Part shown: piece by piece, positions 1 through 64,000 of the stretch | Numbering within the stretch: the first letter of the stretch is position 1 | Layout: each line of letters begins with the position of its first letter | Assembly (NCBI GenBank): GCA_964400275.1 | Contig: CAYNSS010000001.1 | Span: forward strand, 558,839 to 622,838 | DNA from: an uncultured Pseudomonadota bacterium | GTDB taxonomy: Bacteria > Babelota > Babeliae > Babelales > Chromulinivoraceae | DNA length: 64,000 nt | Direction of reading: 5' to 3' | Position numbers and translations under genes: made by a program | The notes under the pieces: generated by a model | The model's input: only the letters and a program-made list of their open reading frames with translations | Told to the model about the DNA's origin: nothing | Databases searched by the model: none

Positions 1-958
1 TATCTCCAAATTTTGCCTGAGGGATGTGGGTAACATCAACCATAAAGTAGTTCATATTAATAAGACCGATAATAGGTGCATATTGGCCATGGATTAAAAC
101 TTTACCTGTTGCTAAAAGATCGGGATCAATTCCTTCATAATATCCCATGCCAAGCGTTGCAACCATAGTTGGTTTGGTAGTAACATAGGCTGTTTTTCTA
201 TATCCAACACTCGAGCCTGCAGCTATTTTCTTAAGAGAGATTATTTTTGTTTTAAGAGAAATAATAGGATGGAGCATTTGTTGCTTGGTTATTTCATTTT
301 CCGGTAAATAACCATATAGTCCAGCTCCAATACGTGCAAAATCATAGGTGTATTTAGTTATTAAAGAACTATTTGAATTACTAATGTGTATTTGAGTATT
401 GGGTTGCCAAAATTGTTTTAAAATTTCTTCTTGTTCATGAACGAGTTCTTGATTAAATGCTTCAATGAAATGTGACCAAATACCTTGTAAGTGTAAATTA
501 GGTAAATGTTTTATAGTATCAAGAGCTGTTTGTACTTCTTTGGGTAAAAATCCAAGACGAGAAAGTCCAGTATCTATTTTTAGATGGACATTAATTTTTT
601 TATTAAAAAGTCTTCCAATGTTTTGAAGATCTTGAAGCATTTTAAGACTGCTTACGCCACAATCAAGATCATATTCGGCAATAGTTTCAAGAGGAGTATT
701 AATAAAACCTAAAACAAGTATTGGCTTGGTTATTCCATTAATCCTTAGGTCTATAGCTTCTTGTGAATTTGCAACACAAAGACGAGAAATTAAATTATTT
801 TTTTGATGTAGTTTCCCTATTTCAATAATACCATGGCCATATGCATTTCCTTTTACAACAGCAGCTATTTGTGTTTTTTCAGGAAGCCACGATCTATATT
901 GAGCAACATTAAGATCAAGAGCTATTTTATTAATTTCTATCCAAGTTACATAATCCAT
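1..958 (-). CDS. alr: alanine racemase (3' end runs off the window start)
   Basis: Not in the ORF track because it is open at the window edge. Own translation from ATG at 958: MDYVTWIEINK...AAVVKGNAYGHG (PLP-lysine motif)...HLKIDTGLSRLG...NMNYFMVDVTHIP. Frame stays open to nt 1. Confidence 0.85.
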   Translation of the reverse strand, partial: MDYVTWIEINKIALDLNVAQYRSWLPEKTQIAAVVKGNAYGHGIIEIGKLHQKNNLISRLCVANSQEAIDLRINGITKPILVLGFINTPLETIAEYDLDCGVSSLKMLQDLQNIGRLFNKKINVHLKIDTGLSRLGFLPKEVQTALDTIKHLPNLHLQGIWSHFIEAFNQELVHEQEEILKQFWQPNTQIHISNSNSSLITKYTYDFARIGAGLYGYLPENEITKQQMLHPIISLKTKIISLKKIAAGSSVGYRKTAYVTTKPTMVATLGMGYYEGIDPDLLATGKVLIHGQYAPIIGLINMNYFMVDVTHIPQAKFGD

Positions 959-1161
959 AAAAACCCCTACTTTTTAAAGAATTTATGATGTAATGATAGT
1001 AAAAAAAAATTAGAATCACAATTGAAAAATATTTTTTAAAGGGCAGAATAACCTTTTAAACTATTTTTGATATTAAATTTTGATATTAAATCTAGTAAAA
1101 GAGACTCTGCTTTGTTACTCTTAACTTTGAATAAACATTATTTTTTAGGGGTACAAAAACC

Positions 1162-1974
1162 ATGAAGAAAAAAATTTCAAAGAAAATACAGCCTTATACA
1201 AATAGATCTTATAAAAAAGCTCCACAAAAAACGCAGCAGTTTGAAAAAAAACATCAGAATATTGGTGATGTAGTATATGGAGTTCATAGCGCACTTGAGC
1301 TTTTAAATGCTAAGCGTCGTAAAGTTACTGCGGTTTATACTGCTAAAACTGCGATTAAAGCATGGAGTAAGATAGAAAAATTATTACCGTCCTATGTTCC
1401 AGTTCAGTATGTTGATAGGAATGTATTAGATAATATTGCAGGTTCTTCTGAGCATCAAGGAATTGTTTTAGCTGTACAGCCCTTTCCTTTTGAATCAAAA
1501 ATGTTTGATCCGAAAAAATTTCCATTTTTAATAGTGCTTGATGGAGTTCAGGATGTTCGTAACTTAGGAGCAATTATCCGTTCAGCATATTGTACAGGTG
1601 TAGATGGTATAGTACTTTGTGCAAAAAACAGTGCCCCATTAACTCCTGCAGCAATTAAAGCATCAGCTGGACTTGCAGAGCATGCTCGAATTCATATTGC
1701 TTCATCAATGTCTATTGCTATTAAGGATTTGCATCAAGCTGGTTATCATATTTATTTAGCAACTTTAGGGCAAGGTGAAAATGCAACCACTATTAATTAT
1801 CAAATGCCAGCTGCTTTAGTAATAGGAAATGAAGAGACCGGAATTTCTAAGGAAATTCTATCATCGGGAACACGAGTTCTTTTGCCACAACGTCGTGCAG
1901 ATATTTCATATAACGCTTCAGTAGCAGCAGGAATTTTATTGTTTTTAATGGGGGTAGGTTTTAAAAAGATTTAA
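1162..1974 (+). CDS. rlmB: SpoU/TrmH-family rRNA 2'-O-methyltransferase (RlmB-like)
   Basis: VYGVHSALELL substrate-binding-domain-like N-terminus. SpoU motifs LVIGNEETGIS and SYNASVAAGILLF. Confidence 0.75.
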   Translation: MKKKISKKIQPYTNRSYKKAPQKTQQFEKKHQNIGDVVYGVHSALELLNAKRRKVTAVYTAKTAIKAWSKIEKLLPSYVPVQYVDRNVLDNIAGSSEHQGIVLAVQPFPFESKMFDPKKFPFLIVLDGVQDVRNLGAIIRSAYCTGVDGIVLCAKNSAPLTPAAIKASAGLAEHARIHIASSMSIAIKDLHQAGYHIYLATLGQGENATTINYQMPAALVIGNEETGISKEILSSGTRVLLPQRRADISYNASVAAGILLFLMGVGFKKI

Positions 1975-2005
1975 AAAATAGATATTTTTTAGGGGAGTAT
2001 ACGTT

Positions 2006-2605
2006 ATGATAGATAAAAGATTTATAGCGATTTTTTTGTTGATGTTTATTTTCACAGGAATTAGTTCATATCTTGTTTGGAAGTTATTTATTCTTGAAAA
2101 AAAAATAGAGCAACAAGAAGATGGTGAGCCATGCGCGTATAAAGAAATAGATTTTATATTACCAGTACAAGCTTTTTTGAAGCGTTGTGCGTCGTCTGAT
2201 CAACTTTCATATGTGCGTCGTTTATTTGTAAATCAATGGATTTCTTCTAATCAGCAAGATCTTGCTTCTTTAATTATGTATGCACAAGGTGCTACTAATT
2301 ATCAGGATCTTAAAAAAGCGTTTATGATAGGCATTGAAAAAGAGTCGCAAAGAGCAGCGGCTGCTTCTTTTATTGTTTCAGCAATTAAAACTATTGATGA
2401 AGATTCAAAACTTGTAGAGCATGTAACAAGATCACTTAAAGAAGGATATGGACCAAATATTCTTGCACTGCGTGGTCAAATGATGCAATTGGATATTGAT
2501 ACTAAAGAGTATAAAAAACTTCGTATTGAATATAAAAAAGAGCTTGATAAATGGATCAATGAAAAACATGGAGAATTATTGGATGAAATTATAGCAAAGA
2601 TGTAA
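2006..2605 (+). CDS. hypothetical membrane-anchored protein
   Basis: 199-aa ORF with N-terminal TM helix (FIAIFLLMFIFTGISSYLVW). No motif recognised. Confidence 0.5.
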   Translation: MIDKRFIAIFLLMFIFTGISSYLVWKLFILEKKIEQQEDGEPCAYKEIDFILPVQAFLKRCASSDQLSYVRRLFVNQWISSNQQDLASLIMYAQGATNYQDLKKAFMIGIEKESQRAAAASFIVSAIKTIDEDSKLVEHVTRSLKEGYGPNILALRGQMMQLDIDTKEYKKLRIEYKKELDKWINEKHGELLDEIIAKM

Positions 2606-2741
2606 TTATGTAGATTCAAGTAGATTTAATTTTTTTGTTAGCTTTTTTAAGTTGTTAGCCAAGAACTTGAAGGGCTAGTAACTATATGTTAGTTTTGGGC
2701 TGTTGATTTTAATTTTTTTTATAAAAAAAGAGAGAGTGAGT

Positions 2742-5096
2742 ATGAAGCGATTATTTATATGGACTTTTATATCTTTATTATACTTTATAGACGTTAAAAG
2801 TTCAGAAGCGTTAAGTAAAGAGCGCGTAACAGATTTAGTTATTTTTAATGATGCTCAAGAGCTTATACGCTTATCAGATTCTCCAGATAATATTAATCAA
2901 TTACAAAAAGCTATAATTAATAATTTTATCGCAGCGTTACTTGAGGAACAATTAATATTAGCTACAAAGTCACTATGGGTATCTTTTCAAAATATGGAAA
3001 CAATTTGGCAAGATTATACAGCTTTATCTACTGAAGAAATAAAAAATAAGTATCAGCCTAGGGATAATAACATTGAAAAAGTATCCAAAATAATGAAAGA
3101 AGTAGAGGATTATTATCAGCAAATAGAAAAGGATATTCGTGAGGGAAAAAAGGAATCTGAAATTAAAGATTTTTTAACAAAAATTCCTAATAAAAATAAT
3201 TATGCTGAAATTACAGCAATTTTTCAAGCGCATTGCTTGTATCAAATAATAATTTCTTATGATTATATTTGCAAAGATTTAGGTAATTTTATTTTGTTTA
3301 TTCCAAAAGAGTTAACTTTGAAAAGTGGTAATGATAAAGAAAAAAATATATTTATAGGATTATCTTATACTGAGTTACCGGATTTTGAGTATAAAGAAGA
3401 GTTGTCAATAAGCAATCAGGTAGATATCTTTAGTAAAATTGAGCAAATTCGTAACAATGAAAAATTAGGCGAAGAACTTTTAAATGTTTTAAAAAGGCTT
3501 ATTGTTAATAAGTCTATTTTGAATCATTATCCTAAAGCCGAATTGTCAAGTTTTAATATTATTATAAATGGGCATGGCAGTGAGGAGCTTGTTGCAGAAA
3601 TTTCTATGAAATTATATGATAATTTACAAACTAAAAAGAAAACATCTGATGTATTGCAACTTTTAAATTTTTTAAATAGTTCATTGATTAAAACTAAATC
3701 TTTATTAATATCATCATGTTTTTCGGGGGGTAAAAAAATTCGTGATATTATAAAATCTTCTTTAGATAATCCTTTTGTTATAGGTGATCCATCTAAGAAA
3801 AATTATTTATTTTGGAATAATTTTTTTGAATCTATAAAGTATTCCATTATTGCGGTTGGGGCATTTTATGCTCCATCTGTCGGTTTATTAAAAAAAGCAT
3901 TGTTTACATTTAAGGATGAAAATTTTGCTATTTATAATAATCATTACATTACAAAAGATGTAAAGGATAGATTGATCTTGAAAAAATACTTTCAGTATTT
4001 AAATGAAATTCCAGTTAAGTACAAAGAAGCAGCAAGATTATTTTTTTTTGAGGAGATCAATTTTGAGAATTTGGCAAGTATTAAGCTGCCAAATCTTGGC
4101 TGGTTTGTTCCTATAGAAATGACGATGAAAGGTGACAAAAATCAAGATACTGCAAATATATATTCAATTTCACAGATTGAAGCCCTCTTTAAAAAAGAAT
4201 TTACAATTGAAAAAGCCAAGAGAATATGGTTAAAAGCTAATTATGTAGACAAAATAAATATTCCAAAAGCATATTATAGTTTACCAAAATTCTTCTTAGT
4301 AAGTAATAATCAAAATTATGTTATTGAAGAAATAATAGCTCCTGATTTTATTTTATATAATGAAACAGCATCATTAGATACATCATTTTTTTCCGTTATT
4401 AAAAGTTTTCTTAGTGTGTCAGAAATTCTTGAACCAATTAATGTTGTTATTAAATCTTTAAAAACAAAAGATTATAGTTTTAAAAATATTTATATCTTTA
4501 TTTATAAGAACGATGTATGGATCCATGGTGATGGTAATTATAGAAATGGGTATATTTATACAGATGATAAGGGAAATACAAAAATTGCTTCATGGTTAAA
4601 TAGTGATAGTAAGGCTATATTTAATAAACAACAAGAAAATGATTATTCTTCTGAGATATCTGGTGAATATATAAGCTATGTTGAAAAAGAAGTTAAAAAA
4701 GAATTAGAGCAGTATGGAGATTATAAAAAAATTGAAAATCTTTATGGAAAAAATTATCCAAGTCATCTTAAAAAACAAATAATAAAAAGACAAAATTTAT
4801 TGAAAGAAGCAAAGCAAATAAAGAATGATAGTGATCCAAGGTTTAAGAGAAGTGAAACAAAAAAACAACCATATACCATAGAACATGTTATTAAAGGCTT
4901 AGATCTTGCACGTGCAGCTTTTTTCAAAAAATCAGAAAGAAAAGTTCAAGGTGTTCAGAATAATATACAAGAAATTATTAAAGTCTTAGATCTTGCACGT
5001 GCAACTGTTGTCCAAAAATCAGAAAGAAACATTCAAGATGCTCAGACTGTAGCTCGGGCATTAAATTTATCATATGCTGTTAAGCATGGTTTTTAA
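2742..5096 (+). CDS. large secreted protein, paralog A (candidate clan-CD-like cysteine peptidase fold)
   Basis: Start moved from track TTG 2703 to ATG 2742 (GAGAGAG upstream; signal peptide MKRLFIWTFISLLYFIDVKSSEA). Collinear with 5427..7886. FNIIINGHG (His codon 3573), then 48 aa, then SLLISSCFSGG (Cys codon 3717). Confidence 0.75.
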   Translation: MKRLFIWTFISLLYFIDVKSSEALSKERVTDLVIFNDAQELIRLSDSPDNINQLQKAIINNFIAALLEEQLILATKSLWVSFQNMETIWQDYTALSTEEIKNKYQPRDNNIEKVSKIMKEVEDYYQQIEKDIREGKKESEIKDFLTKIPNKNNYAEITAIFQAHCLYQIIISYDYICKDLGNFILFIPKELTLKSGNDKEKNIFIGLSYTELPDFEYKEELSISNQVDIFSKIEQIRNNEKLGEELLNVLKRLIVNKSILNHYPKAELSSFNIIINGHGSEELVAEISMKLYDNLQTKKKTSDVLQLLNFLNSSLIKTKSLLISSCFSGGKKIRDIIKSSLDNPFVIGDPSKKNYLFWNNFFESIKYSIIAVGAFYAPSVGLLKKALFTFKDENFAIYNNHYITKDVKDRLILKKYFQYLNEIPVKYKEAARLFFFEEINFENLASIKLPNLGWFVPIEMTMKGDKNQDTANIYSISQIEALFKKEFTIEKAKRIWLKANYVDKINIPKAYYSLPKFFLVSNNQNYVIEEIIAPDFILYNETASLDTSFFSVIKSFLSVSEILEPINVVIKSLKTKDYSFKNIYIFIYKNDVWIHGDGNYRNGYIYTDDKGNTKIASWLNSDSKAIFNKQQENDYSSEISGEYISYVEKEVKKELEQYGDYKKIENLYGKNYPSHLKKQIIKRQNLLKEAKQIKNDSDPRFKRSETKKQPYTIEHVIKGLDLARAAFFKKSERKVQGVQNNIQEIIKVLDLARATVVQKSERNIQDAQTVARALNLSYAVKHGF
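4887..5081 (+). repeat. in-frame tandem repeats at the 3' end of paralog A (29 aa, 25 aa and a partial unit)
   Basis: VIKGLDLARAAFFKKSERKVQGVQ / IIKVLDLARATVVQKSERNIQDAQ / VARALNLSYAV. Nucleotide repeat ttagatcttgcacgtgca occurs twice. Confidence 0.8.
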
Positions 5097-5125
5097 AATA
5101 TAAAAAATAGATCATTGTAAAAAAT

Positions 5126-5170
5126 AATAGCCATCATGATGTTTTAATATCATGATGGCTATTATTTTTT
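5126..5170 (+). terminator. rho-independent terminator of paralog A
   Basis: 15-bp stem aatagccatcatgat / atcatgatggctatt, followed by ATTTTTT. Confidence 0.8.
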
Positions 5171-5251
5171 ATGAGAATATTGACTTTTTAAATGTAAAAA
5201 AACTAGAGAATAGGTAGGTAGTTTTTGTTTTGTTGGCTTTAAGGGGAAGCT

Positions 5252-5372
5252 GTGAACAGATTAGGGTTATCGATAATAATATTTATTATAATTGCTTTAA
5301 GCATAAGGCTTTGAATTAAAAAAGATAAACCATTATCAATATTAGGTAAAACGCAGTGTATTTTTGATGTAG
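5252..5372 (+). pseudogene. duplicated, truncated 5' fragment of the ftsQ-like gene
   Basis: About 90% identical to 8038..8158, offset 2786 nt. GTG AAC AGA TTA GGG... reads VNRLGLSIIIFIIIALSIRL then TGA at 5312..5314. The same upstream sequence (aaaaaactagagaataggtaggtag...) precedes both copies. Confidence 0.8.
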
Positions 5373-5426
5373 ATGATCAGTTTGTGTGCGAATATTAAAA
5401 AAACTGATCTTATAAAGGAAAGTAGT

Positions 5427-7886
5427 ATGAATAAATTATTATTATTTGGATTATGTGCGCTTGGCATTATAAGCATACAAACATCAAATCAAGTAATTGA
5501 TAAACCAATTAGAAATTTAATTATTTTTAATGATGTTATCGAGAAAATGCATACATGGGATTTATTGGAAAAAATAGAACCAGAGAGCGCAGCTATTATT
5601 CGTGAATTTATAATTAGTTTGCTTGAAAAGCAGTTAGTACTTGTTACCAAATCATTATGGACTTCATTTCAAAATATTATACAAGCATGGAATAATTATA
5701 AAATGTTATCAGTAGATGAATTAAGAGAAAATTATATTACAGGTCTTAAGAAGGCAGGATTTGAAGATGCAGAAATAGATAAATATGCATTGGCAGATGA
5801 CTATATAAAATCGATGAAAATCGCAATTCTTACAATTGATAAACATTATCAAGCTATACAGAAGAAAATTACTAATAGATCAGAAGTTTTAGAATATTTA
5901 AAAAATATACCAGAAGAAGATAAAATAGAAGAGGTAGCACAACTTTTTGTAGCATATTATATTTATCAAATAATTTTATCGCATGATTACATCTGCAAAG
6001 AAGTAAACAATGAATTTATTATATTTATTCCTAAGGATATAACTTTAGCAAGTGGTAAGGATGAAAAAAAAGATATTTTTTTAGGGTTGTCATATACGAA
6101 ATTAAATGATTTTGACTATGGTACAAAATTATCTGATGATCAGGTTGATAAAATTTTTAATGATGCAAATGATATAATGTATAGTAATGCTTTAGGCCAA
6201 AAACTATTAGATGCATTAAATATCCTTAAAGTTAATAAATCTGATACAAATATATTAAAAAATCCTCAATTGCCATTTTTTAATATATTTATATCTGGGC
6301 ATGGTGATGATGTAATTACTTCAGAAATTTCTATAACTTTATCACAAGATCATAGAATCAAAGAACAGAAATCAGATATGTTACAAATTTTAAAGTTTTT
6401 TAATAATAGTATAAAAACTAAATCTTTAGCATTTGTATCTTGTTATCCAGGAGGCAAAAAATTCGTAGATACTTTTGATATTAAGCATCCACTTTCTAAT
6501 AGAGCATTAGAGTCTATTACATATCCAATTCTTTTTATGGGATCATTTTATGCCGAAACATTTAATACACTTATTTCTGATGCTCCATTTAAAGATTTAG
6601 ATTTTGTAGTATTTAATAATGCATTTTATGCTCCAAAAAGTTTACAAAGTATATTGTTTTGGAATCAATATTTTGATTTTATGAATCAACAACCAGTTGA
6701 GTATAAAAAAGCAGCAGAATTAATCTTTTTTAAAGAAGATACAGGATCAGAAGCTAATTTAGCAAGTTTTAAAAAACCAAATACTGCATGGTTTATACCA
6801 GTTGAATTTGAAAGTAAAAAGGTAGATCAATCATTTTTATCAATTTCTCAAATCTATGCCTTAACTCATGATCAAATTGTAGTTCCATCAAGATTAGATT
6901 TAAAACGTATATGGTTGCAAGCTAATTATGTACATACTATAAAATTTCCAAAAAGATCTTCTGTTCTATATGAATCTAAAGATGATGTATATGAATCTGC
7001 TGATAAGTTTAAAAAAATAAATGCTTTTCCTTATGTTTTTCCAATGAATTATCATAATCAAAATTATATAATTGAAAAAATTGAAGCGCCAGATCTTGTG
7101 CTTAATGATGAAAAATCAGAATTGGATTCTAGTTTGCATCAATTTATAGAAATCTTTTTTCCTGTTTATAAAATAAAAGAGCCTATTAAAATAGTTATTA
7201 AAAAGCTTATTACGAAAAATTATAATTTTAAAAATATATATATTTTTAGATATATTAAAAAGAAAGAGCTTTTTGGTGATCTTGCTACTTCTTTAGATAT
7301 TTCAAATGAAGATGAATATGAAGATGGATATATTTATACAGATACTAAAACAAAAGAAACAAAAATTGTTTTATGGCCTTATGATAAATATCATCCACTT
7401 TTTGAAAAAGAGTACCAAAAAGAGTTTGAAGAATATAAAAAAGAAAAATCAGACCTATCAGAAGAAGAAATAAAAGCATTAATGGATCAAGATGGAAGAG
7501 TTCAATTTAAAGAAGAAAATTTTGATGTATCTAAAAATGAATCATTTATTTCGTCTATAGAAGTACATTTAAAAAATATATTAGAACAATCAGTTGGTTA
7601 TAAAAATATTGAAAAAGCGTTACAAAAGAGCAAACAGGAATTTAAGGTACATAAAAAAGACGATAAAAGAGATTTAAAAGTAGTCAGTAGAGCTTTAGAT
7701 CTTGCACAAGCAGTGATTATCCAAAAAAATAAAAGGAATTTAAAAGTAGTCAGTAGGGCTTTAGATCTTGCACAAGCAGTGACTATGGAAAAAAATAAAA
7801 GAGAAGCAGAATTTTTTTTACAAAAATCAAAAATTGTAGCTCGAACATTAGATCTAGCCTATACGCTTAATAATTCTAACAATTAA
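5427..7886 (+). CDS. large secreted protein, paralog B (candidate clan-CD-like cysteine peptidase fold)
   Basis: Start moved from track ATG 5373 to ATG 5427 (AAAGGAAAG upstream; signal peptide MNKLLLFGLCALGIISIQT). FNIFISGHG (His codon 6300), then 47 aa, then SLAFVSCYPGG (Cys codon 6441). Confidence 0.75.
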   Translation: MNKLLLFGLCALGIISIQTSNQVIDKPIRNLIIFNDVIEKMHTWDLLEKIEPESAAIIREFIISLLEKQLVLVTKSLWTSFQNIIQAWNNYKMLSVDELRENYITGLKKAGFEDAEIDKYALADDYIKSMKIAILTIDKHYQAIQKKITNRSEVLEYLKNIPEEDKIEEVAQLFVAYYIYQIILSHDYICKEVNNEFIIFIPKDITLASGKDEKKDIFLGLSYTKLNDFDYGTKLSDDQVDKIFNDANDIMYSNALGQKLLDALNILKVNKSDTNILKNPQLPFFNIFISGHGDDVITSEISITLSQDHRIKEQKSDMLQILKFFNNSIKTKSLAFVSCYPGGKKFVDTFDIKHPLSNRALESITYPILFMGSFYAETFNTLISDAPFKDLDFVVFNNAFYAPKSLQSILFWNQYFDFMNQQPVEYKKAAELIFFKEDTGSEANLASFKKPNTAWFIPVEFESKKVDQSFLSISQIYALTHDQIVVPSRLDLKRIWLQANYVHTIKFPKRSSVLYESKDDVYESADKFKKINAFPYVFPMNYHNQNYIIEKIEAPDLVLNDEKSELDSSLHQFIEIFFPVYKIKEPIKIVIKKLITKNYNFKNIYIFRYIKKKELFGDLATSLDISNEDEYEDGYIYTDTKTKETKIVLWPYDKYHPLFEKEYQKEFEEYKKEKSDLSEEEIKALMDQDGRVQFKEENFDVSKNESFISSIEVHLKNILEQSVGYKNIEKALQKSKQEFKVHKKDDKRDLKVVSRALDLAQAVIIQKNKRNLKVVSRALDLAQAVTMEKNKREAEFFLQKSKIVARTLDLAYTLNNSNN
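7672..7870 (+). repeat. in-frame 66-nt tandem repeat (2 near-perfect units plus 1 degenerate) at the 3' end of paralog B
   Basis: LKVVSRALDLAQAVIIQKNKRN / LKVVSRALDLAQAVTMEKNKRE / IVARTLDLAYTL. Units start at 7672 and 7738. Confidence 0.85.
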
Positions 7887-7911
7887 AATTGATAGATGTT
7901 TTTAATTTTAT

Positions 7912-7956
7912 AATCCCTATTATGATGGTCCTTTATCATGATGGGGATTATTTTTT
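7912..7956 (+). terminator. rho-independent terminator of paralog B
   Basis: Stem aatccctattatgatg / catgatggggatt with G-U pairs, then T6. Homologous to the 5126 hairpin. Confidence 0.7.
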
Positions 7957-8037
7957 ATAGGATTATTGACTTTTTAAGTGTAAAAAAACTAGAGAATAGG
8001 TAGGTAGTTTTTGTTTTGTTGGCTTTAAGGGGAAGCT

Positions 8038-8757
8038 GTGAACAGATTAGGGTTATCGATAATAATATTTATTATAATTGCTTTGAGCATAATGTTTTGG
8101 ATTAAAAAAGATAAACCATTATCAACATTACATATAACGCAATGTATTTTAGACGTTGATAATCAATTTGCTCCTGAATATCAAAAAAAAATAGTTGATG
8201 TTATTAAGGATAGTTATAAAAACAGTAAAAATCCTGAAGATGTAATTCAAAAAGCAGTTCGAGAATTTGTTGAGATTCATGATATGAAAGCAGAAATATG
8301 TGGAGCAGATTCAATCTGTTTTCATGCATATGGGTTTAAGCCAATATTTATATTGGGTGATAATAAGGTTGTCGTTGATAATGGATTAACTTTTGAAAAG
8401 AAAAACTTTGATGTAGATAGCGTAACTGGATTACCTAAGATTATTTCTCAAAAAAATGATCAAGTTACTACCATGATTCATTTTATACAGTCAATACCAA
8501 CTGAAGTTATTCAAAAATACAGTATAGATTGGCTTGATAAAAATTATATCGTTTTAAGATCCAAAAAACATGAAGGAATGAAGTGCTTGGTATCGGATAT
8601 TTTAATTCCAAATGAAAAAATATTTAAAGAGTGTTCGTTGTTATATGATTTAGATTTGCAAAAATTACCAAAAAAGAAACAAAACAAACATATGGTGGAG
8701 TATGACATAAGATTTAAAAATCAAATTATTGTAAGGTCCGGGGGGAACTATGGCTAA
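8038..8757 (+). CDS. ftsQ: cell-division protein FtsQ/DivIB-like
   Basis: GTG start, single N-terminal TM helix, about 240 aa. Lies immediately upstream of ftsA and overlaps it by 8 nt. Call rests mainly on synteny. Confidence 0.5.
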   Translation: MNRLGLSIIIFIIIALSIMFWIKKDKPLSTLHITQCILDVDNQFAPEYQKKIVDVIKDSYKNSKNPEDVIQKAVREFVEIHDMKAEICGADSICFHAYGFKPIFILGDNKVVVDNGLTFEKKNFDVDSVTGLPKIISQKNDQVTTMIHFIQSIPTEVIQKYSIDWLDKNYIVLRSKKHEGMKCLVSDILIPNEKIFKECSLLYDLDLQKLPKKKQNKHMVEYDIRFKNQIIVRSGGNYG

Positions 8758-9979
8758 TGTCTTTCATTCATTGATAACTGCAATTGATGTGGGTACAACT
8801 AAAATATCAGTATTAATTGCTCAAAAGATTGGTGAAGATAGTGTTAAGATTTTAGGAATAGGCAAGGCACCTTCTGATGGTCTTGAGCGTGGAGTTGTTG
8901 TTGATGTTGCAAGAACAGTTCAGTCTATCAAGTATGCGGTCAAAGAAGCAGAACTTATGGCAGGTTGTTCTGTTACTCCTGCTTTTATAGGTATTTCAGG
9001 AAGTCATATAGATTCATTTAATACTCATGGAGCAGTTCCTATTAAAAAATTTCAGGTAACAGAAGCAGATATTCAAGCAGTACTTGCTGTTGCTCAAGCT
9101 GTACCAATTGAAGAGGGTCAAAAAGTTTTACATGCGTTGCCGCAATATTTTATTGTAGATGGAAAAGATCGTGTTACTAATCCTCTTGGTCTTCATGGAG
9201 TAAGGCTTGAAGCTGTGGTGCATGTTATTACCGGAGCGGTATCTTCTATCCAAAATTTAATAAAGTGTTGCGAACTTGCAGGTGTTATTGTTAAGGACAT
9301 AGTGTTAGAACAATTGGCCTCAGCGGATGGAGTTTTGAGTCATGATGAGCGTGTGTTAGGAGTAGGAATGCTTGATATTGGTGGTGGAACATCAGATTTT
9401 GCAGTGTATCAACAAGATAGTATTCGTTATACAAAAGTTTTTCCTATAGCTGGAAATTTTTTCACTAAAGATTTAGCTGTTGGTCTTAAGGCAACACTTA
9501 AGGGAGCTGAATCTTTTAAACGTGAATATGGTTCAGTTAATTTATTTACACAAGATGAACAAAAATATTTTGTAGAATCCGTTCATGGTTCAAAACAACA
9601 TGAAGTAGACATAAATCAATCATCTTTTATTTTGCATGCACGAGCATTTGAATTACTTACTATGCTTGATAAAGAAATTAAAAAATCATCTCTTCAGGCA
9701 ATGATGACATCAGGTCTTGTTATCACAGGAGGTGGATCGCTTTTGAAAGGCATAGACGATTTGGCTGCAAAAATTTTGAATATGCCTGTGCGGCTTGGAA
9801 TTCCACGTGTTGATTGTAGTTTTGCGGATTCACTTTCAAGTCCAATTTATGCAACAGGATATGGTCTTTTAAAATATGCGATTAAGAAAAATTCAATGTT
9901 TGGTTTTGATAAACTACAAGGACCAATGGTTCAAAAAATATTTATGAGAATGAAGTCATGGGTAGATAAGTTTTTTTAG
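8750..9979 (+). CDS. ftsA: cell-division protein FtsA
   Basis: Actin-fold motifs AIDVGTTKISVLIA and MLDIGGGTSDFAVY. Sits between the ftsQ-like gene and ftsZ. Confidence 0.9.
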   Translation: MANVFHSLITAIDVGTTKISVLIAQKIGEDSVKILGIGKAPSDGLERGVVVDVARTVQSIKYAVKEAELMAGCSVTPAFIGISGSHIDSFNTHGAVPIKKFQVTEADIQAVLAVAQAVPIEEGQKVLHALPQYFIVDGKDRVTNPLGLHGVRLEAVVHVITGAVSSIQNLIKCCELAGVIVKDIVLEQLASADGVLSHDERVLGVGMLDIGGGTSDFAVYQQDSIRYTKVFPIAGNFFTKDLAVGLKATLKGAESFKREYGSVNLFTQDEQKYFVESVHGSKQHEVDINQSSFILHARAFELLTMLDKEIKKSSLQAMMTSGLVITGGGSLLKGIDDLAAKILNMPVRLGIPRVDCSFADSLSSPIYATGYGLLKYAIKKNSMFGFDKLQGPMVQKIFMRMKSWVDKFF

Positions 9980-10014
9980 ATAACCTTTTCTAATTAAAAA
10001 TAGAAGGAATAGGA

Positions 10015-11175
10015 ATGATAGACTTTGATGTTTTAAGTGAGAATCAGCAAGATTCTTCCACAATAAAAATTAAGATAATAGGTGTTGGTGGAGCTGGTTG
10101 TAATACCATTAACAGTATGATAGATTCTGACCTTGAAGGAGTTAGTTTTGTAGTTGCAAACTCTGATTTGCAGGCATTAAAGCTTTCAAAAGCTCCTAAT
10201 AAAATTCAGTTAGGTGTTAAAACAACAAAAGGGCTTGGTTGTGGTGCAGATCCTGAGGTTGGAAAAAAAGCAGCAGAAGAAGATATTGATAAAGTTATGG
10301 AGCATTTATCAGGCGCTGATATAGTATTTGTCGTTGCGGGGATGGGTGGCGGAACAGGTTCAGGTGGAGCCTCGGTTATTGCAAAGTCTTTAAAAGATCG
10401 TGGAATTTTAACAATTGCTGTTGTTACTATGCCGTTTAGTTTTGAAGGTAAACGTCGTATGTTGGTTGCTCAGCGTGCGCTTGAAACATTAAAAAAAGAG
10501 GTTGATACATTAATTGTTGTTCCTAATGAAAAACTTTTGGGTTTAGTAGATCCATCAGTATCGATGATTGAAGCCTTTGATATGATTAATAAAATTTTAA
10601 TACAATCAGTGAAAAGCATTTCGTCTATTATTTCTCGTTCAGGTCATATTAACGTTGATTTTGCAGATCTTCGTACGATCATGAAGGGTAAGGGGTTGGC
10701 TATGATGGGGACAGGAAGTGCTATTGGGCAAAACAGAGCAGTTGAAGCTGCTAAAAAAGCTATAGCTTCAGAGCTTTTAGAAAACGTTGATATTAAAAGC
10801 GCTCGTGGAGTACTGCTTAATGTCTCAGCGGGTTCAAGTTTATCGCTTCATGAAATTAATGCTGCAGCAAAAGTTATTTATGATGAATCAGACAAAGATG
10901 CAGAGATCATTGTTGGTTCAGTAATTGATACATCAATGGGCGACGAGTTAGTTGTATCTGTAGTAGCAACAGGATTTGGTCAAAGTCAGCCAGTTGTCGT
11001 AGCGGTTCCAGAAAAAATATCTGTAGCAGCACCAGTGGTTGAAGAGAAAAAATTGTATACTGAGCCGCAAATTGCTAAAATTATTTCAGAAAATATAGAG
11101 CCAGTATCAGATGATTTAGAAGTACCGGCATATTTAAGAAACCAAGAAGTTTTAAATAATAAATCTGCAGAATAA
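10015..11175 (+). CDS. ftsZ: cell-division GTPase FtsZ
   Basis: GVGGAGCN, tubulin signature GGGTGSG, and C-terminal peptide DLEVPAYLRNQ. Confidence 0.97.
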   Translation: MIDFDVLSENQQDSSTIKIKIIGVGGAGCNTINSMIDSDLEGVSFVVANSDLQALKLSKAPNKIQLGVKTTKGLGCGADPEVGKKAAEEDIDKVMEHLSGADIVFVVAGMGGGTGSGGASVIAKSLKDRGILTIAVVTMPFSFEGKRRMLVAQRALETLKKEVDTLIVVPNEKLLGLVDPSVSMIEAFDMINKILIQSVKSISSIISRSGHINVDFADLRTIMKGKGLAMMGTGSAIGQNRAVEAAKKAIASELLENVDIKSARGVLLNVSAGSSLSLHEINAAAKVIYDESDKDAEIIVGSVIDTSMGDELVVSVVATGFGQSQPVVVAVPEKISVAAPVVEEKKLYTEPQIAKIISENIEPVSDDLEVPAYLRNQEVLNNKSAE

Positions 11176-11181
11176 GTAATA

Positions 11182-11892
11182 ATGATTAATGAGTATCGTG
11201 ATTTTTTAATATACTTTGGACAAAAAGATAGATCGATTTGTTTAGATGATTTTAAAAAATCACGATATTCTTTTGAATTTGAAAATATTGTTACAGATTA
11301 TTCACTTTCGAATCTGATAGTTTTAGAGCAGATACATAGTGATATTGGAATTTGTGTAGATGATGTAACATTTTTAGATAAATATAGTTTTTTAGATTTT
11401 CAGGGTGATTTTTTAATTACTTCTAAAAAAAATATAGGATTAGTTGTTTTAACTGCAGATTGTGTTCCTCTTGTTTTGTATGACCCTATTGAGCATATTG
11501 CTTTAGTGGTGCACGCGGGATGGAAAGGAACTTTTTCAGGGATTGTAGAGCAAGCCCTTTTTATGATGCAACATCGTTATCAAAGTAAAGTAGAAAACAT
11601 CAAAGCTTTTTTTGGACCAAGTGCTCGGTCCTGTTGTTATCAAGTGACGCAAGATTTTGTAAATCAATTTTATATGAAATTTGGAAAAACAGATTCGTTT
11701 TTTTACCGGAGCAATTCGATTTTTTTTGATAATAGTTTGTTTTTGCAGCAAAATTTAAAAAAATTTGGTATCCTAGAGGACAATATAAATATTGAAAATG
11801 CTTGCTGCACAATATGTAATTTAGAATTTTGTTCCTATAGGAGAGAAAAACAGCAATCACGTCGCCAAATTACAATGGTTATTTTGCGTTAA
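11182..11892 (+). CDS. pgeF: YfiH/PgeF family (DUF152) purine nucleoside phosphorylase / peptidoglycan editing factor
   Basis: LTADCVP, HAGWKG and C..C....SYRR motifs. Conserved position after ftsZ. Confidence 0.8.
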   Translation: MINEYRDFLIYFGQKDRSICLDDFKKSRYSFEFENIVTDYSLSNLIVLEQIHSDIGICVDDVTFLDKYSFLDFQGDFLITSKKNIGLVVLTADCVPLVLYDPIEHIALVVHAGWKGTFSGIVEQALFMMQHRYQSKVENIKAFFGPSARSCCYQVTQDFVNQFYMKFGKTDSFFYRSNSIFFDNSLFLQQNLKKFGILEDNINIENACCTICNLEFCSYRREKQQSRRQITMVILR

Positions 11893-11912
11893 ATTAGATT
11901 GATTTTAAGGGT

Positions 11913-14453
11913 ATGCTTATGTTTACACATTTATTAGCAAAAATTTTTGGAAGTGCCAATGATCGTGCGCTTCAAAAATTACAGCTTATTGTTGATAAAA
12001 TAAATACATTCGAGCCATTTGTTGAAAAATTATCTGATCAAGAATTAAAAAATAAAACGGTAGAATTTAAGGAGCAGATATCCAAGGGTAAACATATTGA
12101 TGAAATTTTACCCGAAGCATACGCAGTTGTAAGAGAAGCTTCAAAGCGAGCACTTGGAATGCGTCCATTTGATGTACAATTGATGGGTGCCATTGTTCTT
12201 CATCAAGGTAAAGTTGCAGAGATGAAAACAGGTGAAGGTAAAACATTAACAGCAACACTTCCTTTGTATTTAAATGCATTAACCGGCAAAGGTGCTCACC
12301 TTGTTACGGTGAATGATTATTTGGCTCGTCGTGATTCTGAAAACAATCGTCCTTTATATGAATTTTTAGGTTTAACTGTTGGTGTAATTACTCATGATAT
12401 GCCTGATGACCAACGTAAAACTGAATATCAAAAAGATATTTTATATGTCACAAATAATGAACTTGGATTCGATTATTTACGCGATAATATGAAATTTCGG
12501 TATGACGATTATGTACAGCGTGATTTACATTTTGCAATTGTCGATGAGTGTGATTCAATTTTAATTGATGAAGCAAGGACTCCTCTTATTATTTCAGGAG
12601 CTGCACAGCGTTCATCAGATCTTTATAAAGTAGCTCAATCAGTGGTATATAATCTTGAAAAAATAAAAGATTATGAAGTCGATGAAAAAGCAAGAACTGT
12701 TCAGCTTACAGAAGAAGGTCACGATAAAGTTGAACAACGATTGAATATAAAAAATTTATATGCGATAGAAAATATTAATTTATTGCATCATATTATGCAG
12801 GCCTTGAAGGCAAACGTTCTTTTTCGTATTGATGTAGATTATGTAGTTCGTGATGGAGAAGTTTTAATAGTCGATGAATTTACAGGTCGTATTTTATCAG
12901 GACGTCGTTATAGCGATGGATTGCATCAGGCAATTGAAGCAAAAGAAAATGTAACGATTGAACAAGAATCACAAACTCTTGCTTCTATTACGTTACAAAA
13001 TTTTTTTAGAATGTATCAAAAGCTTGCTGGTATGACAGGTACTGCAATGACAGAAGCTGAAGAGTTTCAAAAAATTTATAATCTAGATGTCGTTTCTATA
13101 CCAACTCATCGGCCAATGATTCGTGATGATAAAAATGATTTAATTTTTTTATCAGAGCGTGCAAAGTTTAAAGCTATAGTTGAAGACGTTAAAGCGCGTC
13201 ATCAAAAAGGACAACCAGTTTTAATAGGTACTATTGCTGTTGAAAAATCAGAAGTACTTAGCAGGGTTTTATCTGCTGAAGGAATTCCGCATGAAGTTTT
13301 GAATGCAAAGCAGCATGCAAGGGAAGCAGATATTATTACTTTAGCAGGTCAACCAGGACACGTAACGATTGCAACAAATATGGCTGGTCGCGGAACTGAT
13401 ATTAAATTAAATCCTGATTCAGTAGCAGCAGGTGGTTTATATGTTCTTGGCACAGAACGTCATGAAAGCAGACGTATAGATAATCAGCTTCGTGGTAGAT
13501 CTGGCCGTCAAGGTGATCCAGGAGAATCTCGTTTTTATATTTCTCTTGAAGATGAGCTTATAAGAATTTTCTCAGGTGACTCTATGAAAAATTATATGCA
13601 AAAAGCTGGAATGGAAGAAGATGAGCAGATAGAATCAACTACAGTAAGCAAGCTTATTGAACATTCTCAAGAAAAAGTTGAAAAACACAATTTTGAAATT
13701 AGAAAACATTTGATTGAGTACGATGATGTTTTAAATCAACATCGAAAAGTGATTTATAATTTACGTCAAAACATTTTAAAAGATGCAGAAGGTCTTTCGG
13801 GTGTTATTTATGATTTTATTTTTGACATAATCAGTGATTTAGTTGCTGTATATTGTCAAGATCGTAGCATTACTAAGCCACAAGCAGAAAAAATTATTGA
13901 AGCTATTGCTATGGATATTGATGTTGTTAAAGATAAGTTAGAATTACAAAAATATTCTCTTGTAAATGCTGATGAATTTGAAAAAGATGTAGTCAATGAT
14001 TTATTTGATTTATATGAAGAAATTTCCAATAAAATTGATCCAGAGTTTATGAAAAATGCTACAAAGTGGATTATGCTTGAAACTATTGATCAAGCTTGGA
14101 AGCAACATATGATTAACATTGATCACCTTAAAGAAGGAATAGGTTTAAGGGGTTGGGGTCAAAAAAATCCATTAATTGAGTATAAACGTGAAGCTTTTGG
14201 TATGTTTGAAGATATGATGAAACAAATTAAAATTGATATTGTGCGTCATATGTTCCATATTAAACCTGAAGCTTTTGATCAATCAAAGTTGATTGAACGC
14301 CGTGAACGTGAACTTAATGATATGAAGATGACTTCGGCTGATAATTCTAAATCAGAAACAACTGCAACAGCCCAACGGGATGAAGACAAAGTAGGTCGCA
14401 ATGAGCCATGTGCATGTGGTTCTGGTAAAAAATTTAAAAAATGTTGTCGATAA
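11913..14453 (+). CDS. secA: preprotein translocase ATPase SecA
   Basis: KIFGSANDR, MKTGEGKTL (Walker A), DEVD-like DECDSILIDEARTPLIISG, and C-terminal zinc motif CACGSGKKFKKCC. Confidence 0.97.
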   Translation: MLMFTHLLAKIFGSANDRALQKLQLIVDKINTFEPFVEKLSDQELKNKTVEFKEQISKGKHIDEILPEAYAVVREASKRALGMRPFDVQLMGAIVLHQGKVAEMKTGEGKTLTATLPLYLNALTGKGAHLVTVNDYLARRDSENNRPLYEFLGLTVGVITHDMPDDQRKTEYQKDILYVTNNELGFDYLRDNMKFRYDDYVQRDLHFAIVDECDSILIDEARTPLIISGAAQRSSDLYKVAQSVVYNLEKIKDYEVDEKARTVQLTEEGHDKVEQRLNIKNLYAIENINLLHHIMQALKANVLFRIDVDYVVRDGEVLIVDEFTGRILSGRRYSDGLHQAIEAKENVTIEQESQTLASITLQNFFRMYQKLAGMTGTAMTEAEEFQKIYNLDVVSIPTHRPMIRDDKNDLIFLSERAKFKAIVEDVKARHQKGQPVLIGTIAVEKSEVLSRVLSAEGIPHEVLNAKQHAREADIITLAGQPGHVTIATNMAGRGTDIKLNPDSVAAGGLYVLGTERHESRRIDNQLRGRSGRQGDPGESRFYISLEDELIRIFSGDSMKNYMQKAGMEEDEQIESTTVSKLIEHSQEKVEKHNFEIRKHLIEYDDVLNQHRKVIYNLRQNILKDAEGLSGVIYDFIFDIISDLVAVYCQDRSITKPQAEKIIEAIAMDIDVVKDKLELQKYSLVNADEFEKDVVNDLFDLYEEISNKIDPEFMKNATKWIMLETIDQAWKQHMINIDHLKEGIGLRGWGQKNPLIEYKREAFGMFEDMMKQIKIDIVRHMFHIKPEAFDQSKLIERRERELNDMKMTSADNSKSETTATAQRDEDKVGRNEPCACGSGKKFKKCCR

Positions 14454-14473
14454 TAATTGAATTTTAATAAGAT

Positions 14474-14516
14474 AAACCAGTACTTTGAATTAAAGAGTGC
14501 TGGTTTATTTTATTTT
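14474..14516 (+). terminator. rho-independent terminator of secA
   Basis: Stem aaaccagtac / gtgctggttt with one G-U pair, followed by ATTTTATTTT. It lies inside the 5' part of track ORF 14457..15047. Confidence 0.65.
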
Positions 14517-14528
14517 CAGGAGAGAGAA

Positions 14529-15047
14529 GTGAAGGCAATTTATTTTTTTATATTTTTGATACAGGGCTATGATCTTTTTACATATAATGAACTGCAAGTT
14601 TCAAAGGTTTTGCAACATATAGCAAAGCGTACACCGATAGTAGCTTCGGGAGGAGACTTCAGGGGCTTAGGAACAATTCTTAGAGGCAAAAATATGAGCA
14701 ATAGTTTTTTAAGTGGAGCATCTTTTGCAAAAAATGAGAAAGATGTTATTTATACAGCCGGTACAATAAAAATAAGTAACCAAGGTTCTGATTTGACAGG
14801 GACTAATTTTTCTAATTCAGAGCTTAAAGGAATAAATTTTAGAGGTGCAATTCTTGAGCGAGCTGTTTTTGATGGGGCAGATGTAGAAATGACAGATTTT
14901 TCTGAAACCAACTTGAAAAATGCGAGCTTTAAGGGAACAAAAAATATGGATAAGGCTATATTTTGTAAAGCTATATTGCCTGATGGGACTGTGCTTACCT
15001 CAGAAAACATGACAAAGGGATCTTTTAATGCATATTGCAAAAAATAG
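14529..15047 (+). CDS. pentapeptide-repeat protein
   Basis: Start moved to in-frame GTG 14529 (AGGAGAGAGAA upstream, downstream of the secA terminator). Tandem pentapeptide repeats LTGTNFSNSELKGINFRGAILERAVFDGADVEMTDFSETNLKNASFKG. Confidence 0.7.
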   Translation: MKAIYFFIFLIQGYDLFTYNELQVSKVLQHIAKRTPIVASGGDFRGLGTILRGKNMSNSFLSGASFAKNEKDVIYTAGTIKISNQGSDLTGTNFSNSELKGINFRGAILERAVFDGADVEMTDFSETNLKNASFKGTKNMDKAIFCKAILPDGTVLTSENMTKGSFNAYCKK

Positions 15048-15178
15048 TTTTTAATATTTTGCAATTGTTTGAACTAGAGATGAAATAGACAAAACTTTTA
15101 TTGCAACTTTGAGTATTTTTGTTATCTTTTTGATAGTAATTTTTTTACAATTTTGTAACGTCAAGAGGATTTAAAAGT

Positions 15179-16216
15179 ATGAAGTCTTTAAATAAACAAC
15201 TTGCAATTTGTGGCTTTTTATTAATTTCAGGAATGTTTTTTGTTGGATGTGGCTGGTTTAAAAAATCAGATTCAACAAGTAGTTCTTTAGTTGGAGCAAC
15301 AGGTGATGTTCTATTAACGATCGATGGACAACCAGCTTTAACAGTTTCTGAATATGAAAAACAGCTTGATATGGCGCGCGCAGCAAATCCTCAAGTAGAT
15401 ATGATCTTGCAAATGATGCCAAATGCTGAGCGTGAATTTGTGTTTCGTGGTATTTCAACTTCAAAACTTATGAAGGCATGGGCTGATAAAGAAGGTATTA
15501 CAAAAAATACTGATTTTAAAGAACAGCAAAAGCATTTGCATGAAGCAATGGATTTACAGCTTTATATGAAAGCTTTCGATGAGAAAAATCCAATTAAAAT
15601 AACAGATTCAGATGTTGAGCAGTTTTATCATGAGAAAAAAGATAGTATTCCTGGGCTTGCTATAGCTCAAGCTGGAGTAGATACATCTTTTGTTCGTTTT
15701 GACTCAAAAGCAAAAGCACAGGCTTTTTTTGATAAAGTAAAAGAAGTAAAAAAAGCAGAAGAGTTTAAAAAAATTGCAGAAAACAATAAAGACCAAGCAG
15801 GTCACTCTGTAATTAATGATAAAAGTCCATTTTCTGATGCACTTAAAAAAACAGTTCTTGATATTAAAAAATTTCCATCAGTGCAGATTGTTAAAGTTTC
15901 AGATAATGGATATTGGGTAGTGTTAGCAACTGGAAAATCTGAAGCTAAATATCATGATCTTAAGTCGCCTCAAGTACAACAAGGATTGCGTAAAATGATT
16001 GAAGATGAACGCAAAGCTCAATTGATTGAACGTGAAATTGAAAAATTGAAAAAAGACTTAAACGTTGTTGAAAACTCTTCTTACTTTGAACAAAAAGAAG
16101 CAAAAAAACGCGCTGCTATGCAAGAACAAGGTTCAGATGACAACAATGATTTAATGAAAATGTTAGCTGGAAATAATGAAGAATCAGATCAAGATTCAAA
16201 CGTTGTAAAAGTATGA
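15179..16216 (+). CDS. lipoprotein, SurA/PrsA/PpiD-like periplasmic chaperone with a degenerate parvulin-like domain
   Basis: Lipobox FFVGC. The EQFYHEKKDSIPG block is typical of the SurA/PpiD N-domain. Parvulin-like topology without an obvious catalytic His. Weak call made by eye. Confidence 0.4.
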   Translation: MKSLNKQLAICGFLLISGMFFVGCGWFKKSDSTSSSLVGATGDVLLTIDGQPALTVSEYEKQLDMARAANPQVDMILQMMPNAEREFVFRGISTSKLMKAWADKEGITKNTDFKEQQKHLHEAMDLQLYMKAFDEKNPIKITDSDVEQFYHEKKDSIPGLAIAQAGVDTSFVRFDSKAKAQAFFDKVKEVKKAEEFKKIAENNKDQAGHSVINDKSPFSDALKKTVLDIKKFPSVQIVKVSDNGYWVVLATGKSEAKYHDLKSPQVQQGLRKMIEDERKAQLIEREIEKLKKDLNVVENSSYFEQKEAKKRAAMQEQGSDDNNDLMKMLAGNNEESDQDSNVVKV

Positions 16217-17073
16217 AATTAAATAAAATATTAAGTATTTTTGTTATTCTGCCTGGAGTTATTCAGGCAGAATACTTTCTTTTGGATAAGATAGATAGTA
16301 TTGTATGCGGACCGGAGCAAAATACACCGATTGTTGTAACTGATACCAATTGGAAGCGTGATCTTACTAATAAGTTTATTCCATTGCAAAAGTTGATAGA
16401 AACAGAAATAGTAAATCAGCAGATGATTGTGGAAAAAGTTATGATGGAGCCAGACGCTGCAGAAAAATATATTAAAAGTATTCAAAAACAAAATAATTTT
16501 TCAGAAGCTGATATGAGTCGTTGGTTTGATGCCACCGGAAGAACATATCAAGAAGGTCTTGAGCTATTAAAAAGCCAATACAATAATGAATATTTTTTAC
16601 ATCATAAATTTAAGTCACAGCTTGCTCCAACAGAAGAAGAGATTAACGCTTATTATAATGATAATCCTGAGTTTGTTGACGCTACCATTAAATTACGAGC
16701 AACTCGTGCTGCATATGAACCAGACGACAAAGATCGCTTAAAAGAAGATCTTGAGAATATGATTCAAAAAGAATTAAATAAAGAAGATTCTGGTATTGAG
16801 TGGTCAGAGCCAACTGTTGTCATTGAAGAAGATATTCCGGAAGATAAATTATTTTTGCGTGATATGAAACCAGGAGAAATTAAGCTCACTGATGATGGAC
16901 AAGGTGTTTTTGAGTTATATCAAATACTTGAATATAATCCTGCTGCGCTTGTTCCGCTTGAGGATAGACGAACTATAATTGTAGATGCTTTAAATCGCAA
17001 AGAATTAGAAAAAATGTTTGCAGATTATAACAAAGCAGTTCGAGAATATATAGACGTTATTAAATTTGTTTAG
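16213..17073 (+). CDS. secreted SurA-N-domain-like chaperone candidate
   Basis: Signal peptide. EEEINAYYNDNPEF block. 4-nt overlap with the upstream gene suggests an operon. Function is weakly supported. Confidence 0.35.
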   Translation: MKLNKILSIFVILPGVIQAEYFLLDKIDSIVCGPEQNTPIVVTDTNWKRDLTNKFIPLQKLIETEIVNQQMIVEKVMMEPDAAEKYIKSIQKQNNFSEADMSRWFDATGRTYQEGLELLKSQYNNEYFLHHKFKSQLAPTEEEINAYYNDNPEFVDATIKLRATRAAYEPDDKDRLKEDLENMIQKELNKEDSGIEWSEPTVVIEEDIPEDKLFLRDMKPGEIKLTDDGQGVFELYQILEYNPAALVPLEDRRTIIVDALNRKELEKMFADYNKAVREYIDVIKFV

Positions 17074-17092
17074 AAAATAAGGGAGAGTAGTT

Positions 17093-17467
17093 ATGAAAAA
17101 ATTTTTTTTCATACTATGTATTTCAAAATTTTTAACTGGATCAGATAATCATCAGTCTTTGACGCAAGAAGGTATTATAAAAATACATTTAACTAGGATT
17201 TGTGCGCGAATATTGCAAGAAGTACCTCTTGCAGGGTGTTCAGGTCAACGATGTCAGGAATTAGTTAAGAGTGAGTATCTTAATGAAATTGTTTATAGGG
17301 CATTAAGAGGCGGAAATCATTTAACTAAGAAAGAACCCTTAAAGTTTGATAATCCTGTGTTGTATGAACAATTATATTTCACTCAAAATAATGTGAATTT
17401 AGACGAAGAATTACCACTTGAAATGCAAGAAGATATACGTCTTTTGTATCAAGATTTACAAAAATAA
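17093..17467 (+). CDS. hypothetical secreted protein
   Basis: 124-aa ORF with N-terminal hydrophobic signal-like segment. GGGAGAG RBS-like sequence upstream. Confidence 0.5.
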   Translation: MKKFFFILCISKFLTGSDNHQSLTQEGIIKIHLTRICARILQEVPLAGCSGQRCQELVKSEYLNEIVYRALRGGNHLTKKEPLKFDNPVLYEQLYFTQNNVNLDEELPLEMQEDIRLLYQDLQK

Positions 17468-17489
17468 AATAAAAAACTTGTTCAAAGAA

Positions 17490-18743
17490 TCAACTGTCGC
17501 TTTGTTCTGTTTCTATTTTGTAAACTTCTTCAAGTTCATCAAGCTTGAGAGCTTTTTCAGTTAAAATTTTTGATCGTTTTTTTAGGTTTTCGTGCGCATT
17601 AAAATAGGTATTGAGTAAAGTTTCTAGATCCATCTCTTGTTTTAAAAGATCTCGGTGTGCACGAGTTTGTGTAATTCGTATAGGAATAATTCCGACTAGA
17701 TACATAGCTTCTTGGCAATATCGTTGAATTTTTTTTACATCAACATAATCTTTTTCTGTTTCGGGAAGCTGGTATGTAATTTTTAAAATAGAATCAGTGA
17801 TTTTATGTTTTTCTATTTCTTTAATTATTTGTTCAGTTTGATCAATGTTTTCTTCTAAGGTTACATCGATTTGGATGAAAGGACGTGTTGGAATAACGAT
17901 ATGTTCAAATGTTGTTTTATATTTTTCGTGAATTGTGACATCGCAAAATCCTTTTTCTTCTTTTCTTTCTCCAAAGTCTACGCGGTCAATTGAGCCAGCA
18001 TAAACTACAGGAATAGTTCCTTGAGGATTTGTATTTTGAAAGCGATGGAGGTGTCCAAGAGCAACATAGTCAAAAGGTTGAATTGCAAGTTGTGAAGGTA
18101 AAAGAATTGGATCTTGTCCGTAGACAGCTCGTTTTTCAGATCCTGAAAATATTCCAGAGCTTACTGTTAAGTGTCCTACTAAGACAGCAGGAATTTTTGG
18201 ATCAAGTGAGTTTGCAAGTTCTTGAGTAATATGCGCAAGAGAATCAGAGATAGTTTTTGTTAATTCTGTAGCGCTTGAAATATTTTGGTTTGCGTTGATA
18301 GCTAAGTTATGTCGATTTGGCCAAGGCATACCAACTATTTGTATAGGTCCAGATTTAGTTATGAGTTTGATAGCGCTTGGTTTTGAAAAAACATGAAAAC
18401 CATCAATAGGAAGATGAGCAAAGATATCAAGAGCATTTGCTTTTCCAAAACTTAAAGGATTATCGTGGTTACCTACAACGATGACTACTGGAATTTTTGC
18501 TTTATATAACTTCATGAAAGAATCTAAAAGAAGTTTTTGCTGAGTTGGGGTAGGATGCGCAGTTTTATATGCATCTCCTGCAAAAACAAATAGGTCAACA
18601 TTTTCCTTAATTGCATATTCAACACAAGTATCAAATGATTTTTTAAAATCAAGCAAACGGGAATGAATTCCTGTAACAGGATCTATTTTTCCATAATTTT
18701 CCATACCAAAGTGTATGTCAGCAGTATGTATAAATCTAATCAT
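17490..18743 (-). CDS. sbcD: exonuclease SbcD (Mre11-family nuclease)
   Basis: Calcineurin-like phosphoesterase motifs in Mre11 order: HTADIHFG, GDAYK, VVGNHD, GHLT, GHLH. Confidence 0.85.
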   Translation of the reverse strand: MIRFIHTADIHFGMENYGKIDPVTGIHSRLLDFKKSFDTCVEYAIKENVDLFVFAGDAYKTAHPTPTQQKLLLDSFMKLYKAKIPVVIVVGNHDNPLSFGKANALDIFAHLPIDGFHVFSKPSAIKLITKSGPIQIVGMPWPNRHNLAINANQNISSATELTKTISDSLAHITQELANSLDPKIPAVLVGHLTVSSGIFSGSEKRAVYGQDPILLPSQLAIQPFDYVALGHLHRFQNTNPQGTIPVVYAGSIDRVDFGERKEEKGFCDVTIHEKYKTTFEHIVIPTRPFIQIDVTLEENIDQTEQIIKEIEKHKITDSILKITYQLPETEKDYVDVKKIQRYCQEAMYLVGIIPIRITQTRAHRDLLKQEMDLETLLNTYFNAHENLKKRSKILTEKALKLDELEEVYKIETEQSDS

Positions 18744-18781
18744 TGTTTATAGAGGTTTCTTCATTATATATAATTTATTTT

Positions 18782-19126
18782 TTATTTATCTAAGCTATCA
18801 ATTTTTATTAGAAGCTTATTTATAAGCTCTTCAGTCTCTTTAGTTTTTTCTAAATCAAAAGTATCAAAAAGACTAGAATTTCTTATAACTCTTTTAGCTG
18901 GCTCGAGCAGGGTAGTTAATTTTTTTATAGTGTGCTTTATTATTTCTGGATCACTTGATTCTATTAATAATAATTCTGCACGATTTTTTTCATTAATTAA
19001 AGGTATTAACCAATTAGCAGCTGATCTTCTAGTAAGCATTCTTGATATCTCAGAATGATGACTGTTATGAGTAATTATGCTATAAAAAATAGTTAATAAA
19101 ATCGTAGCATATAAAGACTTTTTCAT
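18782..19126 (-). CDS. hypothetical secreted protein
   Basis: 114-aa ORF with signal-like N-terminus MKKSLYATILLTIFYSII. Confidence 0.45.
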   Translation of the reverse strand: MKKSLYATILLTIFYSIITHNSHHSEISRMLTRRSAANWLIPLINEKNRAELLLIESSDPEIIKHTIKKLTTLLEPAKRVIRNSSLFDTFDLEKTKETEELINKLLIKIDSLDK

Positions 19127-19282
19127 GTTGTTTCACTTTTATTATTAATTGAGGTTTGTCTATAGTTTATATGTTTTTATTTCATTAACAATTAGATTCA
19201 TAATTTTAAAGAAATTAATGTTTTATAAAATTATGAAGATGACTAATTAACAACTGTATGTCAGCATTATGTATAAATCATA

Positions 19283-19726
19283 TTATGAATGCACAGGAGG
19301 AGTGCTTAATGGATAAGTTACTGTATTAAAGCTCTTTTGATTTATTGCTTTGGTTGCTTCAATTATTAGAATATCAAGTGCACGAGAAGAAATGTTGTTT
19401 TTATCTAAAAATTCTTTAGCTTTTTGTGCTTCATCTAAAGCTTTTTTTAGTGCCTCTTGATCTAAAGGATTTGCGTTATAATTATCTAAAGCGATTTTTA
19501 AATTTATAGAAGAAGTTTTTGCTGGTCGTTGTTCGCTAAAGGCTGTTAGATGGTTGCTAGGCGCTGGTAGTTGTTTGCTAGAGGTTGCTGGCTGTGCGAT
19601 AATGTATATGACATTTTTCTTGGTAGCTGCAGCATTAGATTTTTTGACTTCTTGTGCATCAGATGCGTTGATTACTGCTGCATAAAAAGCGATAGATATA
19701 ATTGTAAGACAAAATTTATTTTTCAT
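19283..19726 (-). CDS. hypothetical secreted protein
   Basis: 147-aa ORF with signal peptide MKNKFCLTIISIAFYAAVINASDA. Confidence 0.5.
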   Translation of the reverse strand: MKNKFCLTIISIAFYAAVINASDAQEVKKSNAAATKKNVIYIIAQPATSSKQLPAPSNHLTAFSEQRPAKTSSINLKIALDNYNANPLDQEALKKALDEAQKAKEFLDKNNISSRALDILIIEATKAINQKSFNTVTYPLSTPPVHS

Positions 19727-19808
19727 GTTGTGATTTATTAATTAAAAATTAAAGATATTTTCTGTTATTAAATAATACTAGAAAATTTCTTTTTTATAAG
19801 CCTTTTTA

Positions 19809-20870
19809 TTAAAAGACCTCATCTGCTTTTTGAGTTCCTATAAACATTGCTCCTGGTTGTTGTTGTGTATTTCCTTGATACTGAGTAAATGATTGTAACG
19901 TAGTGTATTTGGTTATTGTTGCATTTGTTATAATCATTTGTGATGGAACAACAGTATTATCTTCGATGATACTATCCTTGATTTGCGTGTAAGCTCCAAT
20001 GCGACTTCCTTTTTTGATCCAAGTTGACCCTGTTAGAATAACTCCAGTATCAATAAAGCTACCAGGTTCGATTTTGACTGTTTCTTCAATCACAACATTT
20101 AAAGCATTTGCAAATCGTACACCATGATCCATCCAGTATTGTAAAATTTTAGATCTGGAAATATGTTCTATTGCCCATAGGTCAGCAAGAGTTTCAACAC
20201 TTCTGATAACATCAAAATTTACTTGATTTGTTATTATTTTTGCTTGTTGTTCGCTTGCTATTTGTACTAATTCTTGTAAAAACATTTCACCTGTTATTTC
20301 ATCTTTTGTAAGAAGATGAATGTTTTTTTCTAAGAATGTTCGTTTTATAAGATATATACCAGCGCTCACACAACAGTGAGAAGGGTCGATTTCTTTATCT
20401 GTTTCATTGGAGAGTTCAATTTTATTGTTATTTGTGATGATGCGGGATTCTTTATTTAAAGTGTCATCAACGTGAGCAGTAATAAAGCTTATTTCAGCAT
20501 CAAATTTTATATGTTTTCTATATAATTTATTTATAACATCAGGAGTTAGTAATGGAATATCTGCATGCATAATTAAAATGTGATCATGAGACCAAATATT
20601 TTGGGTAATTTGTAAAGCATGTCCGGTTCCAAGTGGTTCATGTTGTAAAATAAAATCAGGAAAGAAATCTTTTTTTTGAATGATATTTTTTATGAGTTCA
20701 TATTGATAGCCGATAACAACGGCCGTTGGAATTTCTAAACTTTTTAAAAGTTTAATGGGATATAGAATTAATTCGGTACCACAAATTTTTTCAATTAATT
20801 TTGTTTTGCCTGTATGAAATCTCTTAGATATACCGCCAGCAAGCACAATTGCCTGGATATTTTCTAACAT
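19809..20870 (-). CDS. sugar-1-phosphate nucleotidyltransferase with left-handed beta-helix domain (GlmU-like)
   Basis: Start moved to ATG 20870 (GGGAGAT upstream). LAGGISKRF...GKTKL nucleotidyltransferase loop and C-terminal hexapeptide repeats. About 353 aa, shorter than canonical GlmU. Confidence 0.65.
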   Translation of the reverse strand: MLENIQAIVLAGGISKRFHTGKTKLIEKICGTELILYPIKLLKSLEIPTAVVIGYQYELIKNIIQKKDFFPDFILQHEPLGTGHALQITQNIWSHDHILIMHADIPLLTPDVINKLYRKHIKFDAEISFITAHVDDTLNKESRIITNNNKIELSNETDKEIDPSHCCVSAGIYLIKRTFLEKNIHLLTKDEITGEMFLQELVQIASEQQAKIITNQVNFDVIRSVETLADLWAIEHISRSKILQYWMDHGVRFANALNVVIEETVKIEPGSFIDTGVILTGSTWIKKGSRIGAYTQIKDSIIEDNTVVPSQMIITNATITKYTTLQSFTQYQGNTQQQPGAMFIGTQKADEVF

Positions 20871-21051
20871 ATGATCTCCCTTAGTTTGTATATTTTTTAG
20901 TAGCAAACTTTTAATATGTTTTCAAACATAGCAGAGGGTCTATTGAGTTTCAAGATAAAATAAAAAATTATGGTATTTTTATAGAAAGAAGATATTTTTA
21001 ACAAAAAGAATTTTTAAAAAACAAGAAAATGATTTAAAATAAATAACAAAT

Positions 21052-21098
21052 AGATTCTTGCTTTTAAAAGAATCCATTAGATTCTTTGCAAAGAATGC
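21052..21098. promoter_or_regulatory. two adjacent copies of the recurring palindrome AGATTCTT-N-AAGAATSC
   Basis: agattcttgcttttaaaagaatcc (21052..21075) and agattctttgcaaagaatgc (21079..21098), 44-90 nt upstream of GTG 21142. Confidence 0.6.
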
Positions 21099-21141
21099 AT
21101 CTACTCTGAAATTAAAATTTCATAAGATCTAAGGATAAAAA

Positions 21142-22419
21142 GTGATTGTAGCAACAAGATTATGGCGAAATTCTCTAGTATGTTTAACTCTACTAGTGGT
21201 ATTACATACTAATATTATACAAGGTATGGTGTGGGATAACCGATACTTTCCTTGGTTTGATCATCTTTATACGGGAAGTGATAGCCGAAAAAGTAATATA
21301 GATGCACAAGTTTTTTTCTTGAAGGGTGGGGATGCTTTTCGATACCAATCACGGTCTGTAAGAGATGAACAGACTATTTCTATTCCAGAATTGTTTGGTC
21401 AACTTGATTTAGTTCCTGTAGCAAACTCTATCGTTAAATCAGGAAAACCGAATCCATTACCAGATGATTGGCAATGGTTATCTGAAATTAAAGCAGTTAT
21501 GCCATGTTCTTTAGAAGGACAAGGAGGATTGCTTACTATGTATGGTGCTATAGCGCCGCATTTTGGAATTGGTGGTTCAACATTAATTATGAAACTTAAT
21601 AACTTTGTAAATATTTTACCAGCTCCAGAATCTATTGATAAATTAAATCTTAATACACCTGGAAATTTGTCTGTATTTGATCAAACAATGCAAAAAATTT
21701 ATCAAGAAATTGATATGCCTTGTACTTGTTTTCAAGAAGTAGGGGTTGGAGACGTTGTTCTTTATGTAAATATTTATGATGTTCATGAATATAAATATAA
21801 ATTTAGAAAATTAGATTGGGGTGTTTGGCTTGGATGTATTATTCCAAGTGGACTTAAATATAATCCAGCAAATTTAGGTTCAATAGGTTTTGGTAATCAA
21901 TATGGAGGTTGGGGTTGGTTTATTGCTCCCCGTGCTGAATTTGAACTTCGTGATGATTTGAAATTTGGAATCATGGGAAGAATAACACAACGATTTGATA
22001 CTTGCTTTACAGGAAGAATTCCATTGGGCAAAGAACAAAGTTTGTTTGCGCCAATTATAGGATCTGTTGGTGTTGATCAAGGAACTACATTTGGAGTAAC
22101 ATCCTATTTTGTTTTTGAAGATATTCGAGCAGGACTTGGAGTTCAAGTTCAATATACGATTAATCATCATGAAAATGATACCTTTTATGCAAAGGTACCT
22201 GGACTTGATGTAAATCCGAAATTTCGTGATATGGGTTATTATTCTGCTTGGACAGATGAATATTTTAGTATTAAACTATTTTACGATGTTGCTTATGATA
22301 AGTTTTGGAAAATTCGACCAAATGTTTACTTTGCATGGGATTGTCCTATGAATCATTTATTTGGGCGAGGTTTTGGAAGAACAAATAAGATAGCACTTGG
22401 TTGTATGGTTAATTTTTAA
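21142..22419 (+). CDS. putative outer-membrane beta-barrel protein
   Basis: Signal peptide. Alternating aromatic/Gly-rich segments. C-terminal ...LGCMVNF ends in Phe, the OMP sorting signature. Confidence 0.5.
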   Translation: MIVATRLWRNSLVCLTLLVVLHTNIIQGMVWDNRYFPWFDHLYTGSDSRKSNIDAQVFFLKGGDAFRYQSRSVRDEQTISIPELFGQLDLVPVANSIVKSGKPNPLPDDWQWLSEIKAVMPCSLEGQGGLLTMYGAIAPHFGIGGSTLIMKLNNFVNILPAPESIDKLNLNTPGNLSVFDQTMQKIYQEIDMPCTCFQEVGVGDVVLYVNIYDVHEYKYKFRKLDWGVWLGCIIPSGLKYNPANLGSIGFGNQYGGWGWFIAPRAEFELRDDLKFGIMGRITQRFDTCFTGRIPLGKEQSLFAPIIGSVGVDQGTTFGVTSYFVFEDIRAGLGVQVQYTINHHENDTFYAKVPGLDVNPKFRDMGYYSAWTDEYFSIKLFYDVAYDKFWKIRPNVYFAWDCPMNHLFGRGFGRTNKIALGCMVNF

Positions 22420-22429
22420 AGATAGTTAA

Positions 22430-23506
<1,077 letters not shown>

Positions 23507-23509
23507 AAT

Positions 23510-24301
23510 ATGACATACCGTAAACCACAAAGCCAAGGCATTGAGCTTAAGAAAAAACATGGACAGAACTTTTTAAAAGAGCGTGTTTTTATAGAACGCA
23601 TGATAGAAGCTGTTGATGTTGATTTAAAAATTAATGTTATGGAAATTGGATGTGGTGAAGGTATTTTGACTCAAGCAATTCTTCAAGGTCCTTGTAAACA
23701 GTTAAAAGTTTTTGAAATTGATCCAGAGTGGGCAGATTTTGTAAAAAATCTGTACGGCTCAGATAAGCGTCTTGCAGTAATACTACAAAACGTTTTGGAT
23801 GCAAATTGGGATCTTTTAACTGATCAAGGACCTTGGGTTCTTTTAGCAAATCTTCCCTATCACGTTACATTTCCGATTTTATATAAAGTGCATAAGTATC
23901 GTCACATTTTTAATGAAGGTGTGATTATGGTACAAGAAGAAGTTGCACAAAAAATTGTAAAGTCCGGTGGTCGTGATTATGGTTATACATCACTTTTCTT
24001 TCAACATTATTTTACCTGGAAACTTTTAGATAAAGTACCACCAGGAGCATTTTTTCCTCCTCCAAAAGTATTTTCTCGATTAATTTATTTTGCACCTAAA
24101 AAAGAGGTTATAGAAATAAAGCAGGAAGAAGAATTTTGGAAATTTATAAAACTTTGTTTTGGACAACCGCGCAGAACATTGCATAATAATTTAAAAACAA
24201 CGCATTTTGATTTATCTAAATTATCACAAGAAATTCTTCTAAAACGTGGACAAGAACTTTCAATGCAAGATTTTTTAAACATTTGGCATGTTTTGAATTA
24301 A
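23510..24301 (+). CDS. rsmA: 16S rRNA (adenine1518/1519-N6)-dimethyltransferase
   Basis: KKHGQNFL, SAM motif EIGCGEGILT, ANLPYH. Confidence 0.9.
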   Translation: MTYRKPQSQGIELKKKHGQNFLKERVFIERMIEAVDVDLKINVMEIGCGEGILTQAILQGPCKQLKVFEIDPEWADFVKNLYGSDKRLAVILQNVLDANWDLLTDQGPWVLLANLPYHVTFPILYKVHKYRHIFNEGVIMVQEEVAQKIVKSGGRDYGYTSLFFQHYFTWKLLDKVPPGAFFPPPKVFSRLIYFAPKKEVIEIKQEEEFWKFIKLCFGQPRRTLHNNLKTTHFDLSKLSQEILLKRGQELSMQDFLNIWHVLN

Positions 24302-24323
24302 TAAATGTAGGTTTGAAAATAGT

Positions 24324-24356
24324 AAGAGGTGATTTTAAAAATCACCTCTTTTTTTA
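24324..24356 (+). terminator. rho-independent terminator of rsmA
   Basis: Stem aagaggtgatt / aatcacctctt, then T6. Confidence 0.8.
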
Positions 24357-24359
24357 TTC

Positions 24360-24872
24360 TTAGCAATTGCAACCAAGTAGATCGTGTAAAATTTCCATAG
24401 GATTTGGAAGTACAATGTCTGTCGGTAATTTGTCGTATGAGTATTCTACCGATGTAGCAAGCGCTTGAAATAATCTTTCTTCTCCTGAATGAAGTGGTCT
24501 TTGAGTATTTAATCCATCAAAATCAGAATTAAAATTATAGTGTTTTCGGTGTTCTTTTGGTTTTTGTATGTATTTTGCAAGTTTAGCTGGGAAAATAGTA
24601 AAATTAACAGGATCATTATTATTAGTTTTTTGAATATCAATGCGAATTGAATCTGTATTTGGCGTTATTATAATATTTTCTAATCGATGAGAGGAGCTAA
24701 AATTTACTTGCATATCAATAGTAGGTTTTGGATGTATAGAAATTGAAATAGTTTTTGATTTCGGTTGTTGTGTTTTGTGTGAGATGTTTTTTTTATGATT
24801 AGATTCTTTTGCAAAAACAACACTTTCAAAAATGCATAATAGAATTATTAAAAAATTTAAATATTTCATCAA
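24360..24872 (-). CDS. hypothetical secreted protein
   Basis: 170-aa ORF with signal peptide MMKYLNFLIILLCIFESVVFA. Confidence 0.5.
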   Translation of the reverse strand: MMKYLNFLIILLCIFESVVFAKESNHKKNISHKTQQPKSKTISISIHPKPTIDMQVNFSSSHRLENIIITPNTDSIRIDIQKTNNNDPVNFTIFPAKLAKYIQKPKEHRKHYNFNSDFDGLNTQRPLHSGEERLFQALATSVEYSYDKLPTDIVLPNPMEILHDLLGCNC

Positions 24873-24932
24873 ATATCCTCTTTGAAAAATTATAAATAGA
24901 TAATTTATTATCTATTTCAGTTTGATAAAAAA

Positions 24933-24941
24933 GGGGGGGGG
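24933..24941. repeat. G9 homopolymer (C9 on the gene strand)
   Basis: aaaaGGGGGGGGGaaatc, in the 80-nt gap between the permease stop (24953) and the start of 24360..24872. Confidence 0.9.
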
Positions 24942-24952
24942 AAATCAAGGGC

Positions 24953-25798
24953 TTAATTAAAATTTTTTAAAATATAAGTTGTAATAAATAATAAACTATA
25001 AACTGTTGTAATTGATGCAGCAAATGATGTTGCAAGAATATTTGCCATCAAGCATCCTGCAATAACTCCAAAAATGCTCAAAAAACAGCTAATAATTAAA
25101 ATATTTTTTACAGAACTACAAAGCATATATGCGGTTGCTGGTGGGATGATGATAAAAGATATGACTAAAATAGCACCAGTTGCTTCAAAAGCTCCTAAAA
25201 TAGTGATAGTTGTCAGTGTCATTAAACACCAATGAATTTTATTGGTATTATAGTTGACAGTGTGTGCAAATTCAGGATCAAAGGTCGTGACCAATAATTT
25301 TTTATAGATGATGGCGATGGTTATCAAGTTAATTAGAAATATAATTATCATAGTCCATAAAGCATAAGATCCGATCATTATATTATTCCATAAAATTTGA
25401 AAAAATGGGGTAAAAGCAAGTTCTCCCATTAAGACCGCATCAATATCAAGATGAATATTTTGTGCATATAGATTAATTAGTACGGTAGCGATAGAAAATA
25501 AAAAAGGAAAAATAATTCCAATTGCAGCATCAGATTCAAGTCGTTTGCTCATGATAATTTTTTGAATAAGACATATAGTAAGCAGAGCTATTATAGTTGC
25601 TCCTGCAAAAAGAATTGGCGTATTAAATTGTCTAAATAGTAAGAAGGTGAGTACTATTCCTAAAAAAATTGCATGGCTTATTGCATCGCTAATCAGACTG
25701 GTCCCTCGTAGAATTAAGAATGTTCCAGGAAGTACACATGCAAGGCCGGTAAAAATAGAAGTAAGGATGAGTTGTAAATAGAGGAAGGTAATTGTCAT
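24953..25798 (-). CDS. metal (Zn/Mn/Fe) ABC transporter permease, ABC-3 family
   Basis: About 8 TM helices. ABC-3 (ZnuB/TroD/YtgD-like) hydrophobic pattern. 4-nt overlap with the upstream permease. Confidence 0.75.
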   Translation of the reverse strand: MTITFLYLQLILTSIFTGLACVLPGTFLILRGTSLISDAISHAIFLGIVLTFLLFRQFNTPILFAGATIIALLTICLIQKIIMSKRLESDAAIGIIFPFLFSIATVLINLYAQNIHLDIDAVLMGELAFTPFFQILWNNIMIGSYALWTMIIIFLINLITIAIIYKKLLVTTFDPEFAHTVNYNTNKIHWCLMTLTTITILGAFEATGAILVISFIIIPPATAYMLCSSVKNILIISCFLSIFGVIAGCLMANILATSFAASITTVYSLLFITTYILKNFN

Positions 25799-26895
25799 AG
25801 TAAAACTTCTTTATGTTTTTTTAAAAACTGTACACCATATTCTGTTAAAGCCCAGAAGTTTTCTTGCGGGCTGTAAAGATACCCTTGTTTTTGTAGTTCC
25901 ATAAGTTGTTCATTGGTGATTGGTTTGCCGATAGCAGTTAGTGTTGCAATATTGTGAGCATAGTATGGATCTGTTTTTGCTTCATTGAATAGTAAAAAAC
26001 GTGATAAAATTTGAAAAGTATTGAGTTGTTCATTTTTTTTTCTATTTTTATACCATTCTAAAATAATTCCGTGCGGGCTTATAAGTAGTGATATACCTGT
26101 AATGCAAGTTGCGATAATTACAATCATTGGTCCAGATGGTACATGGTAAAACATTGAGCTTATAAAGATACCAGTCGTTGTTGCAATGAGTCCAAAAAAA
26201 GCAGCAAGTAATATCATCGTATTAAAATTTTTTGACCATTGATATGCGGCAGCTGCTGGATTAATTAAAAGAGAGCTCATGAGAATAATTCCAACGATCT
26301 GCATTCCTGCAATAATCATTAATGTTGTAATAGTCAGGATGATAAAAGATATCACGTTAGCGTTAATTTTAAGATTATCACTAAATATTGGATCAAATAA
26401 AATGGCATTATATTTATTTTTGTACGTAATAAATATGATTAATGCAATTATGCTTATAAACGTAATAATAATGCAATCTTGTTCAAGCATAGTTGCAGGA
26501 TTTCCTAAAAAATATTTGGTAATAAGTCCAGAATTGATAATGTTAAGTTGCTGAATTTTGCTTAAAACCATAGTTCCAAGACCAAAACATGCAGCTAGGA
26601 TAACACCTAAAATAGTATCTTTTTTAAGAGTTGTTGAAATTGTTAATTTTTTTATGGCATAGGCAGAAATTAAAGAGCTACATAAAGCACCAAGCATTAA
26701 AATATCAAAGTTTTTACAGTGAGTTATAAAGAAAGCTAAGGTAATTCCAGGAAATGTAGCGTGAGCAATAGTATCAGCAAATAAACTTTTTTTTTCTAAA
26801 AACAACCAAGATCCAATTACGCCAGACATAGCCCCAAATAGCCCAGTCGTAAACATTATCATACAAGTATGGTCAATCATAAAGAAATATTCCAA
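25795..26895 (-). CDS. metal ABC transporter permease fused to a C-terminal winged-helix-like domain
   Basis: N-terminal ~280 aa are ABC-3 permease-like. An extra ~85-aa soluble tail reads LNTFQILSRFLLFNE...HNIATLTAIGKPITNEQLMELQKQGYLYSPQENFWALTEYGVQFLKKH. Confidence 0.7.
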   Translation of the reverse strand: MEYFFMIDHTCMIMFTTGLFGAMSGVIGSWLFLEKKSLFADTIAHATFPGITLAFFITHCKNFDILMLGALCSSLISAYAIKKLTISTTLKKDTILGVILAACFGLGTMVLSKIQQLNIINSGLITKYFLGNPATMLEQDCIIITFISIIALIIFITYKNKYNAILFDPIFSDNLKINANVISFIILTITTLMIIAGMQIVGIILMSSLLINPAAAAYQWSKNFNTMILLAAFFGLIATTTGIFISSMFYHVPSGPMIVIIATCITGISLLISPHGIILEWYKNRKKNEQLNTFQILSRFLLFNEAKTDPYYAHNIATLTAIGKPITNEQLMELQKQGYLYSPQENFWALTEYGVQFLKKHKEVLL

Positions 26896-27620
26896 TTAAA
26901 TGGGGCCTGAAATGTTTTTTCTATATTTTCTTGTGTCAAAACAATATTTGTTGGACCTAGTGCGATATGTTTTACATTCATCAGGAATGTCCAGTCAAAA
27001 TATTTTTGTACAGTCATTAGATCATGATGTACGACGATAATACTTTTTCCTGAATTTTTTAATTGATGTAAAAGATTCAAGATTAGTTCTTCTGTGGTTA
27101 TGTCAATTCCGTTAAATGGTTCATCAAGAATTAAAATATCAGCTTGTTGAGCAAGTGCTCTGGCAATAAAAACGCGTTGCTGCTGGCCACCAGAGAGTTT
27201 GCTAATATGACGATCTTTAAAATTAATCATACCTACTTTATCAAGTGCCCATGTTACAATTTCATGATCAGTTGGTTGTGGTCTTTGATACCATTTTAAA
27301 TGTGGTAAACGTGCCATCATAACAACATCGTAAACATTAATAGGAAAGGTCCAATCAACAGAATTTTTTTGAGGAACATATGCAATTACTTGGGGTTTTT
27401 GTGTTATTGGATTTGGATGAATAGAAATTGTTCCAGCAATAGGCTCTATAATTTTTACTATAGATTTTAAAAGTGTTGTTTTACCACTACCATTAGGTCC
27501 AATAATTCCTAAAATAGTTTTTTGGGGGACTGTAAGATCTAAATCCCAAATAACAGGTTTTGAATTGTAAACAACTGTTAAATCTTTGATAGTGATAGCA
27601 GGAATAATTTGATTAAACAT
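26877..27620 (-). CDS. metal ABC transporter ATP-binding protein
   Basis: Walker A GPNGSGKTT, signature LSGGQQQR, Walker B ILILDEP. Confidence 0.9.
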   Translation of the reverse strand: MFNQIIPAITIKDLTVVYNSKPVIWDLDLTVPQKTILGIIGPNGSGKTTLLKSIVKIIEPIAGTISIHPNPITQKPQVIAYVPQKNSVDWTFPINVYDVVMMARLPHLKWYQRPQPTDHEIVTWALDKVGMINFKDRHISKLSGGQQQRVFIARALAQQADILILDEPFNGIDITTEELILNLLHQLKNSGKSIIVVHHDLMTVQKYFDWTFLMNVKHIALGPTNIVLTQENIEKTFQAPFNWNISL

Positions 27621-27758
27621 ATATTCTTATAATTGGTAGTAACTATAAAAATTAGTATAACAGAAACTTTGATAAAGATGAATTTAGTGAAAGGAGCAGT
27701 AAATCATAAAATTATTATTTTTTTCTCTAAATTCATCATAAGTTTTTGTTTAAATTTT

Positions 27759-28835
27759 TTATTTTGAGGCATTATTTGTTACAGAAGGCCAGATGTTTTT
27801 CAATTCAGGATTAATATTTTCCATTTGTTCGATAATGCTTGATAATTTATCTAAAGTTTCAAGTGTTAATTCACCGTTTGTGTTATCACATTTGTAATGT
27901 TTTTGAAAAGTTATAAGTGCAGCTTTAAAAGTTGGATGATCTTTATTTGTAGTTATAGGAGTTACATAGCCTATTTTTCGTAAAGCAGCAGAGATGATAG
28001 ATAATTGAAATAAAGATTTTATATTCTTTGGATTTTTATTTTTTGGCCATATTGTTAAGCCTTGTTCGGCTAATTTTTGCCAAGGTAAGTTTTCTTGTGT
28101 GTTTCTTCTGCCATAAGGAAGTGCTATAGTCCCATAATCGACCACATTATATGGCCTTATTTCAAATTTATTTGAAATCCATCCAACTAATTGAGTTAAA
28201 GCTTTTTCTTGTTCTTCTGTTGCAGCTTGAGTCTCATGACCTACAACAGAGATGGTAATCGAAACTGCATTCATATCGCGTTCTTCATATTCACCATCAA
28301 TAGTTTTTCCAGAAGCACCTACAGCAAATGGACGATGTTTTAAAGCGTCTTGAATTGACTCGCCTTCAGCAGTTACTGGATAAATAGAACCATCAAGATC
28401 GATGATAAAATTGTGAGCAACGCGATTTTTTTGTAATGTTTCCACAGAGTCTTGTAGGGTTCGTTTTCCAGAGAATGTTAAAACTATGTGAGTAGGTTTT
28501 GTTGCTTCTCCTGAGTAAATTCGTTTTCTTTTTTGATCATGTCCAATTTCAGGGACTTGGCGGCCAGTACAGTCATCATGAGAAATTTTAGATCCTGTGA
28601 TGTGTTTGCGCAAAAAAGCCATAACTGCCGATAAGGTCGATTGGTCAGGAAATTCTTGAGCTGCAGTTTCTTCAAGTTTGAGTCGACTAATTAAATCACG
28701 CTTAGAAAACAAATGAAGAGGATCTTTAAATTCAGGTTGTTCAAATGTTGGTTTCTCAGGATTTGGTTGTTCTAGGTTTGGGTATAATTGATAACAAGAT
28801 AAGGCTATTAGTAAGATTAATTTGTTTTTGTTCAA
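27759..28835 (-). CDS. secreted Amidase_2/PGRP-like domain protein with C-terminal peptidoglycan-binding domain
   Basis: HNFIIDLDGSIYPV, NAVSITISVVG and EEQEKALTQLVGWISNKF blocks resemble N-acetylmuramoyl-L-alanine amidase type 2. The C-terminus LRKIGY...FKAALITFQKHY...NGELTLETLDKL resembles PG_binding_1. Confidence 0.55.
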   Translation of the reverse strand: MNKNKLILLIALSCYQLYPNLEQPNPEKPTFEQPEFKDPLHLFSKRDLISRLKLEETAAQEFPDQSTLSAVMAFLRKHITGSKISHDDCTGRQVPEIGHDQKRKRIYSGEATKPTHIVLTFSGKRTLQDSVETLQKNRVAHNFIIDLDGSIYPVTAEGESIQDALKHRPFAVGASGKTIDGEYEERDMNAVSITISVVGHETQAATEEQEKALTQLVGWISNKFEIRPYNVVDYGTIALPYGRRNTQENLPWQKLAEQGLTIWPKNKNPKNIKSLFQLSIISAALRKIGYVTPITTNKDHPTFKAALITFQKHYKCDNTNGELTLETLDKLSSIIEQMENINPELKNIWPSVTNNASK

Positions 28836-28906
28836 GGGTGATTCCTTTTTGTTGAAAGTATGAATATCATAAAAATTTTAATTTCAATAATTTGATCAGT
28901 AAAACT

Positions 28907-29848
28907 TTATGTTGTTAGTCCTTTTACAATAGCATCAACATTGTAGTTGATCATGTCAATATAGCTACCTGCAACTCCATTAATATCACTTAGGCTATCT
29001 GAATAAAGCTCTTGGCCTATGTTGACTTGATGGTCAGACTTTTTGACGCGCTCTTGGATAGCCAGCATCATTTTTGCCGGTATTGAGGATTCAATAAAAA
29101 TAGTAGGTATTTTGTGTTGAATGATAAAGTTAACAATGTGTTCGATATCAGCAATACCAGATTCACTTGCAGTATTAATACCTTGAAGGCTCATAACTTC
29201 AAAGTCATAACATTTTGCAAAATATGAAAATGCATCATGACTTGTTATTAAAATTCTTTTATTTAGAGGAATTTTTTCAATGCGTTTTTTGTTTGATTGA
29301 TGAGCATGGATAATTCTGTCAGTTAAAACATGACAATTATGAATATAGACAGATTTATTTTCAGGGACAAGGTCACAAACAATAGCAGTAATTTTTTGTA
29401 CTATAGTAATCCAGATCTCAGGATTTAACCAAATATGAGGATCAAATATGTGGCAATTTTCATCTATGCAAATAAGATTTTCATGAGCAACGCATTCACT
29501 AACAGCATATGTTTTTTTCTGCCCAGCAAGATGAGAAAACAAATCGGTCATACGAGCTTCAAGATGTAGGCCATGATATATAATAGCATCAGCTTGAGCA
29601 ATTTTGATTAAGTCAGGTTCAATAGCTTTATAAGTATGTGGATCAACACCAGGTTGCATTAAAACTTCTATTTTAATACTATCTTTGACTATTTGTTTTA
29701 TTGTATCCCCTAGGATTGTAGTAGTGCATACAATCATAATTTTTTTATTATGAGGATCTTTTTTGATTATATTGATTTTATAATATAGCCAAAAACCAGC
29801 GATGATACATAATGTTGAAATAGCAATACTAAGATATTTAATATTCAT
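28907..29848 (-). CDS. metal ABC transporter substrate-binding protein (ZnuA/TroA/YtgA-like)
   Basis: N-terminal anchor. VDPHTYK, DPHIWLNP and SHDAFSYF blocks typical of cluster-9 metal SBPs. Confidence 0.8.
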   Translation of the reverse strand: MNIKYLSIAISTLCIIAGFWLYYKINIIKKDPHNKKIMIVCTTTILGDTIKQIVKDSIKIEVLMQPGVDPHTYKAIEPDLIKIAQADAIIYHGLHLEARMTDLFSHLAGQKKTYAVSECVAHENLICIDENCHIFDPHIWLNPEIWITIVQKITAIVCDLVPENKSVYIHNCHVLTDRIIHAHQSNKKRIEKIPLNKRILITSHDAFSYFAKCYDFEVMSLQGINTASESGIADIEHIVNFIIQHKIPTIFIESSIPAKMMLAIQERVKKSDHQVNIGQELYSDSLSDINGVAGSYIDMINYNVDAIVKGLTT

Positions 29849-29851
29849 ATA

Positions 29852-30271
29852 TTAAAAACGTTTTGAAAGGTATTTAATAATATCATCACTTTCAAGCATT
29901 TTTATATTTTTTTCTGCATCATACAAGAACGGGCATTGAGTGTTACCTTTATTTAATGAAAGAAGTTCTTGCATGTTAGTTTTATTGGTAACATCGATAA
30001 TGGTTATTTTATCTAGGTGGTTTTTTGAGCGTAAATAGTTAATAACTTTTTTACAGTATGGACAACTAGGATATATATAGAGTTTTATTTGATTCTTTTC
30101 TGTATTTGATTCTGACTCAAGAGAAGTGGATTTATTTTTCATTATTTCTCCTGTTACGATTTCTTTTTCAGCCGATTGAGATTCTTTTTTGTAAGAATTA
30201 GAACAACTAATAAGCGTTGTTATGCAAATAAACGAAAAAAGATGAAAAATTTTCTTTTGTGAAAAAAACAT
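29852..30271 (-). CDS. glutaredoxin-like lipoprotein (CPYC)
   Basis: Lipobox LISCSN. Glutaredoxin motif YIYPSCPYCKKVINYL. 3-nt gap to the SBP gene. Confidence 0.65.
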   Translation of the reverse strand: MFFSQKKIFHLFSFICITTLISCSNSYKKESQSAEKEIVTGEIMKNKSTSLESESNTEKNQIKLYIYPSCPYCKKVINYLRSKNHLDKITIIDVTNKTNMQELLSLNKGNTQCPFLYDAEKNIKMLESDDIIKYLSKRF

Positions 30272-30348
30272 TTAGTCTCCAATTTTTTATGTATTTTAGA
30301 AGTGTAATATTTTATTTACAAATAAAGTACTATTACCCTATCGTAACA

Positions 30349-31713
30349 TCAAGAGGGGGTCAAGTGTCCTTTGTATGAGGAATCTTTAACATGCAAATTT
30401 ATTTTTTTCTGTAGTAAGTTTTTTTGTTTTTTTTCAAGTCTGATAAGTCGTTTTATCTCTTTCCATTCATGCTCGGCAATATTCATAGCGCCATATACTT
30501 TTTGATTATAGATTTCTATATTGTAATCGTTTGGCGTATATTCGATGCTATGATGTTGCATGTGTTGACGCAGATCTTTGGTAATAAAAGGGATTATTTT
30601 TTTATAATTACTTTTAATAGTATGATAAGGTCGCATTTCAATTAGGTCAAAATCAGGCTTGAATTCAACAACTAGGTCATGTGGAGCATCTTTATTTTCT
30701 TCTAGAAATTTTGTTACGATTGGCAAAAAGGTAAGAATTGGAAGTGGATAAAAAGGAAATGTTTGGCGGTACGTTAAGATAGTCCATCCCATAAACCATA
30801 GTTCAAAGTGTCCAGGATCATAATTAACCTCTTTAAAATAACGGCTTAAAATTTTTGGATCATTAACAACTTGTTTGTCTTTATATTTTAAGCAAATCGG
30901 TTCATATTTAGTTATTTTTATACGAATTTGATGGAGTTTTTCAGGAACTTTAAAATTATTGCGCTTTGAGAATTTTTTCTTTGAAAAAAATCTTTTAAAA
31001 GAAAAGAAATCAAGGGTTTGCACCCGATCTGCGCGTGAATAAAAGTTAAATACTCTTTTAAATATAGGACTATTGATAAGATAATCAGTTTCAACTTGAA
31101 TTGGCGTGCCAAGTAACCAAAGTTCATCAATGTGAAAATGTTCTTGTTCTGGTTTAGTTTTGTAAATAGCGCCAAGCTGTAATGCAAGGTTGCCTCCATG
31201 GCTATATCCTATAAGTCGAACACGAGGCTTAAAACCTTCTTTTTGGCATCGTTTAAATATTTTTGCAAGATCTTGATATAAAAATGAACCTTCAAGAAAA
31301 CGTAATTTATTACTAATGAGTCCACTCCAACCAAATGTATAGTATTCATCTGTTTTTGGATAACCAGCATTAAGAGAAATTTCTTCAAAAGCAGTAGCAA
31401 GAACAGGAGCAGCAGCATTTTTGTGAAGATCATAGATATCTATTTTGTGAAGTCCAAGGCCAGCCATTGCTTGATTTTTATAAAAGAAAGGATCCCGACG
31501 ATTGATTTCTGTTGACCGATAATAAATAGATTCTTCGATGGTATCATAAAGCATTTTAAAAATATTGCGGATCCCTAAATGAGGTCTTAAAGAAAAAGAT
31601 CCGTGAATAAAAACGGTAATCCATTTTGATGGAAGAGTCGTATTTTCAGCTGCAGTAAGGCTTAAATTTGAACATATTATTATTGCAAGTGTAAGACTAA
31701 TTTTTTTATTCAT
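30349..31713 (-). CDS. secreted alpha/beta-hydrolase (lipase/esterase-like)
   Basis: Signal peptide. VFIHGSF, then nucleophile elbow GYSHGG (GxSxG). Confidence 0.65.
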   Translation of the reverse strand: MNKKISLTLAIIICSNLSLTAAENTTLPSKWITVFIHGSFSLRPHLGIRNIFKMLYDTIEESIYYRSTEINRRDPFFYKNQAMAGLGLHKIDIYDLHKNAAAPVLATAFEEISLNAGYPKTDEYYTFGWSGLISNKLRFLEGSFLYQDLAKIFKRCQKEGFKPRVRLIGYSHGGNLALQLGAIYKTKPEQEHFHIDELWLLGTPIQVETDYLINSPIFKRVFNFYSRADRVQTLDFFSFKRFFSKKKFSKRNNFKVPEKLHQIRIKITKYEPICLKYKDKQVVNDPKILSRYFKEVNYDPGHFELWFMGWTILTYRQTFPFYPLPILTFLPIVTKFLEENKDAPHDLVVEFKPDFDLIEMRPYHTIKSNYKKIIPFITKDLRQHMQHHSIEYTPNDYNIEIYNQKVYGAMNIAEHEWKEIKRLIRLEKKQKNLLQKKINLHVKDSSYKGHLTPS

Positions 31714-31734
31714 ATTTATACCTGAATTACAAAT

Positions 31735-31754
31735 AGATTCTTTTTTAAGAATCC
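31735..31754. promoter_or_regulatory. recurring palindrome AGATTCTTTTTTAAGAATCC
   Basis: 22-41 nt upstream of the lipase-like start (31713). 20-mer identical to 52722..52741. Confidence 0.6.
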
Positions 31755-31878
31755 AATAAATCTTTTGTACTTGTTGTTTACTATAGTCATAGTTTTTTTC
31801 TAAGCCAATGGATTATCTATTTTTAATTAAAAAAAGTCTTTATAATACCAAAAATCACATTTTACCTTTGAAATTAAT

Positions 31879-32544
31879 TTAATTTTTCTTTAATAATTTT
31901 TCTAAACTAATTTCATCATAGTGTTCAATAATTTCATCAGCATGAGATAAAGCAGCCCTATTTTTTCCTGTATTGATGCCGATGCAATACATACCAGCAG
32001 CCTTTGCCGCGGTAATGCCATGAGTAGAATCTTCGATTGCAATACAAAGCTCCGGCGAAACATTAAGTTGTTCTGCAGCATGAAGATATACATCAGGCCT
32101 TGGTTTTGCTCTTTTAAAAACATGATCAACGGTATACATATGCTTATCAAAGAATGTATGAAGAGGTATGTATTCTAGAATTTTAGTGAGCTCAGGCAGT
32201 GATGCATTGGTTGCTATTGCGCATTTAAGATTTTCTTGCGTTAATTTTGAGTGAAATCTGTCAAATCCTTCAATGAGTTCAATTTTTTCATGAAATTGTC
32301 TGAAAGCATATTCTTTTTTTTCTTTCATAAGTTCTTCAACAGAAGCTTTGGTATTAAATGTTTTATGAATATATGAACAGGTTGTTAAAAGAGAGCCACC
32401 TTTTAAAAGAGGAAGTAAGCTTTCGCATTCTTCATCAGATAAATTGGTATGTTTTTTTAAAATAGTTCTACTTGATTGTTCCCATATGTTTTCGCTCGTA
32501 ATAATTGTTCCATCCATATCAAAGATAATAGCTTGAAAACGCAT
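31879..32544 (-). CDS. HAD-superfamily hydrolase (beta-phosphoglucomutase-like subfamily IA)
   Basis: Motif I FDMDGTI, motif II ATNAS, and a distal EDSTHG. Confidence 0.8.
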   Translation of the reverse strand: MRFQAIIFDMDGTIITSENIWEQSSRTILKKHTNLSDEECESLLPLLKGGSLLTTCSYIHKTFNTKASVEELMKEKKEYAFRQFHEKIELIEGFDRFHSKLTQENLKCAIATNASLPELTKILEYIPLHTFFDKHMYTVDHVFKRAKPRPDVYLHAAEQLNVSPELCIAIEDSTHGITAAKAAGMYCIGINTGKNRAALSHADEIIEHYDEISLEKLLKKN

Positions 32545-32657
32545 AAAACTCCTTTATTTATTTTAAAAAATGATTGCTGTACAATAAATAAAGATATTAG
32601 TACACTTGTTTTTTATATACTAGATATTGTATCAAAAATTTAACTAAAAATTATAAA

Positions 32658-33281
32658 ATGAATAAAAGTTTTGTTTTTTTAATATCATTTTTAATGATCT
32701 GTTTTTCTTCATTGATTCCGATTAGTTATATTGTAGGCTCTTGTGCTTCTTTTTTTTCTTTAACAACGATAGTGGCAGCATTAGTAGGGAAGTATAGTTC
32801 TTTGTGGAGCTTAGTTCTATTTTTTATTAGTTGTAAGAAAATAAGTTTTTATAATTTTTTTTATTTTGCAATTAAAAGAATTCCACTGTTTTTTGCAGGA
32901 TGGTCTTATAAAACTTCAAATATCGTTAATTCTGTTGCAATACCGTTGGTATGCATGATTTTATTTATAGCACATCCCGTTGGATCTCTTGCTTGGTCTT
33001 ATGCAATGTATTGGTTTATACCAATGATTATATTTTTTAGTAAAAATGAAAATACTTTTATAAAAGCTCTTGCTGCAGTGTTTACGGCTCATGCTGTTGG
33101 TTCAGTGATATGGATTTATACTCATGAAATGAATCCAAGTGCATGGATTTCTTTAATTCCAATTGTCGCTTTAGAGCGTATTATCATGGCAGCGTGTATT
33201 ACATCGGCTGAATTTTGTATCAGCAAAATCAAAAATGTTTTTATACAAAGATCATTGCAATATCGTAAGGAATTTGCATGA
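32658..33281 (+). CDS. integral membrane protein, function unknown
   Basis: 207 aa with 5-6 predicted TM helices. 4-nt overlap with uppS suggests co-transcription. Confidence 0.55.
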   Translation: MNKSFVFLISFLMICFSSLIPISYIVGSCASFFSLTTIVAALVGKYSSLWSLVLFFISCKKISFYNFFYFAIKRIPLFFAGWSYKTSNIVNSVAIPLVCMILFIAHPVGSLAWSYAMYWFIPMIIFFSKNENTFIKALAAVFTAHAVGSVIWIYTHEMNPSAWISLIPIVALERIIMAACITSAEFCISKIKNVFIQRSLQYRKEFA

Positions 33282-33973
33282 TTTCACACCTTGCTCTGAT
33301 TATGGATGGTAATCGAAGATGGGCAAAACAACAGAATTTATTTGCTTGGCAAGGACATAAGCAAGGTGCAAAAAACGTTGAAATGGTACTTGAATACTGT
33401 CTTGAAAAAAAAATACAGTATCTTTCTTTATATGCTTTTTCCTTGGAAAACTTAGAGCGTAGCTCAGATGAAAAAAATCATATATTTGATTTGATTAAGC
33501 AATCAGCAAATAGATCTCAAGAATTTATTAAAAACAATGTGCAAGTGAGATTTGTAGGTAATTTGTCATTGCTTCCAGAAGATGTACGCATATCTTGTGA
33601 TAGCCTTATGCAGGATACTAAGCAGTGTAATGCCTTAATTTGTAATTTTTTGGTTTGTTATGGAGGGCAACAAGAGATTATTGCTGCAATTCAAAAAATA
33701 ATTGCATCACAAAGCCAACAGAGCGTAGATGTTTTTTTAAAGGATGATTTTACCAAAGAAATATTAAAGCAATTTTTATGGATGGGAAATGTTCCTGATC
33801 CTGAGATTATTATTCGTACGGGTGGCGTTAAAAGGCTAAGTAATTTTTTGTTATTTCAAGCAGCGTATAGTGAAATTAGATTTTTAGATATTTTTTGGCC
33901 AGCTTTAACCAAAGAAATTCTTGATCAAACAATTCAAGAGTGTTTGCAGGCAAATAAAAATTTTGGTAAATAA
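33278..33973 (+). CDS. uppS: undecaprenyl-diphosphate synthase
   Basis: IMDGNRRWAK, YAFSLENLERS, IRTGG..RLSNFLLFQ. Confidence 0.92.
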   Translation: MISHLALIMDGNRRWAKQQNLFAWQGHKQGAKNVEMVLEYCLEKKIQYLSLYAFSLENLERSSDEKNHIFDLIKQSANRSQEFIKNNVQVRFVGNLSLLPEDVRISCDSLMQDTKQCNALICNFLVCYGGQQEIIAAIQKIIASQSQQSVDVFLKDDFTKEILKQFLWMGNVPDPEIIIRTGGVKRLSNFLLFQAAYSEIRFLDIFWPALTKEILDQTIQECLQANKNFGK

Positions 33974-33974
33974 T

Positions 33975-34688
33975 TTATTCAATTTCTAGCTGAATAAAAA
34001 ATGCAGCATCTAAAGTTACAAATGATCCTGGTTTAGGCTTTTGATTAACGATGATCATTTCTTTTAGAAATGGTGGATGGATTATTTCTGAAGATTCAAA
34101 AATCTTATAATTTATTTGCTGTTGTTCTAGTTTGTTGATAACTAAATTAATATTTTTCCCTATAAAATTCGGCATAATATATAGATTAGGTTTTTGTTGT
34201 GCTGTGTATATTATTATTTTTTTATCAGAGAGAATAGTATCCTTTTCTGGTATTTGACCGATGCAAGTATCTATGCCTAGTGGGTAAATCAAAGGATAAT
34301 TTTTGAGTTGAATATCATGTTCCTTTGCTATTTTAATACAATTTTTAAGAGGTAGTAATTTTAGATCAGGAGCTTTTGCAGGTTGATTTTCTTTAGCTAT
34401 AGTAATTAATATTGTTTGATTTTGTTTAATAAGTCTGCCAGAGCTAGGCTTTTGAGAGATTATGATTCCAGGTTCTACGCCTGGAGCTTCTTGTTCACAT
34501 AGTAATTTTATAGTGGCATGATTTTTTGCAGCAAGATTTAATGCATGAGGCAATCGAAGGCCTATAAGGTTTGGTGTTTGATACAATCCAGAACCTATTA
34601 AAAAATAGGATAGTATGTATCCAAGCATAAAAAGAATAAAAGGCATTAAGGCTAAGAATAAAAAAAACTTATTTTTCATTAGATCCAA
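33975..34688 (-). CDS. membrane-anchored protein with three PASTA domains
   Basis: N-terminal TM helix, then three ~65-aa units of PASTA type (e.g. PNLIGLRLPHALNLAAKNHATIKL...PGIIISQKPSSGRLIKQNQTILITI). No kinase or transpeptidase domain. Confidence 0.7.
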   Translation of the reverse strand: MDLMKNKFFLFLALMPFILFMLGYILSYFLIGSGLYQTPNLIGLRLPHALNLAAKNHATIKLLCEQEAPGVEPGIIISQKPSSGRLIKQNQTILITIAKENQPAKAPDLKLLPLKNCIKIAKEHDIQLKNYPLIYPLGIDTCIGQIPEKDTILSDKKIIIYTAQQKPNLYIMPNFIGKNINLVINKLEQQQINYKIFESSEIIHPPFLKEMIIVNQKPKPGSFVTLDAAFFIQLEIE

Positions 34689-34739
34689 AGTATTAGGTCA
34701 TATTGATTTTAGACTGTTTGAAATCTCAGATGTTATATT

Positions 34740-35108
34740 AAGGGCAGATAATAAGCCGGATTCTGTTAATTGGCGTAAAGCCAATTTGGCAATTATTTAT
34801 CTATGCGACATACCCGCAAGTAAGAGTTCAAGCGCTCAGCTTGCTTACTTTGTCTTGCTCCTGAAGGGGTTTACCCTATACATAAATTGCTCTATGTACA
34901 CGTGTGCTCTTACCACACATTTTCACCCTTACTTATACTATTCATATAAGCGGTTATTTTCTGTGGCACTTTCCGTCATAAACAGACTCGCAAGAATCTA
35001 TTTATGCCCTGCATTGAGTTACCTCTCTGCAGGCATCATGCTTGAATGGAGTCCGGACTTTCCTCATAAAATTTTTTCAAATTTTACGCAATTGCCTAAT
35101 CTGCCCAA
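34740..35108 (-). ncRNA. rnpB: RNase P RNA (bacterial type)
   Basis: The minus strand reads GGGCAGAUUAGGC...GAGGAAAGUCCGGACUCC...GGAAAGUGCCACAGAAA...GUAAGGGUGAAAAUGUGUGGUAAGAGCACAC...GGGUAAACCCCUUCAGGAGCAAG...ACAGAAUCCGGCUUAUUAUCUGCCC. P1 (GGGCAGAU/AUCUGCCC) and both P4 strands are present. It replaces the spurious track ORF 34615..35142. Confidence 0.95.
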
Positions 35109-35327
35109 TTTTTATTCAAAGTATAAAAAAAGTTTATCATAGAGGTTTATAAATAGCAAAGCCTCGAGCTTTTCTTTGAAAATTAGTTTATAAAAAAAGA
35201 TAAGCTTTGAGTCTTTTCTCATTTGACAGATAGAAATAGTTTGGTATCATTATTTCCAATAATAAGGTATTTTGAGATAGATATTGAAGTAAAAAAATAA
35301 CAAAACCGTTTATACACAAGGATGTAT

Positions 35328-35651
35328 ATGAAAAAAATGTTTTTAGCGCTTGCTTTATTAGCAGTAGCTCCAATTTTTGCAGAAGAACCTACAGTTGAAT
35401 CTAAAGGTATTGTTGCAAAAGCAAAAGAAGCAGTTTCAGGTGCAGCATCTTCTGTTGCTGGCTATTATAGCAATGCAGCAGGCTCAGTTGATAACTTTGT
35501 TGCTAATTGGACGCCAAGCTTCGTTTCAACTCCTGTTTCAGCAGTTGTTGATGCAGCTAGAAACAACGTAAAAGTTGCTATGGCTCTTGTAGCAGTTGCT
35601 ACATATGCAGTTGTAAAAACATCAGAATCTTCAGTTGAAGCTGAATTGTAG
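35328..35651 (+). CDS. small secreted Ala/Ser/Val-rich protein
   Basis: AAGGA RBS 5 nt before ATG 35328. Signal peptide MKKMFLALALLAVAPIFA. Strong terminator downstream. Confidence 0.6.
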   Translation: MKKMFLALALLAVAPIFAEEPTVESKGIVAKAKEAVSGAASSVAGYYSNAAGSVDNFVANWTPSFVSTPVSAVVDAARNNVKVAMALVAVATYAVVKTSESSVEAEL

Positions 35652-35685
35652 TTTTTACAGACTATATTTAAGATTTTAGAAAAAG

Positions 35686-35722
35686 AAAAGATCAGCTCTT
35701 AAGGCTGATCTTTTCTTTTTTA
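35686..35722 (+). terminator. rho-independent terminator
   Basis: Stem aaaagatcagc / gctgatctttt, followed by a T-rich tail CTTTTTT. Confidence 0.8.
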
Positions 35723-35860
35723 TTATTGGAAAAAATAAGGGCTAGGCGGGTTTTAAGAAAAATCATTGTTTTTAATTGTATTAACAACAACTTTTATTGT
35801 AGAAAAATCATTAAAAAATGAATAAGTAGAAGATGAAGAATTGAATTATTGTTTTTGAGA

Positions 35861-35888
35861 AAAGACTGTATGAAAGTATGGTCTTTTT
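35861..35888 (+). terminator. orphan plus-strand terminator-like hairpin
   Basis: aaagactgtat-GAAA-gtatggtcttt plus T5. The three G-U pairs become C-A mismatches on the minus strand, so it folds well only as plus-strand RNA. No plus-strand ORF lies between 35723 and 35860. Confidence 0.35.
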
Positions 35889-35942
35889 GTACTTACAGTA
35901 AGTTTTTAATAGTACGGGGGAACTTTTTAATGGCTTTGTTTA

Positions 35943-36398
35943 TTAGTCATGAATAGGTTCTTTACTTGTGATCCAAATAAAAGTCAGGATGATATTATTA
36001 AGAATCGTAGAAATAATAAAATTTGCTACAAGAGCTGTATCATTAAAAAAATAGAAAAAAATAATCGCTTGAGTTAAGCAATATAGTGTTATAAAAATGA
36101 TGGGTAATATTAATTTATTATAAAAACTATTTTGAATTTTTAGCAGTATTGTAGAAAAAATAGTTATGCAGATGATGGTAAATCCAAAATATCCTGTGAG
36201 TATAAAATTAATACTATCAAGTAAAAAAGATAAACTTGCAGGAATTATAAGTTTTAATTTTGCAAATAGGCTATAGGTATATGCTATTAAAAGTAAATTC
36301 ACATACATAGTATGTTCATATTTTAATAGACATAATTGTACAGAAAATAAGATCACTAATGTGAGAGCTATTATTAAAAACTGTATAATTTTTTTCAT
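35943..36398 (-). CDS. small polytopic membrane protein (MreD-sized, function unknown)
   Basis: 151 aa with about 5 TM helices. Divergent from the PBP1A gene. No diagnostic motif. Confidence 0.5.
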   Translation of the reverse strand: MKKIIQFLIIALTLVILFSVQLCLLKYEHTMYVNLLLIAYTYSLFAKLKLIIPASLSFLLDSINFILTGYFGFTIICITIFSTILLKIQNSFYNKLILPIIFITLYCLTQAIIFFYFFNDTALVANFIISTILNNIILTFIWITSKEPIHD

Positions 36399-36465
36399 AA
36401 TAATTGTTTGTTTTTTGTGGCTATATTACACTATTTTTATACTAAAAATTTAAGTTCAGGAATAT

Positions 36466-38361
36466 ATGCGTCAATTATTCTATATAATATTGTTGGTAAT
36501 ATTTTTTATTGGATCATTTTTTTTGGGAACAATTTCTTTTTTTGTTCATAATCATACGATTGATTTTTCTTCTTTGCAACAAAATGTTGAGGCAATGCCT
36601 TCAATCTTGCTTGATGTTCATGGAAAACAATGGGGACAGTTTGAACTTGAAAAAAGAAAGTATGTTTTGCTTGAAAGCATGCCTGAATATTTAATCCAAG
36701 CTTTTTTGGCAACAGAAGATAGAGATTTTTTTAAACATCCAGGAATATCATTTCGAGGAATAGTTCGTTCTTTATTGGTTAATACATTGTATGGTCGTCG
36801 TGTGCAGGGAGCGAGTACGATTACACAACAATTAGTACGATTAAAATTTTTAAACTCAAAAAAAACTTTTACTAGAAAAATCAAAGAACAGTTTTATGCT
36901 ATATTGGTTGAACGAGAATGGAGTAAAGAACAGATTCTTGAGGCATATCTTAATAACGTGTATTTTGGATATGGTATTTATGGTGTTCAGGCAGCAGCGC
37001 AACGTTTTTGGGGCAGGGATATTTCAGATATCAGTCTTGAGCAAGCTGCAACTTTAGCAAGTATTATGAAATCACCTCAAATGTATTCCCCTATTCATAA
37101 TCCAAAAAATGCGAAATTGCGTCGTAACTTAATTCTTAAGCTTATGTGTGATATTGGTATGATTTCTACTACTGAAAAAAAACATGCACAGGAACAGGAA
37201 TTGGGAATTATAGAATCTACGCATTCTGCAATGATTGCTCCACATGCTCAAGAAATGATACGTCAAACCTTAGAATGTATGGTTGGTAAAGAACAGTTAT
37301 ATACTGGAGGTTTGATTATTCAAACTGCATTGGATATTGATATTCAGCAAAAAGCTGAAAAATCTTTTAAAGATCATGTTCTGTATCTTCGTAATAAGTT
37401 AAATAAAAAGGTTGATGGTGGTTTAATTAGTATTGATACAGAAACTGGAGCAATACGAGCTATGGTTGGTGGATATGATTTTAAAAAGTCTAAATTTAAT
37501 AGAGCTGTTCAAGCTAAAAGGCAAATGGGATCTATTTTTAAAATATTTGTTTATTCAGCAGCCTTAGAGCAAGGATTAAATTTATGGGATACAGACTTAG
37601 ATGAGCCTTTTGAAATGGAACAAAACGGATCTCTTTGGAAACCAAAAAATTATAATGATATGTTTTTGGGTCTTATGACTCGTGCGTATGCATTATCTCA
37701 TTCAAACAATATTGTTACTATTAAAACATTGCTGCAAGTAGGGGTTGAAAACGTTATTGATGTTGCAAGACGATGTCATATTTTATCGCCTATGCCAGCG
37801 TATCCATCATTGGCTCTTGGATGTGTTGATGTGACACCGCTTCAGGTAGTAGCTTCTTTTAATGTTTTGGCAAATCAAGGTATATATGTTAAGCCCTATA
37901 TAATTTCTTGGGTTAAAGATATTTATGGCCATAAAATTTATAAACATCATCCTGTTAAGTGTCAGGCAATAAGTTCAAAAATAGCAGCTCAAATTGCTCA
38001 TGTTCTTTCATTTGCTATTACTCGTTTGAAACAGCTTTTTTTAAAAGAAGGTACTATGGATGTACAAGTTTTTGGAAAAACAGGTACGAATAATGATTGT
38101 AGAACATGTTGGTTTTGTGCTTCTACTCCAGATTTAACTACAGCTATTTATATAGGCTGTGATGATAATCGATCTTTAGGAAAATATGTTTTTGGATCAA
38201 AAGCTGCTTTTCCTATTTGGCTAAATATGCAACAGGAGATTGCAAAAAATAAAACAAATTTTTATTATGATTTACAATTAAAAAATGTTTATGTTAATTG
38301 GATCACAGGATTATTCCATAAAAAAATAGATCATCCGGATGTTGTTCCATTATTAACATAA
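36466..38361 (+). CDS. mrcA: bifunctional class A penicillin-binding protein (PBP1A-like)
   Basis: Glycosyltransferase-51 motifs EDRDFFKHPGIS, GASTITQQL, RKIKE. Transpeptidase motifs SIFK, SHSNN, KTGT. Confidence 0.92.
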   Translation: MRQLFYIILLVIFFIGSFFLGTISFFVHNHTIDFSSLQQNVEAMPSILLDVHGKQWGQFELEKRKYVLLESMPEYLIQAFLATEDRDFFKHPGISFRGIVRSLLVNTLYGRRVQGASTITQQLVRLKFLNSKKTFTRKIKEQFYAILVEREWSKEQILEAYLNNVYFGYGIYGVQAAAQRFWGRDISDISLEQAATLASIMKSPQMYSPIHNPKNAKLRRNLILKLMCDIGMISTTEKKHAQEQELGIIESTHSAMIAPHAQEMIRQTLECMVGKEQLYTGGLIIQTALDIDIQQKAEKSFKDHVLYLRNKLNKKVDGGLISIDTETGAIRAMVGGYDFKKSKFNRAVQAKRQMGSIFKIFVYSAALEQGLNLWDTDLDEPFEMEQNGSLWKPKNYNDMFLGLMTRAYALSHSNNIVTIKTLLQVGVENVIDVARRCHILSPMPAYPSLALGCVDVTPLQVVASFNVLANQGIYVKPYIISWVKDIYGHKIYKHHPVKCQAISSKIAAQIAHVLSFAITRLKQLFLKEGTMDVQVFGKTGTNNDCRTCWFCASTPDLTTAIYIGCDDNRSLGKYVFGSKAAFPIWLNMQQEIAKNKTNFYYDLQLKNVYVNWITGLFHKKIDHPDVVPLLT

Positions 38362-38377
38362 GTTAAAAAGGGAATGT

Positions 38378-40192
38378 ATGAAGCGCTTATTCTTAGTAAT
38401 TTTTTTTATAGGTATTTATTCTAATGTTTTTTCGGAGTCGAGTGTTGATCAGGTAAAAGGGATCGGAACTTCTATTTGGTCATCAATAAAATCGATTCCA
38501 GATGAATTTGTAAGTTTTTGGAAAGATATTAAGCGTATGGGTACTGCTCCTGGTGATTACATCTATCAGTATTTAATTTTTAATGATACTGATCAGCCAG
38601 TTTGGGTTGGAATACAAGCTATGCGATCTATGATGGGAGCTGTTTTTCCTCAAGCAAAGAGTTGGAATACGACTAAAATAGAAGCGTATAGTAAGTTTCC
38701 AACAGCTGCTACTATTGCTCTCCAGGATGTTGTTGTTACTAGCACTGAGAATGTATTTGGTTCTGGAAAAAAATCTGGTAAGCAAAAAAAAACTTACAAT
38801 CAGAGTTTTGGTATTGTTACTGATTGCGCAAAAGAACATTATTATTTTGAAATGTTTATTAAAAAAACAGATAAAGATTATTCAAATCATATGCCATATC
38901 AGCAACATCATGATGTTATATCTCAGATAGATAAGCTTGATTTATCTCCTGATGATAAAAATTCAAATTATTGTGATATATATAGAGTTTATATGGGGAA
39001 GGATCTTTCTGGCGGGAAATATGTACATTCTTTAAAAGCTGAAATGGTTGGTTCTATTTCTACTACGGCAACAACTCCGTATAAAAAAGCAATCACTATG
39101 GATTCTAAAGTAAATTCAATCAACATAAAAAATAGTACAATGCAAGATTATTATGTTGGATTTTATCCACAGGCAAGTTCCACAAGCACAACATCGCAAA
39201 CATCTACATCTATCTCAGCAGCGCAATGCGTTTTTTTAGGGCTTGTAGAAAAAAAGTCATTTGGATTATTATCTGCAACGGGCTCTATAAAATCTTTTCA
39301 ACCAGGACTAATCGCAATCTATTCATCTAAAACAAGTAAATCTCCAATAGTTACTCTTACAGTGCCTCAATATTCTTTTAATTCTTTACCTTATACTCTT
39401 GAGATTTATCAGGATGAAGGACAAAGTGAAATTAGTTGTCATTGGCAAGGAATTATGCCAGGTCATTATGATATGCCTACTGGAAGAATTAAAGATATTA
39501 CTCCTATTATAGGCGCTTTTTGGTATCAGTCTGTTGCTCAAGCAAATAAAGCTTCAAGCAAATCTGGTCAATCATTCGGATATGACTTACCAGGTTACAT
39601 ATGGATTGTTTCATACGAAGAAAATTCAAAAACAAGCAAAGTTCTTGGACAGGTATCGCCTGGTCAGTATGTACAATTTCAAATAGAGCGTGCAGTTATT
39701 GGTGATAAGAAAAAAATATATTTTTTATATAGTACTATAGCTGATAGTAGTAAAGTAAATCTATTTATCCAGAATTTAGGATCAGGAAAAATCGGATCAT
39801 CCCTTATGAACGCGTATGAAAGTAAATTAGATTCATTTATGAGTAATCCTTCTGGGCCGAAAGCAATTAGTAAGGATAAAAAAGATAAAATGTCAGGTAG
39901 CGCGATAACAACTATTATAAATGAGATTGCACTCAATACAATGCAGATGAATCGTGGTCAAATAATAGATAAAGATTCAGGAGTGACAGCCTTTGTGTTA
40001 GGAACAGATGTTTTCATGCCAGTTGGAATTGGGTCAGGAGCTTTATATTATGTTTTAACGCCATCACTTTTAAACACTGTGCCAACTAACTCTGTTCAAA
40101 ATTATATGGGCAGTGCTCCCCAGGGGTTGCCAACTACTTTGGTTACTAATACCTATGCGCCTACAACATATTCAATTGCTGCAAGTAAGTAA
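38378..40192 (+). CDS. hypothetical secreted protein (Ser/Thr-rich linker)
   Basis: 604-aa ORF. Signal peptide MKRLFLVIFFIGIYSNVFS. STSTTSQTSTS tract. No motif recognised. 3' end overlaps murG convergently by 32 nt. Confidence 0.6.
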   Translation: MKRLFLVIFFIGIYSNVFSESSVDQVKGIGTSIWSSIKSIPDEFVSFWKDIKRMGTAPGDYIYQYLIFNDTDQPVWVGIQAMRSMMGAVFPQAKSWNTTKIEAYSKFPTAATIALQDVVVTSTENVFGSGKKSGKQKKTYNQSFGIVTDCAKEHYYFEMFIKKTDKDYSNHMPYQQHHDVISQIDKLDLSPDDKNSNYCDIYRVYMGKDLSGGKYVHSLKAEMVGSISTTATTPYKKAITMDSKVNSINIKNSTMQDYYVGFYPQASSTSTTSQTSTSISAAQCVFLGLVEKKSFGLLSATGSIKSFQPGLIAIYSSKTSKSPIVTLTVPQYSFNSLPYTLEIYQDEGQSEISCHWQGIMPGHYDMPTGRIKDITPIIGAFWYQSVAQANKASSKSGQSFGYDLPGYIWIVSYEENSKTSKVLGQVSPGQYVQFQIERAVIGDKKKIYFLYSTIADSSKVNLFIQNLGSGKIGSSLMNAYESKLDSFMSNPSGPKAISKDKKDKMSGSAITTIINEIALNTMQMNRGQIIDKDSGVTAFVLGTDVFMPVGIGSGALYYVLTPSLLNTVPTNSVQNYMGSAPQGLPTTLVTNTYAPTTYSIAASK

Positions 40193-41201
40193 GTAATGTT
40201 TGAGAAGTAAAGTCATCTTGTTTTATGATATGGAAATTTTGTGGGAATTCTTTTTGTAATTCAAGAACATTTTTAATCTGATGATCAGTTTGTGCTGTTT
40301 TGTGAGGAATCGTGATACATTTTTTATTAAAGAATTTTATTTCAAACATTGTTCCAGCGCCGGCTCTGCAAATAATAATATCAGCTAAGTTATAAAAATC
40401 TTGTAATTGGTTTGAGTAAGAAAAAACATTACAAGGAATATTAAAACTTTTATAAAACTGTTGATAGTTATAAGGATCACTTGCACCAGTTTGATGAATT
40501 ACTTGAATTTTATTAGCAACATTAGGATTTTCTTGGATCATATCTTTGAATACACTGTTTAAAAGAATTGATCCTTGAGATCCACCTAAAATAAGAATGG
40601 TTAATTTGTTATCCATTAAATTATATTTTTGTAATAAATCATCTTTCTTGAAAACAAGATCATTTTGATCAAATCGTACAGGATAATCAAAATATATACA
40701 TTTTTTATTAGGAAAATATTCTGCTGTTTGCTGAAAGCAAATATATATAGTATCAGTAATTTTTGATAAAAAATTTGTTGCTTTTCCTGGTTCAACATTC
40801 AGCTCATAAATTTCAAAAGGGATTCCAATTGTTTTTGCAGCAAGAATAACAGGAATAGAGATAAAACCTCCAAAGCTAATTACTTTTTGAGGTTTGATCT
40901 GCTGTAGGTAATATAAAGATTTTAAATAATACCAACCTGTTTTGCATGCAAACCATGGTAAAAGCCAAGGCTTATGGTAAGGAGGGTTATCAAGTAAAGT
41001 AGGGATAATGTGTTTAATGTTTTTATTTTTATTCATAATTGTATTATCTAGGTCTGATCCAGATGAAAAAAGATACAATTGTGCTTGAGGATTTTGTTCT
41101 TGTATTTTATATGCCTTTGTAATGCAAGGAATGAGATGTCCTCCAGATTTTCCAGCGACAAAGCAGATAGTCATGAGGGAATTTAAGATGAATGGTGACA
41201 T
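40161..41201 (-). CDS. murG: UDP-GlcNAc:lipid I N-acetylglucosaminyltransferase MurG
   Basis: G-loop AGKSGGHLIPC. LGGSQGS. ICRAGAGTMFE. Confidence 0.85.
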   Translation of the reverse strand: MSPFILNSLMTICFVAGKSGGHLIPCITKAYKIQEQNPQAQLYLFSSGSDLDNTIMNKNKNIKHIIPTLLDNPPYHKPWLLPWFACKTGWYYLKSLYYLQQIKPQKVISFGGFISIPVILAAKTIGIPFEIYELNVEPGKATNFLSKITDTIYICFQQTAEYFPNKKCIYFDYPVRFDQNDLVFKKDDLLQKYNLMDNKLTILILGGSQGSILLNSVFKDMIQENPNVANKIQVIHQTGASDPYNYQQFYKSFNIPCNVFSYSNQLQDFYNLADIIICRAGAGTMFEIKFFNKKCITIPHKTAQTDHQIKNVLELQKEFPQNFHIIKQDDFTSQTLLTYLQQLNML

Positions 41202-41650
41202 TTTTGTAAAAACCTCGATAAAGCCTCTGATAATTCATTATCTTTAATACTTGTAAGAGCTTGTTGTTCTTCTTGTGTTAATGGTCTAAAGGGATATGGT
41301 AAAGGTACGGTATTTTTTATTTTTTGTATATGAGTAATTTTTTTTGAACTGTATTTAAATTGAATTGTTTTAATTCGTGGTTTATCAAGTGAATTATTAA
41401 TTTTTGTTTTTAATACATCTGATAACATATGTAGTTCTTGCATCCAGCATGAATCTGTTACTCCAAGAACAATAGAATCATTAGTGATTTTTTCTATAAA
41501 TATTTTGCAAGCAATAGAGCCCATAATATCTTGCCAATTCTGCATTATGGTAGTTTTCCAAGTTGTTTGGGGATTGGATGTTTTTATAATTTCAGAAACA
41601 ATATTTTTAATATGATTCATGGTATTTGTATAAAGAGATGTAGTTATCAA
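41183..41650 (-). CDS. DUF721/DciA-like protein
   Basis: The WQDIMGSIACKIFIEKITNDSIVLGVTDSCWMQELHMLSDVLKTKIN pattern matches the DUF721 core as I remember it (W..IVG..., L.V.V.ss.W..EL). Confidence 0.5.
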   Translation of the reverse strand: MITTSLYTNTMNHIKNIVSEIIKTSNPQTTWKTTIMQNWQDIMGSIACKIFIEKITNDSIVLGVTDSCWMQELHMLSDVLKTKINNSLDKPRIKTIQFKYSSKKITHIQKIKNTVPLPYPFRPLTQEEQQALTSIKDNELSEALSRFLQKCHHSS

Positions 41651-41727
41651 TAGATGTAAGTATATGAAAAAATAAAAAAAAGTTTATGCTTTTTTTATTA
41701 TTAAGGTGCTTTTTTAAAAGGATATCA

Positions 41728-44700
41728 ATGAAGAAACAAATATGGATATTGCTTAGTTTTCTTACGGTAGCATCAGTAATTTTTACCTGGAAGTATTGGG
41801 ACGTTTTTCCTATTGTAAATCTTTCAATTACTATGGATAAAAAAGAAGCTATACATCAAGCAAGGGCATTTGCTCATGCTAATCAATTTGATATTGCGGA
41901 CTATGAAGTAGTGACCCAATTTAAAGAAGAGAGTATGCTTCAAGCGTTTGTTGAGCTTGAGGGTGGTGGCAAGCAAGTATTTTTAGATATGATTAAAAAT
42001 GATTATTATCAGCCATATCAGTGGTCAGTAAGATTTTATAAGCATAAAAAAATATCAGAATATTTTGTGAATTTTACACCGAATGGAAAATTATATGAAT
42101 TTTCTATAAAAATACCTGAAAGTGAAAAAGGAGCAGCATTAAGCAAAGATAAAGCTCTTGAAGTTATTTTGAGTGGTCTAGAGCAATTTGCTGTTGATCT
42201 TTCCTTGTATGATTTAGTTGAACATAATACTGTAACGCAACCATCAGGAAGAATTGATCATAAATTTGTTTATGAGCGTACAGATATATCACTTGAAAAA
42301 GGTAGGTATCGTTTAGAACTAAAAGTGTACGGGGATATCTTTGCTGGCCTTGAGCGTAAGATTAAAATTCCTGATGAGTTTACTCGTCGTTATCAACAAA
42401 TGTTTGCTGATAATAAATTATTGGCAAATGTTGCACGTAATGTAGCTGTTTTGATATATGTTTTTATTTTTTTATTAATGTTGTCTTTGTTTTTCTTTCA
42501 AGATCCTCGTTTTTTACAACTAAAAAAACATGTTTATCTTGGCAGTGCTTTTTGGGTTATTATGTTTTTAACGATGATTAATAAAATGCCTTTTTTATGG
42601 AATTTTTATTCAACAGAATATTCACCATTGTTGTTTGCATGTAGTCAATTAGCAACAATGATAATATTTTCATTGTTGTTCTCAGCTTTTGTATATCTTT
42701 TGATGATACTTGTTGATGCTGCTGATCGTTATATATTTGGGTGGCATATTCAGTTTTTAAAATCTTGGTCTACTGATGCAGCTTCATCGGTACAACTTTT
42801 TGAAATGACAGTTTTGGGGTATATGGGAGCAGCTATATTTTTAGGATATGAAATTTTATATAATTTATGGACTCTTAAAATGGGTTGGTGGTCACCGCTA
42901 GGTAGATTAGTTGATCCAAATATTTTATCGAATTATATTCCATTTTTATCTCCAATTGGTTCTGCATTTCAAGCAGGATTTTGGGAAGAGTTTGCCTGTC
43001 GTGGACTACCGCTTGCAGGAATAGCTTTTTTAACGCGAAACTCTAAATATAAAAAAGGATGGTTTTTATTATTGTTTGTATTGCAGGCAGTTATTTTTGG
43101 AGCATTGCATGCAAATTATCCACAGCAGCCTTTTTATAATCGTTTAATAGAATTAATGATTCCAAGCTTTGTGTTTGCAGCTATCTATTATATTTTTGGT
43201 ATTTTGCCAGGAATTATTATGCATTTTGTATACGATGCATTTTTGATGTGTATTCCGATTTGGGTTTCTGGGTTATTCATGCAAAAAGTTTTAGCATTAT
43301 TGTGCATGGGTATTCCTTTATTTGTCGTTATTTTTGCATGGTATCGTAATAAAATGAAATTCAAGCAAGCAGCTTCTAGTTTATATAATAATGCGCAACA
43401 TTATCAGGATTCTTTAGCAGATGAAGTTGTTGTTAAAAGATCGGTTGGATGTAAATTAGAACGTAAATATGCTGTATTATTAATAGCCGTAGCATTAATT
43501 AGTGTTATTTGTTCATATTTATATTTGCCTCATAATTTTTCAAATTCTCGTTCGAAAATATCTCATCAGCAAGCCTTGAAAATAGCAAAGCATGCTATTG
43601 AACAATATGGTTTTACTTCAGATTCAGCATATATATTAAGTATTAATTTTATAAGTAACAATCAAACCCCAGAAAATAAATTTATTTGGCAGACATATGG
43701 CAAAACATCTTATGAAAATCTAGAGCAAGATTATATACCAGCTCACGGATGGCAAATTTTGTGGAAAAAATTTACAGGTAACGTTGAAGAACGTGCAGAA
43801 ATGTTTGGCGTTACGGTAAGTGTAGACGGAGATATTCTAAAGATTGCACACGCAATACCTGAATTTCGGCACGGAGCTGATCTAGATGCAAAAGATGCAC
43901 AAAAAATTGCTTTAGATTTAATTAAAAAAGTATATGGATTTGAAAAAGATATACTAGAACTTGTTTCTTGTGAAAGCAAAAAGCATGAACACAGAAGAGA
44001 TTATGTTGTTACTTATAAAGATTTGAGCCGCTATGAGTTTAAGCCTGATTTAGGTCAAGCAAGAATTATAGTAAGCTTAGCTGGGGATAAGCTTCAAGAG
44101 ATTAAACGGGTAATTTATGTACCTCAAGAATGGTCTCGTCAGGAGAATGGCAGGGTGATGCAAGATGCCATCTTAAATACGATATTGTATGCTATAGTAT
44201 TAATTTTTATAATTCTTGCTGCGTATTTCTCTATTCAAAGATTTAGGCTCACTGTTAAATTTTTAATACCAATATTTGCATTGACAGCCTTTTATGTTTT
44301 CCTTCGAAGCTTAAACCTTTTAAATGCTTTGGATCAAATTTTAATGATGCTTTCTACTGCTGAACCTTGGATTAATCAGATTGTTTCATTGGTTTCATCA
44401 TATTTTATATATTACTTAGCTATTGGATTTGTAACTATAACATTATTACGTTTACTTATACAAAATGGAGCACGAGCAATATGTAAAACTTATTTACCAT
44501 GGATTATAGGATTAATTTTTATAGGCGCAGCTGTACAATGTCTCAAGCTTTTATTTATGAGTATAAGTGTACAGATGATTCCATTAGATTATGAATCTGA
44601 GTATATAAATTATAAAATACCTGCTTTTGGAATGCTGATTGCTTACTTTTTATATAAAGTATTGTTGAGTTCATTAGAATTAATGAGCTTTTCTGTTATT

Positions 44701-45015
44701 GCTCAAAGATTAACAAGTTTCTATCAAATTTTATTTTTTATGGTTATTGGTATAGTAACAAGCGATTTAGCAATGTTATCGAATATACCAGTTTGGATAG
44801 CATCAGGTATTTGCATGGGGCTTATTCTATATTTATTACATAGATTAGTTATATCTCATGATTTAGAATCTATATTTTTAATAACATTTGGCGCTTCTTT
44901 TATGAAATTATTGCCTACAGTCTTATTTTTTGCTTATCCAGGGATATTGGTTCAAGTAGGAGTAAGCGGTTTTATTTTCTTTATCTTTATTATGTATCTA
45001 TACAGAAAACTTTAG
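41728..45015 (+). CDS. very large polytopic membrane protein with a CPBP (CAAX/Abi) intramembrane protease domain
   Basis: Start moved to ATG 41728 (MKKQIWILLSF). CPBP motifs FWEEFACRG (EExxxR), FGALHANY (FxxxH), HFVYDAF (HxxxD). Two extracytoplasmic regions with PepSY-like segments. Confidence 0.75.
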   Translation: MKKQIWILLSFLTVASVIFTWKYWDVFPIVNLSITMDKKEAIHQARAFAHANQFDIADYEVVTQFKEESMLQAFVELEGGGKQVFLDMIKNDYYQPYQWSVRFYKHKKISEYFVNFTPNGKLYEFSIKIPESEKGAALSKDKALEVILSGLEQFAVDLSLYDLVEHNTVTQPSGRIDHKFVYERTDISLEKGRYRLELKVYGDIFAGLERKIKIPDEFTRRYQQMFADNKLLANVARNVAVLIYVFIFLLMLSLFFFQDPRFLQLKKHVYLGSAFWVIMFLTMINKMPFLWNFYSTEYSPLLFACSQLATMIIFSLLFSAFVYLLMILVDAADRYIFGWHIQFLKSWSTDAASSVQLFEMTVLGYMGAAIFLGYEILYNLWTLKMGWWSPLGRLVDPNILSNYIPFLSPIGSAFQAGFWEEFACRGLPLAGIAFLTRNSKYKKGWFLLLFVLQAVIFGALHANYPQQPFYNRLIELMIPSFVFAAIYYIFGILPGIIMHFVYDAFLMCIPIWVSGLFMQKVLALLCMGIPLFVVIFAWYRNKMKFKQAASSLYNNAQHYQDSLADEVVVKRSVGCKLERKYAVLLIAVALISVICSYLYLPHNFSNSRSKISHQQALKIAKHAIEQYGFTSDSAYILSINFISNNQTPENKFIWQTYGKTSYENLEQDYIPAHGWQILWKKFTGNVEERAEMFGVTVSVDGDILKIAHAIPEFRHGADLDAKDAQKIALDLIKKVYGFEKDILELVSCESKKHEHRRDYVVTYKDLSRYEFKPDLGQARIIVSLAGDKLQEIKRVIYVPQEWSRQENGRVMQDAILNTILYAIVLIFIILAAYFSIQRFRLTVKFLIPIFALTAFYVFLRSLNLLNALDQILMMLSTAEPWINQIVSLVSSYFIYYLAIGFVTITLLRLLIQNGARAICKTYLPWIIGLIFIGAAVQCLKLLFMSISVQMIPLDYESEYINYKIPAFGMLIAYFLYKVLLSSLELMSFSVIAQRLTSFYQILFFMVIGIVTSDLAMLSNIPVWIASGICMGLILYLLHRLVISHDLESIFLITFGASFMKLLPTVLFFAYPGILVQVGVSGFIFFIFIMYLYRKL

Positions 45016-45107
45016 AGTAAGGTTTAACTTTATAAGATTTTTATTGATTTTTGTAGTCTTATTTTTGTATGCTTTGGGTAATATGAGTAGGGAAATGGAG
45101 GTTTCTT

Positions 45108-45761
45108 ATGGTTACTCAAGGCATATTTTGTTTATATCAATTAAGTGCTTATTTAAAGAAAGCATTTTTTTGGGGTCTTTTTTTAATGATCACTATTAAT
45201 TTACAAGCTGACTTGAATCATATTTGTGCTCATTCAAATGAGTCTGTAGTTAAATTCAGAAAGTCTTTGGTTGGGCTTAATAAAAAAGAGGCTATAAATA
45301 TTTGTTTATCTGAAAAAATAACTTTAAAGAATGTACCTCATTTTGAGTGGCCCGTTGATTTATGTGATTTTTGGATTAGTTCTTTATTTGGCCCACGAAC
45401 GTACAAAGGCGTGACCAAAATGCATCATGGTATTGATTTGGCATCACTTAAAGGAACAGCAGTTAAGGCTTCAGCGGATGGAAAAGTAATTATAGCAGAT
45501 AGAGATATTCCAGGATATGGAACGCTTGTTGAGATTCAGCATAAAAAAGGTTATACAACGCGCTATGGTCATATGGATGAGATTTTGGTGAAGGTTGGCG
45601 ATGAAATTAAGCAGGGTGATTTGGTAGGAACTGTGGGATCAAAGGGGAATGTTCGGGCCCAAAAAGATCCATCGCATCTGCATTTTGAGATACGACACTA
45701 CGGGACAAGTTTAAATCCTTTGAAGTATTTATATTGTTCAGAAGTGCTATTTGTAGAGTAA
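45108..45761 (+). CDS. M23-family (LytM) peptidoglycan endopeptidase
   Basis: HHGIDLA, GHMD and SHLHFEI zinc-ligand motifs. GGAGG RBS. Confidence 0.88.
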   Translation: MVTQGIFCLYQLSAYLKKAFFWGLFLMITINLQADLNHICAHSNESVVKFRKSLVGLNKKEAINICLSEKITLKNVPHFEWPVDLCDFWISSLFGPRTYKGVTKMHHGIDLASLKGTAVKASADGKVIIADRDIPGYGTLVEIQHKKGYTTRYGHMDEILVKVGDEIKQGDLVGTVGSKGNVRAQKDPSHLHFEIRHYGTSLNPLKYLYCSEVLFVE

Positions 45762-45853
45762 TCGATTTGCCTAATAAGTTTTTTAATTTATACTTAATCA
45801 AAATATAAAAATATTTAAATTCTTTCTTTGTTAAACTACATTATTAGGTATTT

Positions 45854-46159
45854 ATGAAAAAAATATTATTAGCAGCAGTTTTTTTGACAAGTGCTTATGT
45901 ACAATCATCGCAAATCGTTGTTGGCAAGAATAATCAATCAGAAGAAGAAGCTCAATCTTCAATCCCATTAGCGCAAATAGATCAGTCTTTTTTTAACAAG
46001 TTGGGCTCAGATATTGAACCAGGACAATGCATTGAAAGAATGTTAGATGAGCAACCTGCGTTGTATGAATCACGTGGTATGAGTAAAGATCAATTGAAAA
46101 ATTATTTGCTCGCATGGCTTCAGCTTCTTGAAGATCAAGGGTATCAAATTAAGTATTAA
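45854..46159 (+). CDS. hypothetical small secreted protein
   Basis: 101-aa ORF with signal peptide MKKILLAAVFLTSAYVQS. Confidence 0.5.
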   Translation: MKKILLAAVFLTSAYVQSSQIVVGKNNQSEEEAQSSIPLAQIDQSFFNKLGSDIEPGQCIERMLDEQPALYESRGMSKDQLKNYLLAWLQLLEDQGYQIKY

Positions 46160-46183
46160 AAAGTTTTTAAATTAAATGAAATT

Positions 46184-46369
46184 ATGAAAAAAGTCTGGAT
46201 TGAACCTGGTTGTATTACTTGCGGAAAATGTGAGTTTATAGCACCAGAAGTTTTTGAGGTTTTAGATATCGCCTATGTAAAGCGTGATGTAGACCCTGCG
46301 GGGTATGAAAAGGCAATCCAGGAGGCAGCAAAATCTTGTCCTGTAGAGGTGATTAAGTATTTAAAATAA
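46184..46369 (+). CDS. small single-cluster ferredoxin
   Basis: 61 aa. CITCGKCEFIAPEVF...SCPVEVI cysteine pattern. Confidence 0.8.
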   Translation: MKKVWIEPGCITCGKCEFIAPEVFEVLDIAYVKRDVDPAGYEKAIQEAAKSCPVEVIKYLK

Positions 46370-46461
46370 TGGAAAAACTCAGATTTTTTAAAATAAATTT
46401 GATTTTATTTATTGCTTCCGTTAGTCTTATTTATATAATATCATTATTATTTAGAAATTAA
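46369..46461 (+). CDS. candidate 30-aa hydrophobic micropeptide
   Basis: Below the ORF-track cutoff. TAATG overlap with the ferredoxin stop. MEKLRFFKINLILFIASVSLIYIISLLFRN, one TM helix, followed by a terminator-like hairpin. Confidence 0.3.
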   Translation: MEKLRFFKINLILFIASVSLIYIISLLFRN

Positions 46462-46476
46462 GCGTAACCTCCATTT

Positions 46477-46520
46477 CCCCTATCCGTGATATTTTATATC
46501 TGGGTGGGGGGTATTTTTTA
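46477..46520 (+). terminator. terminator-like hairpin after the ferredoxin unit
   Basis: cccctatcc / gggtggggg stem (9 bp including G-U pairs), 16-nt loop, then TATTTTTT. Confidence 0.45.
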
Positions 46521-46548
46521 GAATCGTATTTTAGGGTTATTTTTCCTT

Positions 46549-47577
46549 ATGAAGCGGATGTATCCAAAGCGTAATTACGGTAGATTTTTATGTTTAGATG
46601 GGCTTAATCATGATTGGTTTATGCCTTTAGTTAAGACATTTGTACATTCTGTCAAAGCTATTTTTTGGGATAAAGAACTAGCATTAGATTTAAAGCAAAT
46701 AATGGTTGAGCCAACATATCCAGAAAGATCTCAAGAAGCTAAAATTACTTGGATAGGTCATTCAACCTTTTTGATTCAAGTTGCAGGTAAAAATATTCTT
46801 ACAGACCCTATCTTTGGAACGCTTTCAACTATTTTTCGTCGTTTAGTTCCACCAGCTATAAAGATTAGTGAACTTCCTTCTATTGACTATATTCTTATTT
46901 CTCACAATCATTTTGATCATATGGACGCAAAGGCTTTGCTTATGCTTAAGGATCGATTTCCAGATGTGAAAGTACTTGTTCCTATGGGTGATAAGGATTG
47001 GTTTGATCGTCATTTGTTTGCAAATGCTTCAGAGCATATGTGGTGGGATGAAATTATTGACGAGCAATCACAGATTAAATTCACTTTTTTACCAGCGAAT
47101 CATTGGTCGCAGCGTACTTTGTTTGACAAAAATCGATCATTATGGGGTAGTTGGATGATTCAAGCTGATAATTTTAATTTATATTTTGCAGGGGATACAA
47201 GCTGGGGAAGTCATTTTAAGATGATAGGCAATTTTTTTGAAAATATAGATGTAGCTCTACTTCCAATTGCTCCCGGTGAACCACGCTCTTGGATGAAAGA
47301 AACTCATATTAATGCTCAAGAGGCAGTTAAGGCATGTATAGAATTAAATGCTCGAGTGTTGATTCCTATGCATTGGGGTACCTATCATTTAGGATTTGAT
47401 GAATATTTTGCACCGATTGAGCTTCTAAAAGAAAATTGGCAAAAAATGCAAAGTAAGGCAGTTGAAAAATTTGCCATGAAAAGATTAAAAATTTTAAAAT
47501 TTGGAGAGCTTGCTACAGATTTAACCCGACGTCTTCTTATCTCAGTTGCTCAAAAAACTGGCCAAATTTCGGTATAA
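46549..47577 (+). CDS. MBL-fold metallo-hydrolase (NAPE-PLD-like subgroup)
   Basis: ISHNHFDHMD (HxHxDH) plus downstream His/Asp ligands (ANHWS, GDT, PMHWGT). Confidence 0.8.
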   Translation: MKRMYPKRNYGRFLCLDGLNHDWFMPLVKTFVHSVKAIFWDKELALDLKQIMVEPTYPERSQEAKITWIGHSTFLIQVAGKNILTDPIFGTLSTIFRRLVPPAIKISELPSIDYILISHNHFDHMDAKALLMLKDRFPDVKVLVPMGDKDWFDRHLFANASEHMWWDEIIDEQSQIKFTFLPANHWSQRTLFDKNRSLWGSWMIQADNFNLYFAGDTSWGSHFKMIGNFFENIDVALLPIAPGEPRSWMKETHINAQEAVKACIELNARVLIPMHWGTYHLGFDEYFAPIELLKENWQKMQSKAVEKFAMKRLKILKFGELATDLTRRLLISVAQKTGQISV

Positions 47578-47652
47578 AATTTCTTTTAAAAAACTTATAT
47601 TTTTGTTATTTTATTCAAAATAATTTAATCATTATAAAAAAGAAGAGATAAC

Positions 47653-48504
47653 ATGAAGCAAAAGGGATTTTTCCACTATTCTATTCGTTTTTTTGTATTA
47701 TTATGTTTAACGATGATCTCTGAATTATTTGGATCTGATGTTGTTACAATTGCTATCTTGGCTAAAGATAAGGCGCATACTCTTCCTTTATATTTAAAAT
47801 GCATTGAGCATCAAACGTGGCCTAAAAAGCAAACTAATTTATATATTCGCACTAATAATAATAATGATAATACGACAGAAATACTTAAAAAATGGGTAGA
47901 AGATATTGGGCATCAATATGCAGAAATTTATTTTGATGATACAGATGTACCACAGCAAATTCAACAATATGGTCAGCATGAATGGAATTGCGAACGATTT
48001 AAAATTTTAGGAAAAATTCGTCAGGATTCAATAACTTGGGCATATGAACATAGTTCACATTATTTTGTGGTAGATTGTGATAATTTTATTAAGCCAAATA
48101 CAATCGAATCATTATTGAAAGTCAATTTGCCAATAGTTGCTCCCTTTATTATTATTTCTGGAATGTACTATGCAAATTATCATGCTGCAGTAGATAATAA
48201 TGGGTATCTTAAAGAGTCGCCTATTTATACATTGCTTTATGATCAATCAGTTAAAGGACTTGTTCAAGTTCCCGTTGTGCATTGTTGTTATTTTATTCGG
48301 AATGAATACTTGCCTTATATGTCTTATGATGATGAAAGTTATCGTTATGAATATGTTATTTTTAGTGATGTCGCTCGTAAAAATAATATTCCACAATATT
48401 TAGATAATCGAGAACTTTATGGGTATATAACCTTTGCAGAAAACATAGAGGATTTTCAAAAAAGTTGGTGGATTTCAATAGTTAATGCTTGGTTTTCAAA
48501 TTAA
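47653..48504 (+). CDS. secreted GT-A glycosyltransferase resembling the N-terminal domain of eukaryotic collagen galactosyltransferases (COLGALT/GLT25D)
   Basis: IAILAKDKAHTLPLYLKCIEHQTWPKK...LYIRTNNNNDNT, YFVVDCDNFIKPNT (DxD), LPIVAPF, VPVVHCCYFIR. Matched from memory to COLGALT1 blocks LARNAAHxLP...ATDHNxDNT, FVDADN, VVAPML, VPMVHSTFLI. Confidence 0.55.
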   Translation: MKQKGFFHYSIRFFVLLCLTMISELFGSDVVTIAILAKDKAHTLPLYLKCIEHQTWPKKQTNLYIRTNNNNDNTTEILKKWVEDIGHQYAEIYFDDTDVPQQIQQYGQHEWNCERFKILGKIRQDSITWAYEHSSHYFVVDCDNFIKPNTIESLLKVNLPIVAPFIIISGMYYANYHAAVDNNGYLKESPIYTLLYDQSVKGLVQVPVVHCCYFIRNEYLPYMSYDDESYRYEYVIFSDVARKNNIPQYLDNRELYGYITFAENIEDFQKSWWISIVNAWFSN

Positions 48505-48520
48505 ATAAAGTAATTGAGTA

Positions 48521-48976
48521 GTGTTTATGGTTGTTTTAGCAAAATTATATAAAAAGTATTTTTTTATAGTAATGATTCTTGTTTCTCAAATTTCCCTGTC
48601 GAATAATTCTTATTTTTATCATGTAACTGAAGAAAATTTTAAAAAAGAAGTTGAACAATCAGAATTACCAGTTTTTGTACAACTTTTTGCGATATGGTGT
48701 CCTAATTGCAAGCACCTTGCTTTTCTGATAACAGAAATTTTAAATGAGTTTAAGGAGCGTTGTGTTTTTGGATCTATTGATATCGATAAAAATCAAATTT
48801 TTTTACAAGATTTATTACAAGATATTTTTCAAAAACATTTCCATATACTGAGTGGTTTTCCTTCGGTACTTGTTTTTCATAAGGGAGTTTTTAAAGGATC
48901 TTTTCTAGGTTTTTTTGAAAATAAACAAGATTTATCAAAAAAGGTTACTGAGACTCTTGTAAGTCTTGGATGTTAA
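48521..48976 (+). CDS. thioredoxin-fold protein with N-terminal signal/anchor
   Basis: FAIWCPNCK CxxC motif in a thioredoxin-like context. Hydrophobic N-terminus. Start could be GTG 48521 or ATG 48527. Confidence 0.65.
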   Translation: MFMVVLAKLYKKYFFIVMILVSQISLSNNSYFYHVTEENFKKEVEQSELPVFVQLFAIWCPNCKHLAFLITEILNEFKERCVFGSIDIDKNQIFLQDLLQDIFQKHFHILSGFPSVLVFHKGVFKGSFLGFFENKQDLSKKVTETLVSLGC

Positions 48977-48977
48977 T

Positions 48978-49014
48978 AAAAAAGAGCAGAGTTAAAAACT
49001 TTGCTCTTTTTTTA
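48978..49014. terminator. bidirectional terminator between convergent genes
   Basis: aaagagca / tgctcttt stem flanked by an A-run and a T-run. Confidence 0.6.
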
Positions 49015-49026
49015 TTTGCTTAAAAT

Positions 49027-49497
49027 CTATGAATTTAATAATCCAGCAACAATGAAAACTATTCCCATACCAATTAATAAATCACTGGCAGCTTTTGGAT
49101 TATATTTTAAATGTGGATAGCGTTCATAGATGGCATCTTGTAATTCTCGTTCTGCTTGAATAATTACATATCTTGATTCGTTGCGATATTTTAATCGAGC
49201 AAGTTTAGCTTTTAATTTTGCAATGCGTGCTTCTTGGTATGCAATCTCGGCTTCTTTTTCTTTTTGATAGACATTGTAAGAGCTTGAATAATATGAGCTA
49301 TTGTATGTAGGGTTATAGTAATATCTATCATGATAATCATGGTAGCTGTAATCGTAATCATAGTCATCATAATCATCATAATCATAGGTGGTATCGTCAA
49401 GGTCATTATAATGATAAGAAAAACGAACATTGAAATCAGTGTTAGTTATACTAGAAATTGTCAGCAAAAATAATGCTATTAATGATAAATTTTTCAT
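49027..49497 (-). CDS. secreted, C-terminally anchored protein with an Asp/Tyr-rich low-complexity region
   Basis: Signal peptide. YHYNDLDDTTYDYDDYDDYDYDYSYHDYHDRYYYNPTYNSSYYSSSYNVY. Coiled-coil-like KEKEAEIAYQEARIAKLKAKLARLK. C-terminal TM LLIGMGIVFIVAGLL. Confidence 0.6.
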   Translation of the reverse strand: MKNLSLIALFLLTISSITNTDFNVRFSYHYNDLDDTTYDYDDYDDYDYDYSYHDYHDRYYYNPTYNSSYYSSSYNVYQKEKEAEIAYQEARIAKLKAKLARLKYRNESRYVIIQAERELQDAIYERYPHLKYNPKAASDLLIGMGIVFIVAGLLNS

Positions 49498-49509
49498 TTT
49501 TATATCCTT

Positions 49510-49530
49510 GGATTCTTTATATAAGAATCT
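49510..49530. promoter_or_regulatory. recurring palindrome GGATTCTTTATATAAGAATCT
   Basis: 13-33 nt upstream of the start of 49027..49497 (-). Confidence 0.55.
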
Positions 49531-49664
49531 ATTTATAGGGTTGCTTGAAAAATATCTTTATCTTATTTTTAGGGTATCAAAGAATATTAATTTGGCAAAT
49601 TTGAACTTTTGTGGATTGTATTTCTAGTGTATTTTTTTGTATTAAATTAAAGTTTGTTATTAAG

Positions 49665-49697
49665 AAAAAAGCCTGCATTTTAGAGCAGGCTTTTTTT
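49665..49697. terminator. bidirectional terminator (serves the cysK-like gene on the minus strand)
   Basis: aaaaaagcctgc / gcaggctttttt stem with flanking A and T runs. Confidence 0.75.
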
Positions 49698-49757
49698 ATT
49701 ATTCGTAGGAATCTTAGAAATAACTTAGTTTATGTGAAATTATTCCTTGTTGTTGTA

Positions 49758-50678
49758 TTATTCGTAAAAACCTTTAGAGAGGTATGCTCGTCCTGAGTCT
49801 CCAAAGATAGCAACAGCTATATCGCCATCTCGTAAATTTTGACCATAGACGCTTGCGGCATAACCAACAGCTCCACTGCTTGGTCCAACTAAAAATCCGT
49901 GATTGTGGGCTAAATTTTTCATCATGCCGATACCTTGATCATCCGTAACTTCAATAAATTCATCGATGACTGAATTATCAAGCACTATTGATTCTGAGTC
50001 AACACCTAAGCCTTCAAGTTTGTAAGGTTTAGGATTTCCTTTTGTTGAACGATATGAGTTTGCACAATCAACACCAATAACTTTAATGTTAGGATTCATT
50101 TCTTTTAAAAATTTTCCAGCACCGCTAACGGTACCACCAGTTCCTGCAGCAGCTATGAAGTGAGTTATTTTGCCTTCTGTTTGTTTCCAGATCTCTGGTC
50201 CAAGTAATTTGTAGTGAGCTTCTGCATTAAGTGGATTACAATATTGATTAGGCATGTAAGAATTAGGAGTATTTTTTTGCAAGAGAACAGCCTGTGAATG
50301 GTAGCTATTTGGATCTTCGAGTCTGTCTGTGCCGGGAAATGTCAGAGCTGTTGCGCCATATGCTTTGATAGTATTAACTTTTTCTTTGCTATGTTTTTCT
50401 GTTGAACAGATAATAACTTTATATCCTTTAATTGCTCCAATCATAGCAAGAGCTACGCCATGATTACCAGATGAAGCATCAATGATAGTCATTCCTGGTT
50501 TTAGTAGGCCTTGTTTTTCTGCCCATTCAACCATATACAATGCTGATCGATCTTTAATACTTCCTCCAGGATTTAAGTATTCTAGTTTTGCATAGGTTGA
50601 TCCTGGATTATTTTCAAATATTTTTATGTTAGGAGTATTTCCTATAGCGTGAAGCAGGCTTTTTTTTAGTGTTTCCAT
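49758..50678 (-). CDS. cysK: PLP-dependent cysteine synthase / CBS-family enzyme
   Basis: LNPGGSIKDRSA (PLP lysine), SSGNHG, AAAGTGGTVSG. Confidence 0.8.
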   Translation of the reverse strand: METLKKSLLHAIGNTPNIKIFENNPGSTYAKLEYLNPGGSIKDRSALYMVEWAEKQGLLKPGMTIIDASSGNHGVALAMIGAIKGYKVIICSTEKHSKEKVNTIKAYGATALTFPGTDRLEDPNSYHSQAVLLQKNTPNSYMPNQYCNPLNAEAHYKLLGPEIWKQTEGKITHFIAAAGTGGTVSGAGKFLKEMNPNIKVIGVDCANSYRSTKGNPKPYKLEGLGVDSESIVLDNSVIDEFIEVTDDQGIGMMKNLAHNHGFLVGPSSGAVGYAASVYGQNLRDGDIAVAIFGDSGRAYLSKGFYE

Positions 50679-50700
50679 ATGTTGTTTCCTTTTGATCGTA

Positions 50701-51645
50701 TTAAAATAGAAGCATTACAATTGCAACCAAGAGTCCATAAATTGCAAATGAGTCAATCATTGCAAGAGCAAGAAGTGCAATTTTTGAAAGATTAGAATAT
50801 TGTTCAAGGTTTAATCCAATTTGTTTGCAGGCAGCAGCACCAGTTTTTCCAGCGTTAATACTTGTGGCAATGGTGCTTAGTCCCATACAAAGTGCAGCAC
50901 TGATAAATTTCCAGCCTTGTACTGGGGCATCAGGAATAATAGTTGCTGATAAAATCATTAAAGATATTAGTAATGCAAATATTGCAGGAGTTTCAATAAT
51001 TGCTTCACAGATAAATGTGAAGGAAATAATTTTATTAAATGCTTTTTTGTTAACACCTACGGCAGTACATGCTGCAGCAGCAAAAATACTAAGACCTATA
51101 GAGGGTCCGATTGATCCGATCCCAATACTTAGTCCGCTCGAAAAAAGTTGAAGAGCTTGATTAAGATTTTGAATATTAGGCATTTTGTTTTTGATCATTA
51201 AAGACACAAGCATTCCAAACATATTAGGTGTCATAATCAATGTTTGGACAATAAGCATCAAGTTTAAAAATTTAGTATACATAAATGGTTGATGCGTCAG
51301 GCTATGACACATTTTAGCAGCAGGGATAGATGCTGCAATTCCAGCACAAAGACCAGAAATACCAAGTGCAATCATAATTCCTGCAATAGCAAGATCAGAA
51401 AAACTGGAATGTGTAATGGTATTTGTTTCATTGAGTAAAAGAATTGAAAGAACTAGTCCCATGATAGAAGCTGTTTCTACAATAGCCATACCAATAATAC
51501 ATAGCTTTGAAATCGAATTGGAAGCGGAAGGTTGTCGGTTTAAACTTTCCATGGCATTTTTTCCAATAATGCCTTGTCCAATGCTTGTGCCAATTGATGA
51601 AAGTATTGCAGGAATAGTTGAAAAAATAATATATAAAGTATTCAT
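50701..51645 (-). CDS. atpE: F-type ATP synthase c subunit, four hairpins fused in one 314-aa polypeptide
   Basis: Four ~80-aa repeats, each with a Gly/Ala-rich helix 1 and a helix 2 carrying the ion-site position: E57, Q134, E218, D298. Hairpin 1 keeps the RQP loop. Lies directly downstream of atpB. Confidence 0.8.
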   Translation of the reverse strand: MNTLYIIFSTIPAILSSIGTSIGQGIIGKNAMESLNRQPSASNSISKLCIIGMAIVETASIMGLVLSILLLNETNTITHSSFSDLAIAGIMIALGISGLCAGIAASIPAAKMCHSLTHQPFMYTKFLNLMLIVQTLIMTPNMFGMLVSLMIKNKMPNIQNLNQALQLFSSGLSIGIGSIGPSIGLSIFAAAACTAVGVNKKAFNKIISFTFICEAIIETPAIFALLISLMILSATIIPDAPVQGWKFISAALCMGLSTIATSINAGKTGAAACKQIGLNLEQYSNLSKIALLALAMIDSFAIYGLLVAIVMLLF

Positions 51646-51651
51646 AGTTTT

Positions 51652-52425
51652 TTATGATTGAGCTATTGATTTTTCTTTTTCTTCTTTTTCTTCTGACTCA
51701 TCTTCTGGAGCAACTTCCATTGATAAATAGGTTAATGTTAGCATCGTAAATACAAAAGCCTGAATAAGACCTTCGGCAAATCCAAATATTAAAAGTATTA
51801 TAAAGTTTGCACCAGTTATAAGACCTAATGTTTGACTGATTGCTGATCCTGAAATAGCACTTGAGTATAGAGAACTAATAATAAATCCACCAAAAATATT
51901 TCCAAAAAGACGAAATGATAAAGATATTATAGATGAAATTGCACCTATAACATGTAGTGGAAACATTAAAAAGAATGGTTCAAAATAATGTTTGATATAA
52001 TGCCATAATCCATTGGTTCTAATTGAAGTTCCATGAACAAATAAAAATGAAATTAGTCCTAAAGCAAGTGTCGTGTTTAAATCCTTAGTAGGTTCTTCCA
52101 GCCATGGAATAAATTGGATGGTATTGCACATCAAAATGAAGGTAAAAATAGATCCAATCATAGCAAGATTTGCAATAGAGCAAACTTTAAGTGATTGTTG
52201 AATTAAATCGCGAAAAGATTGAACGTATTGAAGCACAATAAATCGAACTAGGCTAGAATCATTTTTAAGGCAGCGGGAAATATACCAAGAGCTTATAAAA
52301 ATAATTCCAAGAATTACCCAAGTGCTGATGAGAGTATCAGCTTGTAAGTTCCAAAATTTGTGAGTGAAACCTAATGATTCAAATGGTTTCCAATTATGTT
52401 CATGTGTCATACCTTGGTTATGCAT
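51652..52425 (-). CDS. atpB: F-type ATP synthase a subunit
   Basis: LSFRLFGNIFGG with the essential stator Arg. 5-6 TM helices. Acidic C-terminal tail EDESEEKEEKEK. Confidence 0.88.
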   Translation of the reverse strand: MHNQGMTHEHNWKPFESLGFTHKFWNLQADTLISTWVILGIIFISSWYISRCLKNDSSLVRFIVLQYVQSFRDLIQQSLKVCSIANLAMIGSIFTFILMCNTIQFIPWLEEPTKDLNTTLALGLISFLFVHGTSIRTNGLWHYIKHYFEPFFLMFPLHVIGAISSIISLSFRLFGNIFGGFIISSLYSSAISGSAISQTLGLITGANFIILLIFGFAEGLIQAFVFTMLTLTYLSMEVAPEDESEEKEEKEKSIAQS

Positions 52426-52442
52426 CGAAATCTCTTTTTGAA

Positions 52443-52694
52443 TTAGTTTTTATACGTTACAATTGCAATCGTGCTTAGGTATGATGATACAAATAAAGTC
52501 ATCAGAAGTATAGGGTTGATTGTAATAAATTTTATAATATAGAAAAAAACGCATATAAGAAGTAAGAATCTTAATCCATTAAATAAGAAATCAAGAAAAA
52601 TATTATGATTCATTAAAAGATATTTTTTTCCCGTGATAAAGAGCGCTGCGTATAAGATTCCTAAAAAAATTATACTGAGTATCGAAATAAACAT
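52443..52694 (-). CDS. small membrane protein in the AtpI/AtpZ position
   Basis: 83 aa with 2-3 TM helices, immediately upstream of atpB. Call rests on position only. Confidence 0.4.
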   Translation of the reverse strand: MFISILSIIFLGILYAALFITGKKYLLMNHNIFLDFLFNGLRFLLLICVFFYIIKFITINPILLMTLFVSSYLSTIAIVTYKN

Positions 52695-52721
52695 AAAACA
52701 ACTTATTTTTTTTGATTTAAG

Positions 52722-52741
52722 AGATTCTTTTTTAAGAATCC
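52722..52741. promoter_or_regulatory. recurring palindrome AGATTCTTTTTTAAGAATCC
   Basis: 28-47 nt upstream of the start of the atp mini-operon (52694). Identical 20-mer to 31735..31754. Confidence 0.6.
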
Positions 52742-53012
52742 AATATAAATAAAGATTACCCTGTATTAGGGTATAGCTATCTTAATAAAAAATCAATTTA
52801 AAGGTTTTAGCAGAAGCTATTCAAGTTAGATTCGTTGATGAATAGATATTGTCAGATTTACTTAGATAATACTTCTAGCTTAAAAGATATATCATGAAAA
52901 TAACGGTTAATATTGACTTGATGATATCTATTGTTTAAAACCATTGATTTTAATTATGTAAAACTATTACTTTAAGTATTAATAATTGGATCTTATTTAA
53001 AAAGGGGGAATT

Positions 53013-53663
53013 GTGAGGTTGATTAACTTACTAAGTTATGTTTTTTTAATAGTTTTTACACAAATCGTTATTGCTGATCCTGTAGTACAACGAGTATGTA
53101 ATGATACGGACTTTGGATTTTATATTTTATATCATGGAGATAGTTCTGAATGTTCTCTTCATAATAAATCTATTATTATTCATCCTAAAACTATTTTTTC
53201 TCATGAATTTTTACTTGAAGTTGGAAATAAGGGTTTGGTTTTGCGTCCAGTTTTTTATAAAGATCCTAAAACAGGACATATTTATTGGTTTGTAGATCAA
53301 GAAACGTATGAGTATAAACCAGAGTTAATAAAAAAAACATATGAAGTTTGGAAAGATCAAAATGCTCTTCGTAAGTATCGAGAGAATTTTCAAGGTTGGT
53401 TTGATTATTGGGTTGGACAGGATGTATCAGTTACTTTTGATCCTCTTGAAATATTTGGGTATCTGTTGAATTTATCACGGATTAGAATTAAAAATTTTAG
53501 ACATGATCATGTACAATGGCTGAGTTTTGCCAAAGGAATTTTTTCAAAATTAGTGCTTAATCTTCATTTGACAACGGTAACGCGTAAAGGAATTATGGCA
53601 AAAATTATAGTCAATCATGGCCAAGGGGCTATTTGCAGTAATGGAATTGTTGAAAGAATATGA
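53013..53663 (+). CDS. hypothetical secreted protein
   Basis: 216-aa ORF. GTG start after GGGGGAA. Signal-like N-terminus LINLLSYVFLIVFTQIVIA. Confidence 0.5.
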   Translation: MRLINLLSYVFLIVFTQIVIADPVVQRVCNDTDFGFYILYHGDSSECSLHNKSIIIHPKTIFSHEFLLEVGNKGLVLRPVFYKDPKTGHIYWFVDQETYEYKPELIKKTYEVWKDQNALRKYRENFQGWFDYWVGQDVSVTFDPLEIFGYLLNLSRIRIKNFRHDHVQWLSFAKGIFSKLVLNLHLTTVTRKGIMAKIIVNHGQGAICSNGIVERI

Positions 53664-53668
53664 ATTTA

Positions 53669-54310
53669 TTAATACATCAAGAAATTTATGATTTCCTTAT
53701 TAAAAATCATAAAGACTAAAGATCCGAGAGCTAAAAATGGTCCAAATGGGATTAAGGAGATAGTTTTTTTGTTTAAAAGTATGTATAGCAAGCAGCTTAT
53801 TACTCCAATTGTTGATCCAATTAAAATGGTAAACCATGCACCGATAAATCCAAGCCATGCTGCAATGCAGAACATGAGGTCAATATCACCTTGCCCTAAT
53901 CCATCATAGCCTTTTATTTTTTTAAAAATACAGTTAATCGTAATTAAACTGCTTCCTACAAAAATACTAGCAAATAAACTTTCTAGTAGGGTTGCTGGTA
54001 ATAATTCATAGTAGTTTGCTAAAACTCCGAATGGAACTAGGTATAAAGTTACAAAGCGAGATATGAGCATATGTTTTAAATCAGTAAAAATAGTAATCCA
54101 TAATGCTGATGCCAGAATAAAAAATAGAGGGTACTCTTGCAAATTTGTAAGCCATAAGCTTAAAAAGCTAAAAGCACATGCAATATGTAAAATTAGTTGT
54201 AATGGAGAAATAGAAGAAAAATTAAATTTGCTGTGGATAAAAAATTCAGCGATGTAGTATAAAATATGAGACCAAATAAAAAACAGGGAGAATAACAAAA
54301 TAAGCAACAT
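53669..54310 (-). CDS. A24-family prepilin peptidase (short form)
   Basis: FTDLKHMLIS (first catalytic Asp), GLGQGDIDLM (second Asp), IPFGPFLALG. About 6 TM helices. No N-terminal Cys-rich methyltransferase segment. Confidence 0.7.
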   Translation of the reverse strand: MLLILLFSLFFIWSHILYYIAEFFIHSKFNFSSISPLQLILHIACAFSFLSLWLTNLQEYPLFFILASALWITIFTDLKHMLISRFVTLYLVPFGVLANYYELLPATLLESLFASIFVGSSLITINCIFKKIKGYDGLGQGDIDLMFCIAAWLGFIGAWFTILIGSTIGVISCLLYILLNKKTISLIPFGPFLALGSLVFMIFNKEIINFLMY

Positions 54311-54330
54311 GGATTTAAAATATTTTGAAA

Positions 54331-54708
54331 TTATGAATTTTTAGAAAAATCTTTTTTGACTTTGTCCAGAATTGTTTCAATCCGTTGTTGTTTTTCAAAT
54401 TGATGATCATAAGCAAATACAAGCTCAGGAGTGTAACGACCATCAAGGGTCATAGCGATTGCTTTGCGCAAGGATGGTTTGTATAAAATGAGATGATGTT
54501 TTTTAGCTTCAAAAGTTTCAGGGCCCTGTGGATCGTAGAAATATACGATACAAGCGCCCTTATTTTTTGAAAGTTCTACACGATTAATGAATAATCCAAC
54601 AAGTTCTTTATCATCAAGCATGATCTCATGAATTAATTTTGATAATTCTTTTAAAAGAAGTGATTCTTTTTGAGAGCGCTTGATGTTTGAAAGATTAGAT
54701 GGGTTCAT
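54331..54708 (-). CDS. rbfA: ribosome-binding factor A
   Basis: 125 aa. R..K...LL.KELSKLI and ...INRVELSKNKGACIVYF pattern typical of RbfA. Confidence 0.6.
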   Translation of the reverse strand: MNPSNLSNIKRSQKESLLLKELSKLIHEIMLDDKELVGLFINRVELSKNKGACIVYFYDPQGPETFEAKKHHLILYKPSLRKAIAMTLDGRYTPELVFAYDHQFEKQQRIETILDKVKKDFSKNS

Positions 54709-54751
54709 TATTCAGTTAAACTCGAGTTTTGATTTATAGCTATGCTGGCTT

Positions 54752-54973
54752 TTACTTTTTAATTAAAAGTTCACCGCGACTTGCAAGTAACATAAGATTT
54801 TGTTTAATTGCACGAATTAAACGTTTACGTTTCTTTTGAGTTGGTGATTCAAAGTATACAATACGTTTCATATCGCGTACGATGCCTTCACGTTCAATCT
54901 TTTTTTTAAGTTGACGGAGTGCACGGTCGATATTGCTAGTAACTTGAACTTTGATATTTGCCTTTTTAGACAT
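54752..54973 (-). CDS. rpsU: 30S ribosomal protein bS21
   Basis: 73 aa, basic. IDRALRQLKKKIEREGIVRDMKRIVYFESPTQKKRK. Confidence 0.9.
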   Translation of the reverse strand: MSKKANIKVQVTSNIDRALRQLKKKIEREGIVRDMKRIVYFESPTQKKRKRLIRAIKQNLMLLASRGELLIKK

Positions 54974-55095
54974 ATAAAACAGCCGCCTTACGAATAGGTA
55001 ACGGGGTTAAACATACATATTTTAAGAATACGGATTTTAATGGAAATGTCTAGTTTTCTCGTTTTGATCACGTTTAAATTGAGCTATTTTGATTA

Positions 55096-55128
55096 AAAGA
55101 GGCTATAGATAATACTATAGCCTCTTTT
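55096..55128. terminator. terminator hairpin downstream of the 55150..56889 gene
   Basis: 14-bp stem aaaagaggctatag / ctatagcctctttt. Confidence 0.7.
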
Positions 55129-55149
55129 GTAATTTGTTTACAAATCTTT

Positions 55150-56889
55150 TTAAAATAAGAAGTTGATAGATCCCATGAGTGTTACTGGATAGTAAGCATT
55201 TCGTGGAGCTATTGGTTGTTGCCATAAGAATGAAAGTTGTAGCCCTGGCATAATGTCAAAAACCATTGCAGCGTTAAAGAACTGTGCACGCCAGTCTGAT
55301 CTGCAGGTTAAGACTTCAGGGGTGTAATACTGTGCCTTTGAGGCATCTTTGAAAGAATAGCAATCTCTTGTGTGTTCGATGAGTTCATAAGTAAACCAGA
55401 AGCTAACATGTTTTAAGAATTGGTAGGCATGCAAGAGGGCTTTGAATTCCCAGTTCATGCCGGGTTTTGATGTTACTGTTGCTTCAAATGGGTAAAGTAT
55501 TCTTTGAAGTTGATGAGTTGGGAATGGGCGAGTTTGTACATGAGGAATAAAATAAGTGACTCCACCTTCAAAGCCGACTTCAACAGATTCTGCAAAATCA
55601 AAAGTAAATCCAAGTCCTCCACCCACAGAACCATGTCCATCGTTTCCAAAAGGAAGGGCCAAGATATTGCGATAGTTAGTTTCTTTTGCTATAGGAACTG
55701 ATCCACCAATCCATGTATAAGGAGTGAAAATAGTATCAGGCCATGACCCTGGATCATCATCTTCGTCGTGGCGCGCTCTGAAAGGTTCATAGCTTTTGCT
55801 TAATGTTAAAAGTAAGCGTAGATCATCTACGCTGAAACGATCAAAATTACAAATTGGATTATTATTATCAATACAGTCAGGATTTAAAACAGCAGCAATG
55901 TTATTTGAAATATATTGATTGAATATACTTTGGGCAGTAGCGCTAGCAGTAGAGTTTGAAGAATTGGATTGATTGAGTTGTGCACCATATAAATTAGTAA
56001 CTGTATTACTTGTTCCCAGTACCGCTGAAATAGGATAAGGGCCATAATTTGTTTGGCCACTAGGAGTTGCGCTTGATCCTGTAGTTAATGTATTTACATA
56101 GTATTGTCGCATGTTAGTAAAGCCAGTTTGAATAGTAAGGCCTATATTATCATGTGGTTGAATATTCAACTCGAAGCGTGCTCCAACTTGTTGGTATTCG
56201 ATAGGAAGTGAAAACGCACCAAAGTAGATAGTGTCTTCCGCAAGTTTTCGTGGACTAAAAATACTAAAACTTTCGAATATAGTCTGAGTAGTTTGTGGTA
56301 CTTGTCCATTAGTAAAAAAAATTAAAGGATTTCCGGTAGCAGTAGTTGTACAGTTAGCGGTTCCTGCATTACCAATTAATCCTAAGGCTATATTGCTTAA
56401 GCATGGAGGAAGATCAAATGCTTCAACAGACTCAGGTGTTATATAATTACATGGATCAGTATCAGGATAAGGCTCATTTGTTGTAGGGTCTATGTTTACA
56501 ATAGTTTTTCCGTTTTTAGGATTATGCCCAAGGAATAGACCCATGGCGTATAAAGTTCCTCTAAAGTCGCCCATTTCAAATGCGTTTGGAGCAGAACCGA
56601 CGACGGTACCGTAGCTTGTACTGCCTGTGTATCCACGAGCTTGCACAGCTTTTTGGAAGAATCCGCTCATATTAAAACCAAACCAACGTCGTTTGCTTGG
56701 TTGCTCTTCTTTGATGCGCGCATGCTGAAGAGTGATAAATTGGCTGTTGGGTGGCATCATGCTGTCGTTTGCACTGTAATTTGGTGCAGGATCAAAGTGT
56801 CTTAATGTCGTCAATTTAGCATCAAGAATAGTGCTAAAAAGAAGACAGATGTTGACTCCATAAATGAATTTAACAAATAACTGTTTCAT
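55150..56889 (-). CDS. putative outer-membrane beta-barrel protein
   Basis: Signal peptide. Ser/Thr/Asn-rich surface-loop-like region. C-terminal ...MGSINFLF ends in Phe. Confidence 0.5.
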   Translation of the reverse strand: MKQLFVKFIYGVNICLLFSTILDAKLTTLRHFDPAPNYSANDSMMPPNSQFITLQHARIKEEQPSKRRWFGFNMSGFFQKAVQARGYTGSTSYGTVVGSAPNAFEMGDFRGTLYAMGLFLGHNPKNGKTIVNIDPTTNEPYPDTDPCNYITPESVEAFDLPPCLSNIALGLIGNAGTANCTTTATGNPLIFFTNGQVPQTTQTIFESFSIFSPRKLAEDTIYFGAFSLPIEYQQVGARFELNIQPHDNIGLTIQTGFTNMRQYYVNTLTTGSSATPSGQTNYGPYPISAVLGTSNTVTNLYGAQLNQSNSSNSTASATAQSIFNQYISNNIAAVLNPDCIDNNNPICNFDRFSVDDLRLLLTLSKSYEPFRARHDEDDDPGSWPDTIFTPYTWIGGSVPIAKETNYRNILALPFGNDGHGSVGGGLGFTFDFAESVEVGFEGGVTYFIPHVQTRPFPTHQLQRILYPFEATVTSKPGMNWEFKALLHAYQFLKHVSFWFTYELIEHTRDCYSFKDASKAQYYTPEVLTCRSDWRAQFFNAAMVFDIMPGLQLSFLWQQPIAPRNAYYPVTLMGSINFLF

Positions 56890-56915
56890 AAAATTCTACC
56901 TTTTTTGATTCAAGT

Positions 56916-56935
56916 AGATTCCTCTTAAAGAATCC
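56916..56935. promoter_or_regulatory. recurring palindrome AGATTCCTCTTAAAGAATCC
   Basis: 27-46 nt upstream of start 56889. The adjacent GATTCAAGTAGATT 14-mer also occurs at 2611..2624, upstream of paralog A. Confidence 0.55.
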
Positions 56936-56946
56936 AAATTTTATAT

Positions 56947-58164
56947 TCAAGTATGAGCAAGTAATGTTTGTAATGCAATAGTAAAAATTGTACCTGCACA
57001 AATAAGTCCAAGGATTGTAATATAATTTTGTCCAGATTTCCATTCAGATGGAATAAAAAGTAATGTTACAATTGAACTTATATATGCAAAAAGCAAAAAC
57101 ATATCAGCAAGGCTGAAAAATAGTGATAAATTTTTAATCGTAGCAAAAGCAACAGTAATAATTGTGACAGAAATTAAGACCATTATTTTTTGGGAGATTA
57201 TATTCTTTGAAATTAAATTTTGAAAAGTTTTATTTTTAATTGTTTTTGCTATAGAGAGTAAAAATTCACTTCCTGTCCAAATTACAGCATGTACTGTTGC
57301 AATGATTGAAAAAATAGTTGCGATTCCAATTGATTGTATTAAGTAAGGATGATTTGGATATAGATTAGCAAGAGCTTGAGGTATAGAAATATTAGGGCTA
57401 TTTGAAAAAATAGATTGAGGAATTCCAATAAGAATTGAACCAATAAAAAGTAAGTAGATTATCCCAACGCAAACAAGTGTAATTTTTAAAGCTTTAGGAA
57501 CAGATTTTTGTGGATTATCCATAATTCTAAATAATGATGCAATTCCTTCAAATCCAAAAAAACCAAAAATAGCAATTTTGGTTGCGCCAATTACTGATGC
57601 AAAGCCGTTAGGCATAAAAGGAGTAAGGTTTTCAAAATTCATGTTAAGAGCACAAAGAATCGTTGTCATAACAAGTGGGTATAATGTTGCAAAAATAAGT
57701 ATATATTGACCAATTTTTGAAAGTTTTGCGCCAGCGATATTAAGTAATGTTAATGCGATAATGATTACAAATCCCCAAGTGGTATAGGAATATGTTGGAA
57801 TAAGGTTATGAAGATAGTATCCAGCAAGCCTTGTTAAAAGTCCCATAGCCATCAAAGTACCCATAATATATGAGCATGCAGTAAATATTCCAAATTTATG
57901 TCCAGCCCACTGTTTAGTATAATGATAAACAGAACCTTCGTCTGGAAAAAGATATGCGACACGAGCAAATGATTGTGCGATAAACCAAACTGCTATAAAA
58001 GCAAGAAAAAAAGTTATTATTCCAGCAGGACCAGTTTTTGATCCTAGAAGTGAGGTAGTGCTAAAAATTCCTGCGCCGACGATGGTGTTAATACCGATGA
58101 TAACGGCTGTTTTTAAATCAATTTTTTCTTGACGCAAAGCAGACATTTTTAAATCCTTTTTCAT
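56947..58164 (-). CDS. APC-superfamily amino-acid permease
   Basis: 405 aa with about 11-12 TM helices. N-terminal GINTIVGAGIF motif typical of APC transporters. Confidence 0.7.
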   Translation of the reverse strand: MKKDLKMSALRQEKIDLKTAVIIGINTIVGAGIFSTTSLLGSKTGPAGIITFFLAFIAVWFIAQSFARVAYLFPDEGSVYHYTKQWAGHKFGIFTACSYIMGTLMAMGLLTRLAGYYLHNLIPTYSYTTWGFVIIIALTLLNIAGAKLSKIGQYILIFATLYPLVMTTILCALNMNFENLTPFMPNGFASVIGATKIAIFGFFGFEGIASLFRIMDNPQKSVPKALKITLVCVGIIYLLFIGSILIGIPQSIFSNSPNISIPQALANLYPNHPYLIQSIGIATIFSIIATVHAVIWTGSEFLLSIAKTIKNKTFQNLISKNIISQKIMVLISVTIITVAFATIKNLSLFFSLADMFLLFAYISSIVTLLFIPSEWKSGQNYITILGLICAGTIFTIALQTLLAHT

Positions 58165-58262
58165 TGCAATTTTGATCTATATAATCTATATGATATGCTA
58201 AACCTTATAGCATGCTTTTATATTCCAAACAAGTTTTATAAAAACTCTTTAAAAAAATGACC

Positions 58263-58568
58263 CATGGGGTCATTTTAGAATATGTTTGGAATTTAACCAT
58301 ATAAAAAATAAAGATTATGAACTATTCAATTTATTATCAAGCACGCGTTCAAAAAGAACTTTGCTGGTTTGTTACATCAAGTATTCGTTTTTGCGAGCAT
58401 GTTGCTTTTGATCGTACCGTAGAAAAAGAAGAAAGTATTTTTGAATTCTTTGTAGCTCCTGACATGGAAGCTGAATTTTTAGATGTTGCTCACAAACTTC
58501 TTGCGCGCGGTGTATTTTTAGATTTACAAAAATTACCAAATAGATTAATTGATAGTGATATAGTTTAA
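58263..58568 (+). repeat. direct repeat copy 1 (~306 bp) containing the 83-aa gene
   Basis: Identical to 61505..61809 except one extra G (58263..58276 catggggtcatttt vs catgggtcatttt) and one A/G substitution. Confidence 0.95.
58317..58568 (+). CDS. hypothetical 83-aa protein, copy 1
   Basis: MNYSIYYQARVQKELCWFVTSSIRFCEHVAFDRT... Duplicated at 61558..61809 with a single R/K difference. Confidence 0.6.
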   Translation: MNYSIYYQARVQKELCWFVTSSIRFCEHVAFDRTVEKEESIFEFFVAPDMEAEFLDVAHKLLARGVFLDLQKLPNRLIDSDIV

Positions 58569-58611
58569 TTGTCATTAAATTTTAAAGCTATTTATTAAAA
58601 AAGGGATTTGT

Positions 58612-60633
58612 ATGCTGAAGAAAATTATTTTGTTTAGTAGCGTAATTTTTTTAGAAAATGAATTATATTCAGCTGCAAAAGCAGCAGCTGCAGAACATCA
58701 TTTAGTTTTTGATAGAAATTTATACGAAAAGCTTAAAAAGTTTTATGATGAAATTTCAGAGAATAATATTGCCGAATTATCAAATAGATACTCTATATCA
58801 GAAGACATAGCGCAATTACTTTCTTTTCATAAAAAATACATAAATCAACCTATTGAGGAAAAAGGAGCAAAGCCTCTTTTGCTAGCAGTTTACAAAGGTG
58901 ATTTAGAAGTTATTCAATTATTGCTTGATCGTGGCGCTGATATTAATAAAGCTGTAAATGATGGAACAAGTCCACTTTTAATAGCAGCTGCGGGGGGTCG
59001 TGAAAAAGTGGTTGAATTATTGCTTAAGCGTGGTGCTGATAAAAATCAAGCAAATAATAATGGAGCAAGTCCACTTTGTGCAGCCGCTGAATATGGCCAT
59101 GAAAAAGTCGTTCAATTGTTGCTTGATCATGGTGCTGCAATTAATAAAGCAACGCATGATGGATCAACGCCAGTTTATATCGCAGCCTTCAAGGGTCATG
59201 AAAAAGTGGTTGAATTATTGCTTAATCGTGGTGCTGATAAAAATCAAGCAAATAATAATGGAATAACGCCACTTTTTGCAGCAGCTCAATATGGTCATGA
59301 AAAAGTGGTTGAATTATTGGTTAATGCTAGAGGTATTGAAATTAATAAATCAAACAATGGTAATGAAACACCACTTTATATCGCAGCCGTCAAGGGTCAT
59401 GAAAAAGTGGTTGAATTATTAGTTAATCATGGTGCTGATAAAAATCAAGCAAATAACAATGGAGTAACGCCACTTTATGCAGCAGCTGAAAATGGCCATG
59501 AAAAAATTGTTCAATTGTTGCTTGATCGTGGTGCTGAAATTAATAAAGCGGCAGTTGATGGAGCAACGCCACTTTATATAGCAACATTCAGGCGTCATAT
59601 AAATATTCTTAAACTATTACTTGGCGCTGGTGCCAATAAAGATCAAGCAACTAATGATGGAGCAACGCCATTTTATCTAGCTGCTGAAAAAGGCTACGAC
59701 GAGATTGTTGAATTGTTACTTAAGCATGGCGCTGATGCCAATAAGGCAAAAAATAATAATGCAACGCCACTTTTGGTAGCAGCTGAAAATGGCCATGAAA
59801 AAATTGTTCAATTGTTGCTTGATCGTGGTGCTGAAATTAATAAAGCAGCAAATGATGGAGCAACGCCACTTTATGCAGCAGTTGAAAATGGTCATGAAAA
59901 AGTTGTTCAATTGTTGCTTCATGTTCATGATATCGAAATTAATAAAGCTGCAAATGATGGAACAAATCCACTTTTACTAGCAGCTGCGATGGGTCATGAA
60001 AAAGTGGTTGAATTATTGCTTAATCGTGGTGCTGATAAAAATAAAGCAAATAAAGATGGAATAACGCCACTTTATGCAGCAGCTAAATATGGTCATGAAA
60101 AAGTTGTTGAAATGTTAGCTAATGCTAGTGGTATTGAAATTAATAAAGCGACGGGTGATGGAATAACTCCTCTTTGTACAGCAGTTGAAGAAGGCCATGA
60201 AAAAGTTGTTCAAGTATTGGTTAATGCTAGAGGTATTGAAATTAATAAATCAAATAATGAGCAAGAAACACCACTTTATATAGCAGCTCAAGAAGGCTAT
60301 GAAGAAATTGTTCATCTATTACTTCAAAAAAACGCTGATCCTAACAAAGCAAGAAAAGATAATTCAACACCACTTTTTGTAGCATCTTTCATGGGGAATA
60401 AAAATATTGTCAAATTATTGCTTGATCATGGCGCTGATAAAAACAAAGCAAAAAATGATGGAGCAACGCCACTTTATATAGCAGCTCAAGAACGTCATGC
60501 AGAAATTGTTAAATTATTGCTTGATTATGGCGCTGATAAAAATAAAGCAAATAATGATGGGCACACACCACGTTATATAGCATTGGCAAAACACTACGAC
60601 GATATAATTGAATTATTGCCTCAGGGTGCTTAA
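58612..60633 (+). CDS. ankyrin-repeat protein (17-18 repeats) with N-terminal signal-like segment
   Basis: 33-aa periodic G.TPL..AA..GH.KVV.LLL..GAD.NKA consensus repeated from about aa 86 to the C-terminus. Several 99-nt units are nearly identical at DNA level. Confidence 0.92.
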   Translation: MLKKIILFSSVIFLENELYSAAKAAAAEHHLVFDRNLYEKLKKFYDEISENNIAELSNRYSISEDIAQLLSFHKKYINQPIEEKGAKPLLLAVYKGDLEVIQLLLDRGADINKAVNDGTSPLLIAAAGGREKVVELLLKRGADKNQANNNGASPLCAAAEYGHEKVVQLLLDHGAAINKATHDGSTPVYIAAFKGHEKVVELLLNRGADKNQANNNGITPLFAAAQYGHEKVVELLVNARGIEINKSNNGNETPLYIAAVKGHEKVVELLVNHGADKNQANNNGVTPLYAAAENGHEKIVQLLLDRGAEINKAAVDGATPLYIATFRRHINILKLLLGAGANKDQATNDGATPFYLAAEKGYDEIVELLLKHGADANKAKNNNATPLLVAAENGHEKIVQLLLDRGAEINKAANDGATPLYAAVENGHEKVVQLLLHVHDIEINKAANDGTNPLLLAAAMGHEKVVELLLNRGADKNKANKDGITPLYAAAKYGHEKVVEMLANASGIEINKATGDGITPLCTAVEEGHEKVVQVLVNARGIEINKSNNEQETPLYIAAQEGYEEIVHLLLQKNADPNKARKDNSTPLFVASFMGNKNIVKLLLDHGADKNKAKNDGATPLYIAAQERHAEIVKLLLDYGADKNKANNDGHTPRYIALAKHYDDIIELLPQGA

Positions 60634-60656
60634 GAACCTTTATTGAAATAAAAACT

Positions 60657-60704
60657 AAAGCTAATCTTAATTAAGATAAAAATAATTTAATTAAGATTAG
60701 CTTT
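60657..60704. terminator. bidirectional terminator between the ankyrin gene and the truncated gltX copy
   Basis: Perfect 18-bp inverted repeat aaagctaatcttaattaa / ttaattaagattagcttt with a 12-nt loop and a T-run after it. Confidence 0.75.
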
Positions 60705-60713
60705 GAAATTTTT

Positions 60714-61541
60714 TTATTTTTTAATATTTTCGATACGTTCAAAAAATTCTTTATTTCCTAAATCTGTAAATAGATCTTGCAGTTGCATACCTTTAGCAGA
60801 ACCGGTTAGAAATATTCGAATTGAAGCAAACAAGATTTTGTTTTCAATTCCGGCAGACGCTGCTTGTGCTTTGACCGCATTCATGAAGTTATTCCAGTCA
60901 TCATGTTTGCATGCAAGCAATATTTCTTTAATTTTTATAAATGTTTCCTGATCTGCAACATCACTATAAATTTTTGTATCAATCGTTGGTCTTACAAAGT
61001 AGAATTTCAAAAGTTCAGTAACTTGTGCAAGTGTTTGCATATCTGTTTGAACAGTTTTAATTAATTTTGTAAGAGTTTGGTCAGATACTGATGCAATGTT
61101 GTATTGATTTGCTAAAAATGGTTTACACAGTTCTGTTAGTTTCTCAAGATTATAGCTTACAATCCATTTATGATTTATCCATTTTAATTTTTCAATATCG
61201 TATTTGATTTGACTTGCGCCGTGTAGGTTGTCGAACTTATAGTTTTTTGCAAGAACATCCAATGACATGATTTCTTGTTCAAATGAGCAGCCTAAAATTC
61301 CTAAGTAGTTGCAAATTGCTTCAGGTAAATATCCTTGAGCTTCCACATCTTCAAGTGAAAATCCACGATCACGTTTAGAAAGTTTTTTGTCTTCTTGGTT
61401 ACACAATGTAGGTAAATGCCAAAATATAGGCAGTGGATATTCCAGAGCGTTATACAGCACAGTTTGGCTTACTGTATTTGATAGATGTTCCTCACCGCGG
61501 AAAACATGGGTCATTTTAGAATATGTTTGGAATTTAACCAT
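60714..61541 (-). CDS. truncated glutamyl-tRNA synthetase paralog (KMSKS loop plus anticodon-binding half only)
   Basis: 275-aa intact ORF. From MTHVFRGEEHL onward it is collinear with full gltX (offset 1916 nt). It lacks the HIGH/Rossmann N-terminal half, and the first 9 aa come from unrelated sequence. Confidence 0.6.
   Translation of the reverse strand: MVKFQTYSKMTHVFRGEEHLSNTVSQTVLYNALEYPLPIFWHLPTLCNQEDKKLSKRDRGFSLEDVEAQGYLPEAICNYLGILGCSFEQEIMSLDVLAKNYKFDNLHGASQIKYDIEKLKWINHKWIVSYNLEKLTELCKPFLANQYNIASVSDQTLTKLIKTVQTDMQTLAQVTELLKFYFVRPTIDTKIYSDVADQETFIKIKEILLACKHDDWNNFMNAVKAQAASAGIENKILFASIRIFLTGSAKGMQLQDLFTDLGNKEFFERIENIKK
60976..61517. repeat. 542-bp ~99%-identical block shared with 62892..63433
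   Basis: Only a handful of substitutions by eye (e.g. PTLCNQEDKK vs PILCNQEGKK), while the adjacent 3' block 60714..60975 is much more diverged from 62636..62891. Confidence 0.9.
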
Positions 61542-61809
61542 ATAAAAAATAAAGATTATGAACTATTCAATTTATTATCAAGCACGCGTTCAAAAAGAAC
61601 TTTGCTGGTTTGTTACATCAAGTATTCGTTTTTGCGAGCATGTTGCTTTTGATCGTACCGTAGAAAAAGAAGAAAGTATTTTTGAATTCTTTGTAGCTCC
61701 TGACATGGAAGCTGAATTTTTAGATGTTGCTCACAAACTTCTTGCGCGCGGTGTATTTTTAGATTTACAAAAATTACCAAATAAATTAATTGATAGTGAT
61801 ATAGTTTAA
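61505..61809 (+). repeat. direct repeat copy 2 (~305 bp) containing the 83-aa gene
   Basis: See 58263..58568. The left edge abuts the truncated gltX at gggtcatttt|agaatatg. Confidence 0.95.
61558..61809 (+). CDS. hypothetical 83-aa protein, copy 2
   Basis: Identical to 58317..58568 apart from K76 instead of R76. Confidence 0.6.
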   Translation: MNYSIYYQARVQKELCWFVTSSIRFCEHVAFDRTVEKEESIFEFFVAPDMEAEFLDVAHKLLARGVFLDLQKLPNKLIDSDIV

Positions 61810-61886
61810 AAGAAATAAAATTTTATTGACTTCATTAATTTCAAAATGCAAAAATTTAAAAAATTTAAAAAAATAAGGATTTTGAA

Positions 61887-62603
61887 GTGATGAAGAGAAT
61901 TGTTTTTTTAGTTAGTTTTTTAATTGGTAGCTTCTTTTTATTAAAATATATTTCTGAATGGCATAATCCGATTAATGAAGATGGTTTTTGTGATCCACAG
62001 CATTGTATTTATGCTGATAAAAATTATAAGTCTGTCACATTAAGTTCAATGGATAATATTTTTAAGGTTAATTATGTTGAAAATGCTTCTCCTGAATGCA
62101 TGGGAGCATATTTTCCTGCAGTTCATATAACGACTGATGTAGCACATGATAAATGGATTTTGCTCATGCATAATCAGGGCGATAAAATGCATCCTATGAA
62201 AATAAATGCTTATCCAGACCCTAAGATTTTTCAGGGAAACAATGAAGCTATTGAGCATGGTGATAAAGTTTTGGATGACAAGATTGAACAAGAAGCTATA
62301 AATGTTCATTCGAAATTTTATAGTTCTGAGCAAGATTTTTTTGCTAATTTGTTTACAGGATATGGGTTATATTGGAATAGAAGTTTTAATGTACAAAATC
62401 ATACATATGCTGTTCAAGCTGACCTTGATAAAAAAACAGTTCGTTGCATTGGTGGTATATCATGGGGTTATAAACGATCTTGGTGGAATTTGAGACCAAG
62501 TATGATTCCTTTACGAGCTTTAACTCATCAAGACTGGAAAAACGATTGGCTAGAAATATCTAAGCGTCAATTTAGAGAATATAAAGATCTTACTGAAGAA
62601 TAA
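61887..62603 (+). CDS. hypothetical secreted protein
   Basis: 238-aa ORF (GTG 61887 or ATG 61890). Signal peptide MKRIVFLVSFLIGSFFLL. AAGGA upstream. Confidence 0.55.
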   Translation: MMKRIVFLVSFLIGSFFLLKYISEWHNPINEDGFCDPQHCIYADKNYKSVTLSSMDNIFKVNYVENASPECMGAYFPAVHITTDVAHDKWILLMHNQGDKMHPMKINAYPDPKIFQGNNEAIEHGDKVLDDKIEQEAINVHSKFYSSEQDFFANLFTGYGLYWNRSFNVQNHTYAVQADLDKKTVRCIGGISWGYKRSWWNLRPSMIPLRALTHQDWKNDWLEISKRQFREYKDLTEE

Positions 62604-62605
62604 AT

Positions 62606-62637
62606 AAAGGCGTCTTTAACAGACGCCTTTTAATTTT
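62606..62637. terminator. bidirectional terminator between convergent genes
   Basis: aaaggcgtct / agacgccttt stem, followed by TAATTTT. Confidence 0.8.
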
Positions 62638-64000
62638 ATATGTTTTCAATTCGTTCAAAGAATTCTTTACTTCCTAAATCTGTGAATAGATCTTGAAGTT
62701 GCATTCCTTTGGCAGACCCTGTCAAAAATATTCGGATCGCTGAAAATATAATTTTATTTTCTATTTTTGCCTCAGTTGCCTGCGCTTTAACTGCGTTCAT
62801 AAATGTTGTCCAGTCATTATTGCGGCAAGCAAGCAAGATTGATTTAATCTTTGCAAAAGTAGCTTGATCAGCGATGTCACTGTAAATTGCAGTATCAATC
62901 GTTGGTCTTACAAAGTAGAATTTCAAAAGTTCAGTAACTTGTGCAAGTGTTTGCATATCTGTTTGAACAGTTTTAATTAATTTTGTAAGAGTTTGGTCAG
63001 ATACTGATGCAATGTTGTATTGATTTGCTAAAAATGGTTTACACAGTTCTGTTAGTTTCTCAAGATTATAGCTTACAATCCATTTATGATTTATCCATTT
63101 TAATTTTTCAATATCGTATTTGATTTGACTTGCGCCGTGTAGGTTGTCGAACTTATAGTTTTTTGCAAGAACATCCAATGACATGATTTCTTGTTCAAAT
63201 GAGCAGCCTAAAATTCCTAAGTAGTTGCAAATTGCTTCAGGTAAATATCCTTGAGCTTCCACATCTTCAAGTGAAAATCCACGGTCACGTTTAGAAAGTT
63301 TTTTGCCTTCTTGGTTACACAATATAGGTAAATGCCAAAATATAGGCAGTGGATATTCCAGGGCATTATACAGCACAGTTTGGCTTACTGTATTTGATAG
63401 ATGTTCCTCACCGCGAAAAACATGGGTCATTTTCATTTCGCAATCATCAACGCAATTTGCAAAAATAAATGTGAATGAACCATCTTCGCGTGTTAATGGA
63501 AAATCTGAAAAATGTTGCAAATCAAACTCTAAAACACCGCGAGCCATATCTTTAAACTGTACTTTTTGTGTTGCATCAACATGCATTCTCCAGATAAAAC
63601 TTTTGCCTTGAGCAATATTTTGTGCGATTTCGGGTTCAGTTAATTTGAGGCATGTTTTTTCATAACGAGGAGCTTTTTTCATTGCTATTTGTCGATTTCG
63701 TCGTAGCTCAAGTTCCTCGGGAGTGCAAAAGCATTGATAAACCAATTTTTTAGTTTGAAGTTTTTGTAAATATTTCTTGTAAATTTCAGAACGTTCTGAT
63801 TGGAAATAAGGGCCAAATTGACCACCAATATTTGGACCTTCTGAAAAATTTAAACCAAGCCAATTTAGGTGCTTGATAATGAACTGCGTTCCCTGGCTGA
63901 TATTGCGTTGTTGATCCGTATCTTCTATTCGAAGTACAAACGTGCCATGTTGTTGCTGGGCAAAAAGATAATTTAATAATGCTGCGCGCACATTACCTAT
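62636..64000 (-). CDS. gltX: glutamyl-tRNA synthetase (5' end runs off the window end)
   Basis: The frame continues past 64000 (...GNVRAALLNYLFA). LRIEDTD, KLSKR (KMSKS-type loop) and a C-terminal anticodon-binding domain. Confidence 0.92.
   Translation of the reverse strand: MGNVRAALLNYLFAQQQHGTFVLRIEDTDQQRNISQGTQFIIKHLNWLGLNFSEGPNIGGQFGPYFQSERSEIYKKYLQKLQTKKLVYQCFCTPEELELRRNRQIAMKKAPRYEKTCLKLTEPEIAQNIAQGKSFIWRMHVDATQKVQFKDMARGVLEFDLQHFSDFPLTREDGSFTFIFANCVDDCEMKMTHVFRGEEHLSNTVSQTVLYNALEYPLPIFWHLPILCNQEGKKLSKRDRGFSLEDVEAQGYLPEAICNYLGILGCSFEQEIMSLDVLAKNYKFDNLHGASQIKYDIEKLKWINHKWIVSYNLEKLTELCKPFLANQYNIASVSDQTLTKLIKTVQTDMQTLAQVTELLKFYFVRPTIDTAIYSDIADQATFAKIKSILLACRNNDWTTFMNAVKAQATEAKIENKIIFSAIRIFLTGSAKGMQLQDLFTDLGSKEFFERIENI
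62892..63433. repeat. partner of the 542-bp near-identical block at 60976..61517
   Basis: Same offset (1916 nt) across the whole block. Confidence 0.9.

Follow-up and report, generated by a model that had tools for sequence, protein, structure and literature searches.

The stretch of DNA analysed here, 64,000 nucleotides long, from a Babeliales (Dependentiae) bacterium and hereafter called the window, carries two adjacent genes whose large products combine a putative export signal with a histidine and a cysteine in a setting that recalls caspases and legumain. Are these proteins secreted proteases of the clan CD type, and what else might the two residues be doing?

Gene pair, architecture and family

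Gene 1 and gene 2 are neighbouring, same-strand, collinear paralogs that have diverged: BLASTP aligns the products end to end at 36% identity over 849 columns (E 7e-138). This agrees with the initial annotation, which had described a tandem same-strand pair of ~800-aa proteins, collinear throughout. All the shared blocks that it quoted are present in both proteins (KSLW.SFQN, YQII.S.DYICK, IF.GLSYT, KRIWL.ANYV, QNY.IE..APD, EPI..VIK.L.TK.Y.FKNIYIF and GYIYTD), as are the paired motif strings FNIIINGHG / FNIFISGHG and SLLISSCFSGG / SLAFVSCYPGG, and its codon positions for His (3573 and 6300) and Cys (3717 and 6441) are correct, with a spacing between the two residues of 48 in gene 1 and 47 in gene 2. 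The products are identical to the public proteins P0001 (gene 1; 616 bits against the family HMM) and P0003 (gene 2; 639 bits). For gene 2 the most likely start is the ATG at 5427, versus 5373 in the ORF list and in one public annotation. The features of the pair are as follows.

2742-5096, + strand: gene 1, 784 aa, most likely start ATG 2742 (ORF list)
2742-2804, + strand: gene 1 signal peptide, predicted Sec-type, MKRLFIWTFISLLYFIDVKSS (approximate cleavage site; heuristic)
2826-2861, + strand: first conserved strand and following loop, VTDLVIFNDAQE, candidate beta1/L1 (strand E29-35 in the gene 1 model)
3549-3578, + strand: gene 1 strand FNIIING, then His278-Gly279 (His codon 3573-3575; E270-276 in the model)
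3690-3731, + strand: gene 1 strand KSLLISS, then Cys326 and F-S-G-G (Cys codon 3717-3719; E317-324 in the model)
4158-4631, + strand: gene 1 beta-rich second domain, approximately residues 473-630 (model strands E473-619, pLDDT mostly >90)
4888-5046, + strand: tandem DNA repeat in the gene 1 helical tail, 87 nt x 1.8 (Tandem Repeats Finder score 255)
5427-7886, + strand: gene 2, 819 aa, most likely start ATG 5427 (ORF list)
6279-6305, + strand: gene 2 strand FNIFISG, then His-Gly (His codon 6300-6302; E261-267 of the domain model)
6417-6455, + strand: gene 2 strand SLAFVS, then Cys and Y-P-G-G (Cys codon 6441-6443; E308-314 of the domain model)
7663-7802, + strand: tandem DNA repeat in the gene 2 tail, 66 nt x 2.1 (Tandem Repeats Finder score 238)

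From the N-terminus on, each protein comprises a predicted Sec-type signal peptide, a ~450-aa conserved domain and a ~150-aa beta-rich domain, and it ends in a helical tail that is variable. Signal peptides were called with a hydrophobicity heuristic rather than with SignalP. Both N-termini begin M-K/N-K/R and continue with a hydrophobic stretch, then small residues (in gene 1 the hydrophobic 12-mer at residue 5 has a mean Kyte-Doolittle value of 2.15). An M-K/R start with a hydrophobic 12-mer of mean ~1.8 or higher recurs in nearly all full-length homologs. The earlier proposal of signal peptides on both proteins is thus upheld at the level of this heuristic. The N-termini of both genes and of the full-length homologs contain no lipobox. 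The dyad domain is embedded in a larger modular protein, again as proposed. The second domain is conserved family-wide (Y526, E564, Y606), and the tails of both genes repeat an ALDLA(R/Q)A helix: the tandem repeat encodes a (G/V)LDLARA helix motif in gene 1, and NLKVVSRALDLAQAV twice in gene 2.

The pair had been labelled ORFan, a label that has to be withdrawn, since an exhaustive representative search matched it to 70 clusters at 50% identity (E<=1e-3), 24 of these at E<=1e-30. Named members are so far confined to Candidatus Babeliales, within Dependentiae. A word-indexed search recovered only 2-3 relatives, profile query included, because low-complexity words saturate it, and a metagenome scan with a 10-member subset alignment found three single-copy loci.

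A 64-member alignment contains three invariant positions and no others: His278 (61/61), Gly279 (61/61) and Cys326 (60/60). The putative dyad residues are therefore H278/C326 in gene 1 and H292/C339 in gene 2. The initial annotation had made its protease reading depend on conservation of the dyad among homologs, and both residues are indeed retained throughout. Judged from this alignment, the His/Cys pair is far beyond chance. Near-invariant residues surround the His (G277 in 58/61, N272 in 59/60) and the Cys (S325 in 53/60, G330 in 57/61), and a further group lies in the loop after the first strand (N36 in 56/58, D37 in 52/58, E40 in 47/58 plus 9 Asp). The distance from His to Cys ranges family-wide from 35 to 79 residues, with a median of 44.

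Some homologs carry modules of eukaryotic type. HEAT repeats occur in the tails of P0026, P0032 and P0040, ankyrin repeats lie N-terminal to the dyad in P0042, and both P0065 and P0070 end in a PAM2 motif; such modules are limited to a few homologs and absent from gene 1 and gene 2. IQ (calmodulin-binding) motifs in homolog tails, found in 6 proteins versus 2.3 +/- 1.4 in shuffles, were too weak a signal and were set aside.

Putative active-site layout and comparison with clan CD

AlphaFold2 models were confident for gene 1 (pLDDT 83.5, pTM 0.81) and for the gene 2 domain, residues 25-470 (pLDDT 89.4, pTM 0.92). Much of each protein is modelled as helical or coiled. In both models one beta-alpha-beta unit supplies two consecutive strands, with the His at the C-terminal end of the first and the Cys at that of the second. 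The order in gene 1 is strand 270-276, GHG, hairpin 292-301, helix 303-311, strand 317-324 and SC, followed by helix 331-340 and strand 368-372; in the gene 2 domain, helix 294-304 precedes the Cys strand. The hairpin after the His (E292-294/E299-301 in gene 1, E283-285/E290-292 in the gene 2 domain) is deleted in ~10 distant homologs.

We compared this layout with clan CD families C14 (caspases/metacaspases), C13 (legumain/GPI8), C11 (clostripain-like), C25 (gingipains), C50 (separase) and C80 (MARTX/TcdB CPD). In clan CD enzymes beta3 ends C-terminally in the His and beta4 in the Cys, beta3 and alpha3 are separated by a small sheet, L5 bears an aromatic residue, and a Gly adjoining the His is conserved in all families; the His-Cys spacing is 42 in caspase-7, 46 in PmC11 and 49 in MARTX-CPD (PMC4357240). 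The modelled family appears alike in most of these respects: the His comes before the Cys, each at a strand end, on consecutive strands with one helix between them; the Gly adjoining the His is invariant (G279, with G277 nearly so on the other side); the His strand and the helix are separated by a small hairpin; and the spacings of the pair and the family median are within the clan range. There is also motif-level likeness to metacaspase (SGHG / DSCHSG), caspase-3 (IIINN / LLSHG / QACRG) and legumain (FTDHGS / EACESGS), with each reference sequence verified. Unlike clan CD enzymes, the family has ~190 mostly helical residues after the second strand and before that of the His, and an extra conserved beta-rich domain after the dyad domain, and its similarity in sequence, profile and Foldseek comparison is not above background. 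If the ~190 residues are an insertion, the linear order of secondary structure in the models is compatible with a caspase-hemoglobinase fold, which has five helices and a central sheet of order 2-1-3-4-5-6.

At E<=10, Pfam and NCBIfam gave no relevant match for both proteins, the 64 members, the consensus or core segments, their output being coiled-coil and low-complexity noise only; for the members and the consensus this includes the Pfam clan CD families C14, C13, C11, C25, C50, C80 and CHAT. PDB sequence searches with a single protein and with the 64-member profile returned only polyQ and coiled-coil matches. Alignment of the family with a fungal metacaspase had an hhalign probability of 0.16%. 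Core and insertion-deleted profiles scored 15.1-16.8 against metacaspase, caspase-3 and legumain, compared with 13.3 +/- 2.5 (maximum 20) for 35 unrelated control proteins of the same window. The best hhalign paths pair His with His and Cys with Cys, and the caspase-3 path also aligns the first strand; since the scores lie within the range of the unrelated controls, we rejected this dyad-on-dyad alignment as evidence for clan CD.

In Foldseek, neither full-length gene 1, searched against PDB and BFVD, nor the gene 2 domain model, searched against 350,542 PDB chains, had a match below E 0.1. No caspase, legumain or gingipain appeared in the PDB results of either model, and the best 50 matches listed for the gene 2 domain held no clan CD enzyme. 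However, Foldseek is weak where an insertion of ~190 residues splits a core, so that an absent match is no proof of a new fold.

The only clan CD structure among the Foldseek matches listed was a C11 peptidase, the secreted Bacteroides thetaiotaomicron enzyme 6n9j (chain B), which ranked fourth for gene 1 (E 0.23, probability 0.16, 237 aligned columns) with a target-normalised TM-score of 0.18 and an rmsd of 11.6 A, a match that is not significant. C11 enzymes such as PmC11 likewise have an extended sheet and a C-terminal domain, but the family has no Pfam Peptidase_C11 match at E<=10 and C11 is missing from the best 50 matches of the gene 2 domain. The annotated secreted proteases of Chromulinavorax, a member of Dependentiae, include C11 peptidases (PMC6561590). 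In the C80 toxins (MARTX-CPD, TcdA/TcdB CPD) the dyad is His91/Cys140, 49 apart, at the ends of strands homologous to beta3 and beta4 (PMC4357240). By analogy, the family may resemble them in placing a His/Cys dyad domain inside a larger exported, host-directed, modular protein; unlike theirs, its dyad domain is N-terminal and much larger, and there is no sign of InsP6 activation or autoprocessing.

The clan-CD-like protease reading of the initial annotation therefore holds in part: the conserved dyad, its placement on consecutive strands and the invariant Gly speak for it, whereas Pfam, NCBIfam, PDB, hhalign and Foldseek comparisons leave the family unlinked to known proteases. That the family belongs to clan CD is a reasonable hypothesis rather than a result.

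Proposed activity and its alternatives

We give about even credence to the reading that the family consists of modular thiol hydrolases that are exported and evolve fast, and that are probably peptidases whose active site resembles that of clan CD. His and Cys, whose proximity is predicted from the beta-alpha-beta connection, would form a catalytic dyad, with the thiolate as the nucleophile and the imidazole serving as general base. Given such a dyad the protein would be a thiol hydrolase; a cysteine endopeptidase with an active site built like that of clan CD is the most probable kind. The His would follow "beta3" and the Cys "beta4", and the small hairpin after the His would help to hold the substrate. 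Asn36, Asp37 and Glu40, after the first strand, may line the S1 pocket, from which cleavage after a basic residue is predicted. Clan CD peptidases are strict in their P1 specificity and typically resist E-64. The protein would be exported by Sec and act on host proteins, the variable C-terminal tail serving as a targeting module.

A bolder version of this proposal is possible, if somewhat unlikely in our estimate: the ~450 residues of the domain would form a cysteine hydrolase with a fold not seen before, hence a peptidase family of its own and possibly even a clan. Dependentiae would export it as a modular host-targeting effector, with tails that bring it to host machinery such as poly(A)-binding protein, through PAM2, or HEAT- and ankyrin-binding partners. 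The clan-CD-like arrangement of His and Cys would then have been reached independently or by divergence beyond recognition.

Alternatively, the proteins may be Cys/His enzymes whose fold has no solved relative and which act on host proteins by a chemistry other than peptide-bond cleavage, for example as a deamidase, an acyl- or transglutaminase-type transferase, a ubiquitin-like-modifier isopeptidase or a thioester-intermediate ligase. An invariant His and Cys would indicate catalysis under this reading too, and the targeting-type tails of homologs fit host-directed enzymes of many chemistries. The failure of a model with pTM 0.92 to find a PDB match below E 0.1, the same outcome for full-length gene 1 in BFVD, and a profile similarity to clan CD within the control range are also what it would lead one to expect. 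Yet a new fold is hard to argue from Foldseek when ~190 residues split the core. Papain-like, OTU and transglutaminase enzymes are Cys-first, unlike the His-first order of this family, and His followed by Cys at the strand ends of one beta-alpha-beta unit, with an invariant Gly, is the arrangement of clan CD (PMC4357240). We consider such a non-peptidase enzyme rather unlikely.

It is quite improbable, in our view, that His and Cys are non-catalytic, binding metal or stabilising the fold of exported structural or adhesive components at the bacterial envelope or the host interface. The enzymatic role of the two residues is a prediction from alignment and models, much of each protein is helical or coiled, and in this lineage their genes adjoin the ftsA-ftsZ division cluster, all of which would suit a structural part. 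However, there is no conserved gene neighbourhood, the adjacency to ftsA-ftsZ being specific to this lineage and absent from four other loci. The pair is also dispensable, because a close relative (flanks 88-92% identical in nucleotides) has no gene 2 and carries gene 1 in fragmented form. A usual Zn site is unlikely because one invariant His and one invariant Cys are too few ligands. The best-conserved residues of structural proteins are usually core hydrophobics, whereas here they are His-Gly and Ser-Cys at strand ends.

An alpha/beta-hydrolase-type enzyme, with "HG" as oxyanion-hole motif and S-C-x-x-G-G as Cys nucleophile elbow as in dienelactone hydrolase, is very improbable: the succession strand-HG, strand-small-x-Cys-x-x-Gly-helix does resemble, at motif level, the HG...GxCxGG pattern typical of such Cys-nucleophile hydrolases, but the 64-member alignment has no conserved His or acid downstream of C326 to complete a nucleophile-acid-His triad, the sole invariant His (H278) being upstream of the Cys, the motifs are separated by one helix and a hairpin instead of the fold's two beta-alpha units, and no such fold, very common in PDB, was matched by Foldseek. 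We rejected this reading because no conserved His follows the Cys, which largely refutes it.

Possible host-directed role and genomic setting

Returning to the proposed exported thiol hydrolase, the HEAT, ankyrin or PAM2 modules of the homologs suggest, as far as sequence can tell, that the family acts on a eukaryotic host. Dependentiae are widespread and live as obligate parasites inside protist cells. Signal peptides occur on almost half of their proteins, most of these being of no known function; in the cultured Chromulinavorax the share is 44% of CDS, a set enriched in unknowns and proteases (PMC6561590). The family offers a concrete candidate for a host-directed enzyme with a two-residue active-site hypothesis, whose confident models match no solved structure and some of whose relatives bear eukaryote-specific docking motifs. 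Should it have peptidase activity, the classification of cysteine peptidases would gain a family, perhaps a fold, and there would be a first biochemical handle on host manipulation by these bacteria; if it is a very remote member of clan CD, the known limits of that clan would be extended.

An enzyme-like conserved domain with a variable tail is also what modular effectors of intracellular bacteria show, and the HEAT-repeat or PAM2-peptide tails of homologs, with ankyrin repeats in one, add to the likeness. So do the accessory nature of the genes, their fast evolution and their variability between strains; unlike those effectors, the family would apparently be exported through a classical Sec signal peptide. 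The dN/dS of gene 1 is 0.56, versus 0.06 for ftsA and 0.11 for ftsZ, a value that the relative's fragmented gene 1 may inflate. The pair may thus be accessory and fast-evolving, as host-interaction genes are.

The sequence around gene 2 contains the following elements.

5094-5430, + strand: direct repeat copy A, ~335 bp, flanking gene 2, 91% identical to 7884-8220
5123-5166, + strand: terminator-like hairpin after gene 1, 20-bp stem and T-run
7884-8220, + strand: direct repeat copy B, containing a terminator, intergenic sequence and the 5' end, here intact, of the 239-aa ORF
7910-7951, + strand: terminator-like hairpin after gene 2, 19-bp stem and T-run
8038-8757: 239-aa ORF upstream of ftsA (ORF list)

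Copy A extends to the start codon of gene 2. Besides a terminator and intergenic sequence it includes a dead duplicate of the 239-aa ORF upstream of ftsA, covering its first ~58 codons, with a GTG at 5252 and a premature TGA at 5312-5314. Copies A and B share ~115 nt at 100% identity. Terminator-like sites numbered 6, compared with 1.2 expected. The GC content of the gene pair is 25-27%, versus ~31% elsewhere in the window.

Conserved His/Cys dyad in a family of exported proteins

The dyad formed by His278-Gly279 and Cys326 (gene 1 numbering) is the best-conserved feature of a new, uncharacterised family of exported and probably enzymatic proteins of Dependentiae. Two members are encoded in the window (GC ≈31%), on the + strand and in the order SpoU-type methyltransferase gene, 199-aa ORF, gene 1, gene 2, 239-aa ORF, ftsA, ftsZ and secA:

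2742-5096, + strand: gene 1, 784 aa; likeliest start ATG 2742, with GAGAGAGTGAG upstream; identical to public protein P0001
5123-5166: strong terminator-like hairpin at the 3′ end of gene 1
5427-7886, + strand: gene 2, 819 aa; likeliest start ATG 5427, with AAAGGAAAG upstream; identical to public protein P0003
7910-7951: strong terminator-like hairpin at the 3′ end of gene 2

The initial annotation described the two genes as collinear paralogs, and their products indeed align end to end (36% identity, E 7e-138); all the shared sequence blocks it quoted were found, as were GHG and S-C-x-x-GG at the codons it gave (His at 3573 and 6300, Cys at 3717 and 6441, spacings of 48 and 47 residues). Scanned with the family HMM, the 64 kb yielded no copy beyond these two. 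GC content is 25-27% for the two genes (window 2001-8000) versus ≈29-36% in the remaining window. An alternative gene 2 start, ATG 5373, corresponds to the longest ORF in the ORF list and to the public 837-aa annotation P0072; its 18 extra codons (5373-5426) fall within the inactivated duplicate of the adjacent ORF. The start at ATG 5427 is more likely, since AAAGGAAAG precedes it and a signal peptide follows. Because each gene closes with a strong terminator-like hairpin, genes 1 and 2 look like separate transcription units.

The label "ORFan" had to be abandoned: among 1.8 billion cluster representatives searched exhaustively with HMMER, 70 clusters matched at E ≤ 1e-3 (52 of them reaching E ≤ 1e-10 and 24 reaching E ≤ 1e-30), most of them 650-900 aa long. 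Organism-named members come only from Candidatus Babeliales, an order within Candidatus Babelota (synonym Dependentiae), of which protist-infecting members have been described (PMC6561590). Conservation of the dyad among homologs, a check proposed along with the initial annotation, is complete in the 64-member alignment, with His278 (61/61), Gly279 (61/61) and Cys326 (60/60) invariant. Well conserved nearby are Asn272 (59/60), Gly277 (58/61), Ser325 (53/60) and Gly330 (57/61), and towards the N-terminus Asn36 (56/58), Asp37 (52/58) and Glu40 (47/58, plus nine Asp); Phe417, Pro450, Trp454 and Tyr526 complete this set. The spacing from His to Cys ranges from 35 to 79 residues across the family, with a median of 44.

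Comparison with clan CD peptidases

AlphaFold2 models, fed with the family alignment, are confident for full-length gene 1 (pLDDT 83.5, pTM 0.81) and for residues 25-470 of gene 2 (pLDDT 89.4, pTM 0.92). Five parts make up the modelled architecture: the helix of the signal peptide, a ≈450-residue domain, a long helical insertion inside that domain after its second strand, a beta-rich domain at approximately residues 473-630 and a helical tail modelled with low confidence. Around the dyad, the gene 1 model runs through strand 270-276, G-H-G, hairpin 292-294/299-301, helix 303-311, strand 317-324 and S-C, followed by helix 331-340 and strand 368-372; the order of elements in the gene 2 domain is identical. 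A review of clan CD (PMC4357240) gives five defining features: strand order 2-1-3-4-5-6 in the sheet, dyad residues placed where beta3 and beta4 end C-terminally, a small sheet located between beta3 and alpha3, a Gly beside the His kept in all families, and an aromatic residue on L5. Both models reproduce the local features among these.

The proposal of a clan-CD-like protease stands in part: the conserved His and Cys sit in a clan-CD-like local architecture, but membership failed every homology test run. Searches of Pfam, NCBIfam and PDB sequences gave no match to the core, whether with single proteins, 64 members, the family profile or the consensus (E ≤ 10). The profile-profile check, run as hhalign against our own metacaspase alignment and against caspase-3 and legumain sequences verified against PDB, gave a probability of 0.16% for the family against metacaspases, on an irrelevant stretch. 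When the profile was limited to the core or stripped of the insertion, the top-scoring paths align His with His and Cys with Cys for all three enzymes, and the caspase-3 path also pairs the first strand (IIIND/IIINN) and the helix after His (SDFLKILNFFN/VDLKKITNFFR). These paths are not evidence, since the scores (15.1-16.8) fall within the range of 35 unrelated window proteins (13.3 ± 2.5, maximum 20).

The check by structure prediction and Foldseek returned nothing below E 0.1 in PDB and BFVD, the core being a hard case as it is interrupted by an insertion of ≈190 residues. The sole clan CD entry was the C11 peptidase 6n9j_B, the fourth-ranked match of gene 1 (E 0.23, probability 0.16), and none was among the best 50 matches for the gene 2 domain. 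This outcome weakens the clan CD reading without refuting it and leaves room for a new fold; such a fold, or a Cys/His enzyme of another kind, is a real though distinctly less probable account of the family.

Putative activity and link to the host

We put the chance of a clan-CD-like thiol peptidase at about even. Since invariant His-Gly and Ser-Cys end neighbouring strands in an exported protein, the family members would be thiol hydrolases with Cys as nucleophile and His as base, most probably peptidases with a clan-CD-like active site. In clan CD, the S1-pocket residues sit at L1/alpha1 (PMC4357240); here the matching position, following the first strand, holds a conserved Asn-Asp-x-x-Glu, and from this, cleavage after a basic residue is predicted. 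A non-catalytic role is improbable, and an alpha/beta hydrolase would be highly surprising.

Several features point to action on the host: signal peptides, the Chromulinavorax secretome and variable C-terminal tails. Sec-type signal peptides are predicted in nearly all full-length members; in Chromulinavorax, signal peptides are found on 44% of CDS, a group in which unknowns and proteases are over-represented (PMC6561590). The tail varies across the family, and some homologs bear eukaryote-type modules: C-terminal HEAT repeats in P0026, P0032 and P0040, ankyrin repeats N-terminal to the dyad in P0042 (residues 133-211), and, at the extreme C-terminus, a PAM2 peptide in P0065 (SNLNPYAKPFYP, residues 719-730) and P0070 (SHLNPQAKPFVP, 671-682), with a best Pfam E of 9e-8. 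PAM2 is a docking peptide for the eukaryotic poly(A)-binding protein. The tails of genes 1 and 2 contain a lineage-specific repeated amphipathic helix carrying ALDLA(R/Q)A, a motif found only in these two and in one close fragment (P0005), and encoded by tandem DNA repeats:

4888-5046: gene 1 tail, 87 nt × 1.8
7663-7802: gene 2 tail, 66 nt × 2.1

IQ-like motifs of the calmodulin-binding type (e.g., IQSVGRGMKAR) were also seen in the tails of homologs P0006 (758-768) and P0020 (758-768, 792-802); their family-wide count, 6 versus 2.3 ± 1.4 in shuffles, is not clearly above expectation.

Evolution of the locus

Gene 2 is enclosed by a direct repeat:

5094-5430 and 7884-8220: ≈335 bp, 91% identical, ≈115 nt at 100%

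Each copy spans the terminator hairpin, an intergenic segment and the beginning (≈58 codons) of the 239-aa ORF preceding ftsA; in the repeat upstream of gene 2, this piece of the ORF is dead (GTG 5252, TGA 5312-5314). The flanks are much more similar than the genes themselves (91% nucleotide identity versus 36% amino acid identity). Because the repeat copies are ≈9% apart, less than the synonymous distance to a close relative's contig (0.18-0.3), and the proteins are only 36-39% identical, yet mutually closest among full-length relatives, we infer an old origin for the paralogs and a recent one for their present tandem arrangement, or at least for the flanks. Recombination through the shared flank, or gene conversion, could have produced this arrangement.

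The 239-aa ORF (8038-8757) lies directly upstream of ftsA, overlaps it and has an N-terminal hydrophobic segment. This slot is usually occupied by ftsQ; the ORF has no Pfam match, and a POTRA/FtsQ domain was undetected at E ≤ 0.01.

In the close relative (L002; JGI metagenome 3300037311, contig Ga0394881_0006528, region 5695-9640), the flanks share 88-92% nucleotide identity with the window. Between the 199-aa ORF and the pre-ftsA ORF, the gene 1 ortholog is broken into at least four ORFs, gene 2 is absent, and the broken ortholog is preceded by an unrelated ORF of 473 aa that matches nothing in Pfam. This interval resembles a variable region housing accessory genes. The dN/dS of gene 1 against this ortholog is ≈0.56, possibly inflated by the ortholog's broken state, versus 0.06 for ftsA and 0.11 for ftsZ. 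At each of four more distant loci, the family is represented by one copy, which does not adjoin ftsA-ftsZ.

Follow-up and report, generated by a model that had tools for sequence, protein, structure and literature searches.

REPs are extragenic, imperfectly palindromic sequences of ~20 nt (PMC3337134). The repeat described here resembles the RAYT-mobilised REPs and REPINs of Enterobacteria, Pseudomonas and Stenotrophomonas in being a short (~20-nt), imperfect and extragenic palindrome that is dispersed and lineage-specific (PMC3337134). It also shares with them a constant stem beside a variable loop, occurrence in both orientations, and local duplication, insertion and decay. Several features set it apart: the stem is A/T-rich, with 2 G-C pairs per hairpin; copies are single or in direct tandem (21052-21098, with the same AG..CC polarity) rather than in inverted doublets or BIME-like clusters; there is no invariant 5' tetranucleotide; and no RAYT gene is present among the called genes (~147 kb) of the genomes that carry the hairpin. 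Whereas REPs lie after genes, every known copy of this hairpin is in a 5' leader, no more than 49 nt from the start codon.

The other close comparison is the stabiliser in the 5' UTR of E. coli ompA, which depends on its stem and not on its loop (Emory et al. 1992; Arnold et al. 1998; both cited in PMC7509114). What links the element to the ompA stem-loop is a hairpin that precedes the ribosome-binding site within the untranslated leader of mRNAs for outer-membrane proteins and other products (PMC7509114). The ompA stabiliser occurs once, as the extreme 5' end of a single mRNA; by comparison, the hairpin here recurs in six leaders, arrived in them by insertion, and lies at a predicted distance from the transcription start that varies from ~+5 to +24.

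The element falls between REP-like dispersed palindromes and leader stem-loops, both of which are well-known kinds. The Correia elements of Neisseria, enterobacterial ERIC/IRU and pneumococcal BOX/RUP are likewise insertion-derived repeats with regulatory hairpins; they are co-transcribed with their neighbours and can alter mRNA processing or stability. These elements are at least 100-150 bp long and have terminal inverted repeats and target-site duplications, whereas the element here consists of nothing but a 20-24-nt hairpin and shows no clear target duplication. The palindromic operators of dimeric repressors, such as those of LexA, Fur, CRP/FNR and HrcA-CIRCE, share with it inverted repeats, a conserved half-site sequence and a position near promoters. 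Their half-site spacing is fixed throughout the regulon, and related genera conserve them along with the regulator; here, the spacing runs from 3 to 8 bp, and sister lineages with the same promoters have no hairpin.

The window, the whole 64-kb stretch of DNA analysed here, belongs to the genome of an uncultured member of the Dependentiae (TM6)/Babeliales, referred to as W. The exact proteins of the window also occur in a Logan assembly (SRR12404947). Dependentiae live inside other cells and are uncultured or difficult to culture, and next to nothing is known of their gene control. Searches of the literature found no earlier description of such a hairpin for this phylum.

Copies of the hairpin and their positions

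A palindromic hairpin repeat, real and non-random, recurs in the window. The pattern GATTCYT-N4-10-ARGAATC has five exact matches in the 64 kb, against 0.02 expected from dinucleotide-preserving shuffles, and all copies are intergenic. This upholds the proposal, made in an earlier note on this DNA, of a shared cis-element standing before start codons, and the six copies counted there are all confirmed at their coordinates.

The first two copies share the leader of gene 21142-22419, which encodes an OMP-like protein of 425 aa. Hairpin 1a (21052-21075, plus strand; AGATTCTT-GCTTTTAA-AAGAATCC) begins 12 nt past a putative promoter-like block, TTTAAA-16-TAAAAT (21013-21040, plus strand), which is upstream of both copies; hairpin 1b (21079-21098, plus strand; AGATTCTT-TGCA-AAGAATGC) is a direct tandem second copy with one mismatch (GAATGC). 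The remaining copies in the window are on the minus strand. Hairpin 2 (31735-31754; sense GGATTCTT-AAAA-AAGAATCT) stands 21 nt before the gene for a lipase-like secreted protein (30349-31713) and downstream of a second putative promoter-like block, TTGGCT-17-TATAGT (31780-31808, minus strand), which is kept in relative B and in L002 and L003. Hairpin 3 (49510-49530; sense AGATTCTT-ATATA-AAGAATCC) lies 12 nt before gene 49027-49497, the product of which is a small, 156-aa, secreted Asp/Tyr-rich protein, and directly adjoins an AAGGA Shine-Dalgarno sequence. Hairpin 4 (52722-52741; sense GGATTCTT-AAAA-AAGAATCT) is 27 nt before an 83-aa membrane ORF (52443-52694), the first of a unit that continues with atp subunit a and a fused c subunit. 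Hairpin 5 (56916-56935; sense GGATTCTT-TAAG-AGGAATCT, with one U.G wobble) is 26 nt before the gene for an OMP-like protein of 579 aa (55150-56889). A sixth locus, before bamA, lies just past the right end of the window (L049); hairpin 6 reads GGATTCTT-CAATA-GGGAATCC in the window genome. With six loci in the ~78 kb of this genome that was examined, out of a 704-kb contig, the density is ~1 locus per 13 kb; REPs number tens to hundreds per genome.

The 7-bp core of the hairpin, GATTCTT/AAGAATC, is a perfect palindrome, and the outermost position alone differs by orientation (G.U vs A.C). It is the sole G/C-containing 7-bp stem that recurs at more than one locus of the window, the G+C content of which is ~31%. 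The copies at 31735 and 52722 are an identical 20-mer with a common CCAATA flank, and the AG..CC ends of the hairpin are found in both orientations relative to the downstream gene; all of this had been read correctly before. Scored with a covariance model built from 16 hairpin copies, those in the window reach 23-42 bits, and the rest of the window stays at or below 16.5 bits.

Allowing up to one mismatch in the pattern gives seven matches in the window, namely the six copies and 30180-30199 (minus strand). The latter is inside a lipoprotein coding sequence (29852-30271; SNSYKKES), has one mismatch and scores 15.8 bits; because of the coding location and the poor score it was taken as a chance match and not counted. 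Eight single matches to the exact 20-mer in JGI metagenomes were rejected as well, being unrelated chance matches in mostly coding contexts.

Placement is also non-random. Non-coding DNA makes up ~10% of the window, and five out of five loci are intergenic (p ~1e-5). The gaps between hairpin and start codon at these loci are 43, 21, 12, 27 and 26 nt, in agreement with the earlier description of all copies as intergenic and shortly upstream of start codons. With the bamA site included, the probability that all lie within 49 nt of the start is 0.005 under uniform placement in their own intergenic regions. Every known copy, whether among the six of the window, at bamA or in orthologous loci, is intergenic, and 3' or convergent regions have none.

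The promoter-like blocks of sites 1 and 2, both upstream of the hairpin, are kept in distant orthologues, in relatives down to ~50% protein identity. Promoter predictions put the hairpin at ~+5 (site 1) and ~+19 (site 2), and weaker ones at ~+14 (site 3) and ~+24 (bamA); sigma-70-like matches are no commoner than in shuffles of this AT-rich DNA, and these promoter calls are predictions. Judged from the predicted, conserved promoter-like blocks, the hairpin is most likely transcribed within the 5' leader.

A hairpin in this position might also end transcription, as an attenuator or terminator, or serve as a 3' protective hairpin of the upstream gene. Hairpin 5 begins only 11 nt past the stop codon of an amino-acid permease gene, and some copies are followed by U-rich stretches, such as GUUUUAUU at the bamA site. 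The stems nevertheless have only 2 G-C pairs and no consistent U-tract, in place of the G+C-rich stem and U-tract of an intrinsic terminator, and the terminator scan calls none of the copies. Genuine G+C-rich terminators occur nearby, among them the canonical terminator of a neighbouring upstream gene at 49664-49697, downstream of which hairpin 3 is placed. At three of the six sites, moreover, the intergenic region is divergent, and the strand of the hairpin has no gene upstream. A role in termination or 3' protection is thus very improbable.

Two further features of the leaders are recorded here. At site 1, a third possible stem (21068-21086) joins the right arm of 1a to the left arm of 1b (AAGAATCC-ATTA-GATTCTT), and this stem appears in the centroid fold of the leader. 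The leaders of sites 1, 4 and 5 share (TA)CTTRAATCAAAA(A) just 3' of the hairpin (21099-21122, 52700-52721 and 56895-56915, sense strand). Outgroups without the hairpin have it too, so (TA)CTTRAATCAAAA(A) belongs to the ancestral leader; it may act as a signal of its own or be the preferred context for insertion.

Relatives, outgroups and insertion

Two close relatives have the hairpin at orthologous positions: B (JGI 3300013121, contig Ga0172278_1356, loci L043 and L044) and C (JGI 3300037311, loci L032 and L045), with 4-fold-site divergence from W of 0.33-0.41 and 0.13-0.18, respectively. At site 1, the two tandem copies of W correspond to one copy in C and one decayed copy in B (AGATTTTT...AATAATTC). 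Hairpin 1b is present in the window genome only, which points to a lineage-specific tandem duplication; the element has both duplicated (W site 1) and decayed (B site 1). At site 2, the hairpin is intact in W and has one inserted C in B. The arms of site 3 are kept, with loops ATATA (W), AGTAT (C) and AATTTC (B); the loops of site 4 are AAAA in W, AAAA in C, where one arm has changed, and AAAAAA in B. At site 5, on the sense strand, GGATTCTT-TAAG-AGGAATCT of W is matched by a copy with loop AAAAA in C and by TGATTCTT-TTAAAAA-AAGAATCT in B. The bamA hairpin of site 6, found in both W and B, reads GGGTTCTT-TTA-AAGAATCT in the latter. Arm spacings of 3, 4, 5, 6, 7 and 8 nt occur across the copies, and the spacing varies between orthologues: among those of W, C and B, in that order, it is 4, 5 and 7 nt at site 5, and 4, 4 and 6 nt at site 4. 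Relative C also carries an extra insertion of ~117 nt upstream of the OMP-like gene (L032 ~6690-6810), absent from W and B, with a 9-bp palindrome of its own (TGATGAATA...TATTCATCA).

At four of the six sites, an orthologous region without the hairpin could be recovered; in all four, both flanks are kept around an empty site. Site 1 is empty in L033 and L002, which read ...aaataa(g/a)tatca|ATCTACTC... against ...aacaatt[AGATTCTTCATTGAAAGAATCC]ATCTACTC... in C, and site 5 is empty in outgroup D (L050), which reads ...gtaagatt|tgaatcaaaaaag... where W has ...ataaaatt[tGGATTCTTTAAGAGGAATCTACT]tgaatcaaaaaag.... At site 6, D is without ~20 nt. At site 2, L002 and L003 keep the promoter-like CCATTGG..N17-18..TATAGT/TATAAT, followed by leaders that are at least ~22 nt shorter and have no hairpin.

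Beyond these sites, 30 orthologous loci from other Dependentiae (543 kb) contain no exact copy, and their three one-mismatch look-alikes equal the background rate. With the covariance model, additional diverged copies turn up neither in the window nor in 651 kb of related loci; its one outside match (L026, 23.6 bits) is inside a coding region of a distant genome. A scan of other Dependentiae lineages for recurrent hairpin stems found none, and no Rfam model matches across any hairpin site, whether gathering scores are applied or E is allowed to reach 5. Because the outgroup sites are empty with their flanks kept, and because no exact copy occurs in the 543 kb, the hairpin is a lineage-specific insertion of ~20-24 nt. 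Among the sequences compared, it is confined to one genus-level Dependentiae lineage, and it is not a conserved Dependentiae regulon signal.

An insertion of this kind could be a REP- or MITE-like selfish palindrome, copied into intergenic DNA by a hairpin-recognising enzyme (a RAYT/IS200-type HUH transposase acting on single-stranded DNA) and devoid of host function; the leader position would then reflect target preference or tolerance. Much of the pattern is what such a repeat would leave behind: clean insertions relative to outgroups at four of the four hairpin-free sites recovered, a tandem duplication at site 1 of the window, presence/absence variation, a decayed copy, both orientations, restriction to one lineage, and the constant stem with variable loops that is typical of REPs. 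The flanks fit less well. In a common orientation they read ATAG (three copies), TTAG, GTAG, GAGA, ACAG and ACGG. GTAG is the defining REP flanking motif, but the flanks examined here have neither a conserved tetranucleotide of that type nor a clear target-site duplication. Inverted doublets, the REPIN form, are also missing, and the Pfam assignments of the called genes in ~147 kb of W, B and C include neither Y1_Tnp, the Y1/HUH transposase family, nor any other transposase family. In addition, all copies are near a start codon (p = 0.005) and none is 3' or convergent, and the arms have changed three times more slowly than 4-fold sites, with loops at the neutral rate, which is unexpected for junk DNA. 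A repeat with no host function is the main rival reading but unlikely. Arrival by insertion does not, however, preclude a host function acquired later, and a REP-like origin is compatible with a present function as an RNA hairpin.

Constraint on the arms and the choice between DNA and RNA

Constraint was measured between W and B over the six independent sites, with 4-fold degenerate sites taken from three neighbouring genes. The arms have 12 changes in 97 positions (divergence 0.12), the loops 14 in 36 (0.39) and the 4-fold sites 144 in 399 (0.36). The arms diverge three times more slowly than the 4-fold sites (Fisher test, 2.6e-6) and differ likewise from the loops (1.2e-3), which change at an approximately neutral rate. 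These figures indicate that the hairpin arms are under purifying selection, with both the sequence and the length of the loop free. For 5'-terminal stabilisers, in which the stem rather than the loop is required and loss of the stem shortens mRNA half-life, such figures are an evolutionary proxy.

The 30 nt on either side of the hairpin are about as conserved as the arms (0.08-0.10), so that some of the conservation of the arms may come from a constraint on the region as a whole. As the distal parts of the same spacers are far more divergent than these flanks, the arms seem to be part of a constrained promoter-proximal or leader block in which the loop alone evolves freely. The constraint is not universal, given the decayed copy at site 1 of B.

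The earlier note had read the element as a symmetric DNA site for a dimeric regulator. In this reading, a transcription factor would bind the duplex near or just downstream of +1, repress or activate these promoters and so control an envelope regulon. The palindromic half-sites, the conserved sequence without covariation and the position near promoter-like hexamers all suit an operator. The spacing of the half-sites does not. It runs from 3 to 8 bp, orthologues included, which corresponds to a rotation of up to ~170 degrees between half-sites; because the spacing varies even between orthologues, the geometry of a dimeric operator is disfavoured, and a stem-loop is indifferent to the length of its loop. 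Variable arm spacing is the strongest discriminator between a DNA site and an RNA hairpin. The note had also argued for DNA from the occurrence of both orientations, an argument that fails, since a perfectly palindromic 7-bp core yields one and the same RNA stem whichever strand is transcribed. Two further points count against an operator: the element is downstream of the conserved promoter-like blocks at sites 1 and 2, and it is inserted DNA, absent from outgroups that have the same genes and promoters. A duplex operator is accordingly improbable. Constrained arms combined with free spacing fit a selected stem-loop, not a dimeric operator of fixed spacing. That the stem sequence is the same at all loci could mean that the copies share a recent origin, or that the sequence is specifically recognised as DNA.

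The substitutions themselves bear on the active form. Each of the six internal single-base changes in retained copies is a transition that gives a G.U-type wobble on one strand, which is the sense strand for five and the antisense strand for one. As a seventh event, the inserted C at site 2 of B pairs as G.U on the antisense strand. The resulting bias of 5:2 sense:antisense is not significant (p = 0.23), and there are no compensatory (double) changes in 128 pair cells, and hence no covariation support for RNA structure. Summed folding energies are near-equal on the two strands (sense -90, antisense -86 kcal/mol). As RNA, each hairpin folds at ~-5 to -7 kcal/mol, and none sequesters the Shine-Dalgarno sequence. 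Because compensatory changes are absent and the wobble bias is not significant, the choice of RNA over DNA as the active form is an inference from indirect evidence.

Each arm also contains one GANTC site, as GATTC or GAATC, and GANTC is the target of the CcrM/M.HinfI methyltransferases. The hairpin could in principle be a methylation-dependent switch. The window, however, has 77 GATTC and 58 GAATC, against ~61 of each estimated from base composition, so the site is neither avoided nor rare; 12 of the GANTC sites of the window are in hairpins and the others are outside them. The conserved arms reach well past GANTC, and no methyltransferase is seen in the window. Such a switch is scarcely credible.

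Downstream genes and the proposed role of the hairpin

All of the products encoded downstream of the hairpins are exported or membrane proteins. This part of the earlier claim holds, and an operator controlling envelope genes would be expected to give the same picture. The regulon built upon it is unsupported, because 26 of 37 transcription-unit first genes (~70%), and 38 of all 61 window genes, are exported or membrane by the same crude criterion of signal-peptide and transmembrane hydrophobicity. On this background the enrichment among hairpin targets (5 of 5) is not significant (p = 0.17), which counts against an envelope operator. Envelope genes of the window that have no hairpin include those for a penicillin-binding protein, MurG, ZnuA, an amidase and a prepilin peptidase. 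Also unfavourable to an operator, the window ORFs scanned include no recognised DNA-binding regulator; no RNA-binding protein and no transposase was recognised among them either.

Several of the downstream genes are of interest in themselves. The two OMP-like genes, 21142-22419 (plus strand) and 55150-56889 (minus strand), encode conserved, Dependentiae-only, putative outer-membrane proteins without a Pfam domain. Database searches gave 45 homologous protein clusters for the first, with names that refer to Candidatus Dependentiae or Babeliales, and 71 for the second; any relationship between the two proteins is very remote (BLASTP E = 0.01). In every relative for which gene order is listed, mreB comes next after the 425-aa OMP-like gene. 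The ATP synthase c-subunit gene (50701-51645, minus strand) encodes 314 aa with four PF00137 stretches, and is thus a four-fold fused c subunit. It comes after subunit a (51652-52425) and the 83-aa membrane ORF (52443-52694) and is followed by a gene for a PLP-dependent enzyme, with no other F-ATPase subunit genes adjacent. The 314-aa fused gene is also present in B and C.

Taken as a whole, the comparisons suggest a repeat that was inserted into 5' leaders in the common ancestor of W, B and C and is now kept as a post-transcriptional leader stem-loop, an account in which we place about even confidence. A short dispersed palindromic repeat of ~20-24 nt would have spread by insertion within one genus-level Dependentiae lineage, settling between promoter and ribosome-binding site in six or more transcription units, and would then have been retained as a stem-loop in the leader. 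Once transcribed, the leader is predicted to form a 7-8-bp A/U-rich hairpin that ends 0-35 nt before the Shine-Dalgarno sequence. The hairpin would act post-transcriptionally, most likely by shielding the mRNA from decay that depends on the 5' end, insulating the ribosome-binding site, or both. This role as mRNA stabiliser or insulator is proposed by analogy with leader stem-loops such as that of ompA. The hairpin may also offer a common handle for a trans-acting RNA-binding factor.

A more elaborate form of post-transcriptional control would be a mobile RNA operator, in which an RNA-binding protein or small RNA recognises the invariant GAUUCUU/AAGAAUC stem and self-copying of the element has wired a new post-transcriptional regulon. 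The known part of the regulon would comprise major outer-membrane proteins, BamA, a secreted lipase-like protein and the ATP synthase membrane sector, in a reduced-genome intracellular bacterium with few classical regulators. We consider this doubtful. If the hairpin is recognised by a trans-acting factor, the phylum would have its first defined post-transcriptional regulon; if there is no such factor, the element would be one more lineage-specific REP-like repeat. As a leader stem-loop of inserted origin, the hairpin would be a small, concrete case of regulatory sequence arising from repeat insertion into the leaders of several highly conserved surface-protein genes.

Elsewhere in the window, a class A bacterial RNase P RNA (34737-35107, minus strand, 220 bits) occupies the 633-nt spacer between genes 33975-34688 and 35322-35651, and the ORF that overlaps it (34615-35142, plus strand) is probably spurious. 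Towards the right end, a segment of 300 nt that comprises most of an 83-aa gene is duplicated at 100% identity (58267-58566 and 61508-61807), and a 3' fragment of gltX is repeated at ~77% identity (60714-61541 and 62636-63991). Both repeats bracket a gene for a 673-aa ankyrin-repeat protein (58612-60633) that is absent from this position in B and D; the arrangement suggests that an ankyrin effector-like gene was inserted recently and that the target region was duplicated with it.

Follow-up and report, generated by a model that had tools for sequence, protein, structure and literature searches.

What kind of rotor would an F-type ATPase build from a c subunit that carries four hairpins on a single chain? 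The question is raised by a gene in the 64-kb stretch of DNA analysed here (the window), which lies directly behind the gene of an F-type a subunit. Its product, termed c4 below, has 314 residues and eight predicted helices rather than the single hairpin of about 70-90 residues per chain. The c-ring sets the ion/ATP ratio of rotary ATPases, and the locus that encodes c4 contains the following features:

52443..52694, minus strand: small membrane ORF of 83 aa just upstream of the a-subunit gene, AtpI/AtpZ-like by position only
51652..52425, minus strand: atpB, F-type ATPase a subunit, 257 aa (PF00119), with the stator Arg R172 in the motif LSFRLFGN
50701..51645, minus strand: c4, predicted four-hairpin (eight-helix) F-type c subunit, 314 aa plus stop, with ion-site residues E57 / M138 / E218 / D298
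49758..50678, minus strand: PLP-dependent enzyme, CysK / cystathionine beta-synthase-like (PF00291, E 3.5e-68), referred to as the PALP gene
49664..49697, no strand assigned: palindromic GC-rich terminator-like hairpin with A and T runs on either side, just beyond the PALP gene

The 314-codon ORF of c4 is uninterrupted, and its ATG begins 6 nt past the stop codon of the a-subunit gene. The a subunit matches PF00119 over profile positions 2-217 of 217 (E 2.5e-36), scores 103.1 against TIGR01131 of NCBIfam (cutoff 102.6) and keeps the essential Arg. A counterpart of the small upstream ORF, 83-101 aa in length, occupies the same position in five other loci (L001, L003, L013, L015 and L017), and none of 6 homologues of this ORF has a Pfam match, even at E<=10. 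On the other side, the PALP gene is co-oriented with c4 and starts 22 nt past its stop codon; the two are probably co-transcribed. The same gene lies directly downstream of c4 in 17 of the 77 loci with enough sequence, and members of its cluster carry the JGI name cystathionine beta-synthase. The enzyme is probably not part of the ATPase. The terminator-like hairpin, identified by a consensus scan only, has a 13-pair stem with 5 G-C pairs and a T-run, and likely marks the end of the transcription unit.

The preliminary description had read the ORF as four c-type hairpins, and two profiles agree with it. Pfam PF00137 (ATP-synt_C) matches c4 in 4 stretches (E 2.5e-33, 114.5 bits with a cutoff of 24), while a reference HMM made from eight canonical one-hairpin c subunits, independent of Pfam, recognizes four ungapped domains at aa 13-72, 88-151, 159-234 and 246-312, with i-Evalues of 5e-18, 2e-9, 7e-15 and 6e-11, respectively. 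The expected eight helices are present in the AlphaFold2 monomer model (pLDDT 90.8, pTM 0.86), where they are long and span residues 3-37, 39-72, 81-118, 120-157, 161-198, 200-233, 243-278 and 280-313. All of the peptide strings quoted at the earlier stage are found in c4. The hairpins had also been called strongly diverged and their fusion old; compared in register they are mutually 18-32% identical, and the longest internal repeat in the c4 DNA is at most 17 nt. By profile scores hairpins 3 and 4 form the closest pair, with no clean (AB)(AB) pattern. The profile of hairpin 1 gives the best scores for canonical one-hairpin c subunits, and that of hairpin 4 for the final hairpin of Acetobacterium woodii c1 and of other multi-hairpin c proteins. 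The four units, all on the minus strand, are:

51421..51645, hairpin 1, aa 1-75: helix-1 Q24; loop N-R-Q38-P39; live site E57-T58, codon 51475-51477
51175..51405, hairpin 2, aa 81-157: loop H118-Q119-P120; silenced site M138-T139-P140, codon 51232-51234
50947..51165, hairpin 3, aa 161-233: loop G-V-N199-K-K; live site E218-T219-P220, codon 50992-50994
50704..50919, hairpin 4, aa 243-314: loop N279-L-E281; live site D298-S299 and Y303, codon 50752-50754

The assignment of E57, E218 and D298 as site residues is upheld by their conservation in the close relatives: E57 is kept in 119/120, E218, together with the T-P that follows it, in 120/120, and D298 in 120/120. Family-wide, position 298 is either D or E. 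Q24 is present in all 120 close relatives and Y303 in 226/247 relatives. Hairpin 3 has a second acidic residue, E214, one helical turn ahead of E218; in the family this position is E in 129/247 and Q in 89/247.

The site of hairpin 2 had been placed at Q134, giving a spacing of 77/84/80 between sites. In canonical c subunits, the carboxylate lies 18 residues past the loop Pro. Hairpins 1, 3 and 4 have a carboxylate at this position (E57, E218 and D298), and in hairpin 2 the count leads to M138 (P120+18). The carboxylate column of the reference HMM is likewise aligned to M138, and in a profile-profile alignment the four hairpins share one register. Q134 is ruled out by these three results and is the i-4 residue; with M138 the spacing becomes a regular 81/80/80. 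Thus, the claim that one carboxylate has been lost holds for hairpin 2, but the residue in its place is M138. Across the family, position 138 is M, Q or E. Mean column identity is 0.60 in hairpin 2, compared with 0.51 in hairpin 1 and 0.56 in hairpin 4, and by this measure the silent hairpin appears to be under constraint at least as strong as the live ones.

The loops needed correction as well. An RQP loop had been attributed to hairpin 1 only, but hairpin 2 has H118-Q119-P120, and its three positions are R in 220, Q in 232 and P in 247 of 247 relatives. In this set the Q-P motif is nearly invariant in the loops of both hairpin 1 and hairpin 2, while the loops of hairpins 3 (V-N-K) and 4 (N-L-E) have diverged from the polar R-Q/N-P. 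Since Q-P loops touch the central stalk in known enzymes, their near invariance argues for coupling of c4 to an F1 rotor.

In a survey of orthologs, full-length relatives (313-329 aa) numbered more than 240, and those that are named belong to Dependentiae/Babeliales. There are 120 close homologues of 306-322 aa (names including Dependentiae, Babeliales and TM6), and 136 clusters at 50% identity match c4 from end to end with E<1e-30. Judged from these sequences, c4 appears to be conserved across the parasitic phylum Dependentiae. A scan of viral contigs found no c4. In 81 of the 97 c4 loci examined, the gene directly before c4 encodes the a subunit. The concern that the fusion reflects a local mis-assembly is settled by this survey, and the fusion is ancient. 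An assembly artefact is ruled out by the intact ORF, the lack of long DNA repeats and the hundreds of independent assemblies of like length (313-322 aa); with strong conservation in all four hairpins, an artefact or a degenerating pseudogene is hardly conceivable.

The relatives also differ in the residues at the four sites. The pattern E-M-E-D of the c4 studied here is found in 112/120 close relatives, and the other patterns among family representatives are E-Q-E-D (65), E-Q-E-E (21), E-E-E-E (20) and E-E-E-D (3). It should be noted that the E-E-E-E members come from records named '[bacterium]' only, and that the Dependentiae assignment rests on named relatives. The site-pattern groups are coherent in sequence, and they trace a stepwise loss of one site in four, from E-E-E-E through E-Q-E-D/E to E-M-E-D.

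With respect to class, the best NCBIfam matches of c4 are F0F1 c models, although c4 stays below all high-cutoff equivalog models (e.g. PRK13471, 98.9 vs 124). It scores far below the cutoffs of the V-type K models (72.1 vs 211 and 51.9 vs 127), which places it outside the V/A-type proteolipids (NtpK, subunit c/K), and below those of the N-ATPase models (TIGR03322, 74.5 vs 130.85; TIGR03306, 96.7 vs 302.1); the N-ATPase operon layout atpD-C-Q-R-B-E-F-A-G is absent. The neighbour of c4 is a PF00119 a subunit with the essential Arg, and not a V/A-type a(I) subunit. In the PDB, the best sequence match is the F-type c1 of A. woodii (4bem chain J; E 3e-11 to aa 171-312), which is also the best fold match of the c4 model (E 1e-4). 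Because the adjoining a subunit is F-type and carries R172, the F0F1 c models of NCBIfam rank first and A. woodii c1 is the best PDB match, sequence and model together support the view of c4 as a four-hairpin, eight-helix proteolipid of F-type affinity.

Searches of the 64-kb window and of the 10 kb around each c4 found no gene for F1 (alpha/beta), gamma, delta, epsilon or b. The queries, run against the window and 99 loci, were the alpha, beta, gamma, delta, epsilon and b proteins of two multi-hairpin loci described below (L016/L019; blastp) and E. coli AtpD (tblastn). The a-c4 pair is unlinked to F1, b or delta genes in 97/97 loci, as would be the case if a and c4 alone formed an Fo-only proton conductor, or the rotor of another machine outside F1Fo. 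Split atp operons are common in bacteria, which counts against such a reading, as does the near invariance of the stalk-contact loops. In addition, ATP synthase has been listed among the core genes of all TM6 genomes (PMC4776705), and we consider a role outside F1Fo very improbable. The link between c4 and F1, with no F1 gene nearby, is drawn from this literature and from loop conservation.

To look for a second c gene, every ORF of 45 aa or more was scanned with an HMM, both in the window and in each locus. The sole match is a partial duplicate in L092; single-hairpin c genes are absent from the window and from roughly 1 Mb of flanking sequence (97 loci, within 10 kb). This bears on whether one or a few c4 chains might sit in a ring made mainly of single-hairpin c, encoded with the unlinked b-delta-alpha-gamma-beta-epsilon cluster. 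Such a hybrid has parallels: F1Fo operons of Desulfobacterota/Thermodesulfobacteriota contain related but distinct c genes with 4-6 fused hairpins, about 30% identical to c4, and a single-hairpin c of 83-89 aa follows the fused c inside a complete F1Fo operon in all three of the non-Dependentiae multi-hairpin loci examined (L016, L018 and L019). The hairpin correspondences, in which the last hairpin resembles H4 and the internal ones H2/H3, suggest shared ancestry with these proteins. The Dependentiae operon is broken exactly after c4, so that a single-hairpin c could have stayed with the b-delta-F1 cluster. A. woodii has the same layout of a fused c with an adjoining single-hairpin c (PMC9171764), whose second element is absent in the 97 loci and the window. 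Against the hybrid also stands the number of live sites. The Desulfobacterota proteins keep one carboxylate, in the first hairpin only (E-Q-Q-Q...), whereas 3-4 of the 4 sites in c4 retain theirs and are strongly constrained, which fits the main ion carrier better than a single-copy spacer. A hybrid rotor is therefore a serious but doubtful possibility.

We lean, with modest assurance, towards the reading that c4 is the F1Fo rotor proteolipid of a Babeliales (phylum Dependentiae) bacterium, forming a c4-only ring in which one site in four is silent and which works mainly as an ATP-driven proton pump. In this c4-only rotor, four c hairpins would be joined head to tail by short periplasmic linkers, with a protonatable carboxylate on hairpins 1, 3 and 4 (E57, E218 and D298), while that of hairpin 2 would have been replaced by Gln first and then by Met in this clade. 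Two to four c4 chains would most likely form the whole c-ring facing R172 of the a subunit, three chains with 12 hairpins being the simplest case. One step in every four would then pass without an ion, and the coupling ratio would fall by a quarter, e.g. from 12 to 9 H+ per turn and from 4 to 3 H+ per ATP. Through the fusion, what share of the sites is silent and how far apart the silent ones lie would both be fixed in the gene. The architecture of c4, its register and conservation, its F-type a partner and the stepwise site loss in the family follow directly from the analysis, whereas the make-up of the ring, its size, its coupling to protons and the direction in which the enzyme runs are inferred. 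A ring size in multiples of four, as proposed earlier, holds only if the genome has no single-hairpin c elsewhere.

The direction of operation is suggested by the physiology of the group. Dependentiae have been inferred to have no respiratory chain, to use ATP/ADP translocases and to run their ATP synthase in reverse (PMC4776705; PMC6561590). With no respiratory chain and with ATP imported from the host, the enzyme would work mainly as an ATP-driven proton pump, and a reversed ATP synthase fits a lowered H+/ATP ratio, which would permit a larger membrane potential per ATP. The earlier proposal of an ATP-driven pump thus agrees with published inferences on Dependentiae; its argument from site loss does not suffice, since Litty and Mueller 2022 describe an enzyme with a reduced-site c subunit that still synthesises ATP (PMC9171764). 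A physiological ATP synthase, driven by a gradient from an H+-PPase or the host and with the fused c as a neutral or stability-related variant, would draw on the same finding: reduced-site rotors can make ATP at 90-150 mV (PMC9171764), and the authors of a groundwater MAG study speculate on how ultra-small, host-dependent organisms may use an ATP synthase (PMC9938205). All four sites are, moreover, kept in a fifth of the family representatives. Such a role is nevertheless quite improbable, given the missing respiratory chain and the supply of ATP by translocases; a lower H+/ATP ratio also raises the pmf needed, which is the wrong direction with weak pmf sources.

The coupling ion deserves separate consideration, as Q24 and E57-T58 had been taken as a weak hint of a Na+ site. 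Q24 (215/247), E57 and T58 match Q32/E65/S66 of I. tartaricus, S299 and Y303 of hairpin 4 would complete a site at the H4-H1 interface, and the closest solved relatives of c4 by sequence are the Na+ enzymes of A. woodii, I. tartaricus and F. nucleatum. The helix-1 Gln, however, also occurs in the H+-coupled c subunits of chloroplasts and cyanobacteria, which counts against a Na+ reading. In I. tartaricus, the ligands are Q32/E65 on one hairpin and V63(CO)/S66/T67/Y70 on its neighbour, and the Thr67 position is treated as separating H+ from Na+ enzymes (PMC2359735). Compared at the level of sequence, c4 lacks the full ligand set: the helix-1 Gln is present in hairpin 1 only, with L185 and A/S265 in its place at the E218 and D298 sites, and the partner-hairpin equivalent of Thr67 is F300, P140 or P220 at the three live sites. 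The hint is therefore a weak one, and Na+ coupling of the c4 enzyme is unlikely.

If a four-hairpin F-type c with a silenced site does extend across the phylum, its members would serve as natural intermediate stages in which the evolution of gearing can be studied. A c4-only rotor, if confirmed, would have a genetically constrained ring stoichiometry, useful for structural and single-molecule work, and its design would be tied to an energy-parasitic lifestyle. Published literature searched by us contains no description of a fused c in Dependentiae/TM6/Babeliales. A survey of c-ring diversity applied a >250 aa filter (bioRxiv 10.1101/2024.02.27.582367); long-sequence filters of this kind would cause proteins like c4 to be missed.

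How does c4 compare with the rotors already described? To our knowledge, the sole F-type example of duplicated hairpins with a lost ion site so far is the two-hairpin c1 of A. woodii. Like c4, it is F-type, its hairpins are fused by a periplasmic linker and one carboxylate has been replaced (E to Q). The silent site, however, is in the last of two hairpins in c1 and in the second of four in c4. The ring of A. woodii is a hybrid of 9 c2/3 and 1 c1, the c2/3 subunits having one hairpin each and genes next to that of c1 (PMC9171764). No single-hairpin c gene lies near c4. The A. woodii enzyme is Na+-coupled and makes ATP.

The 16-kDa proteolipid of V-type enzymes and NtpK of E. hirae share with c4 the combination of gene fusion and ion-site loss, by which the ion/ATP ratio is lowered in pump enzymes. 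They have 4 TM helices with one site per two hairpins, whereas c4 loses 1 in 4, and unlike c4 they work in complexes of the V/A type, whose a/I subunit is V-type. Each aligns to half of the c4 model (target-normalised TM-score up to 0.87), and the sequence match is weak (E 5.7e-4). We regard c4, of which we found no published description, as a variant of the logic of A. woodii c1 and the V-type proteolipids. The archaeal A-type c subunits, triplicated in Methanocaldococcus and with 13 hairpins in Methanopyrus, are natural covalent multimers as well, some with reduced sites, but they belong to A1Ao enzymes, while the partner of c4 is an F-type a subunit. Work with engineered fused c subunits (E. 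coli c2-c4; Bacillus PS3 c10) shows that covalently linked F-type hairpins can yield functional rings and that linking them limits which stoichiometries can occur; these are laboratory constructs of identical repeats, in contrast to the naturally diverged hairpins of c4 with what looks like a programmed silent site. The natural c subunit forms listed so far have 1, 2, 3 or 13 hairpins, four not being among them (PMC9171764).

The Desulfobacterota fused c genes, on which we found no publication, resemble c4 in their position directly after an F-type a gene, in an internal x-T-P-x-I-F motif and in an H4-like last hairpin. In the textbook account, V-type pumps arose from synthases by hairpin duplication followed by ion-site loss. 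We put forward, tentatively and with the balance tipped slightly against it, that a whole F-type c-ring made from a few copies of c4, with every fourth site silenced, may be an independent bacterial replay of this F-to-V transition from synthase to dedicated pump, with intermediates preserved in extant lineages, and that, together with the Desulfobacterota proteins, it may point to a programmed gearing of F-type rotors, through c subunits with several hairpins, that is widespread and has gone unrecognised.

The 314-residue F-type c subunit, c4, is matched by the Pfam ATP-synt_C model (PF00137) in four stretches (E 2.5e-33), the number that the preliminary description had anticipated. Its top NCBIfam matches are F0F1 c models, although the equivalog cutoffs are passed for the short PRK06876 and TIGR01260 models only, and its scores on the V-type K and N-ATPase models of NCBIfam lie far under the cutoffs. 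A reference HMM, built from eight canonical single-hairpin c sequences and used as supporting evidence only, finds four ungapped domains at residues 13-72, 88-151, 159-234 and 246-312. The AlphaFold2 model (75 homologues; pLDDT 90.8, pTM 0.86) has eight long helices. In a Foldseek search of the PDB, this model is matched by A. woodii c1, E. hirae NtpK and V-type c subunits, each over about half of its length (about 150-160 columns), and no solved chain there matches more than half. In-register identity between the hairpins (H1 to H4) is only 12-21 of 65 positions, and a search for internal DNA repeats in the gene found none, in agreement with the earlier view that the hairpins are strongly diverged and not an artefact of identical repeats. 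Taken together, the Pfam, reference HMM, AlphaFold2, Foldseek, DNA-repeat and identity results establish that the four-hairpin architecture is real, and the fusion described from the sequence is correct far beyond chance.

Counting 18 residues on from the loop proline, the place of the carboxylate in canonical c subunits, puts the c4 sites at E57 in H1 (P39+18), M138 in H2 (P120+18), E218 in H3 (position 200+18) and D298 in H4 (position 280+18). M138 falls in the carboxylate column of the reference HMM, M138-T-P is the counterpart of E218-T-P in H3, and all four hairpin profiles share one register in hhalign. The preliminary description was right that one carboxylate is lost in H2, but it assigned the loss to Q134, which at i-4 corresponds to Gln61 of I. 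tartaricus; under the common register, its site spacing of 77/84/80 becomes 81/80/80. Nor is the RQP loop confined to H1: the stalk-contact loop of H2 is H-Q-P in c4, and its positions are R in 220, Q in 232 and P in 247 of 247 relatives. H3 carries an extra acidic residue, E214 (51004-51006), one helical turn ahead of E218 (E214-x-x-x-E218). Of the 247 members, 129 have E and 89 have Q at position 214, the equivalents of which are Q134 in H2 and L/Q294 in H4.

A survey of orthologs, suggested previously as a check, returned full-length four-hairpin relatives. A word-indexed search listed at least 120 c4 homologues with 47-94% identity, nearly all of 313-322 residues, and among 50%-identity representatives an exhaustive search turned up 492 matches, 136 of them under 1e-30. 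Clusters of about 310-325 residues that align end to end with c4, at 28-45% identity, number more than 130, and one representative at 30% identity still bears the label Babeliales. Genome and metagenome scans yielded 90 more loci, of low G+C wherever measured. Site patterns were compared in 247 full-length members (120 close relatives and 127 representatives).

Site patterns in the c4 family, written H1/H2/H3/H4
E-M-E-D: 112 of 120 close relatives
E-Q-E-D: 65 of 127 representatives
E-Q-E-E: 21 of 127 representatives
E-E-E-E: 20 of 127 representatives
E-E-E-D: 3 of 127 representatives
E-Q-G-E (additional H3 loss): 3 of 127 representatives

These groups are coherent in sequence. The parsimonious history of the H2 site would be E to Q to M, an unrooted order whose direction is inferred from the carboxylate borne by every canonical c subunit. 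Conservation of the silent hairpin equals that of the live ones, and variation is found in the linkers.

The c4 gene and its neighbours are arranged as follows:

52443-52694, minus strand: 83-residue hydrophobic membrane ORF, 5' of atpB, where AtpI/AtpZ would be expected
51652-52425, minus strand: F-type a-subunit gene, 3' of the 83-residue ORF
50701-51645, minus strand: c4 ORF (314 codons), starting 6 nt beyond the a-subunit gene
49758-50678, minus strand: PLP-dependent enzyme (PALP) gene, CysK/cystathionine beta-synthase-like, starting 22 nt past the c4 stop
49664-49697: terminator-like palindrome beyond the PALP gene

The F-type a gene lies directly 5' of c4 in 81 of 97 loci, and neither the c4 loci nor the 64-kb window contains homologues of alpha/beta, gamma, delta, epsilon or b, or a single-hairpin c gene. 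Thus, the a-c4 pair is a conserved module, unlinked from the remaining enzyme genes. That c4 organisms have F1 rests on the literature: Yeoh et al. (PMC4776705) count ATP synthase in the gene core shared by every TM6 genome, and describe ATP/ADP translocases and an H+-PPase but neither a TCA cycle nor an electron transport chain. The Q-P loops of H1 and H2 are near-invariant, which indirectly supports a central-stalk contact. In locus L092, a 175-residue ORF (3966-4490, plus strand) about 2 kb downstream of c4, past an ankyrin-repeat gene, is nearly identical to H3-H4 of that contig's c4 (one difference in the portion compared by eye). It represents a partial duplication or else a repeat introduced by metagenome assembly.

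The PALP gene is apparently co-transcribed with c4 and lies directly 3' of it in 17 of the 77 loci with sufficient sequence; the order persists in relatives with as little as 35% c4 identity (locus L013), and no functional tie to the ATPase is obvious. The 83-residue ORF, which matches no Pfam family, keeps its place upstream of atpB in five other loci (83-101 residues) and may represent a diverged factor for c-ring assembly. With a G+C content of about 31%, ankyrin-repeat genes and nearest c homologues that bear the names Dependentiae, Babeliales or TM6, the window comes from an organism of the Dependentiae, a phylum with obligate host dependence. One ankyrin-repeat protein (58612-60633, plus strand; 673 residues, repeats over nearly its whole length) is of a typical Dependentiae host-interaction gene type. 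A 156-residue ORF (49027-49497, minus strand) has a hydrophobic N-terminus, an Asp/Tyr-rich low-complexity stretch (YDYDDYDDYDYDYSYHDYHDRYYYN...) and a hydrophobic segment at its C-terminus. A polytopic membrane protein of 1109 residues (41686-45015, plus strand) is syntenic with relatives, its 1104-residue counterpart in locus L001 showing a faint DUF4901 match.

Most likely, a ring of c4 chains would face R172 of the a subunit, with one step in four silent. That the ring is built from c4 alone is the reading towards which we lean.

Ions per ATP for rings of c4 chains
2 chains, 8 hairpins: 2.67 with all sites live, 2 with one in four silent
3 chains, 12 hairpins: 4 with all sites live, 3 with one in four silent
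4 chains, 16 hairpins: 5.33 with all sites live, 4 with one in four silent

By the thermodynamic relation quoted in PMC9171764, a smaller ratio in a pump gives a higher maximal pmf per ATP. An Na+ site takes its principal Glu and helix-1 Gln from one hairpin, and its equivalents of Ser66, Thr67 and Tyr70 from the preceding one (PMC2359735). The Thr67-equivalents of c4 are F300, P140 and P220, and the helix-1 Gln is found in H1 only. These residues favour a proton as the probable coupling ion over the Na+ hinted at earlier from Q24 and E57-T58. The most complete site would arise at the H4-to-H1 junction (Q24, E57, S299, Y303), which would explain the strong conservation of these residues and would require H4 to pack against an H1-like hairpin.

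The main rival is a hybrid ring, in which c4 would be joined by a single-hairpin c left with the F1 cluster at the operon split. We consider this less likely, as 3-4 sites of c4 stay live under strong constraint and no such partner gene was seen near it, but it has precedents among odd-length matches, where other multi-hairpin F-type c genes were met (L016 10001-11497; L018 5566-7164; L019 7654-9270).

Other multi-hairpin F-type c proteins
P0205: 406 residues, five hairpins, E-Q-Q-Q-Q
P0265: 434 residues, five hairpins, all E
P0257: 320 residues, four hairpins, E-S-S-Q

Each of these three genes sits in a complete F1Fo operon, directly 3' of the a gene, with a single-hairpin c alongside. A search with P0205 gave 2409 relatives, of which the top 120 carry the names Desulfobacterales, Deltaproteobacteria or Thermodesulfobacteriota. 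These 120 have four (n=21), five (n=69) or six (n=30) hairpins and, nearly all, a carboxylate in the first hairpin only. The last hairpins of these proteins score highest on the Dependentiae H4 profile and the internal ones on H2/H3, which suggests an architecture shared with A. woodii c1 and hints at a possible single-hairpin c in Dependentiae. The Desulfobacterota proteins seem to take the hybrid-rotor principle of A. woodii much further, and no description of this 4-6-hairpin family was found in the literature searched. Its members P0330-P0448 have about 324, 404 or 485 residues for four, five or six hairpins, with E-Q-Q-Q(-Q-Q) prevailing. Distant matches also include giant proteolipids (P0143/P0269, 1139-1147 residues; P0246 and its cluster, 928-968 residues). 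One of the two clusters comes from Asgard MAGs (Promethearchaeota/Hodarchaeota); the other has at least eight 'ALVESAAIYGL'-type hairpins spaced roughly 75 residues apart, suggesting a Methanopyrus-like single-chain rotor.

The preliminary description knew of no four-hairpin F-type c, and our full-text search likewise found no account of a fused c in Dependentiae, although papers outside its reach could hold one. A 2022 paper lists c subunits of 1, 2, 3 or 13 hairpins (PMC9171764), a 2024 large-scale c-ring survey dropped sequences above 250 residues (bioRxiv 10.1101/2024.02.27.582367), and database entries for c4 read 'ATP synthase F0 subunit C' or 'hypothetical'. The c4 protein follows the same principle as A. 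woodii c1 and the V-type proteolipids, namely hairpin fusion with site loss; it differs from them in its four hairpins, the silencing of one site in four and its phylum-wide conservation, and is thus an extension of this known principle to four hairpins.
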